Assembly: GCA_023379265.1 (NCBI GenBank)
Contig: JAMCUI010000012.1
Span: forward strand, 27,936 to 91,935
Reading direction: 5' to 3'
Length of the DNA: 64,000 nucleotides
Source of the DNA: Patescibacteria group bacterium
GTDB taxonomy: Bacteria; Patescibacteriota; Microgenomatia; 2-02-FULL-39-11
Shown here one piece after another: positions 1 through 64,000 of the stretch; within the stretch, counting starts at the first letter, position 1, and each line of letters opens with the position of its first letter. A program made the translations under genes and the position numbers. Under the pieces are notes generated by a model. It did not search any database and had not been told where the DNA came from. It saw only the letters and a program-made list of their open reading frames with translations.

Positions 1-793
1 ACAAATTTTCTTTTTATATTCATTATCAAACCGGCGAATTGTTTCCATAAATTTGTCCACAGTCAGCCCATCCATATTCTGTGGATACAAACTTTCAGTT
101 TTAATATCCTCTATCTCAATCCTTTTGCCCAAAAGTCTGGCAAGAATTAGCGCTTTCCTTGCTACATCCATTCCAGAAAGATCATCCCTGGGATCAGGTT
201 CTGTAAAACCTCTTTCTTTGGCCTGTTTTACTGCTTGAGAAAATAACATCCCTTCCTCCAAATGGAAGAATATGTATCCGAGTGTACCGCTGAAACAACC
301 TTTTATCTCAGAAATACTGTCACCGGTATCGATAAAATTATTTAATGTTGAAATAACGGGTAAAGCCGCTCCTACTGTCGTCTCAAAAAATATTTTTTTT
401 CCGAAATATTTCTCCAACTGGTCAAATTGTTCTTGACTCTGCGTAAATGGCTTTTTATTGGATGTGACTACATATCCGCCATGACTGAAAGTTAACATAA
501 ACAACTCAAGTGTCTTATCAGATGCCGTCGTATCAATCAGGATAAACGGATCAGCAATTGCTTCTAACACCTCTTTTACATCTACTCCAGAAGATGTTTT
601 GGGAAAATTTTTTATCTTTTTTTCAGATAAGCCCTCCGCATCAAAAACACCTCCTTTTGAACCAAACATACCGCAATAATTCAAAAATATCCCGTACTTC
701 CTTTTCCATGAAGGGCTTACTTCCCCTATCTCCTTGATAAATTCTTTTCCTACATTACCGATACCCAAATGAATTATGTTAATCTTGTGCATT
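1..793 (-). CDS. hom: Homoserine dehydrogenase (partial, runs off the window start). ATG at 793 overlaps the aspartokinase stop.
   Basis: Hand translation of the minus strand gives MHKINIIHLGIGNVGKEF...GFTEPDPRDDLSGMDVARKALILARLLG. The second motif is the highly conserved HSD catalytic-domain signature, also present in E. coli ThrA. There is no stop within the window. Confidence 0.75.
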
Positions 794-1693
794 TTTTACT
801 CCTTTCCAGATTTTTGTTCCTGCAAATTCCGGCCTGAACGTATTTTTTACCCAGACAGTGATTTCTTTTTCTGCTACCGGCTTCAGAGCTTGAGGATGCA
901 GCACTTTTGCCCCCTTTTGAGCCATATCCAAAGCATCAACATAAGAAATCTCCGCAATAAATTTTGCATTATTACCCTTTTTGGGATCACCGGTAAATAT
1001 CCCATCCACTTCCTTCCATAAAACCACTTCGGAGGCATCCAGTGCATATGCAAGAATTGTAGCGGTATAATCTGATCCTCCTCTGCCCAACGTTACTACC
1101 TTTCCATCTTTTGTCCCTCCATAAAATCCTGTCACAACAGGAGTTACGCCTTTGAAAATGAGTTTGTAAATCAGCTGTTCCGTCATTTCCCGTGTTTCCT
1201 CAAGACTGACTTTGTAATTACCGCTCTCATTTGACAGAAGTATCAGCTCAGCACTATCTACTTCCCGTGCTCTCACTTTTATGTGTTGCAGTACGGCTGA
1301 AAGCAGAATGCAACTAAGCCTTTCCCCAAAGGAAACCACATAATCATAACCGCAATCTGCAAGTCCCCTCTTAAAAGTCAGACAAGTGATAAGTCTTCCG
1401 AAAAGTCCGACTAATTTTTCGTGGGTTTCCTCATACATTTCTCTTTTCAATTTCAGACCAGCCAGTGTTTCAAGATGCAATGTATAAAGACTGTTTAACC
1501 CCTCATAGGCATCAGCATACCGGCCATCCTTATAAAAATTGTAGACATCTATCAAAGTGTCTGTGACGCCTCGCATTGCAGAAACCACAACCACCACATG
1601 ACCGCCTGAAGAGTGGTCTTTTATGATATCCGCAACCCTTAATATATTTTGTGCTGACCCGACTGATGATCCGCCAAATTTCATGATTTTCAT
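779..1693 (-). CDS. Aspartate kinase, catalytic domain only (304 aa). No C-terminal ACT regulatory domains are visible.
   Basis: N-terminus MKIMKFGGSSVGSAQNILRVADII is the classic aspartokinase/amino-acid-kinase start, and the GFYGG...TLGRGGSDYTA motif is present. Confidence 0.7.
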   Translation of the reverse strand: MKIMKFGGSSVGSAQNILRVADIIKDHSSGGHVVVVVSAMRGVTDTLIDVYNFYKDGRYADAYEGLNSLYTLHLETLAGLKLKREMYEETHEKLVGLFGRLITCLTFKRGLADCGYDYVVSFGERLSCILLSAVLQHIKVRAREVDSAELILLSNESGNYKVSLEETREMTEQLIYKLIFKGVTPVVTGFYGGTKDGKVVTLGRGGSDYTATILAYALDASEVVLWKEVDGIFTGDPKKGNNAKFIAEISYVDALDMAQKGAKVLHPQALKPVAEKEITVWVKNTFRPEFAGTKIWKGVKNAQD

Positions 1694-1927
1694 TTAAGAT
1701 TCCCCCTTTTATATCCTTTTGCATTTACTAAAACTCGTTTCAAAACCAGAGCTAATTGGATTTGCGTCATTATCCATTCTTAAACGGTTTAGGTTTTGCA
1801 ACAGCTACTAATTCATGTTGTCTTTAGTCCACGCTTCATACGAGATTGGGTACAAAATAATGACTAGTAGTTCATCCCAGTAATTTTGACATCTTTACCA
1901 TGTTTGATTTGTGAAATAACCAACAAA

Positions 1928-1952
1928 AAAGACCTCCTTTTAGGAGGTCTCG
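1928..1952 (-). terminator. Rho-independent terminator for the sortase operon.
   Basis: Perfect hairpin gacctcc-tttta-ggaggtc, followed on the minus strand by TTTTTTG (plus-strand caaaaaa at 1921-1927). Confidence 0.55.
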
Positions 1953-2121
1953 TCAATTACTTATTATATTCCTACTACGAAACCTCCTTCAAAGAAGGAC
2001 CAATAGTAGTAGTGACAATAATAAAGCTTTTTCCTTTTAACATATTTTAATTTGAGCTATTCTAGCGCAATCTTTTGCATATTGTCAAGAGGTATTATTG
2101 TTATTTCACCGTCCTACAAAC

Positions 2122-2799
2122 TTAAACCCTTTTTGCGGTGACAATCAGCCTTTTGCTGTCGGCAAAACCGGTACATGTATATAACGTCAAAACCTCATCT
2201 TTTGTCGGAGCAATTACTTCAGTTTGAGACGGTAATACCTCCTGAATATTATCTATCTTATATTGGTACCATTTATCACTGGTAAAGACATAAACATCCT
2301 CTCCATCCTTTACATTTTTTAGAGGTAAAAACATCCCTTGCCTGGCGTGGGCAAAAATGACTTGGTTACCTTTTTCTCCAGGATAACCTGATCCCTCTCC
2401 CCATCCTGCACCGCTCGGAAATACTTCCCAATAACCGTTAACCACCTTTGCTTCCTTAACAGCTAAATCTATATCAACACTGGGAATAACAATACGAAGA
2501 GGAGTATACTGACTTTTTTTTGTCTGAACAGATAGAAGTGATTTATCCACTTTTACTGGTTCCTGGGAAAATGATGAGACCTCACCGTTTTGTGAGACGG
2601 TCTGATTGTCTACCGTATTATTGGCGGATGAATTTGAGCTTGCGGGAGTACCGGAGAGATAAAATCCTAAGCCAATAAAAAGGATCCCCCCGGCAAGAAG
2701 ATATAAACGGATTTTTTTCTTCTCGTTTTTGAGGATCCTTTTTAACGTGATCTCGGAACGTTTATTTCGACCTTTGACCTTACGTATAGTAGAAGACAT
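2122..2799 (-). CDS. Sortase (transpeptidase), membrane-anchored.
   Basis: N-terminal TM segment, active-site His context VIFAHAR, and the TLxTC motif LTLYTCTGF plus a downstream Arg. Confidence 0.8.
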   Translation of the reverse strand: MSSTIRKVKGRNKRSEITLKRILKNEKKKIRLYLLAGGILFIGLGFYLSGTPASSNSSANNTVDNQTVSQNGEVSSFSQEPVKVDKSLLSVQTKKSQYTPLRIVIPSVDIDLAVKEAKVVNGYWEVFPSGAGWGEGSGYPGEKGNQVIFAHARQGMFLPLKNVKDGEDVYVFTSDKWYQYKIDNIQEVLPSQTEVIAPTKDEVLTLYTCTGFADSKRLIVTAKRV

Positions 2800-3266
2800 A
2801 GCACTCCAGCAAGAAGTATTATATCAGATATGGAGAGCTCTGGACCCGATGTATACGAAAGTCCCAACACTTGTGGTCCTCCAATTCTTGCTCCAGTGCT
2901 TGTTCCACCACCTCCACCGCCACCCGAACTTTGACTCACTGACGGTGACCATCCGCAATATGGTCCATAATATGATTTCCCCGGTGCGCATGGATCTTCA
3001 GTAGAACTACTACCTGTGGAAGGCGCTGGTGTAGCAGTAGGACCTGATGGAGTTACATTGGATCCTCCACCTCCTTGTGTTGGTGTCGGCTGCCCTTGTG
3101 GCGGGTTGGTTGGAAGAGGAGGCACTGTTACCGTCCTCTCTATAGCAGGAGAAGTCGGCCTTGCCTCGGGCCTCTGCCACCAGTCTGCCAAAACGCTTCC
3201 ATTTAGCATCACACTTAGAATAAATACTATTCCAAATAAACTGATGACCGATACTAATTTTTTCAT
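2742..3266 (-). CDS. Secreted Pro/Thr/Gly-rich protein with a C-terminal hydrophobic anchor plus basic tail; putative sortase substrate.
   Basis: Signal peptide MKKLVSVISLFGIVFILSV, a PT-rich low-complexity body, and C-terminus ...LSYTSGPELSISDIILLAGVLCLLLYVRSK. Lies directly upstream of and overlapping the sortase gene. Confidence 0.5.
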   Translation of the reverse strand: MKKLVSVISLFGIVFILSVMLNGSVLADWWQRPEARPTSPAIERTVTVPPLPTNPPQGQPTPTQGGGGSNVTPSGPTATPAPSTGSSSTEDPCAPGKSYYGPYCGWSPSVSQSSGGGGGGGTSTGARIGGPQVLGLSYTSGPELSISDIILLAGVLCLLLYVRSKVEINVPRSR

Positions 3267-3311
3267 TTATTCACCTCCTTTCCCTTTTATAATAAAAATT
3301 AATATTTGCTT

Positions 3312-5819
3312 TTATAAAAGCACTTCAAGAAGCGCATTCACATACTTTCCCAGGTGAAACCTCTTTCTTCTTCTTATAAGTATCAGGAAAAATGCTAGTG
3401 GAACGATCGACAACCATGATTCATTTACATTCAACTTTGCTCCTCCCAAAAGCATCCCTGCAAAACTTGTTTCTGTAGCCTTGGCAAAAGCCGGAGACAC
3501 GAAACTTCCACGCAGCATTCTATTTTGTCCGTTGTTCTGGCCCAATATATATGTCTGAGGATCCTGTTGTAAATAATCCTGCGCTTGGTTTGCCAGTCGA
3601 TATCTTTGGTTTGCGACATTTGCAGATGCCTGATAGTAACTCGGCGGGTAATAATATTGAGTCTGCCCAGCCTGCTGCTGCTGCTGTGTCTGGGAGCCGC
3701 TTGTATCTGTCGGATAATAATATGAGTAATAAGTCTGTGAGTAATTTTGGCTATCAGCTGTTTGATTTGTTGCGTTCACACCGCCTATATTGGTATCTGC
3801 AGTATTAAATGACGGTAAAGGATCCAATGTCGGTGTAGGAGATATTGTGCCTTGTAAATTGTTATTGCTTCCTGTTGTACCTGAGTTATTCGTGTCTCCA
3901 CTTATGGCTGCAGTTGTCTGATTATAGTTTTGTCCGGGCGTCACCACGTTCCCAAGGAAATTACCAAATACATTCACCAGAAGTACGGCAAAATTCTTGG
4001 CTGTGACATTTGTATTAACCAGATTAACCAGGTTTAGTCCAACTTGAGCATTGCCCGTCTGTATTTGTCCTGCCCCCGTATTGTACTGGGCTTTATTATT
4101 CCCTGTGTCAGCATTGGCCGTAATATTGTTTACGATGCCGGCATTATTGTTGTTGGCGATGGAAGTATCTGACGTACTATTGTATGTTGCGTTGTTTGTC
4201 GATAAGGCACCAGTCCCACTATTGCTTACATCCGTAGTATACGTACCAGACCCTCCCCCTCCTGTTTGTTGCACAGGTAAACCGTTTGAAGCAGATGTCG
4301 CTCCCCACGGAGCTCCCATGATGTAGCCGACCCACTTGCCCATATCATTTACAATGACAAGCCATACAGTTCCATTCTCATCAACTGCGTTAGTATTGGC
4401 TACAGTACTATTACTGACTGAGGTATTGGAATTACCCGTAGTGACACTTCCTCCTCCTGTATTTATGGAAGCTGTGTTATTGCCTGTATTGGCAGTAGCG
4501 TTTACTGTACTTGCAATATCAGCGGTATTATTATTTGTGAAGTTTGTCGAATCTGAAGTGTTGGATGTGGCATTATTTGTTGATAACGCGCCAGTAGTGT
4601 CGTTGGTCACATTTGTTCCCGCACTTCCTGTGTTTGAAGCTGTAACATTTCCGGTGGAATTTTCAGTACTCCATGGCAAAACAATATTTCCCGCCAAAGT
4701 CCCATAAATGTTTACTACACCCATTAGCCAATTACTGACATTCAGATTGGAATTAACCATGTTTATAATGTTGCCAAGAGCTGTAGCATTTCCAGTCTGA
4801 ACAGTACCGTTACCCGTGTTGTAGGATGCACTGTTTTGACCGGTGACCGCCTGCAGGTTTATATCATTTACCAGTTGAGCATCATTTCCGTTGGCTTCTT
4901 TGACTGTAAAGGAATTATTTGCTGATGCATCATTGGATGAACCGGCTCCCGTCACTGAATTTTTGGATACTGTAGGAGAGGCGTTTGAAAATCCGCTACC
5001 AACGCTTGGATCACCTGTCTGAAAGACTATGTCCCCTGTCTGTGTACCGTATACATTGTATGTGGAAAAGCCACCCACACCGGTGATATTACTGTTTAGC
5101 TTATTTAAGAGATTTACTGCAGATTGGGTATTTCCAGTTGATACCTGACCGTTTAATGTATTCAGATCAGCATAGTTGAATCCAGTATTTGTGACTGCGT
5201 TTATCTTATTCTGAAGATTGGCCATGTTCTGGTTTAGAACTTGTTGCCAATTAGAATTGGTTTCCGAAGCGCTATTGGTGGACAAAGGACCCGTACCAAC
5301 ATTGGCCGGATCACTTACACCACTTGTACCTGTATCACCTGTTACCCCTGTCGGTCCGCTTGTATTTGATGTTCCTAAAACATTATCGGTGGTACCAGCA
5401 CCACCTGTTGAACTACTCCCTGTAGGTTGTGTCCCTGAAGCACCAGTCGACCCAGTTGTCCCAGTCGGCCCGGAAGGACTTGAAGGATTTGAAGCAGGTG
5501 GATCGCTACTTGTCGGAGCTGGAGAGCTTGTTGGCGATACAGAAGAATTGGTGGGCGCTGGAGCGCTTGTTGGCGCAGGTTGTGAAGGCGGTGATGTAGG
5601 AGCAGAAGCGCTTGTTGGCGCAGGTTGTGAAGGCGGTGATGTAGGAGCAGGATCACTTGGCGGCTTTGGAGCGCTTGGCGGGCTTGTAGGAGCAGGGGCG
5701 CTTGTTGGCGCTGGGGCGCTTTGCCCAAAGACCTGCGGCACCCACACCACGTTTCCTCCGGTAAATACCAGGCTCAAAATAAGTACAAAACTAATAATTT
5801 TTCTTATAAACTTATTCAT
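3312..5819 (-). CDS. Large (835 aa) cell-surface protein with a signal peptide, PAPTS tandem repeats, Asn/Thr/Gly-rich repeat modules and a C-terminal TM segment plus RRRKR.
   Basis: Signal peptide followed by repeated APTSPPSQPAPTSA, then motifs such as NTGNNTASINTGGGSVTTGN and DTGNNKAQYNTGAGQIQTGNAQ. A Q-run and YYYP follow, and the C-terminus is LSIVPLAFFLILIRRRKR. Confidence 0.6.
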   Translation of the reverse strand: MNKFIRKIISFVLILSLVFTGGNVVWVPQVFGQSAPAPTSAPAPTSPPSAPKPPSDPAPTSPPSQPAPTSASAPTSPPSQPAPTSAPAPTNSSVSPTSSPAPTSSDPPASNPSSPSGPTGTTGSTGASGTQPTGSSSTGGAGTTDNVLGTSNTSGPTGVTGDTGTSGVSDPANVGTGPLSTNSASETNSNWQQVLNQNMANLQNKINAVTNTGFNYADLNTLNGQVSTGNTQSAVNLLNKLNSNITGVGGFSTYNVYGTQTGDIVFQTGDPSVGSGFSNASPTVSKNSVTGAGSSNDASANNSFTVKEANGNDAQLVNDINLQAVTGQNSASYNTGNGTVQTGNATALGNIINMVNSNLNVSNWLMGVVNIYGTLAGNIVLPWSTENSTGNVTASNTGSAGTNVTNDTTGALSTNNATSNTSDSTNFTNNNTADIASTVNATANTGNNTASINTGGGSVTTGNSNTSVSNSTVANTNAVDENGTVWLVIVNDMGKWVGYIMGAPWGATSASNGLPVQQTGGGGSGTYTTDVSNSGTGALSTNNATYNSTSDTSIANNNNAGIVNNITANADTGNNKAQYNTGAGQIQTGNAQVGLNLVNLVNTNVTAKNFAVLLVNVFGNFLGNVVTPGQNYNQTTAAISGDTNNSGTTGSNNNLQGTISPTPTLDPLPSFNTADTNIGGVNATNQTADSQNYSQTYYSYYYPTDTSGSQTQQQQQAGQTQYYYPPSYYQASANVANQRYRLANQAQDYLQQDPQTYILGQNNGQNRMLRGSFVSPAFAKATETSFAGMLLGGAKLNVNESWLSIVPLAFFLILIRRRKRFHLGKYVNALLEVLL
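5528..5715. repeat. Tandem ~48-bp DNA repeats encoding the PAPTSPPSQ low-complexity linker.
   Basis: Near-identical units gcgcttgttggcgcaggttgtgaaggcggtgatgtaggagcag, repeated consecutively. Confidence 0.6.
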
Positions 5820-6072
5820 TCTTTATTTATTGTCATTCCGAACTTGTTTCGGCATCCGTTTTAATCATAAGTAGATCTTGAAATCTCGTCTTATGCGATA
5901 AAATATATTCATAACGATATAAAACAAAATTCCTTCTTTCTTTCACCAAAGCTATAAAACTAAACCCTACTTCAATGTTATTTAACTTCCAAAAGCTTTT
6001 TTGAGTACCGTTCTTCCTGGTGGGAACCCCTTTTCCTAGGATGGATTCCCACCAAGGAAAAAACGTCTTTTC

Positions 6073-7200
6073 TTATTGGATGACTGTCAAAGAATCATTT
6101 AGATGATTTGAGATAGTCTTCCAAAGATCTGACAATCCTGCCCATACTGCACCTCCGCCTGTGTTGTAGTTGGAAGCGTTTGATCCTGTATCAGCAACGT
6201 CAGTGTCACTGTTGGTGACGTTAGCATTGTTCGGATTGCTTACTGATGTACCGAAACTGTTTAACAGGGTTGTACGATTGTCAGAAAGAGGTCCGGTGAC
6301 ACCATTGCTGCCATCGTTGGCGAATCCGCCCATGGCCATCTGTATGGTAGTAGTACTTATGTTACCTTCGTTATTCATACCTACTCCCGCAGATGATCCG
6401 CCGGTTCCGATGTTTCCTCCAAGTGTATTGTAGGAAGCACCGTTGTTGCCGGAACGAGATACGACAGCTACGCTATTGCCCAAACTCAAATAGTTGGGAT
6501 TGTTAACTGTGGCATTTGCCGAATTAACAACGTCAACATAATCTGTAGAGAATGGACCGGTAGTGTCATTGGCAACGGAATTACCACCTGCTCCTCCTGC
6601 TCCAGCTGATATACCTGTTGCGCTATCATTCAGATGATTCTGAAGGTTAACGCCCAATACGGTAGATCCTGTCTGAACATTTGCCGGGCCGGTATTGTAA
6701 TTACCATTGTTGTATCCTGAATCAGCTGTTGCGTCCACAGTATTGCGAACATCAGCCTGATTACTGTTTACAACATTTACGCGCTGACTGTTTGTGATTG
6801 TGACTCTATTGTCAGAAGAAGGCCCAGTAATGTTGTTGGAACCTGAGTTATTGGCTGCGGACGGTCCTCCGGTTACTGTTGTTGTATTTATATTACCAAC
6901 GTTGTTTACAGTAGCATTCAGTGTTGCATTTCCGGTTGTTATGTTGCCTCCCAAAGTGTTGTAGGAAGCGCTATTGTGACCGGTATTTGATACTGCAGTG
7001 ACGCTGTTGGTCAAATTAAGACTGTTTGTATTTGACACGTTTACGTCACTCGTATTGGTAATATAGCAGTAATCGTGAGAGAGTGGTCCGGTTGTGCCGT
7101 TGCTGCAGTTGTTACCTGCCGCCATTGCTGGAATGACTGCTCCGATTAAAAGAGCAATTGATCCTGCTATAGTTGCAAATTTTTTCATTATTCTATTCAC
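6073..7200 (-). CDS. Secreted Asn/Thr/Gly-rich repeat protein (375 aa), paralog of the 9731..10318 protein.
   Basis: Signal peptide ...AVIPAMAAG, N-terminal Cys pair NNCSNGTTGPLSHDYC, and three ~75-aa modules containing SNTGHNSASYNTLGGNITTGNA-type motifs. The SD GGAGGTG lies 8 nt upstream of the ATG. Confidence 0.55.
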   Translation of the reverse strand: MNRIMKKFATIAGSIALLIGAVIPAMAAGNNCSNGTTGPLSHDYCYITNTSDVNVSNTNSLNLTNSVTAVSNTGHNSASYNTLGGNITTGNATLNATVNNVGNINTTTVTGGPSAANNSGSNNITGPSSDNRVTITNSQRVNVVNSNQADVRNTVDATADSGYNNGNYNTGPANVQTGSTVLGVNLQNHLNDSATGISAGAGGAGGNSVANDTTGPFSTDYVDVVNSANATVNNPNYLSLGNSVAVVSRSGNNGASYNTLGGNIGTGGSSAGVGMNNEGNISTTTIQMAMGGFANDGSNGVTGPLSDNRTTLLNSFGTSVSNPNNANVTNSDTDVADTGSNASNYNTGGGAVWAGLSDLWKTISNHLNDSLTVIQ

Positions 7201-7680
7201 CTCCTTCCGTTTTATGATGTATCAAGACTGTCTGCCTTCTGCTCCGCCCTAGGACTATGGCCTAGGATCTGACCTAGGTTAGGATAAGTTTTCAGTCTTG
7301 CCGCTCTCGCGGGTAAAATTTTTTCATAATGTCAGTAAGCTTTTCAGATACCGCTGTCAAATTTCCAAATAAAAAGAGGTAAGTCATCCCGGTTTATCGG
7401 GAATTCTTACCTCCGTTTGCGGTCGGTATTTTAGCGTCTAGATACTAGTCTCTAGATATCTTTAATATTGTGATTTGTCTTTTTGATATTTCTTTCAGTT
7501 ATCTGCGTGACCTTGAAATCCTGTACATAAATTTCCACAGAACCAAAACCACGCACATTTTTCAGCGCCTGTTTTATTTCTTCAACCAAATCGCGTGTAA
7601 CTTTCTTTGTCGAATAGTCCACCATCTCAGTATTTCAGGCAGTAAATGGGCAGAAAATAAAGGCAGTTATGAGGCAGAAA

Positions 7681-8262
7681 TCAGGAAGGAAAATTTACAG
7701 GAATTGTCTCCTTCTTGCCGTCAAGCTCTCCAACAAATAATTTGAAATTGCGCACGTTGTTTGGTACTACAAATCCCACCCTGTCAAGCTTTGTGGAAAT
7801 TGCTGCAATAGGCACAAGGTTGTTGTGCAAATCAGGTGCAAATTTATTGCCGTCATCATTATTATATGTAAGCCTGATGAGATCTCCGGGGAAAATATTC
7901 AAAGCTGTAGTGGTATCGTTTTTGTATTCCAGGTTCAGTATAAGAAAAAGCTTCTGGTTTGTAGCTGTGTAAGTTTTATCATTTACCATCACCTGATTTG
8001 TCTTTTCGGCGGAAGAAATAGTGAATATGATCTTGCTTTTGGTGGGTTTGCCCTGATTGTCTAAAGCGGTGAAATCAAAACTTTTGTTTATCTGGGCACT
8101 GACGCTTTTGGCGGCCTTGGTTGTGCCTTCAGACTGAGTACGGATAGCATTTACATTTACCGCAAAAGCCGCAAAAATCAAAACCACCACACCAACAACC
8201 AGTTTTTTATGCTCTTTTGCAAATTCCCGAATTTTTTTCAACCAATTTTGTGCTTTAGGCAT
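7681..8262 (-). CDS. Membrane-anchored hypothetical protein (N-terminal TM, extracytoplasmic beta-rich domain).
   Basis: Complete ORF with a TM helix VVGVVVLIFAAFAV. No recognisable catalytic motif. Confidence 0.4.
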   Translation of the reverse strand: MPKAQNWLKKIREFAKEHKKLVVGVVVLIFAAFAVNVNAIRTQSEGTTKAAKSVSAQINKSFDFTALDNQGKPTKSKIIFTISSAEKTNQVMVNDKTYTATNQKLFLILNLEYKNDTTTALNIFPGDLIRLTYNNDDGNKFAPDLHNNLVPIAAISTKLDRVGFVVPNNVRNFKLFVGELDGKKETIPVNFPS

Positions 8263-8482
8263 AATCTCAACGCGGATAAATTTCCGCCTGGTCTTTAATA
8301 TATTGGACAGGAGTAAATTTTAATTGGACAGCTCGGGACAGTGGAATCTTCTTTTTCTACGGACTTTGTGGCAGTTATGGCAGAAGTAAAAAGATGTTAT
8401 ACTGCCCGTCCTGACTTGTCAAGATGACAACACCATAACAAAATATATCAGACTATAGCTCTGTAGTGATAAAATTATGCTT

Positions 8483-9640
8483 TTACGCTACAAAAAAGCC
8501 TAAAGCATAGAATACAAAAAATATCAGCAGCAATATAAGAGAGGAAAAAGCATAAATAATCTCCAAAAATCTACCCGGTTTATACCTGCCCATAGACATG
8601 AATATCGGGAAAAATATGAGAGCGTAGCGGGAAACCCCATTCAATATATATCCCCGGTACTGAAAGAAATAAAACACAATAAAAAACACTAATAGAAAGA
8701 TCCAATCCTCCCTCCTGATTCTCCTGCGGGAAAAATAAAGATAAGTTATAGTACCGGCAGTTATGACAAAATCCATATCGTTGGGAAGATTCATAGGATT
8801 TGCCAAAAACACTTTCATTTGTGATAAAAGCGGATCCCATGGTAACGGTAATGATACACTCCAGGCAGAATTGACCTTAAAAGCGATAAAAGGTACACCG
8901 GTCATCGCATCCTGAAACCGGGCTATAAGTATAAATGACAATGGGATCAGAATTAAGAAAAGCAGAGCCGGGACTTTATTTTTTACTTCCCCGTTTTTCC
9001 AAAATATATATGCCAAAGGCAAAATCAGCGCACCACCGTATGGTTTGGTCACTGTAGCAAATGCGGCAAACACTGATGATAAAAACGGCCTTCCCTTTTT
9101 GGCGGATATAAGTGAAATCAGGACAAAAGAAATAAAAAGAGGTTCGGCATACGGGACAAGAAAGAAAAATGCTGCAGGAAAGACTGCATAGGCAACAAGT
9201 GATCTGATTGCGGCTTGCCTGTTATATTCCGTCAGGGCAATATAATAAAAGAGAAAGAATGCTATGGCAGTAAAAAATGTATTCAGGAAAAAAGCCGCTA
9301 CCGGAAATGTCGCCGGACTTATATCCGTAATTAATTTAACCATCCAAGGATAGAGAGGAAAAAACTTGGCTGTCAGAGGCTCACCTTTGTAATTTGTCTT
9401 TTCCACCTCCTCATACCAGAGAGCATCAAACCGGTGCAAAGGCTGGACGATATAATACCAGGGGTCATGCTGGTCGGTGGGAATATTGCGCACCAGATCC
9501 ATCTGCACAGTCGTCAAAGGGATTTTGGGAAATATGGAGAAAAGGGAAAAACCTGTAAAGGCCAAAAGCAGGCGAAGAAACAGGGAAAAAATCACTGATA
9601 GGATAATACCTGTCTTTATGTCTTTTTTATTTGGATTCAT
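8483..9640 (-). CDS. Polytopic integral membrane protein, GT-C-like (mannosyl/glycosyltransferase-like) fold.
   Basis: About 10 predicted TM helices and aromatic-rich loops. Overall resemblance to PMT/GT87-type membrane glycosyltransferases. Confidence 0.4.
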   Translation of the reverse strand: MNPNKKDIKTGIILSVIFSLFLRLLLAFTGFSLFSIFPKIPLTTVQMDLVRNIPTDQHDPWYYIVQPLHRFDALWYEEVEKTNYKGEPLTAKFFPLYPWMVKLITDISPATFPVAAFFLNTFFTAIAFFLFYYIALTEYNRQAAIRSLVAYAVFPAAFFFLVPYAEPLFISFVLISLISAKKGRPFLSSVFAAFATVTKPYGGALILPLAYIFWKNGEVKNKVPALLFLILIPLSFILIARFQDAMTGVPFIAFKVNSAWSVSLPLPWDPLLSQMKVFLANPMNLPNDMDFVITAGTITYLYFSRRRIRREDWIFLLVFFIVFYFFQYRGYILNGVSRYALIFFPIFMSMGRYKPGRFLEIIYAFSSLILLLIFFVFYALGFFVA

Positions 9641-9730
9641 TAAAAGGAAATATATATCCCTTGCCCATCAACGTCAAGAGCTCTCCTTTTGAGGGAGAGC
9701 TCTTAAACTATCCGGTAATCAAACGGTATT

Positions 9731-10318
9731 TTACTGACCAACAACTACTGTATTACTATTCAAGTTGTTATTGATTGAAGTTGACACACTTGCATTACCA
9801 CTCATCACTCCTCCACCTACAGTATTATTACTAGAGGAATTACCACCTGTATTAGCTGATGAATTCACTCCGTTGAAAACCATACCCATGTTACCTACTG
9901 TAACATTTGCTGTCTTACTAGTGTCTATCTTGACGATATTCTTTGATAAATATCCGGTTATAGAATTCAATCCGCTGTTTGCGGCATCAACGCTAGTTTG
10001 ATCAGCAAGCACGTTGTTGGTATTCATGGAATTGGATAAACCTGTACTAACCGTTGCGTTACCCGTCAACACTCCCAAATTACCTGCCGTGTTGTTATTA
10101 TTTTGATTTCCTCCGGTAGTAGTGGTTGCTGTAACATTATTGGTAACTGTACCGAAATTGTGTGAATTAAGATAGGCAGATCTTGCAGCAAATATCTTGC
10201 AGACATTTATGCTGGTTGATCCTGTTGTACCATTTCCACAATCCACAGCCAGTGCCGGTGCTACTGCCAAAAGCAGCATTCCTGCTCCAATGGCCACTCC
10301 CAATATATTTTTTTTCAT
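9731..10318 (-). CDS. Small secreted Asn/Thr/Gly-rich repeat protein (195 aa), paralog of the 6073..7200 protein.
   Basis: Signal peptide ...APALA, then VDCGNGTTGSTSINVC followed by TGGNxxxNNTxGxxGxxTGNA repeats. Same SD GGAGGTGA as its paralog. Confidence 0.5.
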   Translation of the reverse strand: MKKNILGVAIGAGMLLLAVAPALAVDCGNGTTGSTSINVCKIFAARSAYLNSHNFGTVTNNVTATTTTGGNQNNNNTAGNLGVLTGNATVSTGLSNSMNTNNVLADQTSVDAANSGLNSITGYLSKNIVKIDTSKTANVTVGNMGMVFNGVNSSANTGGNSSSNNTVGGGVMSGNASVSTSINNNLNSNTVVVGQ

Positions 10319-10764
10319 AATCTTTTCACCTCCTTTCTTCTTTGTCCGTTTATAAAAACGGGCAATATGATCTCTTACTGCACAAAAATAACACTCTCCT
10401 CCCTCGGTCTTTTAAGACCTCGGGATTCGAGTGTTTTCCTTTGAGCAGAAGGCAGACTATAATACATAGGGCAGCAATTTAAGTTCGGGCAGCGACATTT
10501 TTCGACTAGAACATGTCTATACCTGACAGGAATAGCTATTTACCGACTAAAAAACTACACCGGGCAGGTGTCGAAAGACAAATGAAAACAAAAAAGCAAT
10601 CCTTTACAGGGATTGCTTCCGTTTGCGGTCGGCAAACTCTAATTCCACTGTAGAATAATTTTTTCTATTTTGTCAATACCCAAGTTTTAGCTAAGTTTAG
10701 AGATAATATGATAATACATTTATATATCTGAAAACAACATGGGAAATGACCCGCTTTGGCCTTT

Positions 10765-10795
10765 TTGACATTTATTTTAATAAATGTAGTATAAT
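10765..10795 (+). promoter_or_regulatory. Sigma70-type promoter driving the alaS leader.
   Basis: Perfect -35 TTGACA (10765-10770), and TGT-AGTATAAT / TATAAT at 10785-10795. Confidence 0.5.
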
Positions 10796-10799
10796 ATCA

Positions 10800-11096
10800 A
10801 TCCAGATAGCAAAATCATGCGGGGACAAGTATTCCGAGACCATTTGAGTCAAAGATGAAGCCGCCCCGCAAGTCCCAAAAGATATTGAGGGAGAAGATGC
10901 GGAAAGAAAACCTTTCTCAAACGGAAGGATAAGTAGAATCCGACGGGTATGCCCGTGACAGCTGGAATAAGAAGTTATGAGTTGTGGGTTACGAAATATA
11001 ATTATTAAAGACCCATCACCCACCACACATCACTCATAACCAAAATAAGGTGGTACCGTGAATATCTCACCCTTTGACAAAGGTGAGATTTTTTTG
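10800..11096 (+). ncRNA. T-box riboswitch leader, probable Ala specifier, with an intrinsic terminator.
   Basis: Conserved T-box sequence AATAAGGTGGTACCGTG (11044-11060). It overlaps the 5' side of the terminator hairpin atctcaccctttg/caaaggtgagat, which is followed by TTTTTTT (11064-11096). Upstream Stem-I-like helix gcgggg...ccccgc carries AGTA/GAGA and a loop GCC-G. Confidence 0.6.
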
Positions 11097-11208
11097 ATGG
11101 TTGGTTAACGAGTATGAACGAAGTGAAGACGAGTTTACCAGCCGATCAATCCGCCGAAGCTTTAGCGAAGGCGGATATTATAAATGTTACAATTTAATCA
11201 AATAAATT

Positions 11209-13047
11209 ATGACACATACTGATTTGAGGAAAAGGTTTATCAGGTTTTTTACTTCATCACCGCGAAATCATAAGGAAATTCCTTCTGCCCCGCTTGTGCC
11301 TGAAAATGACCCAACAGTACTTTTTATCACAGCCGGTATGCATCCTCTGGTTCCCTACCTTATGGGAGAAACCCATCCGCTGGGCAAAAGACTGGTAGAT
11401 GTACAAAAATCCATGCGCACTGATGACATTGAGGAAGTGGGAGACCTGCGCCACTTTACTTTTTTTGAAATGCTGGGCAACTGGAGCCTGGGCGATTACT
11501 TCAAAAAGGAAGCTATAAGCTGGTCGTTTGAATTTCTGACCAGCTCCAAATGGCTACATCTTGACCCATCCAAAATTTACATATCTGTCTTTGAAGGAGA
11601 CAGTGATGCGCTTCGCGATGACGAGTCTATCGGTTTCTGGCAAGAGGCTTTTGAAAAGGTAGGCATAGAAGCAAAAGTGGGTAACCCCAAAGACGGTATG
11701 ACACCTGGGGGCAGAATATTCCCCTATCCCAAAAGTAAGAATTGGTGGGGACCGGCAGGTACCACCGGCCCCTGCGGCCCTGATACGGAGATGTTTTTTG
11801 ACACGGGCCTGTCTATGCACAATTCAGAAACATATGGTCCGGTTTGCCACATCAATTGTGACTGCGGGCGTTTTGTAGAAATCTGGAATGATGTCTTCAT
11901 GCAATATAATAAAAAACCTGACGGGAACTTTGAGCCACTACAACAAAAGAATGTCGATACCGGTATGGGAATGGAGAGGTTGACAGCAATTCTGGAATGG
12001 CTTGAAGGGAAAATTCCGGATCCGGACCCGTTTCGAACGGAACTTTTTAACCCGGTGACGGAAACCATCAATAAAGTCTATTTCCAAAAATACGGTGGGG
12101 AAAATACTAAATCTCTGCGGATTATCGCAGACCACATCCGGGCGGCGGTTTTTATCATTTCAGACGGCGTTGTACCCAGCAATAAGGAAAGAGGTTATGT
12201 TCTGCGGAAACTCATTAGACGCGCTGTGAGACATCTCCAGCTTATCGGAGTCAAAAATCCTTTTATAAGCCCTCTGGCAATGGCTATGATAGAAACCTAC
12301 AAGTCAGATTACCCCGAATTATCCCAAAACAAGAAACTCATAAAAGAAACCATGGAACAAGAAGAGACAAAATTTTTGGCTACCCTCAGCCGCGGTCTGA
12401 AAGAAATAGAAAAACATTCTATTCTGACCGGAAAAATCGCTTTTGACATATACCAAAGCTATGGTTTTCCCTGGGAGATGACGGCAGAAATTGCCCACGA
12501 GAAAGGCCAACAGATTGACCGGGCACAGTTTGAGACGGAATTTAAAAAACATCAGGAATTATCACGCACGGCTACAAAAGGCGTATTTAAGGGAGGATTA
12601 CAGGATCATTCGGAAACCACAACTAGCCTCCATACCGCTACTCACCTTCTTCAGGAAGCTTTACGGGAAATCCTAGGAAACCACGTCAGACAAAAAGGCA
12701 GTCACATCACGGCTGAGCGTCTGCGCTTTGACTTTTCCCATCCCGCTAAAATGACACCTGAAGAGATAAAAAAGACCGAGGATCTAGTAAATGCGCAAAT
12801 CAAAAAAAATCTTCCCGTAAGCATGAAAGTAATCGACCTGAAAGAGGCTGCAAATGAAGGCGCACTCACTGTTCCCGGAGTAAACTATCCTGAAAAAGTA
12901 AAAGTATATACCATCGGCAACTTTTCCCGCGAAGTCTGTGGAGGACCGCATGTCGACTTTACAGGAAAGATGGGAACGTTTAAGATAATAAAAGAAGAGG
13001 CGGCCTCTGCAAATGTTCGCAGAGTCTATGCAATCCTCACTATCTAA
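11209..13047 (+). CDS. alaS: Alanyl-tRNA synthetase, short form (catalytic, tRNA-binding and editing domains; no C-Ala domain).
   Basis: FITAGMHPLVPY, HFTFFEMLGNWSLGDYFK, and the editing-domain HTATHLLQEALREILG ... H... Confidence 0.85.
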   Translation: MTHTDLRKRFIRFFTSSPRNHKEIPSAPLVPENDPTVLFITAGMHPLVPYLMGETHPLGKRLVDVQKSMRTDDIEEVGDLRHFTFFEMLGNWSLGDYFKKEAISWSFEFLTSSKWLHLDPSKIYISVFEGDSDALRDDESIGFWQEAFEKVGIEAKVGNPKDGMTPGGRIFPYPKSKNWWGPAGTTGPCGPDTEMFFDTGLSMHNSETYGPVCHINCDCGRFVEIWNDVFMQYNKKPDGNFEPLQQKNVDTGMGMERLTAILEWLEGKIPDPDPFRTELFNPVTETINKVYFQKYGGENTKSLRIIADHIRAAVFIISDGVVPSNKERGYVLRKLIRRAVRHLQLIGVKNPFISPLAMAMIETYKSDYPELSQNKKLIKETMEQEETKFLATLSRGLKEIEKHSILTGKIAFDIYQSYGFPWEMTAEIAHEKGQQIDRAQFETEFKKHQELSRTATKGVFKGGLQDHSETTTSLHTATHLLQEALREILGNHVRQKGSHITAERLRFDFSHPAKMTPEEIKKTEDLVNAQIKKNLPVSMKVIDLKEAANEGALTVPGVNYPEKVKVYTIGNFSREVCGGPHVDFTGKMGTFKIIKEEAASANVRRVYAILTI

Positions 13048-13050
13048 ATA

Positions 13051-15258
13051 ATGTCCCTAGTCAATAAATTCCTGCAAAAAAAGGTAGAAAAAGAATACTT
13101 CATAGTCCTTGGCATTGAAGAACATCGTATCTGTGCTGCCGTGGCTGAAATTGAAGCCACTATGGTAAGAATAATCGGAACCGGTGAAAGTGAATATGCA
13201 ACCGTGGGCAGCGAGATAGAAGCCACTGATATTGCTATTTCCACAGCAGAAAAAAGTGTCCCTGAAAATATATTCGTCAAAAAGACAATTTTTGGCGTTC
13301 CAGTATCGTTTATGCAAAACGGTGAGATAAAACCTGAATATATGGAAAGGGTACAAAAAATATCCAAAGAACTTGACCTATCTCCCCAAGGATATATAGA
13401 GTATCCCCAAGCAATCTCCAGCTTTTTGGAAACAAAGGAAGAGACACCTCCTACTCTTCTTCTTCTATCAATCGGAAGAAATCATCTCACTCTGACACAT
13501 CTTCGTGTGGGTAAAGTGGAAAAAAATATTGTTGTTGAAAGGTCTTCTTCTTTATCAGAAGACTTTAATAATATGCTTTCCCATTTCGAGTCAGAAATCC
13601 TGCCTTCAAAAATAGTCATGTATGACGAGGTAAAAGGACCACTACTTGAAGACATGAGGGAAGAACTGCTGAATTTTCCCTGGCACAAACAAGCTTCTTT
13701 TATGCATACGCCCAAAATAGAAATTATGGAACCGAGTGCTATAACAACAGCCCTTGTTGAAACAGCAGCTAGTAAATTCATCAGAAGCGATCTTCAAGTA
13801 ATCTCTCAAAGTGAGGAAAAATCAGAAAGTACAGCAACCGTCAATTCAAAAGAAGAAACAGTAAAAGAAAATGAGAGTAATATCCGTGAAACTCCAACAG
13901 TAAAGAGATTGACTGAAAAAGAAAACCATCGTGAAGAAGAAGCTTTTGGTTTTGTAAAAAATAAAGATATCCGGGAAACAGAAGAGCTGGAAAACATCTC
14001 CACTCCCGTCGACCTAAAAACAGAATTGTTTGGCGAGAAATTTGAGGAACCGCAAAAACCTGACAGAAAACTCATACCCAATATTCCCAATATACCATTG
14101 CGCTTTCCACCTTTATCCTTTAGTTTGGCACCAGCACTCGGGGTTTTGTTGGTCCTTATACTTATTGCCTTTGTGGGATATTTTCTTGTCTGGAATTATC
14201 CCCAAAGTGACGTCAACCTTATCGTCTATCCCCTCAAGTCTTCCCAGACAATGGATGTGGTCTTTACCACAGACAATACCCGCGCCAACCTGAACAACAA
14301 CATCATCCTGGCTACCACCATATCTCAAGAAATTTCCGACCAGAAGACTATAGAGACTACAGGAAAAACCAAAGTAGGCAATCCGGCAAAAGGTGATGCG
14401 ACGATATACAACAAAACTCTTGAAGACAAGACTTTCCCAAAAGGTACTGTCTTAACCAACGGGTCGCTAAAATTTACACTGGATAATGATACCACTATCG
14501 CTTCTGCCTCAGACACAGGGGAAGGATTGACTTATGGAAAAACCACAACAAGTATCACCGCCGTTGATATAGGGCCAGAAGGTAACCTGAGCGCTGACAG
14601 TAATTTTACCATCAAGGATTTCCCAGGGACGTCATACTATGCTAAAAATACAAGCAATTTTTCAGGTGGCACCAGCCGGGATGTATCAAGCGTCTCTAAA
14701 GAAGACCAGGATAATCTTTTCTCCTCGCTTTCCCAGGATCTTGAAGGCCAAGCAAAACAAAAAATGCTTCAGCAAATTGGATCTGATGAAAAACTGCTTG
14801 ACGGATCTATAGAAAATACAGTTGTCTCTCAAAAATTCAGCAACGACGTCAATACAGAAGCCAAAGAATTGACGCTGACGCTTGACCTGAAAGTCAATGC
14901 GCTTGTTTATAAACAGAAAGACCTAACCACCCTTGCCAAGACTGACCTTTTCCAGCCACCCCAGGGATACACTATCAATAATTCACAAAATCAGATAAAG
15001 ATCGAACAGGCACAGGTAGAGAAAAACGGAGATACACAGGCAACCGCAGTCATAACAGCCAACTTTATCCCCAAATTTGACACATCATCAATAAAATCGC
15101 AAATTACCGGAAAATCTTTTCAAACCGCCAGCAATACGTTATCAAAAATCAATAATATCGGAGGTATAGAAATCATCAAAGGAAACAACCTTCCTCTATG
15201 GGGAAATATGCTTCCTCTAAACGGGAATAATATCAATATCAATCTCGTTATCCGATAA
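13051..15258 (+). CDS. Membrane protein with an N-terminal FtsA/PilM-like actin-fold domain, acidic linker, one TM segment and a ~370-aa Ser/Thr/Asn-rich extracytoplasmic domain.
   Basis: IVLGIEEHRICAAVAEIEATMVRIIGTGESE resembles the FtsA/PilM N-terminal phosphate-1 region. TM segment LAPALGVLLVLILIAFVGYFLVW. Operonic with the downstream sortase (3-nt gap). Confidence 0.4.
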   Translation: MSLVNKFLQKKVEKEYFIVLGIEEHRICAAVAEIEATMVRIIGTGESEYATVGSEIEATDIAISTAEKSVPENIFVKKTIFGVPVSFMQNGEIKPEYMERVQKISKELDLSPQGYIEYPQAISSFLETKEETPPTLLLLSIGRNHLTLTHLRVGKVEKNIVVERSSSLSEDFNNMLSHFESEILPSKIVMYDEVKGPLLEDMREELLNFPWHKQASFMHTPKIEIMEPSAITTALVETAASKFIRSDLQVISQSEEKSESTATVNSKEETVKENESNIRETPTVKRLTEKENHREEEAFGFVKNKDIRETEELENISTPVDLKTELFGEKFEEPQKPDRKLIPNIPNIPLRFPPLSFSLAPALGVLLVLILIAFVGYFLVWNYPQSDVNLIVYPLKSSQTMDVVFTTDNTRANLNNNIILATTISQEISDQKTIETTGKTKVGNPAKGDATIYNKTLEDKTFPKGTVLTNGSLKFTLDNDTTIASASDTGEGLTYGKTTTSITAVDIGPEGNLSADSNFTIKDFPGTSYYAKNTSNFSGGTSRDVSSVSKEDQDNLFSSLSQDLEGQAKQKMLQQIGSDEKLLDGSIENTVVSQKFSNDVNTEAKELTLTLDLKVNALVYKQKDLTTLAKTDLFQPPQGYTINNSQNQIKIEQAQVEKNGDTQATAVITANFIPKFDTSSIKSQITGKSFQTASNTLSKINNIGGIEIIKGNNLPLWGNMLPLNGNNININLVIR

Positions 15259-15261
15259 CAC

Positions 15262-15972
15262 ATGGCATTGTATTCATATACTAAATCCCATGGTAAATCC
15301 CGCGGGAAAAAGATAATCTCTTTCATATCTGCAATACTAATCCTTACCGGACTTGGGGTGGTGGGTTGGACAGTTTATCCTATCGTCACATATGAAATAT
15401 TTTATGCGCCCAAATTTGAAAATTCTGTAAATCCTGTACCTATGGAAATTGTAAAAAACACGATTGCCGACAACATACCCGCAGTATTGGGAGCCCAAAA
15501 TGCTGACTACACCAGAGCAAGCACTTGGTTCCCAAAAGCCAACAATATCAAACTCAGCAATACCAATACGTCTTATTTTGTCTCTATACCCAAAGTAAAT
15601 ATCCAAAATGCTACAGTCCTTCTGGGTAACGATGACCTAAACAAAAGCCTGGTACAGTTTGCCGGGCCACTCCCTGGAAACTATGGCAATCCGGTTATTT
15701 TCGGACACTCTACTTTACTCTGGTTTTATAATCCCAAAGATTACCGTACTATCTTTTCTGAATTACCGCAACTGAATATTGGCGACGATATATATATCAA
15801 TCTGGAAAACATCACCTATCATTACAAGGTTTTCCAGATGAAAGTCGTCTGGCCTGACAATCTCTCTGTACTAGATCAGACATATGACGATGAATACCTG
15901 ACCCTTATCACTTGTGTGCCACCTGGAACTTTTTACAAACGTCTTGTAGTCAGTGCCAGACTGGTCAGATAA
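15262..15972 (+). CDS. Sortase (second copy), membrane-anchored.
   Basis: N-terminal TM segment, VIFGHST His region, and TLxTC motif LTLITCVPP followed by Arg (SARLVR). Confidence 0.75.
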   Translation: MALYSYTKSHGKSRGKKIISFISAILILTGLGVVGWTVYPIVTYEIFYAPKFENSVNPVPMEIVKNTIADNIPAVLGAQNADYTRASTWFPKANNIKLSNTNTSYFVSIPKVNIQNATVLLGNDDLNKSLVQFAGPLPGNYGNPVIFGHSTLLWFYNPKDYRTIFSELPQLNIGDDIYINLENITYHYKVFQMKVVWPDNLSVLDQTYDDEYLTLITCVPPGTFYKRLVVSARLVR

Positions 15973-16162
15973 TAATGATTTCTGGAATATCTTATAAACA
16001 CAATAACGACAACATAGTTGAACTCCGATATAATAGGATAAAGACTAATTCATTTACAAGATGACTGCTATTATGCAAGAAACGATACGGCACAAAGGGA
16101 CTCAAATCCGACATTACGTCGGGAAAAATCCTTTGGATTATTAATTCACTTTTATCAAAAAT

Positions 16163-17446
16163 ATGAAAACACAAAAACAGACCGAAAATGAGGAATCTAT
16201 GAAGGCAATAGATGCCATAAAGAAAAAATTGTTGGGAAAGAAACTCTCATACAAGGAGATTTTTTCACTTATGGATGAGGTGGCACACGAAAAGTTGGGA
16301 CCAGTGCTTACTACATACTTTGTAGCCGCAGGATTCAAAGAAGGTTTTTCCAACCAGGAACTTTTCTATCTTACAAAAGCAATGGCGGATACCGGGACCA
16401 AACTGAAATTCAAAGGAATAGTAGCCGATAAACACTCCACTGGCGGGCTGGCCGGAACAAGAACTACTATGATTCTTGTACCAATCATAGCTGCAGCTGG
16501 ATATAAGATCCCTAAAAACTCATCACGCGCCATCACTACTCCTGCCGGTACCGCCGATACTATGGAGGTATTGGCTCCTGTTACTTTCCACCCGGAAAAG
16601 ATCCAAAAGATAGTGGAGAAAGTCGGCGGTTGTATCGTCTGGGGAGGACATTTAGGTCTGGCTCCGGCTGATGACGTCATAATTAGAGTCGAAACTCCTT
16701 TAGCTTTTGAGTCTTTTGATAAAATAATTGTTTCCATCATGGCCAAAAAAATTGCTTCCGGAGCAACGCACCTTGTCCTAGATATCCCCGTGGGGCCGAC
16801 CCTGAAAGTAAAACATTTTAAGGATGCGGAAATAATTGCCACCAAATTCCATTTCCTAGCTAAGAAATTTAATATAAAATTGACTGCTGATGTCAATGAG
16901 GCTTTAGAACCGGCAGGTCATGCCGTCGGGCCTGTACTTGAAGCCCACGACGTCCTCAAAGTTTTGGAACAAAAACCTGACAGACCATTTATTCTGGAAG
17001 CCAAAGCTCTACGCCTAGCTGGGAAACTATTGGATCTTTGCATGTCTGATTCCAGAGAAAAAAAAGAAAAGCAGACAAGCGGCGAAGATCTGGCCCGGCA
17101 AATTCTTAAAAGCGGCGGCGCCCTGAAAAAAATGAGAGAGATCATAAAAGCCCAGGGAGGCGATCCTGATATCGACATTCCCAATTTGAAACTGGGATCA
17201 TACAAATATGAATTCCCCAGCCCTAAACATGGAACTGTCACGTCGTTTAATAATGAAGATTTGACTGTAATCGCCAAAATTCTTGGTTGTCCTTATGACA
17301 AAAAGGCTGGTATTTATATAGAGAGACGAATCGACGAAAAAGTAGACAATAATGATATACTATGTGTGCTCTATTCCTCTGATAAATGGAGGCTAAGCGA
17401 GGCCAAAGAAACGCTTAAACAAGTACCTATTTATAAAATCGAGTAA
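16163..17446 (+). CDS. deoA: Pyrimidine-nucleoside / AMP phosphorylase family (DeoA-like).
   Basis: KHSTGG phosphate-binding motif and SSRAITTPAGTADT. Length is ~430 aa with the N-terminal helical domain. Confidence 0.8.
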   Translation: MKTQKQTENEESMKAIDAIKKKLLGKKLSYKEIFSLMDEVAHEKLGPVLTTYFVAAGFKEGFSNQELFYLTKAMADTGTKLKFKGIVADKHSTGGLAGTRTTMILVPIIAAAGYKIPKNSSRAITTPAGTADTMEVLAPVTFHPEKIQKIVEKVGGCIVWGGHLGLAPADDVIIRVETPLAFESFDKIIVSIMAKKIASGATHLVLDIPVGPTLKVKHFKDAEIIATKFHFLAKKFNIKLTADVNEALEPAGHAVGPVLEAHDVLKVLEQKPDRPFILEAKALRLAGKLLDLCMSDSREKKEKQTSGEDLARQILKSGGALKKMREIIKAQGGDPDIDIPNLKLGSYKYEFPSPKHGTVTSFNNEDLTVIAKILGCPYDKKAGIYIERRIDEKVDNNDILCVLYSSDKWRLSEAKETLKQVPIYKIE

Positions 17447-17521
17447 AAACGAAATATTATTTTTCCGGTACAGGAATTTTTGATGTTGTTTGCGCAATAA
17501 CTGGTATAGCAGGAGAAAAAA

Positions 17522-17734
17522 ATGTTCAGAAATATTATTTCTCCAGTACAAGCCTGGCTCATATCACAAGGCCGGTGCGTCGGGTGCGGCACCGCACTTT
17601 CAGGAGGCAGTAAAGGACAAATGACTGGAGAAGAACAGGAAATAACCTGCAGGAAATGCGGAAGGATATTTTTACGAAACAGAAAAACAGGACGGTATCG
17701 CAGGGCGCCGATTTCTTCTTCGCTTAAAAAATGA
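17522..17734 (+). CDS. Small zinc-ribbon protein (70 aa), hypothetical.
   Basis: CVGCG ... CRKCG four-Cys arrangement and a basic tail. Overlaps the mltG start by 4 nt (ATGA). Confidence 0.3.
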   Translation: MFRNIISPVQAWLISQGRCVGCGTALSGGSKGQMTGEEQEITCRKCGRIFLRNRKTGRYRRAPISSSLKK

Positions 17735-18696
17735 AACAAAGATTAATTATTCTATTTCTAATACTTGTTATCATCGGAATGTCAATCCTTCTTTGGTGGA
17801 ACCAGGCAATAAAACCCTCTGATCCACAAAATGTACAAAATACCACTTTCACCATTTCAAGGGGAGAAAATGTCAGGGATATTGCCGAAAGGTTGCAAAA
17901 AGATAACCTGATAAGGTCATCTGTGGCATTTTTCCTTATAGCAAGGTTCGGAGGCTTGGCACAAAATATCCAGTCTGGTGATTTTAAGCTAAACCCGGCT
18001 ATGGATCTTTTTACGGTAGCAAATACTTTGACACATGGAACCACAGACGTCAGGATCACTATTCCAGAAGGTTGGCGGGACGAGGAAATATCTTTGGAAT
18101 TGACTAAAGAACTGAATATACCTGAATCAGAATTTTTGAAAGTGGCCAACGAAGGATTTATGTTTCCTGATACCTATATGCTGCCCAAAGATGCTTCTGC
18201 TTCCACAGTTGTCAGACTTATGCAATCAAACTTTCATAAAAAGATCACACGGAATATCATATCAAAAGCACAGGCAAAGGGATTATCATTAGATGACCTT
18301 ATCACAGTCGCGTCACTGGTGGAAAGAGAAGCAAAATTACCTGAGGACCGGCCTTTGGTAGCAAGCGTCATATTAAATAGGCTCAAAATAGGTATGAAAC
18401 TGGATATTGACGCAACAGTCCAATATGCACTAGGTTATCAGCCGGCAAACCAGAGTTGGTGGAAAAAAGATTTGACCCAGGAAGATCTGCAGATTGACTC
18501 CCCTTACAATACATATCTTAATCCTGGCCTTCCACCAGGCCCGATAGCCAATCCGGGCCTAGCGGCGATAGAAGCGGTGGCCAATGCACCCCAAACAGGT
18601 TACCTTTTCTATGTTTCTGATAAAAGCGGGAAACTCCACTTTGCCACATCAGCTGAAGGACACAACTCCAACGTCACAAAATACATAAATAATTGA
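17731..18696 (+). CDS. mltG: Endolytic murein transglycosylase MltG (YceG family).
   Basis: N-terminal TM segment, and the family signature region LNPGLPPGPIANPG. Confidence 0.85.
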   Translation: MKQRLIILFLILVIIGMSILLWWNQAIKPSDPQNVQNTTFTISRGENVRDIAERLQKDNLIRSSVAFFLIARFGGLAQNIQSGDFKLNPAMDLFTVANTLTHGTTDVRITIPEGWRDEEISLELTKELNIPESEFLKVANEGFMFPDTYMLPKDASASTVVRLMQSNFHKKITRNIISKAQAKGLSLDDLITVASLVEREAKLPEDRPLVASVILNRLKIGMKLDIDATVQYALGYQPANQSWWKKDLTQEDLQIDSPYNTYLNPGLPPGPIANPGLAAIEAVANAPQTGYLFYVSDKSGKLHFATSAEGHNSNVTKYINN

Positions 18697-18700
18697 TTTA

Positions 18701-19300
18701 TCACAATTCCAAACTACGCCACAAAATTCTGCACGCATAACTTCTGTATGGCGACCACTTTTTGCTGAATTCTTCCGCCCTTTTTATAGTCACTTCCTCC
18801 TCAAGTTTGTATAATTTCTTTATAGCTTTCCGCAAACCCAAATCTCCCGGTGAAAAAACATCTTCTTTTCCGAGAGAGAAAATAAGAAACATTTCAACTG
18901 TCCATGGACCTATTCCCTTTATTTTTGTCAGTCTTTGACGAATTTCCATTTCTTGACACTTCCCTATCTTATTCAAATCAAGCCGGCCGCTAACAATTTC
19001 CTTGGCAACTCCCTTCATGAAATTTATTTTTGAAAGAGAGGGACCAGTCTGTCTTATTTTTCCGTCACCCAGTTTCAGTAATTTCTCAGCAGTCACCAAC
19101 CCTTGGGGAAACAGTTTACTGAAACGAGCAAATATTGTCGCACTTGCTTTATCCGACAATTGTTGGTTTATGATAATTTCGCAAAGATGGGAAAAATAAT
19201 CACGGCTTGTGGAGATTTCTGAAAGAGGACGGATTTTCCCTATGACAGAAAAAAGGTCTGGATCAACTTTCCTAAAATGCTCAATTATTTTTTTATCCAT
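18701..19300 (-). CDS. HhH-GPD superfamily DNA glycosylase (AlkA / 3-methyladenine glycosylase II-like).
   Basis: Helix-hairpin-helix IKGIGPWTVEMFLIF and a downstream SPGDLGL with the catalytic Asp. Confidence 0.7.
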   Translation of the reverse strand: MDKKIIEHFRKVDPDLFSVIGKIRPLSEISTSRDYFSHLCEIIINQQLSDKASATIFARFSKLFPQGLVTAEKLLKLGDGKIRQTGPSLSKINFMKGVAKEIVSGRLDLNKIGKCQEMEIRQRLTKIKGIGPWTVEMFLIFSLGKEDVFSPGDLGLRKAIKKLYKLEEEVTIKRAEEFSKKWSPYRSYACRILWRSLEL

Positions 19301-19420
19301 GAATTATCCACTACGATTATTGGAAAAGAATGGGTGATACGCGCCAAGTGCACTAAAAACTTGCGACCAAATTTTTAGAGTGGCGAGCGACAGAACCCGA
19401 AAATAATTCATAATTTTTAA

Positions 19421-20323
19421 TTAAAACCAACCTTTCTTCTTCTTGTCTTCTTCATTAAATTGTTGCAGTAATTCTTTTTGCCGTCCAGAAAGCTTTGTGG
19501 GAACCAACACTTTTAACCTGACATAGTGGTCTCCCCGTCCGCTACCCCGCACATGAGGTACTCCTTTCCCTCTAAGTCTTATAAGAGTACCTGGCTGTGT
19601 CCCCGGTTGCACCTTGAGATTTAGCGGCCCATCTATTGTTGGTACGGAAATCACATCACCCAAAGCCGCCTGGCTGAAACTCACATCCGCATCAGAAACT
19701 AGATCATAACCTTCTCTTCTGAATCTTGAGTCACGCTGTACCTCGACTATGACATCATAATCGGAAAAACGGATATGCGTACCATTGTCTACCCCTGCCG
19801 GGATCTTGATTTTTTGGGATTTCCCTTCTATCTCCACTTCTTTCTCCGTACCCTTGACTGCTTCCATAAAATCTATTGTTAACTGGTAGACAGACCGTCT
19901 TTTTGATCTCTGTCTGCCACCAAATGGTGACCCGCCGAAAAACTGTTCAAATATCTCGAAGGGATCGGAAAACCCGCCGAAATCCACTCCCTCAAAGGGA
20001 GAACCTCCGCCGTAAGTGCTGTAAGTATAAGTAAAAGGACCGTATCTTCCAGTCTGTTGTCCGCCAAAAGGCCCTTGTCCTGCCGCACTAAAACCGCTGC
20101 CAGGAGCAAAAGCTGATTCCCCATATTGGTCATACATCTCTTTTTTCTTGGGATCGGAAAGCACTTCATATGCTTTATTTATTTCCTTAAATTTTTCAGT
20201 TGCCTCAGCGCTTTTATTCCTATCTGGATGCCATTCTAGAGCAAGCTTTCTATAGGCGCGCTTTATCTCCGCCTCTGAAGCGCCCTTTTGTACACCCAAA
20301 ATCTCGTAAAAATCCTTGGCCAT
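19421..20323 (-). CDS. dnaJ: J-domain co-chaperone (DnaJ/CbpA-like), with G/F-rich region and C-terminal substrate-binding domains but no CxxCxGxG zinc finger.
   Basis: DFYEILGV...HPDRN J-domain with HPD, then a GGF-rich stretch. Confidence 0.8.
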
Positions 20324-22232
20324 AATCTCTTATTTTATCAAAAAAAGCGCTAAACGCGCTTTGAATAAATCTTAATCGTGTTTTAACCTAGAGAATCAAC
20401 ACACCACACCACACAAACTAACTAAATCATCTTAAACTTTATATAAAGATGTATATTATCACTTTACAAATATTTAACCACACCTCGCAACTCACAATCA
20501 ATAAAAACTAACTTACCACTTCCCCTTCCTGGATATCTTCCTTCTTGTCTTTTTTATCCTTTTTCTCTTCCTTTTCCTCCTTGTTGTCTCCTGCCTGCTG
20601 CTGGGTTTGCTGGGACTGCTGCTGATACATCGCCTGCCCGATCTTCTGAAGGGAATCGGATAGATCTTTTGTCTTTGTCTCCAAATCTTCCTTGGTTCCC
20701 GTCTCCAGAATTGATTTTAATGCCGAAATTTTCTCATCAACTTCCTTTTTGACATCGGCGGCTACTTTATCGCCTGCATCTTTAAGCGACTTTTCAGCCA
20801 CATATATCATATTGTCTGCCTTGTTACGGGCCTCCACTTTGCCTTTTTTAGCCTCATCTTCTGCAGCATGGGCTTCAGCTTCCTTGGTCATTTTTTCAAT
20901 TTCGTCCTTTGAAAGCCCTGTGGAACCAGTAATTTTGATACTCTGACTCTTACCAGTTGCTTTATCTTTGGCTGAGACGCTCAATATACCGTTTGCATCA
21001 ATATCAAAAGTGACTTCTACCTGTGGGATACCGCGCGGCGCAGGAGGTATACCATCAAGTATAAATCGGCCCAATGATTTGTTATCAGCAGCCATGGGCC
21101 TCTCCCCTTGAAGGACATTTATTTCTACAGATGTCTGGTTGTCTGCGGCTGTTGAAAATACCTCTGTTTTTGATGTCGGCACAGTCGTATTTCTGGTTAT
21201 AAGAGGAGTCAGGACCCCTCCGTATGTCTCCACCCCCAGTGTCAGGGGCGTCACATCCAAAAGCACTACATCCCGCACTTCCCCTGTCAGTACACCTGCT
21301 TGTACTGCAGCACCAATAGCTACGACTTCATCTGGATTGACAGTACGGTTGGGATCTTTACCGAAATACTCCTTTACTTTCTCAATGACCTTAGGCATTC
21401 TGGTCATTCCGCCAACCAAGACAATTTCATCAATCTTGTCTTTTGTTATCTTGGCATCCTTAAGACAAGCTTCAACCGGACCGATTGTATTATCAATCAA
21501 ATCGCCAACTATTGATTCCAGTTTGGCTCGGGTCAACTTGTGCACGAGGTGTAAAGGTCCCTCCTTTCCCTGGGTTATAAACGGCAAGTTTATCTCTGTT
21601 TCCAGACTGCTTGAAAGCTCTATTTTTGCTTTCTCAGCTGCGTCACGCAAACGTTGAAGTGCCTGAGGATCTTTTCTCAAATCTACATTGTTTTCTTTCT
21701 TGAATTCATCAGCCAGATATTCAAGGATTTTCTTATCAAAATCGTCTCCTCCCAGGTGAGTATCCCCGTTGGTAGCCTTGACTTCATAAACACCTTCACC
21801 CAATTCCAGAACCGATATATCAAAAGTGCCTCCACCAAGATCGTAAACCGCCACAGTATGGGCATGTTTTTTGTCCAAACCGTAAGCAAGTGCAGCAGCT
21901 GTGGGCTCATTTAGAATTCTCTTTACTGTCAGACCAGCGATTTCCCCCGCCTGTTTGGTAGCTTGCCTTTGCGAATCATCAAAATATGCTGGAACCGTAA
22001 TGACCGCTTCACTCACTTTTTCGCCTATATGGTTTTCCGCGTCTGTCTTTATCTTTTGCAGAATCATGGCTGAGATTTCCTGAGGAGTAAAAGTTTTACC
22101 CTCAACCTCGACAACAGCCATTCCTTCACGGCCACTTTTTATCGCATACGGAAGCCATTTGATGTCATACTGGACTGACTTATCTGAAAATTTGCGACCC
22201 ATCAATCTTTTCACTGAAAAGATTGTCGATTT

Positions 22233-22509
<277 letters not shown>

Positions 22510-22549
22510 TTATTCAAATAACAATTAACAAATAACAATAAACAAATTT

Positions 22550-23059
22550 TCAGTTCGAGCTATTGTTTTCTGTTATCTGTTCCTTGTTTTCTGGATTACT
22601 CTTCCCGACTTTGACTTTTGCCACCCTGATAATTTTGTCTCCCAATTTATATCCCGGCAGCAATTCCTCAATCACATTGTCATCTTTACCGTCTCCTACC
22701 ACTTCTACACACTCCATTTCATTCGGATCAAATCTTTTTCCTTTTGTTTCAAGCTTTCTTACGCCCCTCCCAGAAAGCACATTCCAGAAACTTTTCAATC
22801 CTAAAGTCAACCCCTGATCGTTTATATGTTTTTCAGCCTTCTCCAGTACATCTATAACCGGTAGAAATTCTACTATAATACTCTCCAGTGCATTTTGCAT
22901 CATATCCTGACGCATCTGTGCCACCCTTTTTTCCAAATTCTGGTAATCAGCCAAGGCTCTTAAATATTTGGCTTTCCATTCTTCCGCTTCTTTTTTTATC
23001 TTATCGTCTGCCGCGGATGGATGTATACTCAATGGCTGGTTATCAGTCTTCTTATTCAT
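22550..23059 (-). CDS. grpE: Nucleotide exchange factor GrpE.
   Basis: Coiled-coil N-terminus with YLRALADYQNLEKR and a C-terminal beta domain. Sits between hrcA and dnaK. Confidence 0.8.
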   Translation of the reverse strand: MNKKTDNQPLSIHPSAADDKIKKEAEEWKAKYLRALADYQNLEKRVAQMRQDMMQNALESIIVEFLPVIDVLEKAEKHINDQGLTLGLKSFWNVLSGRGVRKLETKGKRFDPNEMECVEVVGDGKDDNVIEELLPGYKLGDKIIRVAKVKVGKSNPENKEQITENNSSN

Positions 23060-23077
23060 CTCTCAATTTTTGGAAAA

Positions 23078-23809
23078 TTACCAATTTGGAGCCACTTCTT
23101 TTATAAGCTGACCCATATACCGCACCATAGGAACAATCCGTGGGTAATTCAACCGGGATGGACCAACCACCCCAATTGCTCCCTGGTGTGAAGGGGAAAC
23201 AAACCTTATGAAAACCCCACCACATTGACTAAGTATCCTGCTTCCTGACGCTTCGCCAAGAAATACAGTCACCGGATCTTCCCCAGACTCCAGACGGGAA
23301 AATATATTCCACCAATAGCTGTATTCATCCAACGTGTTTAATAGATGCTTAGTCATATCTATATCGAAAAATTCAGGCATATCAAGAATATTACTGACGC
23401 CTGCAGCATAGATATCTCCTTCATCAGTGGCAGCCAGTGACATCGTCTTTGTCTGTTCAGCTAGTTCCCTTGTGGCTTCCCTCAGAAGCTTTTCCATACG
23501 GTTGCGGTATTCCCAAATATCCTGCTTGACTTTCACTTCTTCCGCTACAGACAGATCGTGAGGTTTCATAAGATTGTTCACATAAAGCTTCAAGGCAACG
23601 GGCGTAGGAGTTCTTCCAGCTGAAGTATGAGGTTGTTTCAGATATCCTGTCTGAGTAAGCCTGACCATTTCGTTTCTTATCGTGGCCGGAGAAATGCCCA
23701 AATTATACTTCTTATCCAAAGTCTCGGAACCTACCGGTTCGGCGGTATTTATATATTCCTCAATTATTGCTTTCAGTATTTGTGTTTGCCTGTCCGTCAA
23801 ATCGCTCAT
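23078..23809 (-). CDS. hrcA: Heat-inducible transcription repressor HrcA (short form).
   Basis: N-terminal winged helix LTDRQTQILKAIIEEYINTAEPVGSETL. A CIRCE operator lies immediately upstream. Confidence 0.8.
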   Translation of the reverse strand: MSDLTDRQTQILKAIIEEYINTAEPVGSETLDKKYNLGISPATIRNEMVRLTQTGYLKQPHTSAGRTPTPVALKLYVNNLMKPHDLSVAEEVKVKQDIWEYRNRMEKLLREATRELAEQTKTMSLAATDEGDIYAAGVSNILDMPEFFDIDMTKHLLNTLDEYSYWWNIFSRLESGEDPVTVFLGEASGSRILSQCGGVFIRFVSPSHQGAIGVVGPSRLNYPRIVPMVRYMGQLIKEVAPNW

Positions 23810-23851
23810 TTTCAGAAATTAAATTTATAATGTTTCTCAGGTTAGCACTAA

Positions 23852-23878
23852 GATAACATGACTGCTAAAGTTTGTCAA
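23852..23878 (-). promoter_or_regulatory. CIRCE operator (HrcA binding site) overlapping the hrcA-operon promoter.
   Basis: TTAGCACTA-N9-GACTGCTAA, against the consensus TTAGCACTC-N9-GAGTGCTAA. Minus-strand -35 TTGACA (plus 23883-23888), 17-nt spacer, -10 TATCTT. Confidence 0.7.
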
Positions 23879-23923
23879 GTTTAATTATTTGCAGTATATC
23901 TTCAACATGCTACTATAAAATTA

Positions 23924-25867
23924 ATGCGTAAGAATTTAATTTATATAATTCTGGCAACTATTTCTTTACCTTTAGTAATTTTTGCCGGGAACCAGATTGT
24001 AGGACTCATCAGCCGAGCGGCTCCCCAACCAGCAAATATCATTATTGACACCAAAAACAGCACTGGAGTCCTAAATCCCTCATGGGAGGCCTTTGCCCAG
24101 GGAGGAGAAGAACCGCCACCAATGCTCACACGCGTAGTGACGCAACTGCGGACATTAAAACCCAGATATGTCAGGATTGACCATATATATGACTCTTATT
24201 CCATCATACAAAAAAACGGCAATAATATCGTCTATGATTTCTCACGTCTGGACCAAACAGTCAATGACATCCTGGATGCTGGGGCGCTGCCCTTTTTCAG
24301 TCTTTCATATATGCCACGGGAGCTTACCGGAACAAATTCCGTCATAGATACACCCGTAAACTGGGATTATTGGAAAAATCTGGTACAAGCGACAGTTGAA
24401 CACTATAGCGGCAAGAAATTCCGTAATCTTAATAATGTTTATTATGAAGTCTGGAACGAACCTGAGCTGCCGCAGTTTGGCAACTGGTCACTGTCTGGCA
24501 ACAAGGACTACAGAATGCTTTATTATTATGCCCAGGCTGGAGCTGTCCTGGCCCAGGATGTCAATAAATTTTATATTGGTGGACCGGCAGTGGGATCTTA
24601 TTACCCCAGCTGGGTAAACAGCTTTCTCTCTTATATCAGTCAAAACAACTTGCGTCTGGACTTCTACTCCTGGCACAGATATACAAAAAGATCTTCTGAT
24701 TATGTCTCAGATATCAAAAATATCAGAGGCAACATTTCAAACTTTCCCAAATATAAAGATATTCCCCTTATATTATCAGAATGGGGATTAGATTCCGCCA
24801 ATAGTGAAATGAATAATACTGATGCGACAGCCGCATTTAGTGTAAATACCATTGCGGAAATAGGAGACAAGGTAGATTTGGCGTTTGCTTTTGAGATAAA
24901 GGACGGCCCGCCACCTGGTGGCGGCAAGTGGGGCCTTATCACACATGAAAACGGTAATCCTCCTCTTTCACCCAAACCGCGATTTAAGGCTTTTGAAGCT
25001 CTAGCCAATCTGGATAGAGGCAATAAAGTCTATATCTCAGGACAAGGTACTTTCGTCAAGGCTATTGCCACCAATGACGCTAACACAATTAGGGTCATAC
25101 TGAGTAATTATGATCTGACCAGCAATAATACAGAAAATGTTCCTGTCACTTTCACCGGTCTTTCTCCATCATCCTATAATCTCAAATACAAATATCCCTT
25201 AACACAATCAGGTGGGAATTATGAAATCACTTCAACCAATGGCGCAATCACCAAAAACATCCCTATGCCTCCCAATTCCATCGTCTATCTGGAATTATCT
25301 CCTATCTCACCATTGGCCACTTTTATTCCCGGGGCAAGTGGCAAACCTGATGATGAAGCATTGGTACTTCAGAAAAATTCCGATCCTTTAGTCTTCAGTT
25401 CACCAGAATTTCACATTTTACCATCTGGAAAAATCAGTTTTGATATAAAACCCCTGTGGGATAAAAACGATACTGACCCCAAAATCATTTTTGAAGCGCC
25501 TTTTGCAACCGAAAGCGGGACTCTGCAGAAAATATTTTTGAGAAAAGAATCTTCCCCTTCATTCTCACAGCTGACGTTTGGTATCGAGAACACCTCTTCC
25601 TTATCCTCAAATCCGACAACTGTGACGCTACCTGCCAATACACTTCAAGATGGCAGCTGGCATAGGATTACGGTTGGTTGGGATCCCAATCAAATCTATA
25701 TGTTTCTGGACGACACCGAAAAAATACAGCTTCCGGTCACAACCGATATCCGTAATGGCAGAATTGTCACTTTTTATCCTGTAAACGATGCGATTGACAA
25801 TCTATCAATTGTGCTTGGTAAAGAACAGCTTATCGGATGGACTTTTGGCGGGAGGGTAGACAGATAA
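23924..25867 (+). CDS. Secreted clan GH-A glycoside hydrolase (GH39/GH5-like TIM barrel) with a C-terminal beta-sandwich/lectin-like domain.
   Basis: Signal/anchor N-terminus, and YYEVWNEPEL (acid/base NEP motif) with a downstream ILSEWG nucleophile region. Confidence 0.55.
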   Translation: MRKNLIYIILATISLPLVIFAGNQIVGLISRAAPQPANIIIDTKNSTGVLNPSWEAFAQGGEEPPPMLTRVVTQLRTLKPRYVRIDHIYDSYSIIQKNGNNIVYDFSRLDQTVNDILDAGALPFFSLSYMPRELTGTNSVIDTPVNWDYWKNLVQATVEHYSGKKFRNLNNVYYEVWNEPELPQFGNWSLSGNKDYRMLYYYAQAGAVLAQDVNKFYIGGPAVGSYYPSWVNSFLSYISQNNLRLDFYSWHRYTKRSSDYVSDIKNIRGNISNFPKYKDIPLILSEWGLDSANSEMNNTDATAAFSVNTIAEIGDKVDLAFAFEIKDGPPPGGGKWGLITHENGNPPLSPKPRFKAFEALANLDRGNKVYISGQGTFVKAIATNDANTIRVILSNYDLTSNNTENVPVTFTGLSPSSYNLKYKYPLTQSGGNYEITSTNGAITKNIPMPPNSIVYLELSPISPLATFIPGASGKPDDEALVLQKNSDPLVFSSPEFHILPSGKISFDIKPLWDKNDTDPKIIFEAPFATESGTLQKIFLRKESSPSFSQLTFGIENTSSLSSNPTTVTLPANTLQDGSWHRITVGWDPNQIYMFLDDTEKIQLPVTTDIRNGRIVTFYPVNDAIDNLSIVLGKEQLIGWTFGGRVDR

Positions 25868-25870
25868 ATA

Positions 25871-27535
25871 TCAGACGTTTGACTCTTGTACGTTTACAAC
25901 TTCCTGGGTAGTATCTATTAACACTCCTCTTCTAAATTCCTTGGCTCTCTTTATCATTTTGTAAAAGACGCTGATTTGGGGCACCTCCAGAAACCAGGAA
26001 AGGAAAAGGTATACGGACATGCCAGCAAGAGTGGCGATTCCCGTCAGAAATAAAAGATTGATTGTTTTTGTCGTATCAAAAACGAGCTGATCCAAAAGCT
26101 TCATGGGGATATACAACACTACTCCTGTTACAATTCCGGAGAGAAATATTTTTACCGCCGGCAGAATAAATTCTATTTTTGCGAAGCTTCCCACTTTTCT
26201 ATCCAAGAAAAAAGTCAGAAGAATTATCTGGGCAATACTGGCAATGGAAGTGGACAATCCCAAAGACCAAACATCCATATGAAGATTGAGGACAAAAATA
26301 AGTGATAATACAGTATTTAAACCGACCGATACTCCCCCTATAACAACAGGAGTTTTTGTATCATGAAGAGCGTAAAATGCCCTGGCTAAAAGCTGTATGA
26401 GTGACTGGGCAAAAAGGGAGATACTGAAATATGCCAGAGTTTTCCCCGTTATGACTGTACTATTCCAATCAAATAAAGTAGAAGCCCCGAAGACCAATCT
26501 GACCATAGGAATACGTAGGACTATAAGAATTGCCGAAATAGGAATAACCAGAAAAAGAATCTGGTGAAAAGCGGCAAGGAAAGTATTTTTGAATTCATCC
26601 ATATTCTTCTTGGCGTATAAAGATGAAAGGGATGGCAGAGTCGCTTGAGCAATACTGGCACCAAAAAGTCCAATTGGCACCTGCTGCAAATGCTGGGCAA
26701 AATTAAAAACCGTAACTGAAGCTGCTCCCAGAAGTGTTGATAGGATTAGATCAACTGTGGCATCAATCTGGGAAACTGCCAATCCCAAAGTTCGGGGCAA
26801 CATTAGTTTTCCCACTTCTCGTGTACCGGGGTTTGAAAGTGAAAGACTCCAATGATGCTTATATCCAAGTGACAAAACAAGCGGCACCTGTATAACGGTA
26901 AACAATACTGCCCCAATTACAACTCCTATTACCGGTGCATAAAGTCCTAAAAAGGGCGTCAGGAAGATGATACCCAAAATTATTCCTACGTTGTAAACTA
27001 CAGGCGCGAGTGACGGGATTATAAAATTCCTAAACGATTCTAGAATCCCCGTAAAAAAGTTGCCTATGATAAGCGGAAAAACCTGAGCTAAAATCATTAT
27101 TTGAGTGAACGAAGCCATAAGCGTTATTTCATGTCCGTCAAACCCCGGAGCCAGCAACATGGAAATCTGCCGAGCAAAAAATACGACCGGAAGGGAAAAG
27201 ATTACAAAAATCACCAGTCCCACATTTATAAGAGATGCAGCCATTTTGAAGGCTGCTTCCTTTCCCTTATTGTCCAGGTGATCGGTAAAAACAGGTATAA
27301 AAGCTGTTGCCAGAACCCCCATCACCAGAAGCTCAAAAATCATATTTGGGAGTCTGAATGCGGCATAGTATATGCCTAAATCCGACGGAGTAAACCTTGC
27401 CGCCAGAAGCCTGTCTCTAAATAATCCAAGCACTCTTGAGAGCGCTACCGTCACCATGATGATTGAGGCGGCAGAAAAGACACTATTTTGCCGGTGGGTT
27501 AAAATACGCAGAGTGTGTTTAAATAGCTTGACCAT
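25871..27535 (-). CDS. murJ: Lipid II flippase MurJ (MviN).
   Basis: 14-TM MOP-superfamily protein. N-terminal region ...SAASIIMVTVALSRVLGLFRDRLLAARFTPSDLGIYYAAFRLP matches the MurJ family. Confidence 0.8.
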   Translation of the reverse strand: MVKLFKHTLRILTHRQNSVFSAASIIMVTVALSRVLGLFRDRLLAARFTPSDLGIYYAAFRLPNMIFELLVMGVLATAFIPVFTDHLDNKGKEAAFKMAASLINVGLVIFVIFSLPVVFFARQISMLLAPGFDGHEITLMASFTQIMILAQVFPLIIGNFFTGILESFRNFIIPSLAPVVYNVGIILGIIFLTPFLGLYAPVIGVVIGAVLFTVIQVPLVLSLGYKHHWSLSLSNPGTREVGKLMLPRTLGLAVSQIDATVDLILSTLLGAASVTVFNFAQHLQQVPIGLFGASIAQATLPSLSSLYAKKNMDEFKNTFLAAFHQILFLVIPISAILIVLRIPMVRLVFGASTLFDWNSTVITGKTLAYFSISLFAQSLIQLLARAFYALHDTKTPVVIGGVSVGLNTVLSLIFVLNLHMDVWSLGLSTSIASIAQIILLTFFLDRKVGSFAKIEFILPAVKIFLSGIVTGVVLYIPMKLLDQLVFDTTKTINLLFLTGIATLAGMSVYLFLSWFLEVPQISVFYKMIKRAKEFRRGVLIDTTQEVVNVQESNV

Positions 27536-27636
27536 AAGCCCAGTCTTTAGTATACTATTACAACGTCAGTTAATAAATGATTTGTAGATTAGTTCATTGT
27601 AATCCCGATTTATCAGTTTTCTGACATCATAAATCT

Positions 27637-27945
27637 ATGCCTATCATAAAAAGCGCCAAAAAGAAACTTCGCCAGGATAAAATCAGGACAAAACAAAACT
27701 TACTGATAAAAAAGGCTGTCAAATCGGCTATTTCAGTTTTCAAGAAAAAACCGACTCCAAAAATGCTGGAAAAAGTCTACAGTCTTTTGGATAACGCCGT
27801 GAAGAAAAATATATTCCATAAAAACAAATCAGCCAGGCTAAAATCAAACCTTTCCAAACTTCTAGGGAAAAAGCCATTACCGCAAAAGACTCAGGAGCCA
27901 AAATCGCCTACCAGAAAAGCCAAAAGCAAAAAATCCTCAAGTTAA
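27637..27945 (+). CDS. rpsT: 30S ribosomal protein S20 (bS20).
   Basis: MPIIKSAKKKLRQDKIRTKQN start, highly basic, with a Lys-rich C-terminal extension. Confidence 0.8.
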   Translation: MPIIKSAKKKLRQDKIRTKQNLLIKKAVKSAISVFKKKPTPKMLEKVYSLLDNAVKKNIFHKNKSARLKSNLSKLLGKKPLPQKTQEPKSPTRKAKSKKSSS

Positions 27946-28091
27946 CTCACATATATTTATCTCCAACCTTTTTTACAGAACTACTTTATAGTGCTGGTTA
28001 GAATTCCGTTGTATAATGAATTGAATAATAACGCGGATTCCCAAAAGGGTTTGCCGCGGGTTATTGTAATTGAATAAGACTTAAAAAACCT

Positions 28092-28649
28092 ATGCCTGCC
28101 GCCAAAAAAAAAGTAAACATTAACCTAATTGTAAAAGAAGATGTAGATGAGTCATTCTCAGGCCAAGCCTTATCATGGGCACTTACTTATGGACGTTATA
28201 TCATAATCATCACCCAAATAGTCGTCCTGTCAGTTTTTTTCCTGCGTTTCAAACTTGACCGCGACCATACCGATTTAAAAGATTCCGTTTCACAAAAACA
28301 AGCGTTGGTGGAATCAATCTCTGATCTGGAAGGTAATATTAGACAAGTGCAGGCTAAATTAGCTTATATAGGTCAGGTGACCAATAATCAGGATGCTATC
28401 CTAAAAATCATCAGATTTTTGCAAAACCTGACACCATCTGATACCGTCTACTCCACCCTTTCAATAAACGCTACCAGCCTCAGTTTTAACGCCACATCCG
28501 GAAATTTGCGAAGTTTCAACTTTTTCCTCCGGCAACTACAACAGGATAATAAACTGACTGAGGTCACCCTGAATGATATCCAGCGGCAACCTGACGGAAG
28601 AATATCGTTCAAGATTACTGCAAATGTGAATATAAACAAATTTAGGTAA
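28092..28649 (+). CDS. PilN-like bitopic membrane protein (type IV pilus / fimbrial assembly family).
   Basis: Short cytoplasmic N-terminus, one TM segment, a coiled-coil and an alpha/beta periplasmic-type domain. Paired with a PilO-like gene. Confidence 0.45.
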   Translation: MPAAKKKVNINLIVKEDVDESFSGQALSWALTYGRYIIIITQIVVLSVFFLRFKLDRDHTDLKDSVSQKQALVESISDLEGNIRQVQAKLAYIGQVTNNQDAILKIIRFLQNLTPSDTVYSTLSINATSLSFNATSGNLRSFNFFLRQLQQDNKLTEVTLNDIQRQPDGRISFKITANVNINKFR

Positions 28650-28725
28650 ATTGTATACATTGGAACATGACGGAAGAATATCGTTCAAGATTACTGCAAA
28701 TGTGAATATAAACAAATTTAGGTAA
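28588..28725. repeat. Direct repeat: the last ~60 nt of the pilN-like gene (including its TAA) are duplicated 76 bp downstream.
   Basis: aac[c/a]tgacggaagaatatcgttcaagattactgcaaatgtgaatataaacaaatttaggtaa occurs at 28588-28649 and 28664-28725, with an 18-nt spacer. Confidence 0.85.
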
Positions 28726-28732
28726 CAAAGTT

Positions 28733-29347
28733 ATGGTTAAAAGACCGACATTTTATCATCCTACTTTCGGAGCAGCCTACCAAAGGTTTATGCCCATCAT
28801 AAAAAGCAAAAAGTCAAAATCATACCTTACATTAACTTTGACTTTCATATCTCTCTCGATATTCGGGCTTTTTGCCATACGGCCCACCCTTATCACTGCC
28901 ATTTCTCTTTATAAGGATGTTGGCGACCTACAGGCTTTGAACATCCAATACGAAAATAAGATTGGAAGCCTCATAAGAGCCCAATCGTCTTATGAACAGA
29001 TAAGGGATGACCTACCTCTAATCGATGCAGCTATCCCAACAAATACCGATTTCAGCAAGCTTGCCAGATCAATAGAAAATTTTGCAAATAAGGAAAACCT
29101 TATCATTAACCAGATGCAGATTGACAATGTCTCAATTTCCCATCTGCCATCAACTGGAAGACTGAGCAACTACGGATTTAATATGATCGCCACAGGAGAT
29201 TTTAACTCTATTACTAATTTCCTGACTCATCTTATAAACTGGAGAAGGATAGTAAATATCAGCTCGTTGGAACTGTCACACGAAGGAGGCACACAGAGTG
29301 CCAATTTGAGGATGCAAATCAGAGCCATTACTTACTATGAACCGTAA
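28733..29347 (+). CDS. PilO-like bitopic membrane protein.
   Basis: Basic N-terminus, one TM segment, then a coiled-coil plus two ferredoxin-like repeats typical of the PilN/PilO fold. Confidence 0.4.
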   Translation: MVKRPTFYHPTFGAAYQRFMPIIKSKKSKSYLTLTLTFISLSIFGLFAIRPTLITAISLYKDVGDLQALNIQYENKIGSLIRAQSSYEQIRDDLPLIDAAIPTNTDFSKLARSIENFANKENLIINQMQIDNVSISHLPSTGRLSNYGFNMIATGDFNSITNFLTHLINWRRIVNISSLELSHEGGTQSANLRMQIRAITYYEP

Positions 29348-29525
29348 AGAAATTATGATCATGGCTTTAATAATTTTGCTGACTGTAGCAGCATGGATTG
29401 TCTTTGGCGTATATCATGCCAAAACAGAATCCAGTATTTCCCAACAGGATTTGCGTCAAGTTGTGCCGTTGACACCGACTTTTGACAATGACATAATCAA
29501 AAAACTTAGAAGCCGAGAGGAATAA
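29337..29525 (+). CDS. Small single-TM protein (62 aa), hypothetical.
   Basis: TM segment IMALIILLTVAAWIVFGVY. Tightly packed between the PilO-like gene and the FN3 protein gene. Confidence 0.3.
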   Translation: MNRKEIMIMALIILLTVAAWIVFGVYHAKTESSISQQDLRQVVPLTPTFDNDIIKKLRSREE

Positions 29526-30953
29526 ATGTATAGAAAGGAAAAACGCATACCCACCATTTTGGCTCTTTTCATACTTTTTGCCGGAATCGGCAGTACTCTC
29601 TTTTTTGATAGATCAGCTCACACATTTACCTCTTCGGCCAAAAATCCAATTATTCCCCAAGAGGTACATATAAGCAATATTTCAGAAAATTCTTTTACTG
29701 TCTCATGGCTTACTTCTACTCCGGTTACCGCCATAGCAAAAATCACCGGGAATAGCATCCCAACAATAACTCTTATAGATGACCTTGACAATGACAACAT
29801 ACAAAGACCAAGGACAACCCACTATATTACTTTCAGAAACCTCAATCCCGATACGGCATATACAGTCCAGATATTTGATAACAATACTAACTGTCCAAAC
29901 AGCATTTACTGCCCGACAATAAAACTGAAAACTGGGACCAAGCTCCCAACCGCCCCTTCTCTACCTCCGGCAAAAGGAAAAATTATCGACATTACGGGAA
30001 AAGCGGCTGATGGAGCAATCGTCTATCTTACTCTTGGAAAGAGTGCGCTTTTATCCGGCAGAAGTGACAGTTTGGGACTTTGGGTCATACCTCTGAACAA
30101 CATCAGAAACCAAGACCTTTTAAGCCACATAGAAATTGCAGATACCGACCTACTGCAAATTTCAGCATACGTTGCACCACAGCAGACAACCTCAGGCGTA
30201 GTCGATGTCCTTTCAATAAGACAAAACCTACAAATACCGGACATGATTGTGGGAAACAATTATAATTTTATTAACCTTATCAGTAAAAGAGATCTACTGG
30301 CACAAATAAATGACCAGAAAATTCTTGGCGCACAAACAAAAGCAAATAGTGAAAAAATTTCAGGTTCTTCAGTGGGCGCAGATAGTATCGGTGGCTATAA
30401 CCTGATTTTCCCCTCTTCAAACGGAGATTACACAAGTGATACACAACCAAGATTTAGAGGGATTGGACCTAAAGGAAAGCAAATCTTAGTTACTGTCCGC
30501 TCATCACCCCAATCAGCCAAAGTGACTGTGGACCAAAACGGCAACTGGTATTGGCGGCCATCCCAGGCGCTTTCCCCTGGAACCCACTACATCAGTATCC
30601 AGGGATATGATGACTATGGCAATCCGGTAAAGATTACAAGGGAATTTATAGTCTTTAAGAGTGGAGAACAAGTCTTGGGGGAAGCTACAGCTTCTGCCAC
30701 TCTAACTCCTTCTCCCACTTCTACTCCAACTCCGGTTCCAACAAACATTCCACCTTTACCCACTAACACACCAGCGCCAACACCCATAAACTCGCCAATA
30801 CCCAGCCCGACATCTGCTCCGACAATCGCTTATATTTCACCTACCCTTGCACAAAATCCTCCGCGTACTGGATCATACCAAGCCACCGTAGCTTTATTGG
30901 GAGGAGGGGCTGCCCTTCTTCTTGCAGGCATCAAACTCTTTACTTCTCTGTAA
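29526..30953 (+). CDS. Cell-surface protein with N-terminal anchor, fibronectin-III domain, Ig-like domain, PT-rich linker and a C-terminal sorting-signal-like tail.
   Basis: FN3 hallmarks NISENSFTVSWL...YTVQI and a PTPxP linker. C-terminus NPPRTGSYQATVALLGGGAALLLAGIKLFTSL is motif, hydrophobic segment, then a Lys. Confidence 0.5.
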   Translation: MYRKEKRIPTILALFILFAGIGSTLFFDRSAHTFTSSAKNPIIPQEVHISNISENSFTVSWLTSTPVTAIAKITGNSIPTITLIDDLDNDNIQRPRTTHYITFRNLNPDTAYTVQIFDNNTNCPNSIYCPTIKLKTGTKLPTAPSLPPAKGKIIDITGKAADGAIVYLTLGKSALLSGRSDSLGLWVIPLNNIRNQDLLSHIEIADTDLLQISAYVAPQQTTSGVVDVLSIRQNLQIPDMIVGNNYNFINLISKRDLLAQINDQKILGAQTKANSEKISGSSVGADSIGGYNLIFPSSNGDYTSDTQPRFRGIGPKGKQILVTVRSSPQSAKVTVDQNGNWYWRPSQALSPGTHYISIQGYDDYGNPVKITREFIVFKSGEQVLGEATASATLTPSPTSTPTPVPTNIPPLPTNTPAPTPINSPIPSPTSAPTIAYISPTLAQNPPRTGSYQATVALLGGGAALLLAGIKLFTSL

Positions 30954-31014
30954 ACAAATTTGCTGGAGGAGGGGCTGCCCTTCTTCTTGCAGGCATCAAA
31001 CTCTTTACTTCTCT
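30901..31014. repeat. Direct repeat: the last 49 nt of the surface-protein gene are duplicated 65 bp downstream, each copy followed by a stop codon.
   Basis: gaggaggggctgcccttcttcttgcaggcatcaaactctttacttctct occurs at 30901-30949 and 30966-31014. Confidence 0.85.
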
Positions 31015-31019
31015 ATAAT

Positions 31020-32129
31020 TTAGGGGATAATTTTGCAATTTGGATCCTGCATTTGGCACAAGATAAACTTATGTATCTCGTCAAAATTGCCAGTCCTTGG
31101 CGCCAACACCCATCTCCCATCATACTGCCAGTCAGGAGGATTTACTAAAAATCCTTTCCTTCTGTTGGGAGCGTTTGATAAAATATCGCCTGCATCCAAA
31201 ACCACTTTTCGCAAGGAACCATCTTTTAGTGTGGCAAAAAACCTTGCCATCTGTATCTTTTCCGACAGATTCATATCGGTAAGGACAGTCTTATTGAAAG
31301 CATCTATTACCTCCACGACCCGACGGGGATCAGTCCAAAACGAAGGCTTCATCACCTTGTCTTTTATTGCCAGTATTACTTTCTGTTGCCTCTGGTCTCT
31401 GGCAAAATCAGTTCCCTCCTCCCCTTGCGCATGCCTACTCCGGACAAATTTTAATGCTGTTGTACCATCCATATGTTGTAGACCGGTGTTAAAATGCACC
31501 GTCTCATATCTACAGGCAAATGTCGGGTCACCGACGCAAGTGTCATTTTCTTTACCGGCAATAGGATACATCGTATCGGTAAAAGCTGTAGACACGTTTA
31601 TATCGACTCCGTCCAAAAGATCAATCAGCCTCTCAAACCCCGAAAAATCGACAAGCACGGCATAATGTACCGGTTGGCCTACCACTTCTTCAATAGCCGA
31701 CTTTGCGAGTATAAAACCTCCTCCTTTTTCCTTTGCCTCCCCATAGTGATAAGCAGCATTTATCTTATCCTTCAGGCTATCAAGCCAAATATCCCTGGGA
31801 ATTGATACCATAAGTGCATCATGTTTTTGGAAATCAACACTGAGAAACATCATGGTATCGGTCAGATCAGCCCCTTCATGATTGCCACCACCGATTCCCA
31901 AAACAGCAATGTTTGTCCTGCCCTGATATGATTTCAGATTTGGCGTGGTATTAAATACGATACTTGATAAAAGGGACGGCGACAGATTATTGGCCGCGGC
32001 AAACTGATACGCCGGAAAATATATTTTAACGAGGAATAATGCTACCGCCAAAACAAAAATAGCCCCCAGTATAGAGGCTCTCAGAACCGGCAGATATTTT
32101 TGAATCCTTCTCTTAAAGTGATGAAGCAT
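31020..32129 (-). CDS. LytR-CpsA-Psr (LCP) family cell-wall polymer phosphotransferase.
   Basis: N-terminal TM segment. NIAVLGIGGG...TDTMMFLSVD and SIPRDIWL match LCP motifs, with RSRH downstream. Confidence 0.8.
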   Translation of the reverse strand: MLHHFKRRIQKYLPVLRASILGAIFVLAVALFLVKIYFPAYQFAAANNLSPSLLSSIVFNTTPNLKSYQGRTNIAVLGIGGGNHEGADLTDTMMFLSVDFQKHDALMVSIPRDIWLDSLKDKINAAYHYGEAKEKGGGFILAKSAIEEVVGQPVHYAVLVDFSGFERLIDLLDGVDINVSTAFTDTMYPIAGKENDTCVGDPTFACRYETVHFNTGLQHMDGTTALKFVRSRHAQGEEGTDFARDQRQQKVILAIKDKVMKPSFWTDPRRVVEVIDAFNKTVLTDMNLSEKIQMARFFATLKDGSLRKVVLDAGDILSNAPNRRKGFLVNPPDWQYDGRWVLAPRTGNFDEIHKFILCQMQDPNCKIIP

Positions 32130-32793
32130 TGAGAACTATGTCAAAGAAACTTTGTGGATCAAGACTGGAACCACCTGGCAGTACTCCATCGATGCTGCCA
32201 AGTGACAAAAAACTGTTAACATTCTCTGCTTTAACGCTTCCACCATAAATTACCGATTTACCTGGATTCTTTTTTTTAATATATTCTGCAACTTCACCTG
32301 CTTTTTGCGGACTCTCAGTCTTGCCAGTACCTATGGCCCAAACCGGCTCATAGGCCACAATATCAGCCTCAACTGGGACTGGAGTTTCCGGCCCTGGAAT
32401 GCAAAAAACTGTAGTTAAACTTGCGCTTTTGGCTCTTTTGGCTTTCTCAGAAAGAATATTATCTGTTTCTCCAAATTTTTCCCTTCTCTCCGAGTGACCT
32501 ATAATGGCATACTGCGCAAACTCTTTTGCCATATTGGCCGTCACTTCTCCCGTAAACGCTCCTTCAACAAATGGTGAAATATTCTGAACTCCCAGACTCA
32601 AAGGCAAACCATACTTATCTCTTAACTCTTTTGCCAACGGCAGAAGTATAAAGGGAGGACAAATTACCAGTGTCAGGTTTGCGGTAGAGATGGTCTCTTT
32701 TTGTTTGGAGTAAATATTGGTAAATTTGGCAAACCAATCTCGCGTCTCCACTATATTCTTATTAGATTTCCAATTACCGATAATGTATTTCAT
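32113..32793 (-). CDS. tpiA: Triosephosphate isomerase.
   Basis: GNWKSN start, IIGHSERR, AYEPVWAIGTGKT, and an IIYGGSV-type C-terminus. Confidence 0.8.
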   Translation of the reverse strand: MKYIIGNWKSNKNIVETRDWFAKFTNIYSKQKETISTANLTLVICPPFILLPLAKELRDKYGLPLSLGVQNISPFVEGAFTGEVTANMAKEFAQYAIIGHSERREKFGETDNILSEKAKRAKSASLTTVFCIPGPETPVPVEADIVAYEPVWAIGTGKTESPQKAGEVAEYIKKKNPGKSVIYGGSVKAENVNSFLSLGSIDGVLPGGSSLDPQSFFDIVLNASSL

Positions 32794-32924
32794 AAATCAG
32801 ATTTGAAGAAAAATTATGTTATTATAGTCTATTGTAACATTAGGGATAAATATCATAAATAGCGCAAATCTCAGTTATTACGACAGGAATTAAAAACGGA
32901 GATCATTTACTTCCTTAATTTAAC

Positions 32925-34769
32925 ATGACAGACGGCACACTTCTAAATTCCTTAAATCCAGCCCAAAAAAAAGCCGTTCTTGCAACTGACGGCCCGATAC
33001 TGATTTTGGCCGGTGCAGGATCCGGAAAGACCAGAGTACTTACATATAAAGTGGCTTATCTGATTTTGGAAAAAGAAATACCGGCCGGAAATATACTCAT
33101 GGTAACATTCACCAATAAAGCTGCAGGGGAAATGAAGGATAGAATTACGTCACTTCTGAAAAAATCCGACGATCGACATGTATCCGATCTGCCGTTTGCC
33201 GGCACTTTCCATTCACTATGCGCCAGGATACTCAGGCGTCATGGCAGGGCAATCGGCATCACTCCCGATTTTCTCATCTACGACAGCCAAGACACGAAAG
33301 ATGCTATAAAGGAAGTCCTTGAGAACTTGGGTTTGGACCAAAAAAGGTTCCATCCTCCAGCTGTAACTTCTAACATCTCCCAAGCCAAAAACGAACTTAT
33401 TTCCGCCATTGAATACCAACAAATTGCCCGGGGTTATTTCCAGGAAAATATCGTTAAAGTTTATATCGAATACCAGAAACTTCTACGAGAAAGTAATGCC
33501 TTGGACTTTGACGATCTGCTTTTTTTCACAGTAGAGCTTTTCCGCAAAGATAAAGAGACGGCCGGATATTACCAAAATTTATTCAAATATGTCCTGGTTG
33601 ACGAATACCAGGATACCAACCATGCCCAGTATGAATTGACCCGACTTTTAAGTAAAAGGTGGAGAAATATATGTGTAGTAGGGGATGCTTCCCAAAGCAT
33701 CTATGCATGGAGGGGAGCGGATTTCAGGAATATATTGCGCTTCAAGGAAGATTTCCCTGACTGCAAAGTATTTCATCTTGAGCAAAACTACCGTTCCACA
33801 CAGACGATACTTTCAGCTGCTTATTCTATCGTCTCACGGAATAATTCACACCCCATCCTAAAATTATGGACAGAGAAAAGTGGCGGCGAGCTCATCACTT
33901 CATTTCAAGCAAGAAACGAACAGGAGGAGGCTCTTTTTGTCATAGGAAAAATTACCGAGTCAAAATATAAAAACAGTCATTTGCACTTCTCAGACTTTGC
34001 CGTACTTTACCGGACTAATGCCCAAAGCCGAGTTCTCGAGGAAGCACTTCTCCATACCGGACTCCCGTATATACTGGTGGGCGGGGTCAGATTTTATGAA
34101 CGGAAAGAAATAAAAGATGTCCTCTCATATTTGAGACTTTTGATAAACCCAAAAGACAGTATTTCTTACAGGAGGATAGAAAAACTGGGCAAAAAGAAAA
34201 TGGCAAGGTTTATGGATTTTGCCGGGAATTTCAGAAGTGAAATAAAAAAAAACAATCTCTCTTCACTTGAAGTGATGGATAAGGCTCTGCAGGAGTCATC
34301 CTATCTTGACCTTTATGATAAAAACAACGAGGAAGATCTCTACCGTTTGGAAAATATAAAAGAATTGCGCTCAGTTGCCTCTCAATTCCCAAATTTGAAT
34401 AATTTTCTGGAAAATGTGGCGCTTGTCGAGCAGGAATATTTGCCGGATCGCCCAGCCAATGACAACAAAAAGGATGCCATAACTCTTATGACGCTTCACG
34501 CAGCCAAAGGTTTGGAATTCCGCAATATATTCATGGTTGGCATGGAAGAAGGCCTTTTCCCACATGCCAGATCGATAATGGAGCCGATGGAACTGGAGGA
34601 AGAAAGAAGACTCTGCTATGTGGGGATTACCCGCGCCATGGACAAGCTTTATCTTACTTATACTTCAAGAAGGCTATATTTTGGCCAAAGGTCAACCAAC
34701 CCCGTCTCCCGCTTTTTATTGGATATTCCCCAGGATTTGGTACAACAATCAACGGAACAGGTAATTTAA
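32925..34769 (+). CDS. pcrA: UvrD/PcrA-type superfamily-1 DNA helicase (compact, 614 aa).
   Basis: Walker A AGAGSGKTRVLT, DEYQDTN (motif II), and the TLHAAKGLEF and VGITRA motifs. Confidence 0.8.
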   Translation: MTDGTLLNSLNPAQKKAVLATDGPILILAGAGSGKTRVLTYKVAYLILEKEIPAGNILMVTFTNKAAGEMKDRITSLLKKSDDRHVSDLPFAGTFHSLCARILRRHGRAIGITPDFLIYDSQDTKDAIKEVLENLGLDQKRFHPPAVTSNISQAKNELISAIEYQQIARGYFQENIVKVYIEYQKLLRESNALDFDDLLFFTVELFRKDKETAGYYQNLFKYVLVDEYQDTNHAQYELTRLLSKRWRNICVVGDASQSIYAWRGADFRNILRFKEDFPDCKVFHLEQNYRSTQTILSAAYSIVSRNNSHPILKLWTEKSGGELITSFQARNEQEEALFVIGKITESKYKNSHLHFSDFAVLYRTNAQSRVLEEALLHTGLPYILVGGVRFYERKEIKDVLSYLRLLINPKDSISYRRIEKLGKKKMARFMDFAGNFRSEIKKNNLSSLEVMDKALQESSYLDLYDKNNEEDLYRLENIKELRSVASQFPNLNNFLENVALVEQEYLPDRPANDNKKDAITLMTLHAAKGLEFRNIFMVGMEEGLFPHARSIMEPMELEEERRLCYVGITRAMDKLYLTYTSRRLYFGQRSTNPVSRFLLDIPQDLVQQSTEQVI

Positions 34770-34815
34770 CAATATATTTTTCGAAGGTTGCATACAGAAT
34801 GTTTACTCCAACTTT

Positions 34816-35298
34816 TTACTGACAACTTACTACTTTTTCCAATCCGGCATTGTAGGTATAATTTTTCTCGCTTGCCTGAAGTACTATAACATACCCAGGA
34901 GTAACCACCTGGGAATACATCTGGTTTCTTTTAGGACAACCCATACTGGTATCGCTCCAATCTTTTTGCGTTATACTGATCACTTGGATATCACTGACAG
35001 ACATATCAAGCTTTTTAGCCAAATCAGCTTTTGCTATACCGGTATAAGTATCCTGCTGCTTCAGGTCACCCCCATATGGGACAATATCTGCCGGAGTGGG
35101 TGTAGGAATTGGAGTTGAGGTTGGCACTGCACCCAGCAATACTTTCGCAGCCGTTATAACACCGCCTCCGGAAACCGCATTCAGAATGACTACTGCCACC
35201 AAAATAACTCCTGCAATAATCCATTTGGACCTCAATACCGATTTTGGTTTCCTTCTGACTAATCTTCTTACCACTTTCTTTTTGATTTTGGTTTTCAT
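34816..35298 (-). CDS. Membrane-anchored hypothetical protein (basic N-terminus, TM segment, PT linker, small C-terminal domain with 2 Cys).
   Basis: Complete ORF with TM segment WIIAGVILVAVVIL. Confidence 0.35.
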   Translation of the reverse strand: MKTKIKKKVVRRLVRRKPKSVLRSKWIIAGVILVAVVILNAVSGGGVITAAKVLLGAVPTSTPIPTPTPADIVPYGGDLKQQDTYTGIAKADLAKKLDMSVSDIQVISITQKDWSDTSMGCPKRNQMYSQVVTPGYVIVLQASEKNYTYNAGLEKVVSCQ

Positions 35299-35380
35299 GC
35301 TTGAAATTTAAGTATATATCACTACCAATTATTCATATAATAACATAAAATAACATTTGTGAAGTACCCCTCATAAATAT

Positions 35381-36409
35381 ATGGATATAAAGTCAGTTTC
35401 CGAAAAAGACAGAATTGTATTTGACAAACTGGCCACCCACCCTCTGCAGTCATGGGAATGGGGGGAATTTCGCAAAAAAACAGGAATTGACGTAGTGAGA
35501 TTAGGCAGATTTGACAATGATAAACTTGTAGAGACAGCCCAGATCACTTTCCACAAGCTTCCATTTACTTCCTATACCATAGGCTATCTGCCAAAATGCG
35601 GCCTAATAAGTCCTGAAATGCTTATGAGATTGGTTGCACTTGGTAAAGAAAAAGACTGTATCTTCATCAAATTTGAGCCGAATATAGAGAAAAATAATTG
35701 GGAATTGTCCCATCTCAGTGGAAGGACGCATGTACTTCCCTCACCCCACCCGCTTTTTACTAAGTACACTTTCCAACTTGATATCTCAAAATCTGAAAAA
35801 GAACTTTTGTCTGTTATGCATCCCAAAACCAGATACAACATCAAGGTTGCCCAAAAACACAGTGTAACCGTGACGGAAGATAACTCAGAAGATGCTTTCA
35901 AGAAGTACCTGGAACTTACTTTTGAAACAACCAGAAGGCAAAAATTCTATGCTCATAGCCAACGTTATCATACTCTCATGTGGGAGACGCTATACCCCTG
36001 TGGCATCGCCCATCTTTTGACCGCTAGTTTTGAAGATGTGGGCCATAAACATATTCTTGTGACGTGGGTTCTTTTTCTTTTCAATAAAGTTATTTACTAT
36101 CCCTACGGCGCCTCAAGCGACAGCTTCCGAAACGTCATGGCCTCAAATCTTATGATGTGGGAAGCAATAAGATGGGGTAAAAAAATGGGCGCAAAGAAAT
36201 TTGACATGTGGGGCGCATTAGGTCCAAACCCCTCTCCCAATGAGTCATGGTATGGATTCCACCGGTTCAAACAGGGATACGGGGCAACACTGGTAGAATT
36301 TGCGGGAAGTTTTGATATTGTGATACAACCGGCAGCATATAAAATCTTCAACCTTTTGCATACCGGCCGGGAAATTTTTCTGAAAATAAAAAGTAACTTC
36401 CGCAGCTAA
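35381..36409 (+). CDS. FemABX-family peptidoglycan bridge-forming aminoacyltransferase-like protein.
   Basis: Tandem GNAT-like halves, LQSWEWGEFRKKTG near the N-terminus, and a C-terminal region matching Fem-family proteins. Confidence 0.55.
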   Translation: MDIKSVSEKDRIVFDKLATHPLQSWEWGEFRKKTGIDVVRLGRFDNDKLVETAQITFHKLPFTSYTIGYLPKCGLISPEMLMRLVALGKEKDCIFIKFEPNIEKNNWELSHLSGRTHVLPSPHPLFTKYTFQLDISKSEKELLSVMHPKTRYNIKVAQKHSVTVTEDNSEDAFKKYLELTFETTRRQKFYAHSQRYHTLMWETLYPCGIAHLLTASFEDVGHKHILVTWVLFLFNKVIYYPYGASSDSFRNVMASNLMMWEAIRWGKKMGAKKFDMWGALGPNPSPNESWYGFHRFKQGYGATLVEFAGSFDIVIQPAAYKIFNLLHTGREIFLKIKSNFRS

Positions 36410-36428
36410 CTGAAAAAAATTTCCGTCT

Positions 36429-38099
36429 ATGATTACCTACTTTAACATCCGAAGACATGTCAATCTGTTTTTGGTTTCGGCTGTCGTTTTTCTATGCATT
36501 GCCACATATATTAACATCCTGCCAAATAAGCTTTTTTTTGACGATGAAGAACTGATATACAAGAACTACTATGTGCAAAACCTGAGATACTTACCCCAAT
36601 ACTTTACCCAAAATATGATTGCCGGTGCCGGCAAGATAAGCAATATGTATCGGCCTATCCTTCTTACTTCTTTCGCCGCAGACTATGCAGTATGGAAAGA
36701 TAGTCCTTTTGGTTTTCATCTAACCAGTATAGTTCTCCATTCTATAAATGCTGTTTTCATTTTTTTTCTTATTCTGAAATTGTTTGGCAACAAATTTATC
36801 GCATTTTTTTCCTCACTTTTTTTTGCGGTACACCCGGCACTTTCCGAAGCAGTCATCTATGCCTCAGGCAGGACCGACCCATTATATGCGTTCTTTATGC
36901 TCTGCAGCCTCCTATTCTTTATCTCCTGCCTGGAAAAGAAAAAAAACGGATGGATAAGATATACCGTTTCAATCCTTTTTTTTATTCTGTCGCTTCTGTC
37001 AAAGGAAACAGCCATAGTGTTTCCCCTTATTCTTCCGCTAGTTATCATCGCTTTCCTACATACCAAAAATATTAAAGAGCTAAATAACAAAAAAATACGC
37101 TTGGTAAAACTAAAGGTTAACAATCTTAATGTTTTACTTAAAACAGCTCTACTGTCCCTCCCTTTCTTTACCATCAGTTTTATTTACTTTATTTTGCGGT
37201 TAACAATCCTCAATTTTGCTGACACATTAAATTTTTATCAGAATAATGCCGGTACAACTGGCACGTCTGTGGCTTTTTTATACAGCCAAAATCTTCCAGT
37301 ACGTCTCTATACTTTCTCCAAAGTTTTTTTTGATTATGTCAGTCTTATATTTTTCCCCAACTATCTTGCCATTGCCAGAACTCCCCAAATAATTACGACA
37401 ATTCTCAACCATTGGGTTATCCTGTTTATTTTTGCCATCATTATTTTTGTTATCGCCGCAAGACACAATTGGCCCAAAAACGGTATTATCGCTTTTGCTC
37501 TTTTGTGGTTTTTCATCCTTATTCTGCCTGTTTCAGGCATCATACCCATAAATAATATTGAATCTGAACATTATCTTTATCTACCCTCATTATCTTTTTT
37601 TGTCATCATCTCCTATTTCGTCTATTTTATATGGCAAAAGGTAAAATCTTCTGAAATAAAAACAGCTTTTGCGATGCTTCTTATTATTATCACTCTTCTA
37701 CTATCCCTGCGGACAGTCATCCGGACTTTTGATTGGCGGGATCCAATCACTTTTTACAACATCGCCCTTTCCCAATCTCCCGGCAACCTGCCTATGCACA
37801 ACAATCTGGCAATGGCTTATGAGGAAACAGGCAATATCAGTCTGGCAATTGAGCAGTATAAAAATATTATTGCCGTGGGAGATTTTTATCCCAACATCCA
37901 CCACAACCTGGCCAATGCTTATGTAAAGCAGGGTGAATATAAGAAGGCTGAAACTGAGTATAAAAAGGCGCTTTCAATGGATCCGAAATTCTACTTCAGT
38001 TACTATGGATTACTTGATCTTTACCAGAAAACGGGTAATGCTTCAAAAGCGGCTGAAATGAAATCCGTTATTGACCGACTGCAAAAGGGACAGCAATAA
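36429..38099 (+). CDS. GT-C-fold membrane glycosyltransferase with C-terminal TPR repeats (PMT/TMTC/ArnT-like).
   Basis: N-terminal acidic loop FFDDEELIYKNYY (DE motif), then ~11 TM helices. Four TPR-like repeats lie at the C-terminus (NLAMAYEETGNISLAIEQY..., NLANAYVKQGEYKKAETEYKKAL...). Confidence 0.6.
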   Translation: MITYFNIRRHVNLFLVSAVVFLCIATYINILPNKLFFDDEELIYKNYYVQNLRYLPQYFTQNMIAGAGKISNMYRPILLTSFAADYAVWKDSPFGFHLTSIVLHSINAVFIFFLILKLFGNKFIAFFSSLFFAVHPALSEAVIYASGRTDPLYAFFMLCSLLFFISCLEKKKNGWIRYTVSILFFILSLLSKETAIVFPLILPLVIIAFLHTKNIKELNNKKIRLVKLKVNNLNVLLKTALLSLPFFTISFIYFILRLTILNFADTLNFYQNNAGTTGTSVAFLYSQNLPVRLYTFSKVFFDYVSLIFFPNYLAIARTPQIITTILNHWVILFIFAIIIFVIAARHNWPKNGIIAFALLWFFILILPVSGIIPINNIESEHYLYLPSLSFFVIISYFVYFIWQKVKSSEIKTAFAMLLIIITLLLSLRTVIRTFDWRDPITFYNIALSQSPGNLPMHNNLAMAYEETGNISLAIEQYKNIIAVGDFYPNIHHNLANAYVKQGEYKKAETEYKKALSMDPKFYFSYYGLLDLYQKTGNASKAAEMKSVIDRLQKGQQ

Positions 38100-38102
38100 A
38101 TT

Positions 38103-39050
38103 ATGACTGATATTAGACAATCAAAGCTGTTTGCAAATTTCATGAAAGATTTAGGCTGGAAAGCCGAAAAAATACAAAATTCTTACGTATACCTGCGCCG
38201 GTTTCCATTTCTGGGATACTTTGCCAAAATACCCAAAATCACTCCCCCTCTGCCTCTCACCGACATAGACGCATTAAGACTAAAATATAATATCTTCCAG
38301 ATAAAAATCGCACCTGACATCCTTACTGACAACAGGCAATATAAAATACTCCTCAAACAACTAGCAATAAAAAAATTCAAGATGGACATAAGTCCTTTTA
38401 ATCCTACCACAGATATTCGGTTTGATCTGACAATTGATGGAAAAGATATCTTTTCCAATTTTACCGAAGCAAAAAGAAGAGGTGTCAGAAGAGCCATAAA
38501 AAACCACATCACGGTAATCGAGTCAGACGACTATGAATCTTTTATAAAGATCAGGAAAAAGCAATACTCACCAGTCGGTTTTCTTATTGCACCGGAGATG
38601 CACAAACTCTGGAGAAATTTTTACCCCTCCCATGCCTCTTTGCTATTGGCCTACTCAAATACCGATACAAGCACCCACAATGTCTTTTCTGAGATCCCAA
38701 AACAAGTGAAATTTCTTTCGGGAAAAAACAATCCGGAACCGGTAGCCGGCATTCTTTTACTTTTTTATAATAGCGTTGCGTACTATTGGTATGCTTCGGC
38801 ACTAAAAAAAGGTAAGAGACTCTTTGCCCCGACACTTTTGGTTTGGCAAGCGCTCAGGATTTCCCAAAAAAGAGGTTGTAAAGAATTCACTTTTGAGGGA
38901 ATATATGATGAACGGTTTCCCAAGGCAGCCCAATCATGGAAAGGTTTTACCAAATTTAAGGAAGGTTTCGGAGGAAAAAAAGTAGTTTATATGGAAAACT
39001 TTTCCCAAATCCCCAATCCTGTTTTAGGCCTATTACACTTCGTTATGTAG
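38103..39050 (+). CDS. Second FemABX/GNAT-like aminoacyltransferase-family protein.
   Basis: Similar two-lobed GNAT architecture; LLLFYNSVAYYWYASA resembles Fem-family acceptor lobes. Starts 3 nt after the GT-C gene. Confidence 0.45.
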   Translation: MTDIRQSKLFANFMKDLGWKAEKIQNSYVYLRRFPFLGYFAKIPKITPPLPLTDIDALRLKYNIFQIKIAPDILTDNRQYKILLKQLAIKKFKMDISPFNPTTDIRFDLTIDGKDIFSNFTEAKRRGVRRAIKNHITVIESDDYESFIKIRKKQYSPVGFLIAPEMHKLWRNFYPSHASLLLAYSNTDTSTHNVFSEIPKQVKFLSGKNNPEPVAGILLLFYNSVAYYWYASALKKGKRLFAPTLLVWQALRISQKRGCKEFTFEGIYDERFPKAAQSWKGFTKFKEGFGGKKVVYMENFSQIPNPVLGLLHFVM

Positions 39051-39815
39051 TTTTAGCCATTTTGTGTCCATATCCGGAAAGTCAGCAGGAATTTTATCCA
39101 TCAGAGCCCGCAGGCCGAAGACTTCCGTCGCATAATGTCCTCCGGCAATAAGATGGATTCCTGCTTCGCGAAAAAGCTCCCTGTTCCATTCATGCACCTC
39201 ACCGGTGATGTAAAGATCCACTTTTTCGTCTATCAAATCCTGCATTTCAGATGCTCCAGGAGCACCTTTACCGGACAATGCCACAACTTTTTTAACCTTT
39301 TCCGGCCCAAAATCATATATGGTAAGGCGCTTACTCAGATAGGGTCTCAGGTTCCCAATGACATTTTCCAATGTTTGCGATTTCTCAAAGACTCCCATCC
39401 ATCCCCAAGGATATCCATGGAAGAAATATTGTGCTTCTTTTTTTGCACCAATTGTTTCCAGGATTTGGGCATTGTTGCCTACTTGCGGATGGGCGTCAAG
39501 AAGAAAATGGTAACCGAAAAGTGATATGTCGTTTTGCAAAAGATATTCTATCCGGTTTTGGAAAACTTCATCATAGCGGTTTGTCGGTGGCAGATTAAAA
39601 GAATGATGGACAATAATTGCGTCACAATTTTCTTTTTGTGCCAGCTGGAAGAGTCCCAGTGAAGCCGAAACTCCAAAACCTATTTTTTTCACTTCCTCCT
39701 TACCCTTAACCAAAAGTCCATTGGTCATAAATGGATCAATTCTGCCCACCTCAAGCTTTTTGTCAAAAAGCATATAGCTATCAAGAAACTTTTGCAATTG
39801 CGGTAGATAGACCAT
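39033..39815 (-). CDS. Nif3-family (YqfO/YbgI, DUF34) dinuclear-metal protein.
   Basis: DAIIVHHS and IAGGHYATE metal-binding motifs. Confidence 0.75.
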   Translation of the reverse strand: MVYLPQLQKFLDSYMLFDKKLEVGRIDPFMTNGLLVKGKEEVKKIGFGVSASLGLFQLAQKENCDAIIVHHSFNLPPTNRYDEVFQNRIEYLLQNDISLFGYHFLLDAHPQVGNNAQILETIGAKKEAQYFFHGYPWGWMGVFEKSQTLENVIGNLRPYLSKRLTIYDFGPEKVKKVVALSGKGAPGASEMQDLIDEKVDLYITGEVHEWNRELFREAGIHLIAGGHYATEVFGLRALMDKIPADFPDMDTKWLKLHNEV

Positions 39816-39820
39816 AATAT

Positions 39821-40042
39821 TTATCTGTGAAACAGATTCTCTATTTTTACATCCAGTTTTCCGGCAATTTTCATCAACAGTTTGAGAGAGGGACTCTCCC
39901 GACCTTGCTCTATATATCCCATATACACTCTGCTTATTCCCAATCTAGCAGCAAACTCTTCCTGAGTAAAGTCTTTCTGTTTTCTCAACTTTTGAATTTT
40001 TTTACCTAATATTTTTAGAGCTCTTGCAGTGCTTCCCCGCAT
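39821..40042 (-). CDS. XRE-family (Cro/C1) helix-turn-helix transcriptional regulator.
   Basis: FTQEEFAARLGISRVYMGYIEQGRESPSLKLLMKIAGKL is a typical HTH_3 domain. Confidence 0.6.
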   Translation of the reverse strand: MRGSTARALKILGKKIQKLRKQKDFTQEEFAARLGISRVYMGYIEQGRESPSLKLLMKIAGKLDVKIENLFHR

Positions 40043-40178
40043 ACAGATAATTTTCCGTGCTGGAAGTCTGATAGTCTACTAAGTATAACTAAGCAATTAG
40101 CCTCAATTTACTACTTGAAACTCACGCTAAGAAATACTAAGATTTTTTCAGTGGGCAAACAAATTTTATCGTAAGTTT

Positions 40179-41150
40179 ATGAACAAGTACTTGCTTTTGT
40201 CATGCGGGTTTGTAGTACTGCTTGTAATCGTTTTTTTCTCCTTCACCCTCATCTTTTCTCCGCCTAAAGCAGCCGCCCAGAACTATCTCTTTGGTTCAAC
40301 CGGCGGGAATTTCTTCATCAAGCCCAGTGGCGGCAGCAATGTTTTCCAGATGGACTCAACGGGTCACATCTCAGTTGCCACAATCAACGCTTCAAATCTA
40401 TCTTCAGGAGCATTCGGTTCAAATACCGGCGGGGGCAACTATTCGTTCTCCGGCAACGTTGGTATTGGAACTGTAACACCTGGATATAAGCTTGACGTAC
40501 AAGGAGGAGATATTAATGTGAGTGGTAATCTGCGTGAGGCAGGATCAGCTTTATCTGGGAAATATGCTTATGTAGGAGGAGGAAATGCCTTGGGCACCTG
40601 GGGGATAAATGTCACGGGAAATGCCGCCACTGTAACAAATGGTATCTACACCACCAATATCGGCAGTTATGCTCCTTCACTCACAGGAAGCGGAGCCTCA
40701 GGTACGTGGGGAATAAATGTCACAGGTAGCGCCGGCAGTGTTGCCTGGGGAAACGTTTCTGGCAAACCATATCCTATCAATGGACAAAGCTGGAACTGGT
40801 CTGGCCAAGGCGGCCAGCCCACCTGGCTATGGGGAAGCAATGATGGTACAAATATGTATGTTTGGAATCCAAGTAATTTCAGCGTGAATAATGCCCTACA
40901 TTCTGCAACGATGGTTTGGGGCTTTAATGTTGGTCATGCCGTATGGACAACCGCAACTTGTCCTGCAGGACAAACTATTATAAGTGCCAAAAATATTGGT
41001 TATGGAAACTGTGACTGGAATCCTGGATGGTGTCACCAGAATTTCTCCGGTTCCAGCGTTAATCAACGTGAAGATTGCAAGGGCGCAACTAGTTGTAGTC
41101 AAATATCATGGGGGTGTTCGGGTAATTGCATAAATATAGTCTGTGATTAG
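40179..41150 (+). CDS. Secreted Gly/Ser/Asn-rich protein with a tail-fibre-like motif and a Cys-rich C-terminal domain.
   Basis: N-terminal anchor/signal, then GNVGIGTVTPGYKLDVQGGD. From memory, the IGTxxPxxKLxV motif resembles phage tail-fibre N-terminal segments. Eight C-terminal Cys residues. Confidence 0.4.
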   Translation: MNKYLLLSCGFVVLLVIVFFSFTLIFSPPKAAAQNYLFGSTGGNFFIKPSGGSNVFQMDSTGHISVATINASNLSSGAFGSNTGGGNYSFSGNVGIGTVTPGYKLDVQGGDINVSGNLREAGSALSGKYAYVGGGNALGTWGINVTGNAATVTNGIYTTNIGSYAPSLTGSGASGTWGINVTGSAGSVAWGNVSGKPYPINGQSWNWSGQGGQPTWLWGSNDGTNMYVWNPSNFSVNNALHSATMVWGFNVGHAVWTTATCPAGQTIISAKNIGYGNCDWNPGWCHQNFSGSSVNQREDCKGATSCSQISWGCSGNCINIVCD

Positions 41151-42074
41151 TTGTTTCTCAACATTAGGATGCGAAGTAAAATGACATCGTTGAAATTCTG
41201 GATACCAACCTTAGTTGTTATATTTTTATTAGGATACTTTTCGTCTAAGGTATTCAAGTTACAAAAAAGATCGGGGTTACCTATTTCCCCTAATATTCTC
41301 TACTTCACTTCTCCAACTACTTCATTTGTCGGTAGAGTGGAAAAAGTAGAAGGCAATATTGTTACTGTAAGTCAGGAACTAACCATAATAGAACCAACAC
41401 CTGTCCTCAACCCGAACCAACCTCCTCCTCCTATTCCCACCCCAATAAGACAAATCATCACTTACAAGATTGAAGTTACAAAAGATACTACAATCAGCCG
41501 TCCTCCATTAATGATAAATTACCTTTTTGTCACCCCAACTCCAATACAACCTCCACGATTTTCTATCCCTGACATTCAAAATGGCCAGACAATTACTATT
41601 TTAACCAACAGTGACCTTCGAATCCTTCAGGGAAACAAAGTTGTGGCAGAATCGATTCAATTACCGGCAATCAGCAATGCTCAAAATGGAACAATTACTA
41701 AAGTTGAAGGAAATATTATTACTTTACAAGCTTATAGTCCCACATCTCCAAATCCAGTTGGAAATATTGCACCATTACAAAGGCGCCAATATTTTATAAC
41801 TGTAACAAAGGATACAGAGGTATCCCAAATATCAAAATCGTCTACTCCAGAAAAATTTTCCTTGTCCGACCTCATGCCCGGCATGCAGATCAATGTGTAT
41901 ACCGACCAGGATATTACGACTACCGATCATCTTACCGCTCTTCGCATCGAGCCGCTACTCTCAAATCCACTCCCGCTTCTTGGAACTTCGTCTTCTCCTC
42001 AAAGTACCCCCTCCGCAACATCAAGTGTTCCAACTGTCCCAACAGCAACTACCCAACTGTCAACTTCCCGATGA
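41151..42074 (+). CDS. Membrane-anchored hypothetical protein with two ~90-aa internal repeats and a Pro-rich linker.
   Basis: TM segment IPTLVVIFLLGYF. VEKVEGNIVTVSQ... and ITKVEGNIITLQAYS... are duplicated modules. Confidence 0.35.
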   Translation: MFLNIRMRSKMTSLKFWIPTLVVIFLLGYFSSKVFKLQKRSGLPISPNILYFTSPTTSFVGRVEKVEGNIVTVSQELTIIEPTPVLNPNQPPPPIPTPIRQIITYKIEVTKDTTISRPPLMINYLFVTPTPIQPPRFSIPDIQNGQTITILTNSDLRILQGNKVVAESIQLPAISNAQNGTITKVEGNIITLQAYSPTSPNPVGNIAPLQRRQYFITVTKDTEVSQISKSSTPEKFSLSDLMPGMQINVYTDQDITTTDHLTALRIEPLLSNPLPLLGTSSSPQSTPSATSSVPTVPTATTQLSTSR

Positions 42075-42086
42075 CATTTTTCTTTT

Positions 42087-45059
42087 TTACTGCCAGGCTT
42101 CGCAGATAAGCCGGAAATCACAAAAATCACACCATGGTCCCACCTTTGGCTCAAAAGCGCTGATTGAGATTTCCTGTGCTTTTCCCAAAAGATCTTCTCT
42201 TGCTTGTACCAACTGCTCCTCTGACCTGGTTGATGACACTTTCTCATACTGGTCAAAAAAATAAAAGGAAAGTATGACATCTTCAGCTTTTTTGTTATAT
42301 ATACCCCTGTCAGTAGCCGCAAGTGCATAAACCGTCATTTGAAGATTTTCCCTGATCTCTTTTTCCGTTGGCCTTCTGCCTGTCTTATAATCTATGACCT
42401 CTATCTTGCCTTCGGAAGTAATATCCACCCGGTCAATTTTGCCGCCTATTGCCAGTGTCGGACTTAGCCTTATCTTGAAAACCTGTTCCAAACTTTGCGG
42501 GATAATTTCCGGATTATAGAATTTCTCAAAAAAGTTAGTCAGCATTTCCCTGCCTCTTTCTTTCATCCTATCCTCGTATTGCCTACTGCCGTAACCCACA
42601 GGCAACCATACCTCATCAAGTATCTTTAATAATTTCTCCTTATCCAGTTTCTCGCCCCGTTTGATCCTTTCATAAAAAGTCTGCAGCGCCTCATGCATAG
42701 AAGATCCAAAAGATCCGGCCGCACTTGGAGGAACTGGAATTTTCAATATATATCTGTATTTATACTGCAAAGGGCAAGTGGTAAAAGTATCAATTTGTGA
42801 ATATGAAAGATAGTTTATAGGCTGACGTATGGGATTTCGCGGCAACTCTTCCACTTTTTTCCACTCCAAAAGAGTCAACTGCTTTATTTTCTCCTTTGAA
42901 GAATTTTTGCCTAGCATCGCCAAATCAATATCCAACGTCTCCCCGACAAAAGTGGAAATTTTTCTCTCCCTTTTGCCTTCTCCGTAATAATTGGCTGCAG
43001 AAAGTATAAACCTATCACGGGCACGGGTCACACCTACATAAAAAAGCCTTCTTTCTTCCTCCAGATGATAATCCCCCTCAGGTAAAATCTCTTTTACCAA
43101 CTCATCGGGTATGGGTATCTTTTCCCGTCGCTCTGTTGTAGGAAATCTTCCCGCCACAAGATTTACCAGAAATACATTTGGAAATTCCAGGCCCTTGCTT
43201 GAATGCACTGTCAATATATTTACGGCGTCATTTTCCATCCAGTCGACATCAGCCGCCAGCGGACTCTCTCCCAACTCCATGGACATGTTTATCCAGTCGA
43301 TAACGGCCTGCACACTGGCATCATCATGCCCTGCTTCAAAACTCTTCAATTTATTGAAAAATTTTGAAATGTTTTGTGCAGTCCTTTCTTCCTTAACTGA
43401 TTTATATTCTGTAAACTGGCGCAGAAGACCGGCATCCTCAAGGAAAAAATAAAGTATCTGCCCGGCAGTCTCAGTCTTTACCAGTTTCAGATGGCGCTCT
43501 ACCATTTCTGTCAATTTTGCCAATTTCTCCTTTGTCTGGATACTTATGAATGGCAGAAAATTTCCGTAATTTTTTTCCATACTCCAATGATCTTTATCTC
43601 CTTTATGGTAAGCAACTACCGCTTCAATCGCCTCAAAAGTAGAAAGACCGACCCGCCTGGCAAAATTGTTTATGGATGAAAGATCACGGATGTTTATGCC
43701 AAATATCGGCATGGAAAGTACACGGTAAACTGCTACAGAATCAGAAATATCAGACAAAAGAGTCAGGTATGCAATAAGGTCTTTTATCTCAGGCTGCCGG
43801 AAAAGCATCCCCGGCCCCAAGAATTGATAAGGAATACCGGCTCTCACAAGCCCCCTGACAAAAGGCTCTGCCTGGCTGTTAGCTCTTATCAGTACGGCAA
43901 AATCCTTCCAATCATATACCTCTTCATCTTTTTCATCCTTACAACTTTTTTTAATATATTTTATTTTCTTTACCACCTCTTCCACTTCATCCTCCACTCT
44001 TTCCTCCCGGATAAATTCAATTTTCTCCCCTTTCAGTTTCCTTGCCGAGACAAGCTTCTTATCGAATTTTTCTTTTACCTCCAGCCTGTCGGGATTATTG
44101 AATTGGATTAATTTATACGCACTATCCAAAATCTCTTCAGATGAGCGGTAATTTTCCGTCAGGACAACCATTTTTGCTTTTGGAAATCGGCTCCTGAATT
44201 GGATTATGTTTGAGATAGCAGCTCCGCGCCAACGGTATATCGCCTGATCATCATCCCCCACGACAGTAATATTTTTTCCTCTGCCGGCAAGAAGTATTGC
44301 CAATTCATTTTGGGCAAAATTGGTATCCTGAAACTCATCTATCAATATATATTTGAACTGTTCCTGATAGTGTCGCAAAATGTTTTGTCTTTTGCGGAAT
44401 AGCAAAAGCGTATTGCTTATAAGATCGGAAAAATCCATCACTCCTTCTTTCACCTTCAACTCTTCATAAGTCCTGTAAGCGTTTGCCAATTCAATATATT
44501 TATCAGTGCTCACCTTTTCTTCCTCACTTTGTTCCCTGTTCCCTGCTCTTTGTTTATTAGCCCACTTAATATATTGACTAGGCTCCACGTCTTCATCTTT
44601 CAATCTCTCAAAATGCTGCAGCATACCTTCTATGAATTTTGTCGGGTTCCCAAGAGGCCTGAAATAATTTAAGGCAAAGCGGAATAGGTTCTTCCTGAAA
44701 AAAATGATGCTTTCAGCCTGCGTCATCAGTTTGTATCCTGGGTCAAGTCCTATCTCAAGAGCTTCCTGCCGCAATATTTTTTCCCCAAATGAATGGAAAG
44801 TAGTAATAAACATTTGTGTATATCCATATGGCATGGCAATATCCACTCTTTCCTCCATCTCTTTTGCGGCTTTATCAGTAAAAGTCAAAGCCAGAATTTC
44901 TACAGGTTTGGCCAGATTTTTTGAGATAAGCCACTTTATCCTCTCGGTAATAACAGTTGTCTTTCCTGTTCCGGCTCCGGCAATTATAAGAAGAGGGCCC
45001 ACGCCATGACGAACTGCCTGAGATTGTTTCTTATTTAGTTTTCTGAAATCCATCTTCAT
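42087..45059 (-). CDS. UvrD-family SF1 helicase fused to a C-terminal PD-(D/E)xK nuclease with a 4-Cys (Cas4/AddB/RecB-like) cluster.
   Basis: Walker A AGAGTGKTTV, DEFQDTN, and helicase motif VHSSKGLEFPNVF. C-terminus carries CPLQYKYRY...WCDFCDFRLICEAW. Confidence 0.8.
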   Translation of the reverse strand: MKMDFRKLNKKQSQAVRHGVGPLLIIAGAGTGKTTVITERIKWLISKNLAKPVEILALTFTDKAAKEMEERVDIAMPYGYTQMFITTFHSFGEKILRQEALEIGLDPGYKLMTQAESIIFFRKNLFRFALNYFRPLGNPTKFIEGMLQHFERLKDEDVEPSQYIKWANKQRAGNREQSEEEKVSTDKYIELANAYRTYEELKVKEGVMDFSDLISNTLLLFRKRQNILRHYQEQFKYILIDEFQDTNFAQNELAILLAGRGKNITVVGDDDQAIYRWRGAAISNIIQFRSRFPKAKMVVLTENYRSSEEILDSAYKLIQFNNPDRLEVKEKFDKKLVSARKLKGEKIEFIREERVEDEVEEVVKKIKYIKKSCKDEKDEEVYDWKDFAVLIRANSQAEPFVRGLVRAGIPYQFLGPGMLFRQPEIKDLIAYLTLLSDISDSVAVYRVLSMPIFGINIRDLSSINNFARRVGLSTFEAIEAVVAYHKGDKDHWSMEKNYGNFLPFISIQTKEKLAKLTEMVERHLKLVKTETAGQILYFFLEDAGLLRQFTEYKSVKEERTAQNISKFFNKLKSFEAGHDDASVQAVIDWINMSMELGESPLAADVDWMENDAVNILTVHSSKGLEFPNVFLVNLVAGRFPTTERREKIPIPDELVKEILPEGDYHLEEERRLFYVGVTRARDRFILSAANYYGEGKRERKISTFVGETLDIDLAMLGKNSSKEKIKQLTLLEWKKVEELPRNPIRQPINYLSYSQIDTFTTCPLQYKYRYILKIPVPPSAAGSFGSSMHEALQTFYERIKRGEKLDKEKLLKILDEVWLPVGYGSRQYEDRMKERGREMLTNFFEKFYNPEIIPQSLEQVFKIRLSPTLAIGGKIDRVDITSEGKIEVIDYKTGRRPTEKEIRENLQMTVYALAATDRGIYNKKAEDVILSFYFFDQYEKVSSTRSEEQLVQAREDLLGKAQEISISAFEPKVGPWCDFCDFRLICEAWQ

Positions 45060-45092
45060 ATATATTGATAAGACTTATTACCAATGATAGGA

Positions 45093-46136
45093 TTATTCTC
45101 CCTGACTTTTTTGTCTATTCTTATTTTCTTCAACATCACTCAATGATTGGACACTTTTCAATTTCTGCCCAAGAAGAGTAAAGCTTGAGGAGACATTATT
45201 CATCTGGTTATATGCGTTAGTCAGATGACGGTTTAACACATTTAGGTTATCTTCAATCCTGAGATAATCTTTCTGCACAGCTTTTATTGTTAGAAGTATT
45301 TGCCTGGCTTGTTTCTCGATTCTTTGTCCCTCAAATGACATAAGGATTGCCCGCATATAAGCATAAAATGTCATCGGGGACACGGGCAGTATCCTTTTCT
45401 CAGCGGCATAATCATAAAGACGGGGATTATTCACCACTTCATAATATACTGCTTCGCTGGGAAGATACATGAGAGCATAATCTATCGTTCCCTCATCAGT
45501 CAGTATATATTTTTGGGAGATATCATCGATATGCTTCTTGACGCTTTTTTCAAAAATCTGTCCGGCACTTTTCCTCTCTTCATCATTTTTTGCCTCGGTT
45601 ATCCGACGGAAACTCTCCATAGGAAATTTAGAATCAATTGGGATAATACCATTTGCCGTTGTAACTGCCGCATCCACTGTCGCTCCCGACCTGAATGAGT
45701 ACTGCAGATGGAAAGATTGTTTGGGCAGCATCTGGGAAAGAATCTCTTTGAGTATATGTTCACCTATATTACCGCGAAGTTTTGGACTTTGCAGAAATTC
45801 CTGCAAATCTTTCATGCTACGTCCAATCTCGCTCATCTCACCTATGTTTTTCTGGACGCCCGCAATAAATTTTGCTGCATTATCCAGCCGTTCATTCATA
45901 TCACGGGTGGAAGACTGTAGGGTAGAAACGATATTTTTATTCTGCTGGTCAATCCGAAAGTTTGTACTTTTCAGCCACTCCAATATCTCCTCTGACGGCT
46001 TTTGCCTTTTCTCAAATTCATCAATAAATCTTTTCAAAAGGAAAATAATAATCAGGAAAAATGCGGCAATAACGGATAGAAGAATAAAAAGATTCACCTG
46101 GTTCATAAAAAACTGGGAAAAATAATTGGATTTCAT
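45093..46136 (-). CDS. rmuC: DNA recombination protein RmuC.
   Basis: N-terminal TM segment plus coiled coil, and family motifs LRGNIGEHILKEIL and IIPIDSKFP. Confidence 0.75.
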   Translation of the reverse strand: MKSNYFSQFFMNQVNLFILLSVIAAFFLIIIFLLKRFIDEFEKRQKPSEEILEWLKSTNFRIDQQNKNIVSTLQSSTRDMNERLDNAAKFIAGVQKNIGEMSEIGRSMKDLQEFLQSPKLRGNIGEHILKEILSQMLPKQSFHLQYSFRSGATVDAAVTTANGIIPIDSKFPMESFRRITEAKNDEERKSAGQIFEKSVKKHIDDISQKYILTDEGTIDYALMYLPSEAVYYEVVNNPRLYDYAAEKRILPVSPMTFYAYMRAILMSFEGQRIEKQARQILLTIKAVQKDYLRIEDNLNVLNRHLTNAYNQMNNVSSSFTLLGQKLKSVQSLSDVEENKNRQKSQGE

Positions 46137-46266
46137 TCTAACATTAAAAAGGCTAAAATGTAATTAGCCATCCTTGCGAGTTAGATAATTTCTACTGAGA
46201 GCTTTTAATTTCCAGGACCCATAAATTCAGTTAAAAAAACTTAAACATTTCCGTCATAATTACTCT

Positions 46267-46572
46267 ATGCATAGAAAAAATAGAAGAAAACTCATTTCCA
46301 GGACGGCAATTACCATAACTATCTTTCTCCTTTATGTAAATATTTTTCCTCCAGAAAGTCCATTTTCATTTCTAGGTTTCTATCTACTTGCTACGCTAAC
46401 ACTCTTTTTTTTCTTTATGATTTTTCTGGACTCAAAAAGCCAGTCAATCCTTTGGTCTTTAACCATTATCACCTTTCTTATACTGCGGCAATTTCATCTG
46501 GAGAATGTTTTAAATATTCTTATCCTAGCCAGTCTTGCCGTGACCCTGGCAATATATTTCAGTAAAAGCTGA
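46267..46572 (+). CDS. Small membrane protein (3 TM), hypothetical.
   Basis: Complete ORF with hydrophobic helices. Confidence 0.3.
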   Translation: MHRKNRRKLISRTAITITIFLLYVNIFPPESPFSFLGFYLLATLTLFFFFMIFLDSKSQSILWSLTIITFLILRQFHLENVLNILILASLAVTLAIYFSKS

Positions 46573-46591
46573 AACTTTTAGAGCTTCATTT

Positions 46592-46619
46592 ATTGACAAT
46601 CATTTGAAATATGCTATAT
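46592..46619 (+). promoter_or_regulatory. Sigma70-type promoter for the DUF62 gene leader.
   Basis: TTGACA (46592-46597), 16 nt, TATATT. Confidence 0.5.
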
Positions 46620-46804
46620 TTAGTAAAATGACGATTCAATCTTCCGTTATGATGGACATGATGCTTGCTTCCTAGCGGAGGTTTTTTATTGTGAAAATTT
46701 GACCTCCGCAAGGAGGTTTTTTTATGCAATTCTTGCTGATACAAAGTGAGACATAGAAATGCATAATCCGCCGAAGATTTAGCGAGGGCGGATGGATAAA
46801 TATC

Positions 46805-47560
46805 ATGTATAAATTAATTACGGTTACAACTGATTTCGGAGACCAGTTTGCTGCCGCCCAACTAAAGGCGATAATTGCTGTTTTGGGTTTCGATGGTGAA
46901 ATTATCGAAAACCACAGTGTTTCCTCTTTTTCTATTGCTGAAGGAGCTTTCCAAATTAATCTTATCTCAAAATTTTCTCCCTCAGGCACAGTACATTTAG
47001 GAGTAATTGATCCTGGAGTTGGAAGCAATAGAAGAGGAATTATAGTAAAGACAAAAAACTTCTGGTTTGTCGGACCTGACAACGGCTTATTGTATCCGGC
47101 AATTGAAAATGATGGAATTGAAAACTCATGGGTTTTAAGTGAAAACAAAATCAGCCAAAAAGTATCAAGCACTTTCCACGGCCGGGACGTATTTATAAAA
47201 GCTGCAGTTTATGCCGCACAGGGCAAACGCCCAGAAAATTTCGGGTGCTGCCCAGTTAGCAACAACTCGTTAAAGAAAATTAATTTCAGGACCGGCCAGG
47301 TACTTCATATAGATTCTTTTGGCAATATCAAAATATACTGGCCAAACGAGATTACGGTCGGAAGAAAATTGCTTATTAAAAATAAAAAAATCCGGCTGGA
47401 ACTTCCGATAGTAAAAACTTTCTCCGATGTACCACAAAACAGTCCCCTTGCAATTATTGGAAGTAGTTATACTCTGGAGCTGGCCGTAAATTTGGGTAAT
47501 GCCGCGGCATTTTTGGGCATAAATAATACTGATATTTTGGATATTGCGTATAAACCCTAA
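46805..47560 (+). CDS. DUF62 / SAM hydroxide adenosyltransferase family protein (fluorinase/chlorinase-like fold).
   Basis: TDFG near the N-terminus, GVIDPGVGS, and FHGRDVF. Confidence 0.75.
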   Translation: MYKLITVTTDFGDQFAAAQLKAIIAVLGFDGEIIENHSVSSFSIAEGAFQINLISKFSPSGTVHLGVIDPGVGSNRRGIIVKTKNFWFVGPDNGLLYPAIENDGIENSWVLSENKISQKVSSTFHGRDVFIKAAVYAAQGKRPENFGCCPVSNNSLKKINFRTGQVLHIDSFGNIKIYWPNEITVGRKLLIKNKKIRLELPIVKTFSDVPQNSPLAIIGSSYTLELAVNLGNAAAFLGINNTDILDIAYKP

Positions 47561-47581
47561 TGGATATATTTCAAATTCTTT

Positions 47582-47896
47582 ATGAAAAGCATAAGTAAAT
47601 TTTCAATAAAAGAAACCAGCAAATCTTTTCAAGGGCCGTGGGACCCCAAAAATCTTACCGAAATTTCTGGTAAAATCCTACGTATTGCTAAGTTTGAAGG
47701 AAGATACGGCGATACTCTCCATACCCATAAATATGACGAATTTTTCCTTGTCTTGAAAGGGAAAATTGAAATTATCACGGAAATAGGTAAAATTAGACTA
47801 TGTCCGCTGGAAGGGACTATTATCCCAAAAGGCATTCAACACCAGCCCTTTGCCAAAAAGCCTGCACTGGTTTTAATGTTAGACCCTAAAAATTAA
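47582..47896 (+). CDS. Small cupin-fold protein.
   Basis: ~100 aa, with His-containing beta strands (HTHKYDEFFLVLKG...IPKGIQHQP). Confidence 0.45.
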   Translation: MKSISKFSIKETSKSFQGPWDPKNLTEISGKILRIAKFEGRYGDTLHTHKYDEFFLVLKGKIEIITEIGKIRLCPLEGTIIPKGIQHQPFAKKPALVLMLDPKN

Positions 47897-47898
47897 CT

Positions 47899-49329
47899 AT
47901 GATTAAATTTTACCTTACAAGTGCAATTCCCTATGTCAACGCCGCTCCCCACATCGGCCATGCACAGGAATTTGTCTATTCTGATACCGTCAGAAGATAC
48001 AGAAAACTAAAAGGAGAAGATGTCACATATCTTTGCGGAGCCGATGAAAATGCTCTAAAAATTGTCCAGGCGGCGGAAAAGAAAAAACAAGACCCCCAGA
48101 CTTTCTGCAATGTACATCAAAAGGAGTTTCTTAACCTGGCAGAGAAACTCAACGTGAAATTTGACATATGGCAAAGGGGAACAGACCGCAAACATCACTT
48201 TCCCGCCTCACAAAAGCTTTGGGAACTTTGCGACAAAAAAGGAGATATCTATAAAAAGACATATACCGGTCTGTATTGTGTGGGCTGTGAAACTTTTTAT
48301 ACGCCTGATGAGTTGGACGGGAAAGGAGAATGTTTTGAACATCCTGGCAAAAAACTTGATAATGTATCAGAAGAAAATTATTTTTTCAAACTTTCCCGCT
48401 ACCAGAAATTTCTGGAAGATTTGATTAAAACAAATAAATTAAAAATCTTTCCAGAAATCCGCAGAAATGAAGCTTTTGCTTTTATAAACCGCGGGCTTGA
48501 AGACTTCTCTATCTCCCGTAGCAGACAACGCGCCAAAAATTGGGGAGTACCGGTACCGGATGACCCCAACCAGATTATGTATGTCTGGTTTGACGCCCTG
48601 AATATTTACCAGAGCGGCATTGGGTTGGGCTGGGATGAGAAGAAATTCAGAAAATGGGCTCCCCAGGATGCTATGATTATTGGTAAAGGAATATTGCGTT
48701 TCCATGCGGTATACTGGCCGGCAATTTTGCAGTCGGCCGGACTACCGCTTCCTCAAACTCTCTTTGTCCACGGTTATATGACCGTTGACGGCCAAAAAAT
48801 GTCCAAAACTGTTGGCAACGTTGTTGATCCAGTTGAAATTCTGGAAAAGTACAATAGTGATTCCTTAAGGTACTATCTTTTACGCGAAATTCCCTCTTAT
48901 TCCGACGGGGATTATTCAGAAAGGAGATTTAAGGAGCTTTATAACTCCGACCTGGCTAACGGATTGGGTAATCTCGTGGCAAGAGTGGCCCGACTGGCGG
49001 AAAAGACAGAGGTGCTTCAAATACATAAATTCTCATTTAATGAACGAGCCGCAGGAAATTTCCAAAAAAATCTGGAAGAATACCGGTTCAATGATGCGAT
49101 TGAAATTATCTGGAATAAAATCAAAGAAGCCAATCAACATATTGACACAAATGAACCATGGAAATTGACAGAGAAAGGCCTCACGTCATTTCTAAATGTT
49201 TCAGCCAACAGAATTGTCGAAATTGCCACTCTCTTGCAACCGTTTCTGCCCCAGACTTCAAAAAAAATTCTCGACCAGTTCCAGTCAAAAGAAATTAGAT
49301 CACAACCGCCTTTGTTTCCCAGATTATGA
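47899..49329 (+). CDS. metG: Methionyl-tRNA synthetase (short form).
   Basis: HIGH-class motif PHIGHAQEF, a zinc knuckle (CVGCETF...C), and KMSKT as KMSKTVGN. Confidence 0.85.
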   Translation: MIKFYLTSAIPYVNAAPHIGHAQEFVYSDTVRRYRKLKGEDVTYLCGADENALKIVQAAEKKKQDPQTFCNVHQKEFLNLAEKLNVKFDIWQRGTDRKHHFPASQKLWELCDKKGDIYKKTYTGLYCVGCETFYTPDELDGKGECFEHPGKKLDNVSEENYFFKLSRYQKFLEDLIKTNKLKIFPEIRRNEAFAFINRGLEDFSISRSRQRAKNWGVPVPDDPNQIMYVWFDALNIYQSGIGLGWDEKKFRKWAPQDAMIIGKGILRFHAVYWPAILQSAGLPLPQTLFVHGYMTVDGQKMSKTVGNVVDPVEILEKYNSDSLRYYLLREIPSYSDGDYSERRFKELYNSDLANGLGNLVARVARLAEKTEVLQIHKFSFNERAAGNFQKNLEEYRFNDAIEIIWNKIKEANQHIDTNEPWKLTEKGLTSFLNVSANRIVEIATLLQPFLPQTSKKILDQFQSKEIRSQPPLFPRL

Positions 49330-50321
49330 AAGCCTTTGTCCTGAAGTCGTACTCTTCTAAACCACAACTTTCCAATATTCCTATCCCCACACCAACAAGA
49401 GATGAAGTTCTGGTAAAAGTGGCCTATTGCGGGGTAAATCAAGCCGATCTTAAAATATTTTCCCAAAACTACGGTAACAGCATTTCCTTTCCGCTTACCA
49501 TGGGATCGGAAATTGTAGGAACGCTAAATGGAGAAAAGAGGGTCGCTATCCATCCCTACTTTGCCTGTGGTAAATGCACTTATTGCCAAAAAGGAGCATC
49601 GATATTTTGTAAGACTCCCTGGAAACTTTTTGGGGTGCACAAAAATGGCGGATACGCACAGTATGTGGCAGTACCCAAAAAATCCATCATTCCCATCCCT
49701 TCATCTCTATCTTTTCCAGACGCCTGTGCTCTTACCCTTTCTGCCGGAACCGCATTTAGAATGGTAACGGTTTTGGCAGATATAAAAAAGGGTGACTGGG
49801 TTGCAGTCACTGCTGCCGCAAGCGGCGTAGGCATTTATTCTACCCAACTGGCAAAATATATGGGGGGAAATGTCATCGTTCTTGCAGGAGACGATAAAAA
49901 GTTGGGAGTGTTGAAAAGTTTCGGGATAAAGCATCTTATCAACTACCAATCTGCAAATTTTCAGGCAAAAATTATGGATATCACTGGAGATCATGGCATT
50001 GATACCCTTATTGATACAGTAGGAGGAGTACTTTTTGAATCACTTCTGCCTCTTGTCTCCAAAGAAGGGACAACTGTTTTCTGTGGCGCCACAGCCGGAA
50101 AAGACATCAGAATAAACATGGCTGATATGTATTACCGGCAAAAAAAACTTATCGGATCTTCAGGCTTTACCTCTGCCGAACTGAGAAATATATTCCATCT
50201 CGTTGTAAAAAATAAAGTAAAACCTGTTATCGATTCAATCTTTCCTATTGAAGAATTACCCAAGGCTTGGGACAGACTCCGTAAACGACAGGTATTCGGC
50301 AAGATTCTAATTAAAATTTAA
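49326..50321 (+). CDS. Zinc-type medium-chain dehydrogenase/reductase (alcohol dehydrogenase / quinone oxidoreductase-like).
   Basis: CGVNQAD and structural-zinc Cys cluster CGKCTYCQKGASIFC, plus GAASGVG Rossmann motif. Confidence 0.7.
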   Translation: MKAFVLKSYSSKPQLSNIPIPTPTRDEVLVKVAYCGVNQADLKIFSQNYGNSISFPLTMGSEIVGTLNGEKRVAIHPYFACGKCTYCQKGASIFCKTPWKLFGVHKNGGYAQYVAVPKKSIIPIPSSLSFPDACALTLSAGTAFRMVTVLADIKKGDWVAVTAAASGVGIYSTQLAKYMGGNVIVLAGDDKKLGVLKSFGIKHLINYQSANFQAKIMDITGDHGIDTLIDTVGGVLFESLLPLVSKEGTTVFCGATAGKDIRINMADMYYRQKKLIGSSGFTSAELRNIFHLVVKNKVKPVIDSIFPIEELPKAWDRLRKRQVFGKILIKI

Positions 50322-50335
50322 TTATCTTTTTTCCA

Positions 50336-51145
50336 ATGTTTATTGATACCCACTCCCACCTGAATTTCAAGGCTTTCAAAAAAGACATAGATGCCGTCAT
50401 AAAAAATGCGGCAGACTCAGGGGTCGGAAAAATTGTTATCCCCGGTGCAAAAATAAATTCCAGTGCCCGGGCGGTTGAGATTTCACACCAATATAGTCAA
50501 TGTTACGCTGCTGTTGGCATCCATCCTCACCATGTGTCAGAGTTTGAAATTCTTGGCAAAGAAACGGTAGCAAGTAGACTGGCAAAACTTACCAAAGATA
50601 AAAAGACTGTGGCAATTGGGGAAATAGGCATTGATTACTATCACTACAAAAACTATCCGCCCCTCTCAGAAGAAAACAAAAAATCACAAACAGAGCTTTT
50701 TTTACTCCAGCTTAATATAGCCATGGAGTCAAAGCTTCCAGTCATCATCCATTGCCGGCAGGCCCATGACGATCTTTTTTCTATTTTGGACAACTATATG
50801 GAAAAAGGCAAACATAATTTGCGTGGAGTATTTCACTGTTTTGGTGGCGACAAAAAACACCTGGAAAAAGCCTTGTCATACAATTACTTTTATATCGGTT
50901 TTGACGGCAATATTACCTATGAAGAAAACAGAATATTACAACAACTGGTCGGTTTGACGCCTTTGGACCGGTTATTCCTTGAGACAGACGCACCTTTTCT
51001 AACTCCGATACCACTAAGAGGAAAAAGGAATGAACCGGCATATATTACTTATACGGCGGATTTTGTGGCTAAAATTCATCATAAGGATACAGCAGAAATC
51101 GCCCGAATTTCCTCGGAAAACGCCCTGAGATTATTTAAGTTTTAG
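50336..51145 (+). CDS. tatD: TatD-family metal-dependent DNase/hydrolase.
   Basis: FIDTHSHL start, and PVIIHCR and ETDAPFL motifs. Confidence 0.8.
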   Translation: MFIDTHSHLNFKAFKKDIDAVIKNAADSGVGKIVIPGAKINSSARAVEISHQYSQCYAAVGIHPHHVSEFEILGKETVASRLAKLTKDKKTVAIGEIGIDYYHYKNYPPLSEENKKSQTELFLLQLNIAMESKLPVIIHCRQAHDDLFSILDNYMEKGKHNLRGVFHCFGGDKKHLEKALSYNYFYIGFDGNITYEENRILQQLVGLTPLDRLFLETDAPFLTPIPLRGKRNEPAYITYTADFVAKIHHKDTAEIARISSENALRLFKF

Positions 51146-51174
51146 CCGCGGTTATGCTAAAATAGCTCCACATT

Positions 51175-52659
51175 ATGGAAAGAATCTATACCGCAAACTC
51201 CCGTTCTTTCACAAGATTGTTTGAGATCATTCTTCCCGTCACAACCTGGCTTATCATCACGCTGCCCATTTGGCTTTCTCCTTTCCACCCGGCAATAGTA
51301 GCTTATTTTATACTCACTTTTGATGTCTATTTCTTCTATAAATCCCTATCAACAGCTGTCTTTTCGACCAAATCCTATTTGAGGCTGCAACATTTATCAA
51401 AACTAGACTGGTCCAAGATGGCTAAAAAAATGGCCGGCTACAACAAGATGTACCATGCAGTCATTATACCCAATTATATGGAAAAAGTAGAAAAAATCAG
51501 GTTGACACTGGATTATCTTAAAAACCAGGATTTCCCCACAAATAGGATTATTATCCTTTTGGCCATGGAAGAAAGGGAAGGTAAAATGGCCAAGGAAAGG
51601 GCAAAACAGATTTTGAAAGAGTATAAGAACTCTTTCTACCGCATAGAGGTTACTTTCCATCCAGATCTAACTGGCGAACTGAAAGGAAAAGCCAGCAATT
51701 CAGCCTGGGCAGCAAAACATCTGAGCAGAATGGTAAGGAAAATGGGTATCGATACACAATATGTCACAGTCACTTCATGTGATGCCGACTCACTCCTGCC
51801 GCAAAAATACTTTTCATATCTTACATATCAGTTCCTCTCTGATCCCGACCGTTACTACCATTTTTATTGGGCGCCAGTACTTCTCTATAGCAATTTCTGG
51901 GAAGTACCGCTTCCAATTAGGCTTCAGGCAACTGTATCCAGTATCGTAAGGCTTGCTGGAATATCAAAACCTGATTCACTTATCCAGATCTCTACTTATT
52001 CACTCTCATTATCCATGCTGGAAAAGATAGGCTATTGGGATACTGATATAGTACCAGAAGATTGGCATATATTTCTCCAGGCTTTCTTTTCTTTAGGAGA
52101 GAAAGTCAAAACAATCCCGATCCATCTTGTTATCTCCCGAGATGCGGTAAACGGCACATCCCTTTTGGGCACTTTCAAGTCAAGGTATGAACAGGAAAAA
52201 CGCTGGGCTTGGGGGGTGACTGATGTACCCTATGCTCTTAATAAATTCTTTTCTGACAATAAATTGCCTTTCCTGACCAAATTCTTCCGTTTATTCTATG
52301 TGGTTGAATCCCATCTTTTTTGGCCCACTTCATTTTTCCTCTTGACACTCGGAGCTTCCATTCCTGCTCTTGTCAATCCGGCTTTCAGTCGAACATCACT
52401 GGGATACAATCTGCCTAAAATGTCTGGTCTTATACTGACAGTATCAATGGTTTTTGTCATCGTACTTATATTTATTGATACAAAGTCCAGGCCAAAACGG
52501 CCTTCCTCCTATTCTGTAGCCAAAACGCCACTTCTTATCTTTCAGTGGATTCTGCTTCCGGCCATCTCATTTTTCTTTTCTTCACTTCCGGCTCTTGAAG
52601 CACATACCAGACTACTTTTGGGTAAAAGATTAGAGTATAAGGTAACAGAAAAAATATAA
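51175..52659 (+). CDS. Membrane-embedded processive GT2 glycosyltransferase (cellulose/chitin-synthase-like).
   Basis: TSCDADS (D,D), QEKRWAWG (QxxRW), and flanking TM helices. Confidence 0.65.
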   Translation: MERIYTANSRSFTRLFEIILPVTTWLIITLPIWLSPFHPAIVAYFILTFDVYFFYKSLSTAVFSTKSYLRLQHLSKLDWSKMAKKMAGYNKMYHAVIIPNYMEKVEKIRLTLDYLKNQDFPTNRIIILLAMEEREGKMAKERAKQILKEYKNSFYRIEVTFHPDLTGELKGKASNSAWAAKHLSRMVRKMGIDTQYVTVTSCDADSLLPQKYFSYLTYQFLSDPDRYYHFYWAPVLLYSNFWEVPLPIRLQATVSSIVRLAGISKPDSLIQISTYSLSLSMLEKIGYWDTDIVPEDWHIFLQAFFSLGEKVKTIPIHLVISRDAVNGTSLLGTFKSRYEQEKRWAWGVTDVPYALNKFFSDNKLPFLTKFFRLFYVVESHLFWPTSFFLLTLGASIPALVNPAFSRTSLGYNLPKMSGLILTVSMVFVIVLIFIDTKSRPKRPSSYSVAKTPLLIFQWILLPAISFFFSSLPALEAHTRLLLGKRLEYKVTEKI

Positions 52660-53940
52660 ATGCTGAACTTCCTTTTTTATCATACGCCGGTATTCTACCT
52701 CATCCAATCTATCTGGCGGGATGAAGCCTTCTCTTACTATATGGCCAAACCTGATATATTTCATGTAATTGCTAATACTGCCAACGATTTTAATCCGCCT
52801 CTTTACTATCTCCTACTTCACTTCTGGATTTTTATCGCCGGCAAGTCAGACGAATTCTTGCGTATACTCTCCTTTATCCCTTTCATACTTACTGTTTATT
52901 TTGCCTATCTTTTTGCCCGCAGAGCATTTTCCAAGAAATTCGCTTTTTTTGTTGCAACTTTCACACTTTTAAACCCCATGCTTTTGGTCTATAGTTTCGA
53001 GATAAGAATGTATTCCCTCTACGCTTTTTTTGCCATGGTCTCAGCATACTGCCTTTTGCGCAAAAATTGGAAATGGTATGCGGTAGCGAGTGTCCTTGGG
53101 CTTTACTCACATTCCTTTTTTGCCATGATACCCGTCTCCTATGTCTTTTACTATTTCCTTATCAAACGTCTGAATAAAAAGACTCTTTGGTACCTCTTAA
53201 ACCCATTTCTTTTTTTCCTTCCCTGGCTGCCGGTTCTGACGGTGCAATTTCTTCACTCAGGCAACTCATGGATTTTCCCTGTAGATCTGCAACTTATAAA
53301 TTCAGTTTTGGGAAATCTGCTTACTTCTTATGAAGGTACCCCCGGCCACCTCTGGGCCTACACCGCCATTCTCTCAGGCATTATGCTCATCTTTTTCCTT
53401 GTCGGACTTATAAGAGACAAGAAAAAATCCCTTCTTGCCCTGACACCGATTTTTTTTACACTCATCCCGGTATTGGGTTTTTCTATCATTAAACGTCCGA
53501 TATATGTCAATCGCTATATGATCTTTATTACTGTCTTTGAAATATTGGGCATCTCGTACGGCGTTTGGAATATCAAAAACAAAATGCTTAAAAATGCCTC
53601 TATGGCTTTCTGGCTTATACTGGTTTTAGGAGTAAATCTTTACCTGCCGCCATACCACTCCAAAACGGACTTTAAGACAGCATTTAGGGAAATAAACAAG
53701 ATTGCTAGCACAAATGATTATGTCTACTCAAAGACTCCAATAGGTTTTCTAGAATCAGCCTACTATTTCAAAAATGACGGGAAAGTCTTCGTCTACAATC
53801 CCAATCACATTTCCATACCATACTATATAGGCGTCAATGTGGTTTTTCCCAACGCCTCAAAAACTACATTCCCTCCCTACCCGGCTCGAACTTTTCTGGT
53901 AAACGACGACGCATCATACGAAATGGTCATCAATAGATAA
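52660..53940 (+). CDS. GT-C-fold membrane glycosyltransferase (ArnT/PMT_2-like).
   Basis: RDEAFSYY (DE-x-Y-type motif) in the first loop and ~12 TM helices. Start immediately abuts the GT2 gene. Confidence 0.6.
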   Translation: MLNFLFYHTPVFYLIQSIWRDEAFSYYMAKPDIFHVIANTANDFNPPLYYLLLHFWIFIAGKSDEFLRILSFIPFILTVYFAYLFARRAFSKKFAFFVATFTLLNPMLLVYSFEIRMYSLYAFFAMVSAYCLLRKNWKWYAVASVLGLYSHSFFAMIPVSYVFYYFLIKRLNKKTLWYLLNPFLFFLPWLPVLTVQFLHSGNSWIFPVDLQLINSVLGNLLTSYEGTPGHLWAYTAILSGIMLIFFLVGLIRDKKKSLLALTPIFFTLIPVLGFSIIKRPIYVNRYMIFITVFEILGISYGVWNIKNKMLKNASMAFWLILVLGVNLYLPPYHSKTDFKTAFREINKIASTNDYVYSKTPIGFLESAYYFKNDGKVFVYNPNHISIPYYIGVNVVFPNASKTTFPPYPARTFLVNDDASYEMVINR

Positions 53941-53992
53941 TATAAGTTAGAAAATAATTAGTAATTAACAATAAGAGCAAAATGCTTCCAAA

Positions 53993-54379
53993 ATGATTAA
54001 ACCGAAAATAAACATATTCAAAAAAATGCAGCCGGATATATCAGGTACACTTTCTGATCCTTTCATAAGCCGAGCGACAAAAATTTTCCTTCTTATCATG
54101 GTCGCTTTTGCAATCCTTGCCATTTGGAAATGGAAACAGATGCCGCCGCAACTGCCTCTTTTTTACTCGTTACCCAGAAGTACAGATACATTGGGGACCA
54201 AACTGCAATTTTTCTCATTACCTCTTTTTTCACTTGTTATTTTTTCATTGAATACTTTTATTGCCTCTTTTTTTTATAAAAAAGACAAGCTTATATCAGC
54301 ACTCCTTGTGGGTGGGGCCTGCATCATTTCGTTTCTCTTTTTTATTACATATCTAAAAATATTGCTTTTGGTAGCCTGA
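53993..54379 (+). CDS. Small membrane protein (128 aa), hypothetical.
   Basis: 3-4 hydrophobic helices. Sits between the GT-C and WecA-like genes. Confidence 0.3.
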   Translation: MIKPKINIFKKMQPDISGTLSDPFISRATKIFLLIMVAFAILAIWKWKQMPPQLPLFYSLPRSTDTLGTKLQFFSLPLFSLVIFSLNTFIASFFYKKDKLISALLVGGACIISFLFFITYLKILLLVA

Positions 54380-55465
54380 ATGACTGTCACAATTCTTTTA
54401 GTCATATTACTGTCTGCCGCTATTACTTATCTCTTTACTCCGCTTGTTGCAAAAATCGCCCAAAAATACAATCTTGTCGACAATCCCAAAAAAAGAATGC
54501 ATCCAGCCCACACCCATGAAGGAATCATTCCGCGAGCAGGAGGTACAGCTATATTTCTGGGCCTTTTCATACCGATCCTTCTTCTCTTTCCGGTGACAAA
54601 AACCATTATCGGTATATTTTTGGGAGCTTTAATACTGATCACTGTTGGAATCTGGGATGACGTAAAAGATAGATCACCTTACATCCGTTTTCTGGTAAAT
54701 TGCCTGGCGGCAGTCATCGCTATTGGCACCGGAGTAGGAATTGCCTATATCACTAATCCTCTCGGAGGGATTGTTCACCTTGATATTTACAAAATCACTT
54801 TCAACTTTTTTGGCTCTCACACAATTATTGTTCTTGCAGATATTTTTGCCCTTCTGTGGATAGTCTGGACTACTAATATTGTCGGCTGGTCAGGCGGTGT
54901 TGACGGTCAATTGCCCGGATTTGTCGCCATATCGGCATTTGTCATTGGGCTCCTATCGCTCCGTTTTATCCAAAATGATCCCAATCAGCTCCATGTCACC
55001 TATCTTTCTTTTGCCACAGCCGGAGCTTTCCTAGGTTTTTTACCCTGGAATTTCTACCCGCAGAAAATCATGCCCGGCTACAGCGGCAAGACTCTTGCCG
55101 GTTTTATGCTAGCAATCCTCTCAATTCTCTCCTATAGCAAACTGGGTACTTCCCTTCTTGTCCTTGTCGTTCCCATGACTGACGCGGCTTTCCTTTTTGT
55201 AAGACGAATCCTTTCCGGCCGCTCCCCAGTCTGGGCCACTTCAGGACACCTTCATCATCATCTTCTTTCCCTGGGATGGAGCAAGAGAAAAATTGCCGTC
55301 TTTTACTGGATCATATCCGCTGCTGCCGGACTGGCGGCACTACTTCTAAACAGCCGACACAAGCTCTATGCGGGGATACTCATCTTGGCGGGAGTGGCCG
55401 CATTCATACTCTGGATAAATTTCTTCAGGAAACTTCCGACACGGAAAGACATTGAGGATTTCTAA
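54380..55465 (+). CDS. Polyprenyl-phosphate N-acetylhexosamine-1-phosphate transferase (WecA/TagO/MraY superfamily, GT4).
   Basis: 11 TM helices, DNPKKRMHPAHTHEGIIPRAGG (WecA-like), and WDDVKD. Confidence 0.7.
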   Translation: MTVTILLVILLSAAITYLFTPLVAKIAQKYNLVDNPKKRMHPAHTHEGIIPRAGGTAIFLGLFIPILLLFPVTKTIIGIFLGALILITVGIWDDVKDRSPYIRFLVNCLAAVIAIGTGVGIAYITNPLGGIVHLDIYKITFNFFGSHTIIVLADIFALLWIVWTTNIVGWSGGVDGQLPGFVAISAFVIGLLSLRFIQNDPNQLHVTYLSFATAGAFLGFLPWNFYPQKIMPGYSGKTLAGFMLAILSILSYSKLGTSLLVLVVPMTDAAFLFVRRILSGRSPVWATSGHLHHHLLSLGWSKRKIAVFYWIISAAAGLAALLLNSRHKLYAGILILAGVAAFILWINFFRKLPTRKDIEDF

Positions 55466-55487
55466 ATAGTTTCAGCCTCATACCACA

Positions 55488-56006
55488 TCATTTACTTATT
55501 GCCATTAGTGCTTTAAGATATACATTCTTCACTCCACTGTTTTGTTCTTTTTTAAGAAACGCCTCGATTTTTGGTACCAGGTTTGTCCGTGAATTGAGAT
55601 TGTATCTTGCGATCTTTCCCAAAGCATACGCCGCACTCCAGCGCACAACCGTGCCTTTATCATTGGTATTTAAAAAAAGCTTATCTACGACCTTTCCTGC
55701 CTCCTTAGGATATTTGGCTGAAACATTGGCTATTATTCTGGCTGCCTCCCATCTTACTCTTGGAGAATCCTTATAATTGATAAAATCGGTAATAGTATTT
55801 AGCAATTTTTCTACAATAGCTGGATCATCTTTTGTCACGTATTCCAAGGATTCCATCAAAATTCCCTTTTCTGTTTTTGATCCCTTCTTCAATCCTTCTT
55901 TTATCTGTTCTATCAGTTTAGGATCTTTTTTTATCGCCGTGGCAATCTCCACCAATAACTGTTTACTATTCTTTTTAGATTTTCTGATCCCTTCAAGTAT
56001 ATTCAT
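55488..56006 (-). CDS. HEAT/PBS-lyase repeat protein.
   Basis: Repeated ~30-aa units containing ...RVRWEAARIIANV... and ...VVRWSAAYALGKI... Confidence 0.5.
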   Translation of the reverse strand: MNILEGIRKSKKNSKQLLVEIATAIKKDPKLIEQIKEGLKKGSKTEKGILMESLEYVTKDDPAIVEKLLNTITDFINYKDSPRVRWEAARIIANVSAKYPKEAGKVVDKLFLNTNDKGTVVRWSAAYALGKIARYNLNSRTNLVPKIEAFLKKEQNSGVKNVYLKALMAISK

Positions 56007-56018
56007 AGTCTATTAACA

Positions 56019-56291
56019 TTATGCTTTCCGCCATCTTTTTAGTGTTGGTATAAGTTTTTCCATCTGCTCTTTTGCCGCAACTTCAGGTGTACCAAATTTC
56101 ACCATAATCCCGACACATCCTGCAATCATCTGATTCATGGTTATTCCAGAATTGGTAAATGATCCGTCCTTGAAACAGTATGTGCAATACTCCTCATTTT
56201 TGCTCTTATCTGCATTTGTCCCGAAATCGCTGTCTATTTTCATCGGCATCCCACAGCTTTGGCAAGTAACAGGATAAAATTTTTGACTCAT
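56019..56291 (-). CDS. Zinc-ribbon-domain protein (90 aa).
   Basis: CQSCG ... CTYC four-Cys arrangement. Confidence 0.4.
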   Translation of the reverse strand: MSQKFYPVTCQSCGMPMKIDSDFGTNADKSKNEEYCTYCFKDGSFTNSGITMNQMIAGCVGIMVKFGTPEVAAKEQMEKLIPTLKRWRKA

Positions 56292-56436
56292 AAATTCTCA
56301 CCTCCTCTAGAAACAGTTGGCGAATCAATAAGCATTACTGTTTCTTGAATCCACCTGAAGCCGCTCTTTGAGCCATATACAATATTATTGAAAAGGCGAA
56401 AAGTAAGGCTAGGCGGACATAATATGCAAATAAATA

Positions 56437-56664
56437 TTACTTTGAAAAATTGTCAAATACTTTTCCCAGCTTTCCCGATTTTATCAGGTTTATACCATCC
56501 TTATCCTTTCTTACAATAATCAGTAATCTCTCGCCAATATTTATCTTCAACTTCTTCCTTATAGCAACAGGCAGTGCTACCTGACCCTTGCTAGAAACAG
56601 TCACCCACCTGGCAAATTGGTTACCATCTGCCGGATCCTCCGATTTCAATTTCATATGAAGCAA
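56437..56664 (-). CDS. AbrB/MazE/SpoVT-family swapped-hairpin DNA-binding protein (antitoxin-like), without an adjacent toxin gene.
   Basis: VSSKGQVALPVAIRKKLKINIGERL is the SpoVT_AbrB signature. Confidence 0.55.
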   Translation of the reverse strand: MLHMKLKSEDPADGNQFARWVTVSSKGQVALPVAIRKKLKINIGERLLIIVRKDKDGINLIKSGKLGKVFDNFSK

Positions 56665-56840
56665 TATTAATGAGAGTAATGTGGGAAGTCAATGGGATAA
56701 AACAAGAAATTTCTTACTTTTTATTAAAAAAGGTTTAATCTATAAATTTTACGAAATTGTGCAGTCTACTGTTTCCTGGTGTACTGGCCGGAGATCCGGA
56801 AAAATTCGAAAGATAAAGAGTGTTTGGAAGATAAAAAACT

Positions 56841-57740
56841 CTATTGTTTGGTAGCGTACTGGCCGGAGATCCAACCTTCTTTTCCTGTATCGTAGGTTAT
56901 CTTATACCAACCGTTCTGTTCATCCGTATATGTATACTTGTCTCCAGGCTTTACCTGGGCGGCTTCTGTTGCTGAGACGCTTGGAGCCATACGTACTCTC
57001 AGAAATCCTGTCGGAGTATCTTTTATTACCACATAAGGACCATTACCAGCAGCCGTGTTGCTAGTTGATGATGTAGTTGTACCACTACCTGCTCCCGGAG
57101 TCGCAGTTGCACTTTCTGAGGCTGACCCACCCTCATTTTGCAGAGCAAGTTGGAAATTGGCTACCAGTTTAAAACCTTTAGTCAGTTCCACCCTGAGAGT
57201 CCGGTTGACAAAACCAGGAGAAGATATCGACACGTCATGTTCACCAGCCACCATATCTTTCAGGAGAAGTGGTGCCGCACCTTTCTCTTGCCCGTCAACT
57301 ATCACTGCGGCCGCATCAGGCTGGGCGATAACGGATAGCTGTGCGTCTCCTGCCGGATTTTTCTCCAAAGTAAGTATTTCTCCAGCGCTTGTCAGTTCAC
57401 TCGGTCCCAATGTCCTATCTACATAAGTCAGAAGTGAAGGGTTGAGAGTAACCTTTCCTTGCCAGGATGTGACTTGTGATGATGAATCTTGGGGTATGAG
57501 CTTCAGGACATAATCTCCTGATTTGTAATTGGTGTCGAATGGAGTTTTACCCATTAGCTTATCGTTAAGAAAAACATTGGCTGTAGGTGTAGCGGTTACT
57601 TTGAGTCCTGCATTACTTGAGGCCCCAGCAAAGACGAATGCATAAAGAGCGTAACCAAGTACTGCAAGAAGCAGGACTACAATAATTATCGCCCTTTTAT
57701 TCATATGTCTTATATTATCAAGAGTCTGCCATTTTTTCAA
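56841..57740 (-). CDS. Membrane-anchored protein with two PEGA domains and a C-terminal SH3b domain.
   Basis: TM segment, PxGAxV-type motifs (AAVIVDGQEKGAAP, and ANVFLNDKLMGKTP at the start of the first PEGA domain), and a C-terminal GWYKITYDTGKEGWISGQY. Confidence 0.55.
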   Translation of the reverse strand: MKKWQTLDNIRHMNKRAIIIVVLLLAVLGYALYAFVFAGASSNAGLKVTATPTANVFLNDKLMGKTPFDTNYKSGDYVLKLIPQDSSSQVTSWQGKVTLNPSLLTYVDRTLGPSELTSAGEILTLEKNPAGDAQLSVIAQPDAAAVIVDGQEKGAAPLLLKDMVAGEHDVSISSPGFVNRTLRVELTKGFKLVANFQLALQNEGGSASESATATPGAGSGTTTSSTSNTAAGNGPYVVIKDTPTGFLRVRMAPSVSATEAAQVKPGDKYTYTDEQNGWYKITYDTGKEGWISGQYATKQ

Positions 57741-57947
57741 GGAAGGTAAAATGCAAACTTGAGGCTAAATAAGCCTGAAGCCAAACCGGGAGTCTTCACA
57801 TATTAGCACTCTATACGCTTGATTGCCAATAAGATGGAATCCTTTCAATCTACCCGGATTTTCACCCAAAGCCCCGATTTCTCCAACTGCCAAGGTTAAA
57901 AAGATAGCAAAATGGTAAATAAGAGTGACAAAATTGATATCTAAAAC

Positions 57948-57982
57948 AAAAAGCTCCGCGTCAGGCGCGGAGCTTTTTTTTA
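57948..57982 (-). terminator. Rho-independent terminator downstream of groEL (bidirectional geometry).
   Basis: Perfect stem aagctccgcg-tcag-gcgcggagctt, flanked by an A-run and a T-run. Confidence 0.7.
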
Positions 57983-58041
57983 ATTAAGAAATTCAATTTT
58001 TATATTCTTCAATTCTTGATTATCAATTATTATATTGATAA

Positions 58042-59700
<1,659 letters not shown>

Positions 59701-59794
59701 TTAAGAAAAATTTATAATTTTGAGTAATTACAATTTCTTAAGCTTACCACTTTAAAATCTTCTTCCTCTATATTGGGCAAGTTTGAGGCAAGTT

Positions 59795-60097
59795 TTACTC
59801 TACTACCGCCAATATATCTTTTTGTTCAACTAAAAGCCATTCCTCATTGCCCACTTTGACTTCATTTCCGCCCCATTTCTTGTACATCACTTTCTGTCCT
59901 ACCTTTACCATTATTACTGTTTTTTTGCCTTCATTATCCACTCCGCCAAGACCCACCGCCATAATCTGACCTATCTGGGGTTTCTCCTTGGCTGTCTCGG
60001 GTAATACTATTCCTGAGGGTGTTTTCGTCTCTTCCTCAAGAGGTTTGACTAGAACATAGTCAAAAAGCGGCTTTATAGATTTTGCATTAATAGACAT
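59795..60097 (-). CDS. groS: Co-chaperonin GroES (Hsp10).
   Basis: ~100 aa, IKPLFDYVLVKPLEEE mobile-loop region; SD GGAGG upstream. Confidence 0.9.
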   Translation of the reverse strand: MSINAKSIKPLFDYVLVKPLEEETKTPSGIVLPETAKEKPQIGQIMAVGLGGVDNEGKKTVIMVKVGQKVMYKKWGGNEVKVGNEEWLLVEQKDILAVVE

Positions 60098-60119
60098 ATT
60101 TACCTCCTTTTTTAAAAAT

Positions 60120-60146
60120 TTAGCACTTAATTCAAGTGACTGCTAT
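60120..60146 (-). promoter_or_regulatory. CIRCE operator between the groESL promoter and SD.
   Basis: TTAGCACTT-N9-GACTGCTAT. Minus-strand promoter TTGACA (plus 60168-60173), 17 nt, TAAAAT (plus 60145-60150), directly abutting. Confidence 0.7.
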
Positions 60147-60463
60147 TTTAATTAATGAAAAAAAACTTGTCAAGAGGTAGATTGATCTTATTCTGATTAT
60201 TAGTTACCAACCTACTTGCTAGACAGGTTGATTATTAGATGCTAATCAGTATTTGTTCTGTTTGTGATATATAAGGATGAGAAATACATCTAGAATAAAA
60301 AGTGAAGCATACAGAAATTTTTGAAGATCGCATACGGAATGTCTACTCCAACCAAATGACACACTATTAAGACCAACCATCCTTGCGAGCTAAAATTTTA
60401 TCGCGTGCTTTGAACTGTAGAAACAGTAAATATATATTTTATATATAATAAATGTAAGAATAT

Positions 60464-61057
60464 ATGCCTTCACAGAAAACGCCCGTTGCCATAATTGCTA
60501 TAATTACTCTGATTGTGGCTGTGATTTTTACACTGTCTCAAAAAAATCAAAATAAAAAAAACATGCTGGTAGGAAAAAATCCTGAAATTTCTGTAAACAT
60601 AAAAACACGAAACCAAAATATGGTACTAAAAAGCTCTGCATTTTCAGATAACCAAATTATCCCTGCAGCCTACACCTGCGACGGAAAAAATGTCAGTCCT
60701 CCTCTAACTATTGCTGAAGTTCCCGCCGAAGCCAAAAGCCTTGCTCTTATCGTTGAGGATTCAGATGCACCTGCGGGCATCTGGTATCATTGGCTCGTCT
60801 GGAATATCAATCCTGCCGCTAAAGAGATTACACAAGAAACTACAATTCATGGAACAGTTGAGGGCACTAACAGTTTCGGTAAGATTGGCTACGGCGGGCC
60901 GTGTCCCCCATCCGGCACTCACCACTATATATTTACTCTTTATGCTTTGGATTCGAACATCTCCCTTCCGCCTTCAACCACAGCCAACAAGCTGAAAGAA
61001 GCTATAGATAACCATATCATTGCCCAAACATCACTCACCGGACTATATCACCACTAA
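60464..61057 (+). CDS. PEBP-family protein (YbhB/YbcL, Raf-kinase-inhibitor-like).
   Basis: PLTIAEVPAEAKSLALIVEDSDAP, HWLVWNI, and GYGGPCPPSGTHHYIFTLYALD. Confidence 0.7.
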   Translation: MPSQKTPVAIIAIITLIVAVIFTLSQKNQNKKNMLVGKNPEISVNIKTRNQNMVLKSSAFSDNQIIPAAYTCDGKNVSPPLTIAEVPAEAKSLALIVEDSDAPAGIWYHWLVWNINPAAKEITQETTIHGTVEGTNSFGKIGYGGPCPPSGTHHYIFTLYALDSNISLPPSTTANKLKEAIDNHIIAQTSLTGLYHH

Positions 61058-61069
61058 AATAGTCCCTAG

Positions 61070-62025
61070 TTACTTTACCTTTTCCAAATATTTCTTCATC
61101 ACCCAACTTCTAACGTCATGAGGATGAAAACGGATATAATGCGGAGAAACCACTTCAGAAGTTAATCTGCCTTTCATATACCAAATTTGCAGAGACATAA
61201 ACAAACTCTCAAACATCCTAAAAATTGAGAGAATAATTTTTGCGAAAAAAGTATCCCGTTCTTCCCTCTTTCCTCTTATCTTTCTTATATTCTTCCAGTC
61301 AACAGCATTGGGTAAAAACTTTTCCGCCCAAATATTTTCCTTCATAAACACAAAGTAGGTATCACTTTTTTCCCAGAGAGGTACCAACTGGACAACTTCA
61401 TGAGCTGCAAATAGATCTCTTTCATTTTTGGCAAGCTGTAAATAACCTGCTTCCATAAACATATTCAAACAAATCTTATTCTTTATTTTTCTCCCCCTTC
61501 TTTTCCTCCTTTGTCCCAAAATACCAAAAAGGATTGTCGACAAAAATCTAGTCAACCAAAGACATCCGGAAGAAGAAATAATAATAAAATCGATATCATC
61601 ATCCATATCGGCATTCTGCAGTGCCAATGCTCCTGTGACGCCAACCAACATTATACTTGGAATATACCGTAATATATTTGCCGCCTATCGGCATTCTGCA
61701 GTGCCAATGCTCCTGTGACGCCAACCAACATTATACTTGGAATATACCGTAATATATTTGCCGCCTTTCCCGCGATTTCCATTTTTGTTCCCGACCAGCT
61801 CTCTCTTTTTTTTCTCAAGTCTACTAACTTTTTTCTACCATTCAGGAAAAACATACCATCTTTGTTTCCTAGCCAATTATGATTTTTTAGAGATTTTTCG
61901 ACTGCGCGTTGTGAAGACTTTATTCCGATAAGATATTTGTATATTTCATCAGCTCTCAAGGGATAGCTGAAAATGTCAGCATACGAGAGAGTTCTTAAGA
62001 TAGCATCTATAAGTCTCTGGGGCAT
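61070..62025 (-). pseudogene. Hypothetical ~300-aa protein (possible nucleotidyltransferase-fold N-region), split into 124-aa and 193-aa ORFs by an 80-bp tandem duplication.
   Basis: Both ORFs contain MLVGVTGALALQNAD at the junction. Removing one repeat copy restores a single frame: ...RYIPSIMLVGVTGALALQNADMDDDIDFIII... Confidence 0.6.
61606..61765. repeat. Perfect 80-bp tandem direct duplication (61606-61685 and 61686-61765).
   Basis: Identical units tatcggcattctgcagtgccaatgctcctgtgacgccaaccaacattatacttggaatataccgtaatatatttgccgcc. 80 is not a multiple of 3. Confidence 0.9.
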
Positions 62026-62129
62026 AAGTATATAAAAAGCAGGCAGAAGAGATTATACTAGAAAAAACAAAATTGGAATACTAAATCAGCAGGATTAGTA
62101 AACTAATATGGATAGACTAAGAATAGAAA

Positions 62130-63851
62130 TTATTGTGAAGCGGAACTGATGCCAAATCTTGTGAATATCTGTTTGAATCCGTTATCCGCTGTTTTGAATG
62201 CCGTTTCGGGACTGGTACCCTGAGAGAGTGAATTGACAGCGTCCTTGAGATATTTTATCAGGCTTGAATCTATACCAGTATCCCCGTCATTAGTCCTTTC
62301 AGCAAGATAAAAAGACTTCATTGTCGGAGCCTCTGTGATAAGAGGTGCAATATACGGGTTGCTAGACAATTCCTTGCCCAAATCCACCCGAGAATAAGGC
62401 TCGCCGAAAAGCTGTCTTTGCTGCGCTTGGGCAGTATAAAGTTTTTTCATCGTATCCGCTTGGGAAAGATATTTGAGAAAGTCCCACGCGGCTTCAGAAT
62501 TCTTACTTTTGGAAGAAACACCTTCCACCCAATACGTCGCCCAGTTCACGGATTGACATGGCGGTTTATCACATGGTAACTGCGGCACGGACGCCGTCTT
62601 AAACTGCAAGCCGGTATTTTTTGCCAGTTGTTGTATGGCAAAAATCTGCCAGCTGGGCGCAATCACCATCGCCACTTTACCTCCGGCAAAAGCAACCACA
62701 GAGTTATCCAAAGTGTCATCCCAAGAGTTATTCGGAGCCTCAGAAAACTTATGATAAAAGGTCAAGGCATCTGTTGCACAAGTAGTGCTGGAAGGATCGG
62801 CACAAGCAAAAAGCGATTTGACCATTTGCGTACCATTTTGTAACATCATAAGTCCCAGTATGTCACTGAAATTTTCGATATTTTCGGCAGTCCCCAAAGC
62901 GATAGCCGAAGTGACTATTTTATTATCCTGCTTTACGGTCAGTTTCGGTACGGCATTTTGCACATCATCCCAAGTGACAGGCACAGGCACATTGGCGCCT
63001 TTTAATATGCTTTCGTTATAAATAAGCATCAATCCATCAATTTCTAGAGGTATGCCGTAATAATTCCCGCCAACTTTCAGATCGTCTGAAGCCACATGAT
63101 AAAACGTCTTGTCATATTCTGCGTCGGAATAGACGGTCTTTGGCATGGGAGAAAGGTAATTTATCATCATGGGTATCCAAGTATTGTGGAAGCGGTAAAT
63201 ATCCGGACCATCACCACGGTCTATGGCTGCCTGCAATCTTTCCCTGTACTGCTTCTGATCTTGCCTAATATAATCTATAGTAATGTTTGGATGTGACTTC
63301 TGATAAGAATCAATGATCGGCTGCATGACAGATTTATCTTCCCAAAGTCCCCAATAAGTCAGCTTTATATTCTGGGCAACCGGCTTATTGTTTCTTTTCC
63401 CCAGAACCGCCATAAAAATAAATGCTACGACAAAAAGGATTATCAACACAGCAAAAACAATTATCATGACTTTCTTTTTCCCATCTTCCTCATATGGCGA
63501 ATACATACCATTGCCGGATCCGGCGGAAGGGTAACTACCACCCGGCTGACCTGGTCCAACATTTTCAGAGGTAATTTGCGGCTGTGACGGATATGGCTCT
63601 TGGCCGGGCACATCCGTCTGCTGTGAAAACTCTTCCGGAGCAGCGGCGCTTCCGTATGATCCCTCCTGGTATTGACCTGCTGCGTTGTCTTTTGCCTCTT
63701 CCGGAGCAGCAGCAGCTTCATATGCTGACTCCTCTCTATTGTTGAAAATCTCGCCTGCGGGCTGAGGGCTTTGCGACTGGTTACCTTGTGGATTTTGGTT
63801 CTGGTCGCCTATCGGATTTTGGCTCAAATTATCTTTTGGTAAATTATCCAT
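62130..63851 (-). CDS. Membrane-anchored extracellular solute-binding protein (ABC-type SBP family 1-like) with a long Q/N/P-rich disordered N-terminal region.
   Basis: ~140-aa low-complexity N-terminus, TM segment VMIIVFAVLIILFVVAFIFMAVL, then an SBP-like domain (KLTYWGLWED..., GGNYYGIPLEIDGLMLIYN). Confidence 0.6.
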   Translation of the reverse strand: MDNLPKDNLSQNPIGDQNQNPQGNQSQSPQPAGEIFNNREESAYEAAAAPEEAKDNAAGQYQEGSYGSAAAPEEFSQQTDVPGQEPYPSQPQITSENVGPGQPGGSYPSAGSGNGMYSPYEEDGKKKVMIIVFAVLIILFVVAFIFMAVLGKRNNKPVAQNIKLTYWGLWEDKSVMQPIIDSYQKSHPNITIDYIRQDQKQYRERLQAAIDRGDGPDIYRFHNTWIPMMINYLSPMPKTVYSDAEYDKTFYHVASDDLKVGGNYYGIPLEIDGLMLIYNESILKGANVPVPVTWDDVQNAVPKLTVKQDNKIVTSAIALGTAENIENFSDILGLMMLQNGTQMVKSLFACADPSSTTCATDALTFYHKFSEAPNNSWDDTLDNSVVAFAGGKVAMVIAPSWQIFAIQQLAKNTGLQFKTASVPQLPCDKPPCQSVNWATYWVEGVSSKSKNSEAAWDFLKYLSQADTMKKLYTAQAQQRQLFGEPYSRVDLGKELSSNPYIAPLITEAPTMKSFYLAERTNDGDTGIDSSLIKYLKDAVNSLSQGTSPETAFKTADNGFKQIFTRFGISSASQ

Positions 63852-64000
63852 CCTTATGTTATGATAACCGCAACATTAGCTATGGTCAAGGAAAAAAAAT
63901 CCTCCAAACACGGTAGATTTTTCCGTCTAAAATTCACCTTTTCTTTCTTTACTTTACTGGCAATTTTTATGGCTGCTGCAGCTGCAGCATTCATTTATAC

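Follow-up and report, generated by a model that had tools for sequence, protein, structure and literature searches.

Two Fem-family genes flanking a predicted TMTC/PMT-like glycosyltransferase gene in a Gottesmanbacteria-like CPR genome: an apparent lineage-specific gene-order variant

Results

The stretch of DNA analyzed here (the window; 64,000 nt) comes from a tiny groundwater bacterium of the CPR (Gottesmanbacteria-like). Its ORF list revealed three abutting genes, all on the forward strand: Fem1 (35381-36409, 342 aa), a GT-C/TPR gene (36429-38099, 556 aa), and Fem2 (38103-39050, 315 aa). Fem1 and the GT-C gene are separated by 19 nt, not by 20 nt as a preliminary description of the locus had stated, whereas the 3-nt gap that it gave between the GT-C gene and Fem2 was correct. 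An AT-rich intergenic region of 82 nt (35299..35380, + strand) lies between a divergent gene (34816-35298, − strand) and Fem1; it contains TATAAT and would be where the promoter of the trio most likely lies. In the window, the trio is flanked by one divergent and one convergent gene and shows no internal terminator signal. Because a promoter and terminator consensus scan of positions 34600-39900 gave nothing above shuffled sequences, the operon structure was deduced from gene geometry. A tRNA scan across the 64-kb window detected zero tRNA genes, so no dedicated tRNA accompanies the trio.

The window also encodes envelope functions, namely two sortases, MurJ, MltG, and LCP, together with S/T/P-rich proteins carrying C-terminal anchors; Ser/Thr/Pro-rich secreted proteins and sortase-type surface proteins are abundant. 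A second GT-C gene paired with a GT2 gene and one GT4 gene are present as well.

Fem1 (35381..36409, +) matched the FemAB family PF02388 with an E-value of 2.3e-33 (116.1 bits, cut-off 24), and as a single sequence it matched S. aureus FemX (6snr) in the PDB at 1.1e-19. A profile of its orthologues matched 6snr (1.4e-38), FemA (1.9e-16), and Weissella FemX (2e-7), and the 6snr match, a sequence alignment rather than a structure model, covered both GNAT-like subdomains of 6snr (aa 10-237 and 283-413), which in Fem enzymes together make up the substrate channel. Fem1 remained far under the NCBIfam equivalog cut-offs, scoring 29.7 against 500 for NF047883 (Weissella-type FemX) and 34.8 against 260 for TIGR03019 (PEP-CTERM FemAB). 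A database entry 100% identical to Fem1 is named [quoted passage not shown]. Fem1 was annotated as a FemX-like, putatively aminoacyl-tRNA-dependent peptidyltransferase with a tandem GNAT fold and without a coiled-coil arm.

Fem2 (38103..39050, +) is a divergent, shorter paralogue, also with a tandem GNAT fold and without a coiled-coil. Its 315 aa compare with 278-300 aa in its orthologues, and it carries a variable 25-aa insertion at aa ~186-212. It matched PF02388 at 2.4e-12 (46.8 bits, cut-off 24) and, as a profile, 6snr in the PDB at 1.4e-10; its score against TIGR03019 was 21.9 bits (cut-off 260). Foldseek analysis of the AF2 model (pLDDT 91.2) revealed matches to 6snr (E=1.4e-17, TM 0.76), FemA (TM 0.69), and Weissella FemX (TM 0.67), and also to Sbb17/Sba18 and MprF aaPGS domains.

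The alignments of both Fem1 and Fem2 jump over 6snr residues ~232-305, and the coiled-coil of S. aureus FemX spans residues 235-297 of 6snr (PMC8280954). The two proteins are 22-25% identical to each other and have the invariant motif GF..FK.G.G in common. F296-K297 of Fem1 and F285-K286 of Fem2 are invariant across their orthologues and aligned with the FK of S. aureus FemX and FemA; against Weissella FemX, the HMM alignment was offset by 3 residues from the conserved C-terminal Phe-Lys, whose lysine, Lys305, we take to be catalytic in that enzyme. A coiled-coil arm is typical of staphylococcal FemX/A/B and MurM but not of every Fem enzyme, and because Weissella FemX also lacks it, its absence here rules out the staphylococcal subtype only, not Fem membership. 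As the preliminary description held, the two flanking genes are Fem-family (FemABX, PF02388) members; the best match of both is S. aureus FemX. By homology, a peptidoglycan precursor was assumed to be the acceptor and aminoacyl-tRNA the donor.

In the middle protein, aa 1-434 (36429..37730, +) correspond to a predicted GT-C (TMTC/PMT-like) membrane glycosyltransferase domain with 11 predicted TM segments and an N-in orientation. The AF2 model of the whole protein (pLDDT 92.2, pTM 0.92) showed a multi-pass, 11-TM GT-C architecture, and Foldseek matched it to AglB (3wak, E=4e-5), STT3, and Pmt4 (9i5k), although with weak scores (TM ~0.4). Pfam returned 0 families at E<=1 for aa 1-434, Pfam and NCBIfam scans of the whole protein returned TPR matches only, and a profile of the membrane domain had 0 matches at E<=10 among PDB sequences; the GT-C call therefore rests on the model, the weak Foldseek scores, and the motifs. 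Of the PMT_2 and TPR domains that had been expected, TPR was matched, whereas PMT_2 was absent from the membrane domain in the window and was seen in some homologues. Among 13 GT-C homologues, Pfam detected PMT_2 in 2 (8e-8), PMT in 1 (8e-6), and TMTC_DUF1736 in 3 (best 2e-3). Precomputed PMT_2/PMT matches were present in some of the best 120 GT-C homologues listed, and JGI annotates several homologues as "protein O-mannosyl-transferase".

Directly after TM1, in external loop 1, lies the putative catalytic acidic motif D38-D39 (36540..36545, +), both residues of which are invariant in 60 of 60 aligned homologues; the loop-1 DE motif that had been proposed is thus present, as F36-D38-D39-E40-E41 within FFDDEE. 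Table 4 of PMC7801869 defines TMTC motifs M1-M7, with M1 being the DD of EL1. A motif-only comparison with this table identified M1 (DD) and M2 (S71-x-x-Y74-R75-P76) in EL1, M3 (R148-x-D150) in EL2, and M4 (K192-E193-T194) in EL3. In EL5, M7 reads E380-H381-x-x-Y384, the phosphate-binding Arg of TMTC being replaced by a His that is invariant family-wide, and M5 (DW) and M6 (PxxP) were not evident.

The C-terminal TPR domain (aa 439-552; 37743..38084, +) gave Pfam matches (TPR_1/2/8 and others) at aa 435-545 and Foldseek matches to CTPR and OGT TPRs. Four repeats had been reported; TPRs are present, but in the AF2 model six of the seven helices pair up as three TPRs and the remaining one caps them, which is not strictly four repeats. 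Lysine and arginine account for 10 of 32 residues in predicted cytoplasmic loops vs 10 of 159 outside. This positive-inside bias and the 11-TM count predict an extracytoplasmic position for EL1, EL3, EL5, and the TPRs, and the conserved acidic/His motifs all fall on this predicted outer side. The AF2 model, Foldseek, homologue Pfam matches, DD motif, and TPR matches uphold the description of a 556-aa GT-C membrane glycosyltransferase with C-terminal TPRs. Judged from its sequence, the protein is most likely a TMTC/PMT-like GT-C enzyme, with a predicted polyprenyl-phosphate-sugar donor and a Ser/Thr protein acceptor.

Gene order was compared across 73 informative metagenome loci anchored on Fem2 and 80 genome loci anchored on the GT gene, in which Fem genes were searched within 6 kb. 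Fem1 directly abutted Fem2 in 62/73 Fem2-anchored loci (median gap 0 nt), and the GT gene lay between them in 11/73; it was thus missing between the Fem genes in 85% of these loci, about half of those from the closest relatives among them. Among the GT-anchored loci, the GT-C/TPR gene stood alone in 65/80, the 6 kb around it being free of Fem genes, and these included other CPR, Omnitrophota, Planctomycetes, and Elusimicrobia. A combined Fem profile HMM, applied in case the GT-alone loci hid divergent Fem genes, found none. One Gottesmanbacteria subclade retained the full trio, at 10 distinct genome loci and at 11 metagenome loci. Distinct Fem1-GT pair loci numbered 5, and a sister clade had this pair without Fem2. 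The trio, proposed earlier as a unit, therefore holds together in that subclade only, and in both the Fem2- and the GT-anchored loci the three genes were not inherited together across relatives. No Fem-GT fusion protein occurred among the best 120 matches of either search (Fem1 or GT-C).

Tandem loci were spread over the two major clades of the Fem1 tree, whereas GT-bearing loci were confined to one of them; in the GT tree, the GT genes of the GT-bearing loci formed a single clade. One tandem locus (L090) keeps a C-terminal GT remnant, and because this persists in the tandem of Fem genes, the GT gene must have been deleted there. Another locus (L012) carries a trio-clade GT gene without Fem neighbours. 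This distribution fits a single GT insertion followed by losses.

The conserved backbone reads LCP–TIM–UvrD–Fem1–(GT)–Fem2–NIF3–AddA and includes unrelated housekeeping genes; because TIM, UvrD, and AddA are equally syntenic, the adjacency of the Fem and GT genes has little functional weight. Every Fem-linked locus had the LCP ligase gene three genes upstream; this gene runs on the opposite strand, and TIM and UvrD lie in between. At most loci, the Fem1-GT and GT-Fem2 junctions were tight or overlapping (-22 to +26 nt), with GT identities of 38-92%. That the GT gene stayed next to Fem1 while its sequence diverged to as little as 38% identity could be more than chance and the result of selection for co-expression. 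Because relatives mostly keep the Fem pair without the GT gene, we read the trio as an apparent gene-order variant of one lineage rather than as a new pathway of coupled reactions.

Discussion

Like femAB of S. aureus and murMN of S. pneumoniae, the locus contains two adjacent Fem paralogues, both of which have a tandem GNAT fold and keep an F-K motif, and which abut directly in most relatives; like Weissella viridescens FemX, both lack the coiled-coil arm. Unlike femAB and murMN, the pair is split here by a GT-C gene, includes an unusually short Fem2 (278-315 aa with its orthologues), and resides in a CPR bacterium. The Fem2 model also differs from solved Fem enzymes in being only roughly 11-16% identical to them in the Foldseek alignments.

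Eukaryotic TMTC1-4 belong to CAZy family GT105 and possess a longer TPR region of 8-10 repeats, as against only ~3.5 TPRs in the window protein. The predicted layout, in which TPRs on the extracytoplasmic or lumenal side follow a membrane domain of 11 TM segments with its N terminus inside, corresponds to that described for TMTC1-4 in PMC7801869, as do the positions of DD and S..YRP, RxD, KET, and E.xxY in the external loops, and some homologues show weak TMTC_DUF1736 matches. Unlike TMTC1-4, the membrane domain falls under every Pfam threshold, and a bacterial polyprenyl-phosphate sugar would serve as donor. The literature searched yielded no characterized bacterial TMTC-like member. With actinobacterial Pmt/Ppm1 and with ArnT, PglB, and AglB the protein shares the GT-C fold and a putatively catalytic acidic motif in external loop 1, and, as in the Pmt/Ppm1 system, there are S/T/P-rich secreted proteins that could act as acceptors. 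However, a TPR domain stands where a MIR or periplasmic OST-type domain would be, the fold likeness is weak, and, unlike in Pmt/Ppm1, no polyprenyl-phosphate-sugar synthase (Ppm1/GtrB-type donor synthase) was found adjoining the locus.

The locus is, in our judgment, probably a femAB/murMN-like peptidoglycan-branching tandem with an inserted TMTC-like O-glycosyltransferase, the genes being probably co-expressed and their products chemically independent. The Fem1/Fem2 tandem, comparable to femAB or murMN, would be the conserved core of a co-directional three-gene envelope unit, for which we infer co-transcription. Fem enzymes require aminoacyl-tRNA and are cytoplasmic. By homology, Fem1 and Fem2 would transfer successive amino acids from aminoacyl-tRNAs onto the stem peptide of a peptidoglycan precursor in the cytoplasm; the FemX-like Fem1 would act first and Fem2 would then extend the branch. 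The product would be a branched Gram-positive-type wall of the kind to which sortases anchor surface proteins. The TMTC-like gene would have lodged directly downstream of Fem1 in one Microgenomates lineage, and hence between the Fem genes in the Gottesmanbacteria-like genome. Its product would most likely receive its sugar from a polyprenyl-phosphate carrier on the outside of the membrane and O-glycosylate extracytoplasmic acceptors that the TPR domain picks; of these, the Ser/Thr/Pro-rich secreted proteins and the sortase-type surface proteins of the window are the most plausible. Literature searches on bacterial TMTC-like enzymes, Fem genes in CPR, and this gene combination found nothing specific; in a preprint on Saccharibacteria pili, pilin O-glycosylation is predicted only.

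The preliminary description had suggested coupled glycosylation and aminoacylation of one substrate. This is unsupported, because Fem enzymes act in the cytoplasm whereas the GT-C motifs and TPRs are predicted to be outside, and the adjacency is unstable. A flipped lipid-linked intermediate could in principle link both membrane faces, and with MurJ encoded in the window, a Fem-built Ser/Thr branch on Lipid II might be flipped by MurJ and recognized by the TPRs, which bind peptides, so that the GT-C enzyme O-glycosylates the branch or a neighbouring sugar to give a glycosylated cross-bridge. Ser/Thr hydroxyls are targets of PMT/TMTC-type enzymes as presented in PMC7801869, and the tight, often overlapping junctions persist across the whole range of GT identity. 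Nevertheless, such a pathway appears quite improbable given that the GT gene is absent from most tandems and was deleted at one of them, that the sister clade has Fem1-GT without Fem2, that fusions were absent among the best matches, that unrelated neighbours are equally syntenic, and that lineages without an adjacent Fem gene, diderm phyla among them, commonly carry GT orthologues that keep the same invariant motifs. To our knowledge, a glycosylated peptidoglycan cross-bridge is unknown in any bacterium. It is very doubtful that, in the trio-keeping Gottesmanbacteria subclade, the TMTC-like enzyme was recruited to peptidoglycan, its TPRs recognizing the Fem-built branch on flipped Lipid II or nascent strands and the enzyme O-glycosylating the branch Ser/Thr.

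Two other readings separate the proteins differently. The GT-C/TPR protein might glycosylate a non-protein envelope polymer (teichoic-acid-like or LCP-attached; cf. YfhO, ArnT, and Emb/Aft-type enzymes) while the Fem proteins act separately on peptidoglycan; lipids or polysaccharides are often decorated by GT-C enzymes, and the window holds the second GT-C+GT2 pair and the GT4. We consider this unlikely, since the DD, S..YRP, RxD, KET, and E[H/R]xxY motifs and the 11-TM/C-terminal TPR layout match the TMTC1-4 protein O-mannosyltransferases specifically and TPRs typically bind protein or peptide; the constantly linked LCP gene, which would suit a polymer, is on the opposite strand beyond TIM and UvrD. 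That Fem1 and Fem2 are not bridge enzymes and instead aminoacylate a lipid, exopolysaccharide, or small molecule (cf. MprF-type, PEP-CTERM FemAB, and Sbb17-type proteins), with the GT-C enzyme perhaps sharing a glycan, is very unlikely. Both in sequence and in fold, they match peptidoglycan enzymes best, namely S. aureus FemX, FemA, and Weissella FemX, and the tandem arrangement and sortase-rich surroundings fit wall branching. The Fem2 fold does also match Sbb17/Sba18 and MprF aaPGS, and TIGR03019 is the best NCBIfam match of both Fem proteins, but at only 35 and 22 bits; both lack the arm of the Lipid II-dependent staphylococcal enzymes, but so does Weissella FemX, a genuine peptidoglycan enzyme.

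Under the favoured reading of a branching tandem with an inserted glycosyltransferase gene, all three genes belong to known protein families and the trio defines no new system; because the GT gene entered the Fem tandem in one lineage, the trio alone is no evidence for coupled chemistry. By analogy, a conserved femAB-like tandem in a CPR lineage implies a branched, Gram-positive-type peptidoglycan, which fits the sortase-rich surface biology. The large bacterial TMTC-like GT-C/TPR family, widespread in CPR, Omnitrophota, and Planctomycetes, provides candidate protein O-glycosyltransferases that would be prokaryotic relatives of the human cadherin O-mannosyltransferases.

Gene organization of the locus

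Fem1 (35381–36409, plus strand, 342 aa), GT-C/TPR (36429–38099, plus, 556 aa) and Fem2 (38103–39050, plus, 315 aa) are separated by gaps of 19 nt and 3 nt; the preliminary description had given the second correctly and the first as 20 nt. Since a divergent gene for a small membrane protein (34816–35298, minus) precedes the trio and a convergent NIF3 gene (39033–39815, minus; 18-nt overlap with the Fem2 ORF) follows it, the three genes form a unit of their own, judged by gene geometry. Promoter and terminator consensus scans yielded nothing above chance, and GC content is approximately 40% with even composition. Fem1 is 100% identical to the entry 'peptidoglycan bridge formation glycyltransferase FemA/FemB family protein [Patescibacteria group bacterium]', and for each of the three proteins the closest named relatives belong to Candidatus Gottesmanbacteria (Microgenomates group, CPR).

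Fem1 and Fem2

Pfam searches confirmed that both genes flanking GT-C belong to the Fem family, as had been proposed, with FemAB matches over the curated threshold for Fem1 (E = 2.3e-33) and Fem2 (E = 2.4e-12); neither reached any NCBIfam equivalog threshold. The top solved relative of Fem1 in a single-sequence search was S. aureus FemX (PDB 6snr, 1.1e-19), and a profile of Fem1 orthologues matched 6snr (1.4e-38), FemA (1.9e-16), and Weissella FemX (2e-7). The Fem2 profile matched 6snr at 1.4e-10, and the AlphaFold model of Fem2 (pLDDT 91.2) superposed on S. aureus FemX, FemA, and Weissella FemX with TM-scores of 0.76, 0.69, and 0.67, respectively. FemX/FemA matches to this model outranked other aminoacyl-tRNA transferases (Sbb17/Sba18 and MprF synthase domains).

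End-to-end alignment of Fem1 and Fem2 showed only 22–25% identity. Both carry an invariant GF..FK.G.G motif, and in alignments its F-K falls on the FK of S. aureus FemX and FemA; its Lys may be the counterpart of catalytic Lys305 of Weissella FemX. Whereas staphylococcal Fem enzymes possess a coiled-coil arm, Fem1 and Fem2 lack one, as does Weissella FemX: both alignments jump over 6snr residues 232–305, and the coiled-coil of that structure comprises residues 235–297 (PMC8280954). Fem2 has an insertion of about 25 residues (aa ~186–212; 38658–38738), modeled with low confidence (pLDDT ~60), which occurs in a few orthologues, is missing from most, and lies at the exact position of the coiled-coil arm in staphylococcal FemX and FemA. 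At one metagenome locus (L123:2977-5867), two Fem2-like genes come after Fem1, a tandem of three Fem genes that recalls FemX/A/B sets.

Fold and motifs of the GT-C/TPR protein

Pfam analysis of the whole GT-C/TPR protein returned TPR matches alone (aa 435–545); the membrane domain by itself had no Pfam match, and its profile had none among PDB sequences. A model built from a 60-sequence alignment (pLDDT 92.2, pTM 0.92) retrieved in Foldseek, as the sole membrane proteins, the GT-C enzymes AglB (archaeal, E = 4e-5), STT3, and Pmt4. Some homologues match PMT_2, PMT, or TMTC_DUF1736, and several bear the JGI name 'protein O-mannosyl-transferase'. The modeled fold, these annotations, and the sequence motifs support assignment of the middle gene as a GT-C glycosyltransferase. 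The earlier reading of a GT-C enzyme with C-terminal TPR thus held in substance, except that its four repeats become three plus a cap in the seven-helix TPR region of the model; of the PMT_2 and TPR matches it had anticipated, TPR was found in the window protein and PMT_2 in some homologues. No profile placed the window GT-C itself in TMTC or PMT_2.

The model helices could be assigned as 11 TM segments with a strong positive-inside bias (K+R 10/32 in cytoplasmic loops versus 10/159 outside), and every conserved acidic/His motif and the TPR domain are therefore predicted to lie on the outer face of the membrane. The same 11-TM, N-in, TPR-out layout is the architecture proposed for TMTC (PMC7801869).

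Eisenhaber et al. defined a motif set for human TMTC1–4 (PMC7801869, Table 4), and comparison by motif revealed that residues invariant in the 60 GT-C homologues match it: D38-D39 (M1), S71..Y74-R75-P76 (M2, SHKSYRP), R148-x-D150 (M3), and K192-E193-T194 (M4). D38-D39 directly follows TM1, bearing out the predicted acidic motif in loop 1. M5 and M6 were not evident. M7 (ERxxY) corresponds to E380-H381-x-x-Y384, with His in place of Arg family-wide: Glu-His (37566–37571) occurs in 60/60 aligned bacterial homologues, whereas eukaryotic TMTC and OST/PglB-type GT-C enzymes have a conserved Arg at the His position. This conserved Arg is described as touching the donor phosphate, and the Glu-His variant may point to another donor or another mode of binding. 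Adjacent divergent GT-C/TPR paralogue pairs were observed in Parcubacteria-, Saccharibacteria-, and Omnitrophota-type loci (L018, L043, L067, L070, L071, L074, L078, and L084), with the second copy forming its own deep clade in the GT tree.

Conservation and history of the arrangement

Scanning one genome per species with the GT-C membrane domain yielded 80 loci, in which Fem genes flank GT-C in its closest clade only. The full trio was present at 10 distinct loci (GT identity 45–92%) and a Fem1-GT pair without Fem2 at five (38–39%), one of them from Levyibacteriota. The remaining 65/80, from Parcubacteria-type CPR, Saccharibacteria, Doudnabacteria, Omnitrophota, Planctomycetes, and Elusimicrobia, had no Fem gene within 6 kb, and a combined Fem profile HMM likewise found none in the GT-alone loci. 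In the GT tree, Fem-linked GT-C proteins formed a single clade nested in the stand-alone family; this clade includes one member (L012) without Fem neighbors. All Fem-linked loci examined share the backbone LCP(−), TIM(−), UvrD(+), Fem1(+), GT(+), the LCP-TIM-UvrD block lying 5′ of Fem1, and UvrD overlaps Fem1 in the pair clade; synteny is thus no weaker for unrelated housekeeping genes than for the trio. Many contigs titled 'uncultured Gammaproteobacteria', 'Planctomycetales', or 'Pseudomonadales bacterium' clearly belong to CPR/Microgenomates when judged by gene content and best matches; these are MAG TPA_asm records (including L006, L009, L015-L017, and L020-L022) whose taxonomy labels look unreliable.

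Searching metagenomes with the Fem2 alignment, an approach that does not presuppose GT-C, gave 80 loci, 73 with informative upstream sequence. Fem1 abuts Fem2 directly in 62 of these 73 (median gap 0 nt), and GT-C lies between them in only 11. Among relatives sharing about 48% or more Fem2 identity, the closest group, 11 loci were trios and 10 were tandems, and the more distant ones (36–45%) were all tandem. In the Fem1 tree, tandem loci occurred in both major clades and GT-bearing loci in one only, interspersed with tandem lineages. The 235-nt Fem1-Fem2 gap of one tandem-only locus retains a 39-residue remnant of the C-terminal TPR of GT-C (L090:4765-4881; tblastn 4e-5, with 51% identity to aa 501–539 of the window protein), which is direct evidence of secondary GT-C deletion.

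With 62/73 Fem2 loci in tandem and 65/80 GT loci Fem-less, the trio is not a conserved unit, which counts in part against the proposal of the preliminary description; it is a lineage-specific gene-order variant that has been broken repeatedly. The simplest history would start from an ancestral femAB-like tandem on an LCP-TIM-UvrD-…-AddA backbone; in one lineage of Microgenomates the GT-C/TPR gene would have been inserted once, downstream of Fem1, and either GT-C or Fem2 would then have been lost several times.

Envelope genes in the window

The window contains two sortases, MurJ (Lipid II flippase, 25871–27535), MltG/YceG (17731–18696), an LCP (LytR-CpsA-Psr) ligase (31020–32129), a second GT-C beside a GT2, and a GT4, together with several secreted proteins having Ser/Thr/Pro-rich linkers and anchor-like C-terminal tails. 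Sortase 1 (2122–2799, minus) adjoins Ser/Thr/Pro-rich secreted proteins ending in a hydrophobic segment and basic tail (2742–3266 and 3312–5819, minus), and sortase 2 (15262–15972, plus) follows a 735-aa protein without a Pfam match (within 13051–15972, plus); the proteins beside both sortases are likely their substrates. The fn3/Big_13 surface protein encoded at 29526–30953 (plus) combines a 40-residue linker rich in Pro, Thr, and Ser with a C-terminal NPPRTG motif and, after it, a hydrophobic tail, which may together represent a variant sorting signal. It is a plausible O-glycosylation acceptor, and in relatives, too, its gene is kept upstream of LCP. The second envelope glycosylation cluster (51175–55465, plus) comprises GT2 (Glyco_trans_2_3, 494 aa), directly followed by GT-C (PMT_2, 426 aa, no TPR), and then GT4, an MraY/WecA-type transferase. 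At 612 aa, the alanyl-tRNA synthetase (11209–13047, plus) is short for a bacterial AlaRS and ends just past the second additional domain.

Functional interpretation

Because Fem enzymes need aminoacyl-tRNA, their activity is cytoplasmic, with UDP-MurNAc-pentapeptide or Lipid II as the substrate (PMC2655667, PMC8280954). The GT-C active site and TPR are predicted to face outward, with a polyprenyl-phosphate sugar as donor. The membrane thus separates the two chemistries, and only a flipped lipid-linked intermediate could bring them together. We regard glycosylation of the Fem-built branch itself by GT-C, a sharpened form of the coupling suggested earlier, as improbable. Glycosylation of a non-protein wall polymer by GT-C is also unlikely, if very slightly less so, and action of the Fem-like enzymes on an acceptor other than peptidoglycan appears the least probable.

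Given the richness of the window in envelope genes, we favor, with some confidence, a reading in which the Fem tandem branches peptidoglycan and the TMTC-like enzyme modifies proteins. Fem1 and Fem2 would build a peptide branch on peptidoglycan in two steps, GT-C/TPR would O-glycosylate secreted or surface proteins, and both activities would be co-expressed in the trio lineage without chemical coupling.

All three proteins are of already known kinds; our literature search found no account of the Fem/GT-C/Fem combination, of a characterized bacterial TMTC-like enzyme, or of Fem genes in CPR. The analysis delineates a large uncharacterized family of TMTC-like proteins in prokaryotes, in which the E-R motif takes the form E-H. 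We infer a conserved femAB-like tandem in many Microgenomates, and branched peptidoglycan is hence probable in many of these bacteria.

Follow-up and report, generated by a model that had tools for sequence, protein, structure and literature searches.

Amino-acid attenuators of Escherichia coli such as trpL, hisL, pheL, thrL, leuL and ilvL combine a short open reading frame (ORF) carrying a run of cognate codons with 1:2, 2:3 and 3:4 pairings, a U-run after the 3:4 hairpin and a stop codon at which the ribosome masks region 2. Aminoacyl-tRNA synthetase (aaRS) genes can be controlled in this way as well, as in the leader-peptide attenuator pheM-pheST of E. coli. In Firmicutes, T-box and S-box (SAM-I) leaders control metS/metG and methionine genes, and methionine genes are usually described as being under riboswitches, T-boxes or repressors; to our knowledge, methionine is absent from the amino acids that are read by leader-peptide attenuators. 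For the CPR/Patescibacteria, which cannot be grown alone, we know of almost nothing on gene regulation, and the physiological role of DUF62 SAM hydrolases is debated. DUF62 enzymes have been described as SAM hydrolases that form a salvage pathway (10.1101/2025.08.29.672840), and surveys describe methionine genes as riboswitch-controlled (PMC1262725). A His leader peptide precedes hisS paralogues in bacilli (PMC2965389), and the leaderless polycysteine short ORFs of mycobacteria are amino-acid-responsive attenuators of the downstream operon (10.1101/834739).

The window, by which we mean the whole 64-kb stretch of DNA that was analysed, contains a three-gene operon that lies on the forward strand, as do the parts of its leader. 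Its first gene encodes a DUF62 / SAM hydroxide adenosyltransferase (SAM hydrolase; 46805-47560; Pfam SAM_HAT_N, 4.3e-39, and SAM_HAT_C, 5.7e-16), the second a cupin-domain protein (47582-47896) and the third a methionyl-tRNA synthetase (MetRS; 47899-49329; Pfam tRNA-synt_1g, 3.1e-96). Judging from its sequence, this operon has a leader that most likely works as a transcription attenuator of the classical ribosome-mediated kind, with methionine codons as the ones read. Twenty of 22 Microgenomates-type loci that we inspected have kept it; the resulting set of 20 consists of the window and 19 comparison loci with the leader, from Gottesman-, Ames- and Roizmanbacteria and WWE3. MetRS is encoded downstream of DUF62 in 14 of these 19, the usual order being DUF62-(cupin)-MetRS. 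With the E. coli attenuators the leader shares the cognate codon run and its placement, the intrinsic terminator and the exclusive 2:3 and 1:2 pairings. It differs from them in reading AUG (Met), in having an upstream ORF (uORF) that is predicted to be leaderless rather than driven by a Shine-Dalgarno (SD) sequence, in its CPR/Microgenomates host and in its targets, which are an aaRS and a SAM hydrolase and not a biosynthetic operon.

The leader begins with a sigma-70-type promoter at 46593-46620, in which TTGACA (46593-46598) and TATATT (46615-46620) are separated by 16 nt and a TG precedes the -10 box. This promoter, already recognized in an earlier note on this DNA, matches the consensus at 11 of 12 positions, is the best promoter-like site within 45000-49000 and is identical in L009, L010 and L011. 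The uORF (46628-46675) starts with an ATG 7 nt past the -10 box, has no SD and encodes MTIQSSVMMDMMLAS (15 codons, then the stop). The earlier note had overlooked this Met-rich ORF. A -10-like hexamer lies 4-9 nt upstream of the uORF start in 20/20 loci and an SD in none, a spacing which implies that the mRNA would be leaderless. Several genes of the window likewise begin a few nt after a -10-like hexamer. SD-like motifs accompany 8 of the 50 long ORFs in the window, and the DUF62 start, correctly noted before as lacking an SD of its own, follows this local norm.

At 46649-46663 the uORF carries the putative regulatory codons ATG ATG GAC ATG ATG, i.e., four Met in five codons. This in-frame cluster is the sole instance in the 64-kb window (expected 0.055). 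The uORF, its frame, the Met cluster and the position of the stop codon are common to the 20 loci, and leader peptides from other loci include MISQTSVMMDMMNAS, MNTQTSMMMAMEADP, MKFEFVSMMSMQTV, MNKFVTMMQMTSV and MNVNIVAMSMMMTC. Each uORF has 2-6 internal Met codons (L014 two only), which are grouped toward the C-terminus with the last one 2-4 codons ahead of the stop, and the stop codon itself falls at -2 to +2 nt relative to the first base of region 2 in 20/20 loci. Synonymous changes were observed in the uORF (GTT/GTA, GAC/GAT, ACG/ACA). In leaders of the GGAGG type a Ser/Thr-rich patch stands ahead of the Met run, its codons doubling as region 1; this patch aside, what the 20 uORFs have in common is confined to their Met residues, reading frame and stop position. 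Such retention of only the Met positions is a signature of codon sensing and not of a specific arrest sequence. It weighs against an arrest peptide like TnaC or SpeFL, which would respond inside the exit tunnel to a ligand such as free methionine or SAM, a reading in favor of which it can be said that SAM is the substrate of the regulated enzyme and that the motif SVMMDMM is identical among the closest relatives. Outside the Ser/Thr patch, however, the Met positions persist in changing surroundings (MMDMM, MMMAM, MMQM, MMSM, MSMMM, MAM), and the peptides have just 13-15 residues with the Met run close to the stop. We consider an arrest peptide improbable.

The end of the uORF lies inside the loop of the first of two hairpins that the earlier note had described. 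Both are present as claimed: hairpin 1, GCTTCC-TAGC-GGAGGT, at 46667-46682 followed by U6, and hairpin 2, GACCTCC-GCAA-GGAGGTT, at 46701-46718 followed by U7. The proposed terminator/antiterminator geometry also holds, with an alternative pairing of 46670-46682 with 46702-46714 (13 nt, 92% complementary). The reading of both hairpins as alternative terminators, on the other hand, is not supported: hairpin 1 with its U6 is not conserved as a terminator, the U-rich tract after region 2 being just U3-U5 (UUUGUG-like) in the other loci. Hairpin 1 fits better as a 1:2 element (anti-antiterminator or pause) than as a terminator.

The leader can be divided into four regions. Region 1, CUUCCGUUA (46641-46649), pairs with region 2 in the fold of uORF plus region 2; GCUUCC at 46667-46672 is a further copy that resembles region 1, and in the other GGAGG-type loci (A)ACYUCC is found immediately 5' of the Met run. 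Region 2, GCGGAGGUU (46675-46683), has as its first base the last base of the uORF stop codon. The U-tract behind it runs to 46687 and is a possible pause. Region 3, GACCUCCGC (46701-46709), is the partner of region 2 in the antiterminator or of region 4 (46712-46718) in the terminator, of which region 4 forms the 3' arm. This intrinsic terminator, GACCUCC-GCAA-GGAGGUU plus U-run (46701-46723), has a predicted stability of -11.3 kcal/mol.

Comparison of the 20 loci showed that regions 2/3/4 vary as blocks, namely GGAGG/CCUCC/GGAGG, GCGGGG/CCCCGC/GCGGGG, GGCGG/CCGCC/GGCGG and GAGGGUCUG/CAGACCCUC/GAGGG. The comparative alignment that the earlier note had called for speaks for the terminator and antiterminator stems, which covary, and not for the elements downstream of them. 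In the terminator, 95.7% of the cells were paired and 22 were double-change cells, a level reached in 0 of 500 shuffles, and the signal collapsed on sliding. The antiterminator had 17 double-change cells and a covariation score of 0.254 vs 0.123, again with 0 of 500 shuffles as high. In fixed columns the 2:3 helix was paired in 65.9% of the cells of a plain MAFFT alignment and in 73.7% after model-based realignment, a partial gain; these values are low because the stem types differ in register, and folding locus by locus is more informative for this helix than fixed-column alignment. The individual 2:3 duplexes had stabilities from -9.5 to -18.5 kcal/mol. In a cross-locus duplex control, 30% of the pairings between unlike stem types matched the weakest native stability, and this control discriminates poorly because all stems are G-rich. 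The leader region as a whole folds better than its shuffles (z = -4.79, 0 of 200 as good). A covariance model built from the leaders scored 49-81 bits across the 20 leaders and matched nothing at full length across 586 kb of control DNA, including 61 DUF62 loci of other phyla.

The effect of ribosome position was mimicked in silico by masked equilibrium folding. The terminator formed in 19/20 loci with no ribosome present and in 20/20 with the ribosome at the stop codon, and it was lost in 17/20 when a stalled ribosome occupied one of the final Met codons. At the remaining three loci the equilibrium fold kept the terminator despite a ribosome on the last Met codon, and therefore a kinetic argument is needed there.

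Two other readings of the hairpins bear on the same comparison. The hairpins could be plain terminators of the upstream gene for a 101-aa membrane protein (46267-46572), with the Met-rich ORF being coincidental; this gene has the same orientation, stops 95 nt short of hairpin 1 and is syntenic in several loci. A near-consensus promoter nevertheless separates it from the hairpins, loci whose upstream neighbor is different or on the opposite strand (L009, L012, L016-L028) still have the uORF, its distance to the -10 and the stems, and the leader element invariably stands before DUF62, which leaves this reading extremely unlikely. Control could also be mainly translational, of the ermC type, with the 3:4 hairpin masking ribosome entry until a stalled uORF ribosome opens it. 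The DUF62 ATG lies 6-22 nt past the U-run in 10 of the 20 leaders (e.g., L009, L011, L021, L025 and L026), and the genes lack an SD, hence local structure could matter. At every locus, however, the hairpin remains canonical, rich in G+C and with a run of U5-U8 behind it, which marks an intrinsic terminator, and the switch is unchanged even where the start is 50-430 nt from the hairpin (the window, L008, L014, L016, L018 and others). As the main mode, translational control is very improbable; it is not mutually exclusive with termination, and the two modes may coexist.

From the geometry of these elements and their conservation and covariation in the 20 loci, we infer how a transcription attenuator would work here: where transcription starts, that the uORF is translated, that the ribosome stalls and what regulation results. 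Transcription would begin ∼7 nt past TATATT, at or beside AUG 46628, and MTIQSSVMMDMMLAS would therefore be translated from a leaderless 5' end. Region 2 could then pair with either copy of region 1 or with region 3, and region 3 alternatively with region 4 to give the terminator with U7 behind it. With ample Met-tRNA(Met), the ribosome would reach the UAG and mask region 2, leaving regions 3 and 4 to form their hairpin and RNA polymerase to terminate at ∼46717-46723. If no ribosome is present, a 1:2 or long composite hairpin would form and the terminator would again result. When Met-tRNA is scarce, the ribosome would stall on the last AUGs (46658-46663) and cover region 1 while region 2 stays free; 2:3 would form first, region 4 would remain unpaired, and the resulting read-through would express DUF62 (SAM to adenosine and methionine), the cupin gene and MetRS. 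The signal is most likely not SAM or SAH but Met-tRNA charging, which the four AUG codons would report, and an operon that encodes MetRS plus a methionine-releasing SAM hydrolase fits this physiologically. One complication is that the leader peptide itself starts with Met-tRNA(fMet); under severe starvation its translation could therefore cease, with termination as the result.

The earlier note had considered control by a leader peptide or by a riboswitch sensing SAM or SAH. The leader-peptide part stands, through the Met uORF at 46628-46675 and not through the ORF that had been proposed, which encodes MQFLLIQSET (46724-46756, ATG to TAG). That ORF is present with its GGAGG 7 nt upstream of the ATG, and this GGAGG would be single-stranded in the antiterminated form. 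It sits downstream of the terminator, however, and its ATG is confined to the window and the sister genome (L010), where it opens a different ORF; it is missing from the other 18 leaders (L008, L009, L011 and 15 more). We regard it as lineage-specific and probably incidental. The riboswitch part found no match: an Rfam scan of 46000-47200 at E<=10 gave no hit, including no T-box, covariance models of the SAM/SAH riboswitches (SAM-I to SAM-VI, SAH, SAM/SAH) did not match the DUF62 leader, and the whole window held no relevant family at gathering score. An aptamer would not fit either, because a conserved ORF takes up the 47 nt that precede region 2. The CCGCC hairpin further downstream, which had been called conserved, does recur in front of alaS within the window, and it was not kept in the orthologous leaders, being missing from the same 18 as the ORF. 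In the sister genome, with 94% identity of the DUF62 protein, other sequence replaces both. The chance that a metabolite riboswitch, or the MQFLLIQSET ORF together with this hairpin as a conserved regulatory element, controls the operon is next to negligible.

On sequence grounds, we read the segment from 46724 to 46804 as a hypervariable insertion of REP-like hairpin modules outside the conserved switch. Hairpin B (46722-46766) has the arms TTATGCAATTCT/AGAAATGCATAA and a loop containing GATACAAAGTGAG; the 13-mer loop was also found, on a different stem, ahead of alaS in the sister genome, within the 5' UTR (L210, position 1374). Hairpin A, the CCGCC hairpin (ATCCGCC-GAAGATTTAGCGAG-GGCGGAT with a 14-nt loop; 46766-46793), ends 11 nt before ATG 46805 and has its second copy in the window at 11149-11176. 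At the orthologous site it is not found in L008, L009 and L011, and L010 has another hairpin there. Its family comprises at least 120 metagenome loci, with the loop GAAGCTTTAGCGAAG nearly invariant and the stems differing, and its core occurs in DNA of 33-71% G+C. The metagenome copies have no orientation bias and stand in unrelated contexts, about one fourth to one third of them within long open frames and some next to tRNA genes; a tRNA/tmRNA scan of the 64-kb window itself found none. It is by these dispersed copies, the lack of a fixed orientation and a presence that varies among relatives that hairpin A belongs with REP-like repeats. The same distribution led us to reject the idea that this hairpin regulates DUF62 or aaRS genes specifically. 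Two further candidates were dropped: a second promoter downstream of the terminator and ahead of the DUF62 ATG, for which reading by eye gave no convincing -35/-10 pair, and a hairpin insertion with target-site duplication (ATGCATAAT at 46759, ATGTATAAAT at 46805), for which the evidence is too thin.

REP/BIME and Rickettsia palindromic elements are short interspersed palindromes. They resemble hairpins A and B, and these only, in being G+C-rich, scattered in intergenic regions, sometimes in tandem or within ORFs, and variable between close relatives; in contrast to REP/BIME, the loop of the hairpin family is the part that is held nearly constant and the stems are free. Instead of neutral insertions, hairpins A and B could be functional 5'-UTR modules of attenuator operons, serving as stabilizers, processing sites or protein-binding sites. 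Both copies of hairpin A in the window are sense-oriented between an attenuator terminator and the start of an aaRS-type operon, a similar order of terminator, variable hairpin and AAUCC-stem hairpin is found in L014, L016 and L102, and loops are kept although stems differ. Most orthologous leaders do without such modules, though, the sister genome has different ones in the same UTRs, and the indifference of the family to orientation and to open frames points the other way, so that we hold a functional role to be rather unlikely.

Among the known systems, pheM-pheST and the His-leader hisS genes share with the model proposed for the DUF62 leader an aaRS operon that is induced by scarcity of its own charged tRNA through cognate leader codons; they differ in amino acid and phylum, and the DUF62 leader has a SAM hydrolase as the first gene and a putatively leaderless uORF. 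The mycobacterial polycysteine ORFs are leaderless first cistrons, as is predicted for the Met uORF, and like it they group codons for a single amino acid; the mechanisms can be likened in outline. Their codons are for Cys and not Met, and the DUF62 leader has an explicit, covarying terminator/antiterminator pair. The T-box and S-box leaders of Firmicutes perform the task proposed here, read-through of a terminator that depends on Met; neither a T-box sequence nor a specifier loop nor an aptamer is present in the DUF62 leader, whose sensor would be the translating ribosome. A Met version of the leader-peptide attenuator was found neither in the Rfam scans nor in our literature searches, which returned nothing relevant on Met leader peptides, on leader peptides in CPR or on the hairpin core string. 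The post-terminator hairpins, with conserved loops and free stems, are reshuffled among the 5' UTRs of attenuator operons in sister genomes, and one of their cores turns up across very different metagenomes. The joint proposition that this is the first Met-specific leader-peptide attenuator, leaderless and Microgenomates-wide, and that the post-terminator hairpins form an undescribed mobile or protein-recognized class, seems to us evenly balanced.

The same genome appears to use related devices elsewhere. The leader of alaS in the window matches the T-box model with 41 bits (E 1.2e-7), below the gathering score of 93, and an Ile/Thr-rich leader peptide with a terminator precedes an amino-acid kinase gene. 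These two devices extend the picture of amino-acid sensing in CPR, and the leader covariance model could be used to annotate the same leader in other genomes. If the proposed attenuator is correct, the DUF62 SAM hydrolase and MetRS would be governed by Met-tRNA charging, and transcription-translation coupling and leaderless initiation would serve amino-acid sensing in CPR. Co-regulation of DUF62 with MetRS and its induction under Met-tRNA shortage would hint at methionine recovery, in that the job of DUF62 in these scavengers would be to regain methionine from SAM or from its inactive epimer.

The leader of the DUF62 (SAM hydrolase) gene, at 46592-46804, contained the elements that the earlier note had described by eye: a TTGACA-16-TATATT promoter at 46593-46620 (an 11/12 match and the best site within 4 kb), hairpin 1 at 46667-46682 followed by U6, hairpin 2 at 46701-46718 followed by U7, an alternative pairing of 46670-46682 with 46702-46714 (13 nt, 92% complementary), an open reading frame encoding MQFLLIQSET (46724-46756) and a CCGCC hairpin (hairpin A, ATCCGCC-N14-GGCGGAT, 46766-46793) shortly 5' of the DUF62 ATG at 46805. 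The leader RNA folded into a much more stable structure than shuffled controls (z = -4.79), and its sequence was 100% identical among four independent assemblies. It also carried a Met-rich uORF of 15 codons (ATG ACG ATT CAA TCT TCC GTT ATG ATG GAC ATG ATG CTT GCT TCC TAG, encoding MTIQSSVMMDMMLAS). This uORF starts at 46628, 7 nt after the -10 hexamer, and its stop codon (46673-46675) falls within the hairpin 1 loop, adjoining GCGGAGGUU (46675-46683). The in-frame cluster of four ATG in five codons occurred only once on both strands of the 64-kb window, compared with 0.055 expected from first-order Markov simulations.

Orthologous loci were gathered by exact-protein look-up and a scan of species-representative genomes, which gave a comparison set of 22 DUF62 loci (50-94% protein identity) that were CPR/Microgenomates-type by record title or synteny. 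The device was present upstream of DUF62 in 20 of these loci and missing from the other two; it was not found at 61 DUF62 loci from other phyla. It consisted of a -10-like hexamer, 4-9 nt, an ATG (GTG once) and a uORF of 13-42 codons with 2-6 internal Met codons grouped near the end, the last of them 2-4 codons ahead of the stop in all 20 loci. The offset between the stop and a G-rich segment (region 2) was -2 to +2 nt; ∼20 nt further on came region 3, complementary to region 2, then a 3-5-nt loop, region 4 of the same type as region 2, and U5-U8. The uORF peptides were very diverse except for the Met residues and, in leaders of the GGAGG type, a Ser/Thr-rich patch preceding the Met run, and synonymous changes were seen between close relatives (GTT/GTA, GAC/GAT, ACG/ACA). 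The records of L010, L013, L015-L018, L022, L023, L025 and L028 are titled 'uncultured Gammaproteobacteria bacterium', yet gene content and synteny clearly place these contigs in the CPR/Microgenomates, and the titles are probably a labelling artefact of submission.

Because of the fixed spacing from the -10 hexamer and the lack of a Shine-Dalgarno (SD) motif, the Met-rich uORF would be translated from a leaderless mRNA. An SD-like motif preceded only 8 of 50 long ORFs of the window, with a very strong AAGGAGGTG in a few, and several long ORFs begin 4-8 nt 3' of a TATAAT-like hexamer, which suggests that leaderless mRNAs are frequent in this genome.

Regions 2, 3 and 4 varied jointly as blocks (GGAGG/CCUCC/GGAGG, GCGGGG/CCCCGC/GCGGGG, GGCGG/CCGCC/GGCGG and GAGGGUCUG/CAGACCCUC/GAGGG). 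In the model-based alignment, 95.7% of the cells of the terminator (3:4) were paired, with 22 double-change cells; none of 500 shuffles reached the observed value, and the signal collapsed when the 3' partner was slid. For the antiterminator (2:3), 73.7% of cells were paired, with 17 double-change cells and a covariation score of 0.254 vs 0.123, and again 0/500 shuffles reached the observed value. The lower paired fraction arises because the registers of the stem types are offset by one alignment column; folded locus by locus, the 2:3 helix had 6-10 pairs and -9.5 to -18.5 kcal/mol in every locus. Region 1 was (A)ACYUCC directly 5' of the Met run in GGAGG-type leaders, where the codons of the Ser/Thr-rich patch double as region 1, an overlap that explains why Thr/Ser-Ser codons are conserved there. 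Leaders of the GCGGGG type had it as CCGY, located 3' of the Met run and 5' of the stop. The window carries both candidates, CUUCCGUUA (46641-46649) and GCUUCC (46667-46672). The tract after region 2 is U6 in the window and only U3-U5 (UUUGUG-like) elsewhere; it was rejected as a conserved terminator and may act as a pause site.

Each leader was refolded with the ribosome-covered nucleotides blocked up to 11 nt beyond the first base of the A-site codon. The terminator formed in 19/20 loci with no ribosome and in 20/20 with a ribosome at the stop codon, and stalling at one of the final Met codons abolished it in 17/20; in these folds 2:3 paired and region 4 was unpaired. In the other three loci, read-through would have to be explained kinetically, as is commonly done, by 2:3 pairing before the polymerase has reached region 4. 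We consider it likely from these sequence comparisons that the DUF62 leader is a ribosome-mediated attenuator with the logic of the trp attenuator and AUG as the sensed codon. The earlier note had suggested leader-peptide or riboswitch-type control: the first class was right, with MQFLLIQSET the wrong uORF, and no riboswitch was found. No Rfam family matched the leader region at E<=10, none reached the gathering score in the whole window, and a tRNA scan found no tRNA genes in the 64 kb. The leader shows the sequence-level features of a leader-peptide attenuator, with a predicted leaderless start for the uORF, and lacks those that define riboswitch or T-box membership.

Two further putative attenuators were detected in the window. 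A T-box leader and terminator (10812-11096, +) precede alaS (ATG 11209), and L210, from the sister genome, and L212 keep them as well; at 41 bits (E 1.2e-7), below the Rfam gathering score of 93, the T-box would be missed by standard annotation. A candidate second leader-peptide attenuator (1925-2088, -) was a weak match (20 bits) of model R1, the covariance model built from the attenuator leaders. It has a TTGACA-17-TAGAAT promoter, an Ile-, Val- and Thr-rich uORF (MLKGKSFIIVTTTIGPSLKEVS, 2043-1975) whose end is overlapped by region 2, and a terminator, GAGACCUCC-UAAA-AGGAGGUCU, with a U-run after it. A gene for an amino-acid kinase (aspartokinase-like; 779-1693, -) lies ∼230 nt downstream of this candidate.

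The part of the DUF62 leader beyond the terminator was not conserved. In both L009 and L011, 9 nt separate the U-run from the DUF62 ATG, so the ∼80 nt with MQFLLIQSET and the hairpins are an insertion. Hairpin A, which the earlier note took to be conserved, differed or was absent in these leaders and in the sister genome; there, DUF62 shares 94% protein identity and the leader is near-identical as far as the U-run, after which the sequence is quite different, with another hairpin (TTCCGATCC-GAGGCTTAGCGGAA-GGATCGGGA) of similar loop and different stem. In the sister genome (L010, 2948-3015), an ATG straight after the U-run opens a 21-codon ORF overlapping the DUF62 start out of frame, which may permit termination-reinitiation coupling; the stop of MQFLLIQSET, its window counterpart, lies 48 nt ahead of the DUF62 start. 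A second copy of hairpin A (11149-11176) lies between the T-box terminator and alaS, where the sister genome has other sequence. The 13-mer GATACAAAGTGAG forms the loop of hairpin B (46722-46766) at 46738-46750 and, on a different stem, a hairpin loop in the sister-genome alaS 5' UTR (L210, 1374-1386), which suggests that hairpin modules have been exchanged among UTRs located after terminators.

In a metagenome scan, the hairpin core (GCCGAAGNTTTAGCGANGGC, GCCGAAGCTTTAGCGAAGGC) was found with variable stems at no fewer than 120 loci (L090-L209). Among the matches listed, stems ranged from 3 to 10 bp and G+C from 33 to 71%, 15 copies lay <=30 nt from tRNA genes, between about one in four and one in three were inside long open frames, and orientation showed no bias with respect to neighbouring ORFs. 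On the basis of these varied stems, base compositions and contexts, we assign hairpin A to a widespread interspersed (REP-like) family outside the switch; hairpin B is probably a similar module, also outside it. The family has no Rfam entry, and no paper containing the GCCGAAGCTTTAGCGAAGGC string was found in the literature searched. L118 has tandem copies, and some copies adjoin sister hairpins, for example CCGCCTTCGCCAAGGCTACGGCGG. In L186 (∼3640-3720) a copy lies in frame within a 393-codon open frame, reading ...AGLPAEALAKAG..., a situation reminiscent of the palindromic elements inserted in frame in Rickettsia. Another palindrome type, CTCACCC..TCCCTCTCTTAA-N-TTAAGAGAGGGA, was located between attenuator terminator and start codon in Amesbacteria-type loci (L017 2955-2990, L020 2945-2980, L024 ∼2945-2985, L102 ∼600-650). 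Since both window copies of hairpin A and similar modules (L014, L016, L102) directly follow attenuator terminators, the hairpins may serve a function in the 5' UTRs of these genomes.

In the window, DUF62 (46805-47560, +) is followed by a cupin gene (47582-47896, +), methionyl-tRNA synthetase (MetRS; 47899-49329, +) and a zinc-type alcohol dehydrogenase (49326-50321). MetRS lay 3' of DUF62 in 14 of 19 leader-bearing comparison loci, and the leader preceded DUF62 alone in four others. DUF62 enzymes were recently reported to hydrolyse the inactive (R)-SAM epimer in a salvage pathway (10.1101/2025.08.29.672840), which fits a role in methionine recovery.

The closest relatives of the DUF62 leader include the classical amino-acid attenuators. 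Among those of aminoacyl-tRNA synthetase genes it resembles pheM-pheST. It can likewise be compared to the His leader preceding hisS paralogues in bacilli (PMC2965389) and to the leaderless poly-Cys short ORFs of mycobacteria (10.1101/834739). A 2005 survey placed methionine operons under riboswitch control (PMC1262725). The literature searched yielded no account of a leader peptide built on Met codons, an absence that is not proof of novelty. The DUF62 leader belongs to an already known kind of attenuator, of which the Met-codon version is a new member, and through it a shortage of Met-tRNA would induce both MetRS and an enzyme that frees methionine from SAM.
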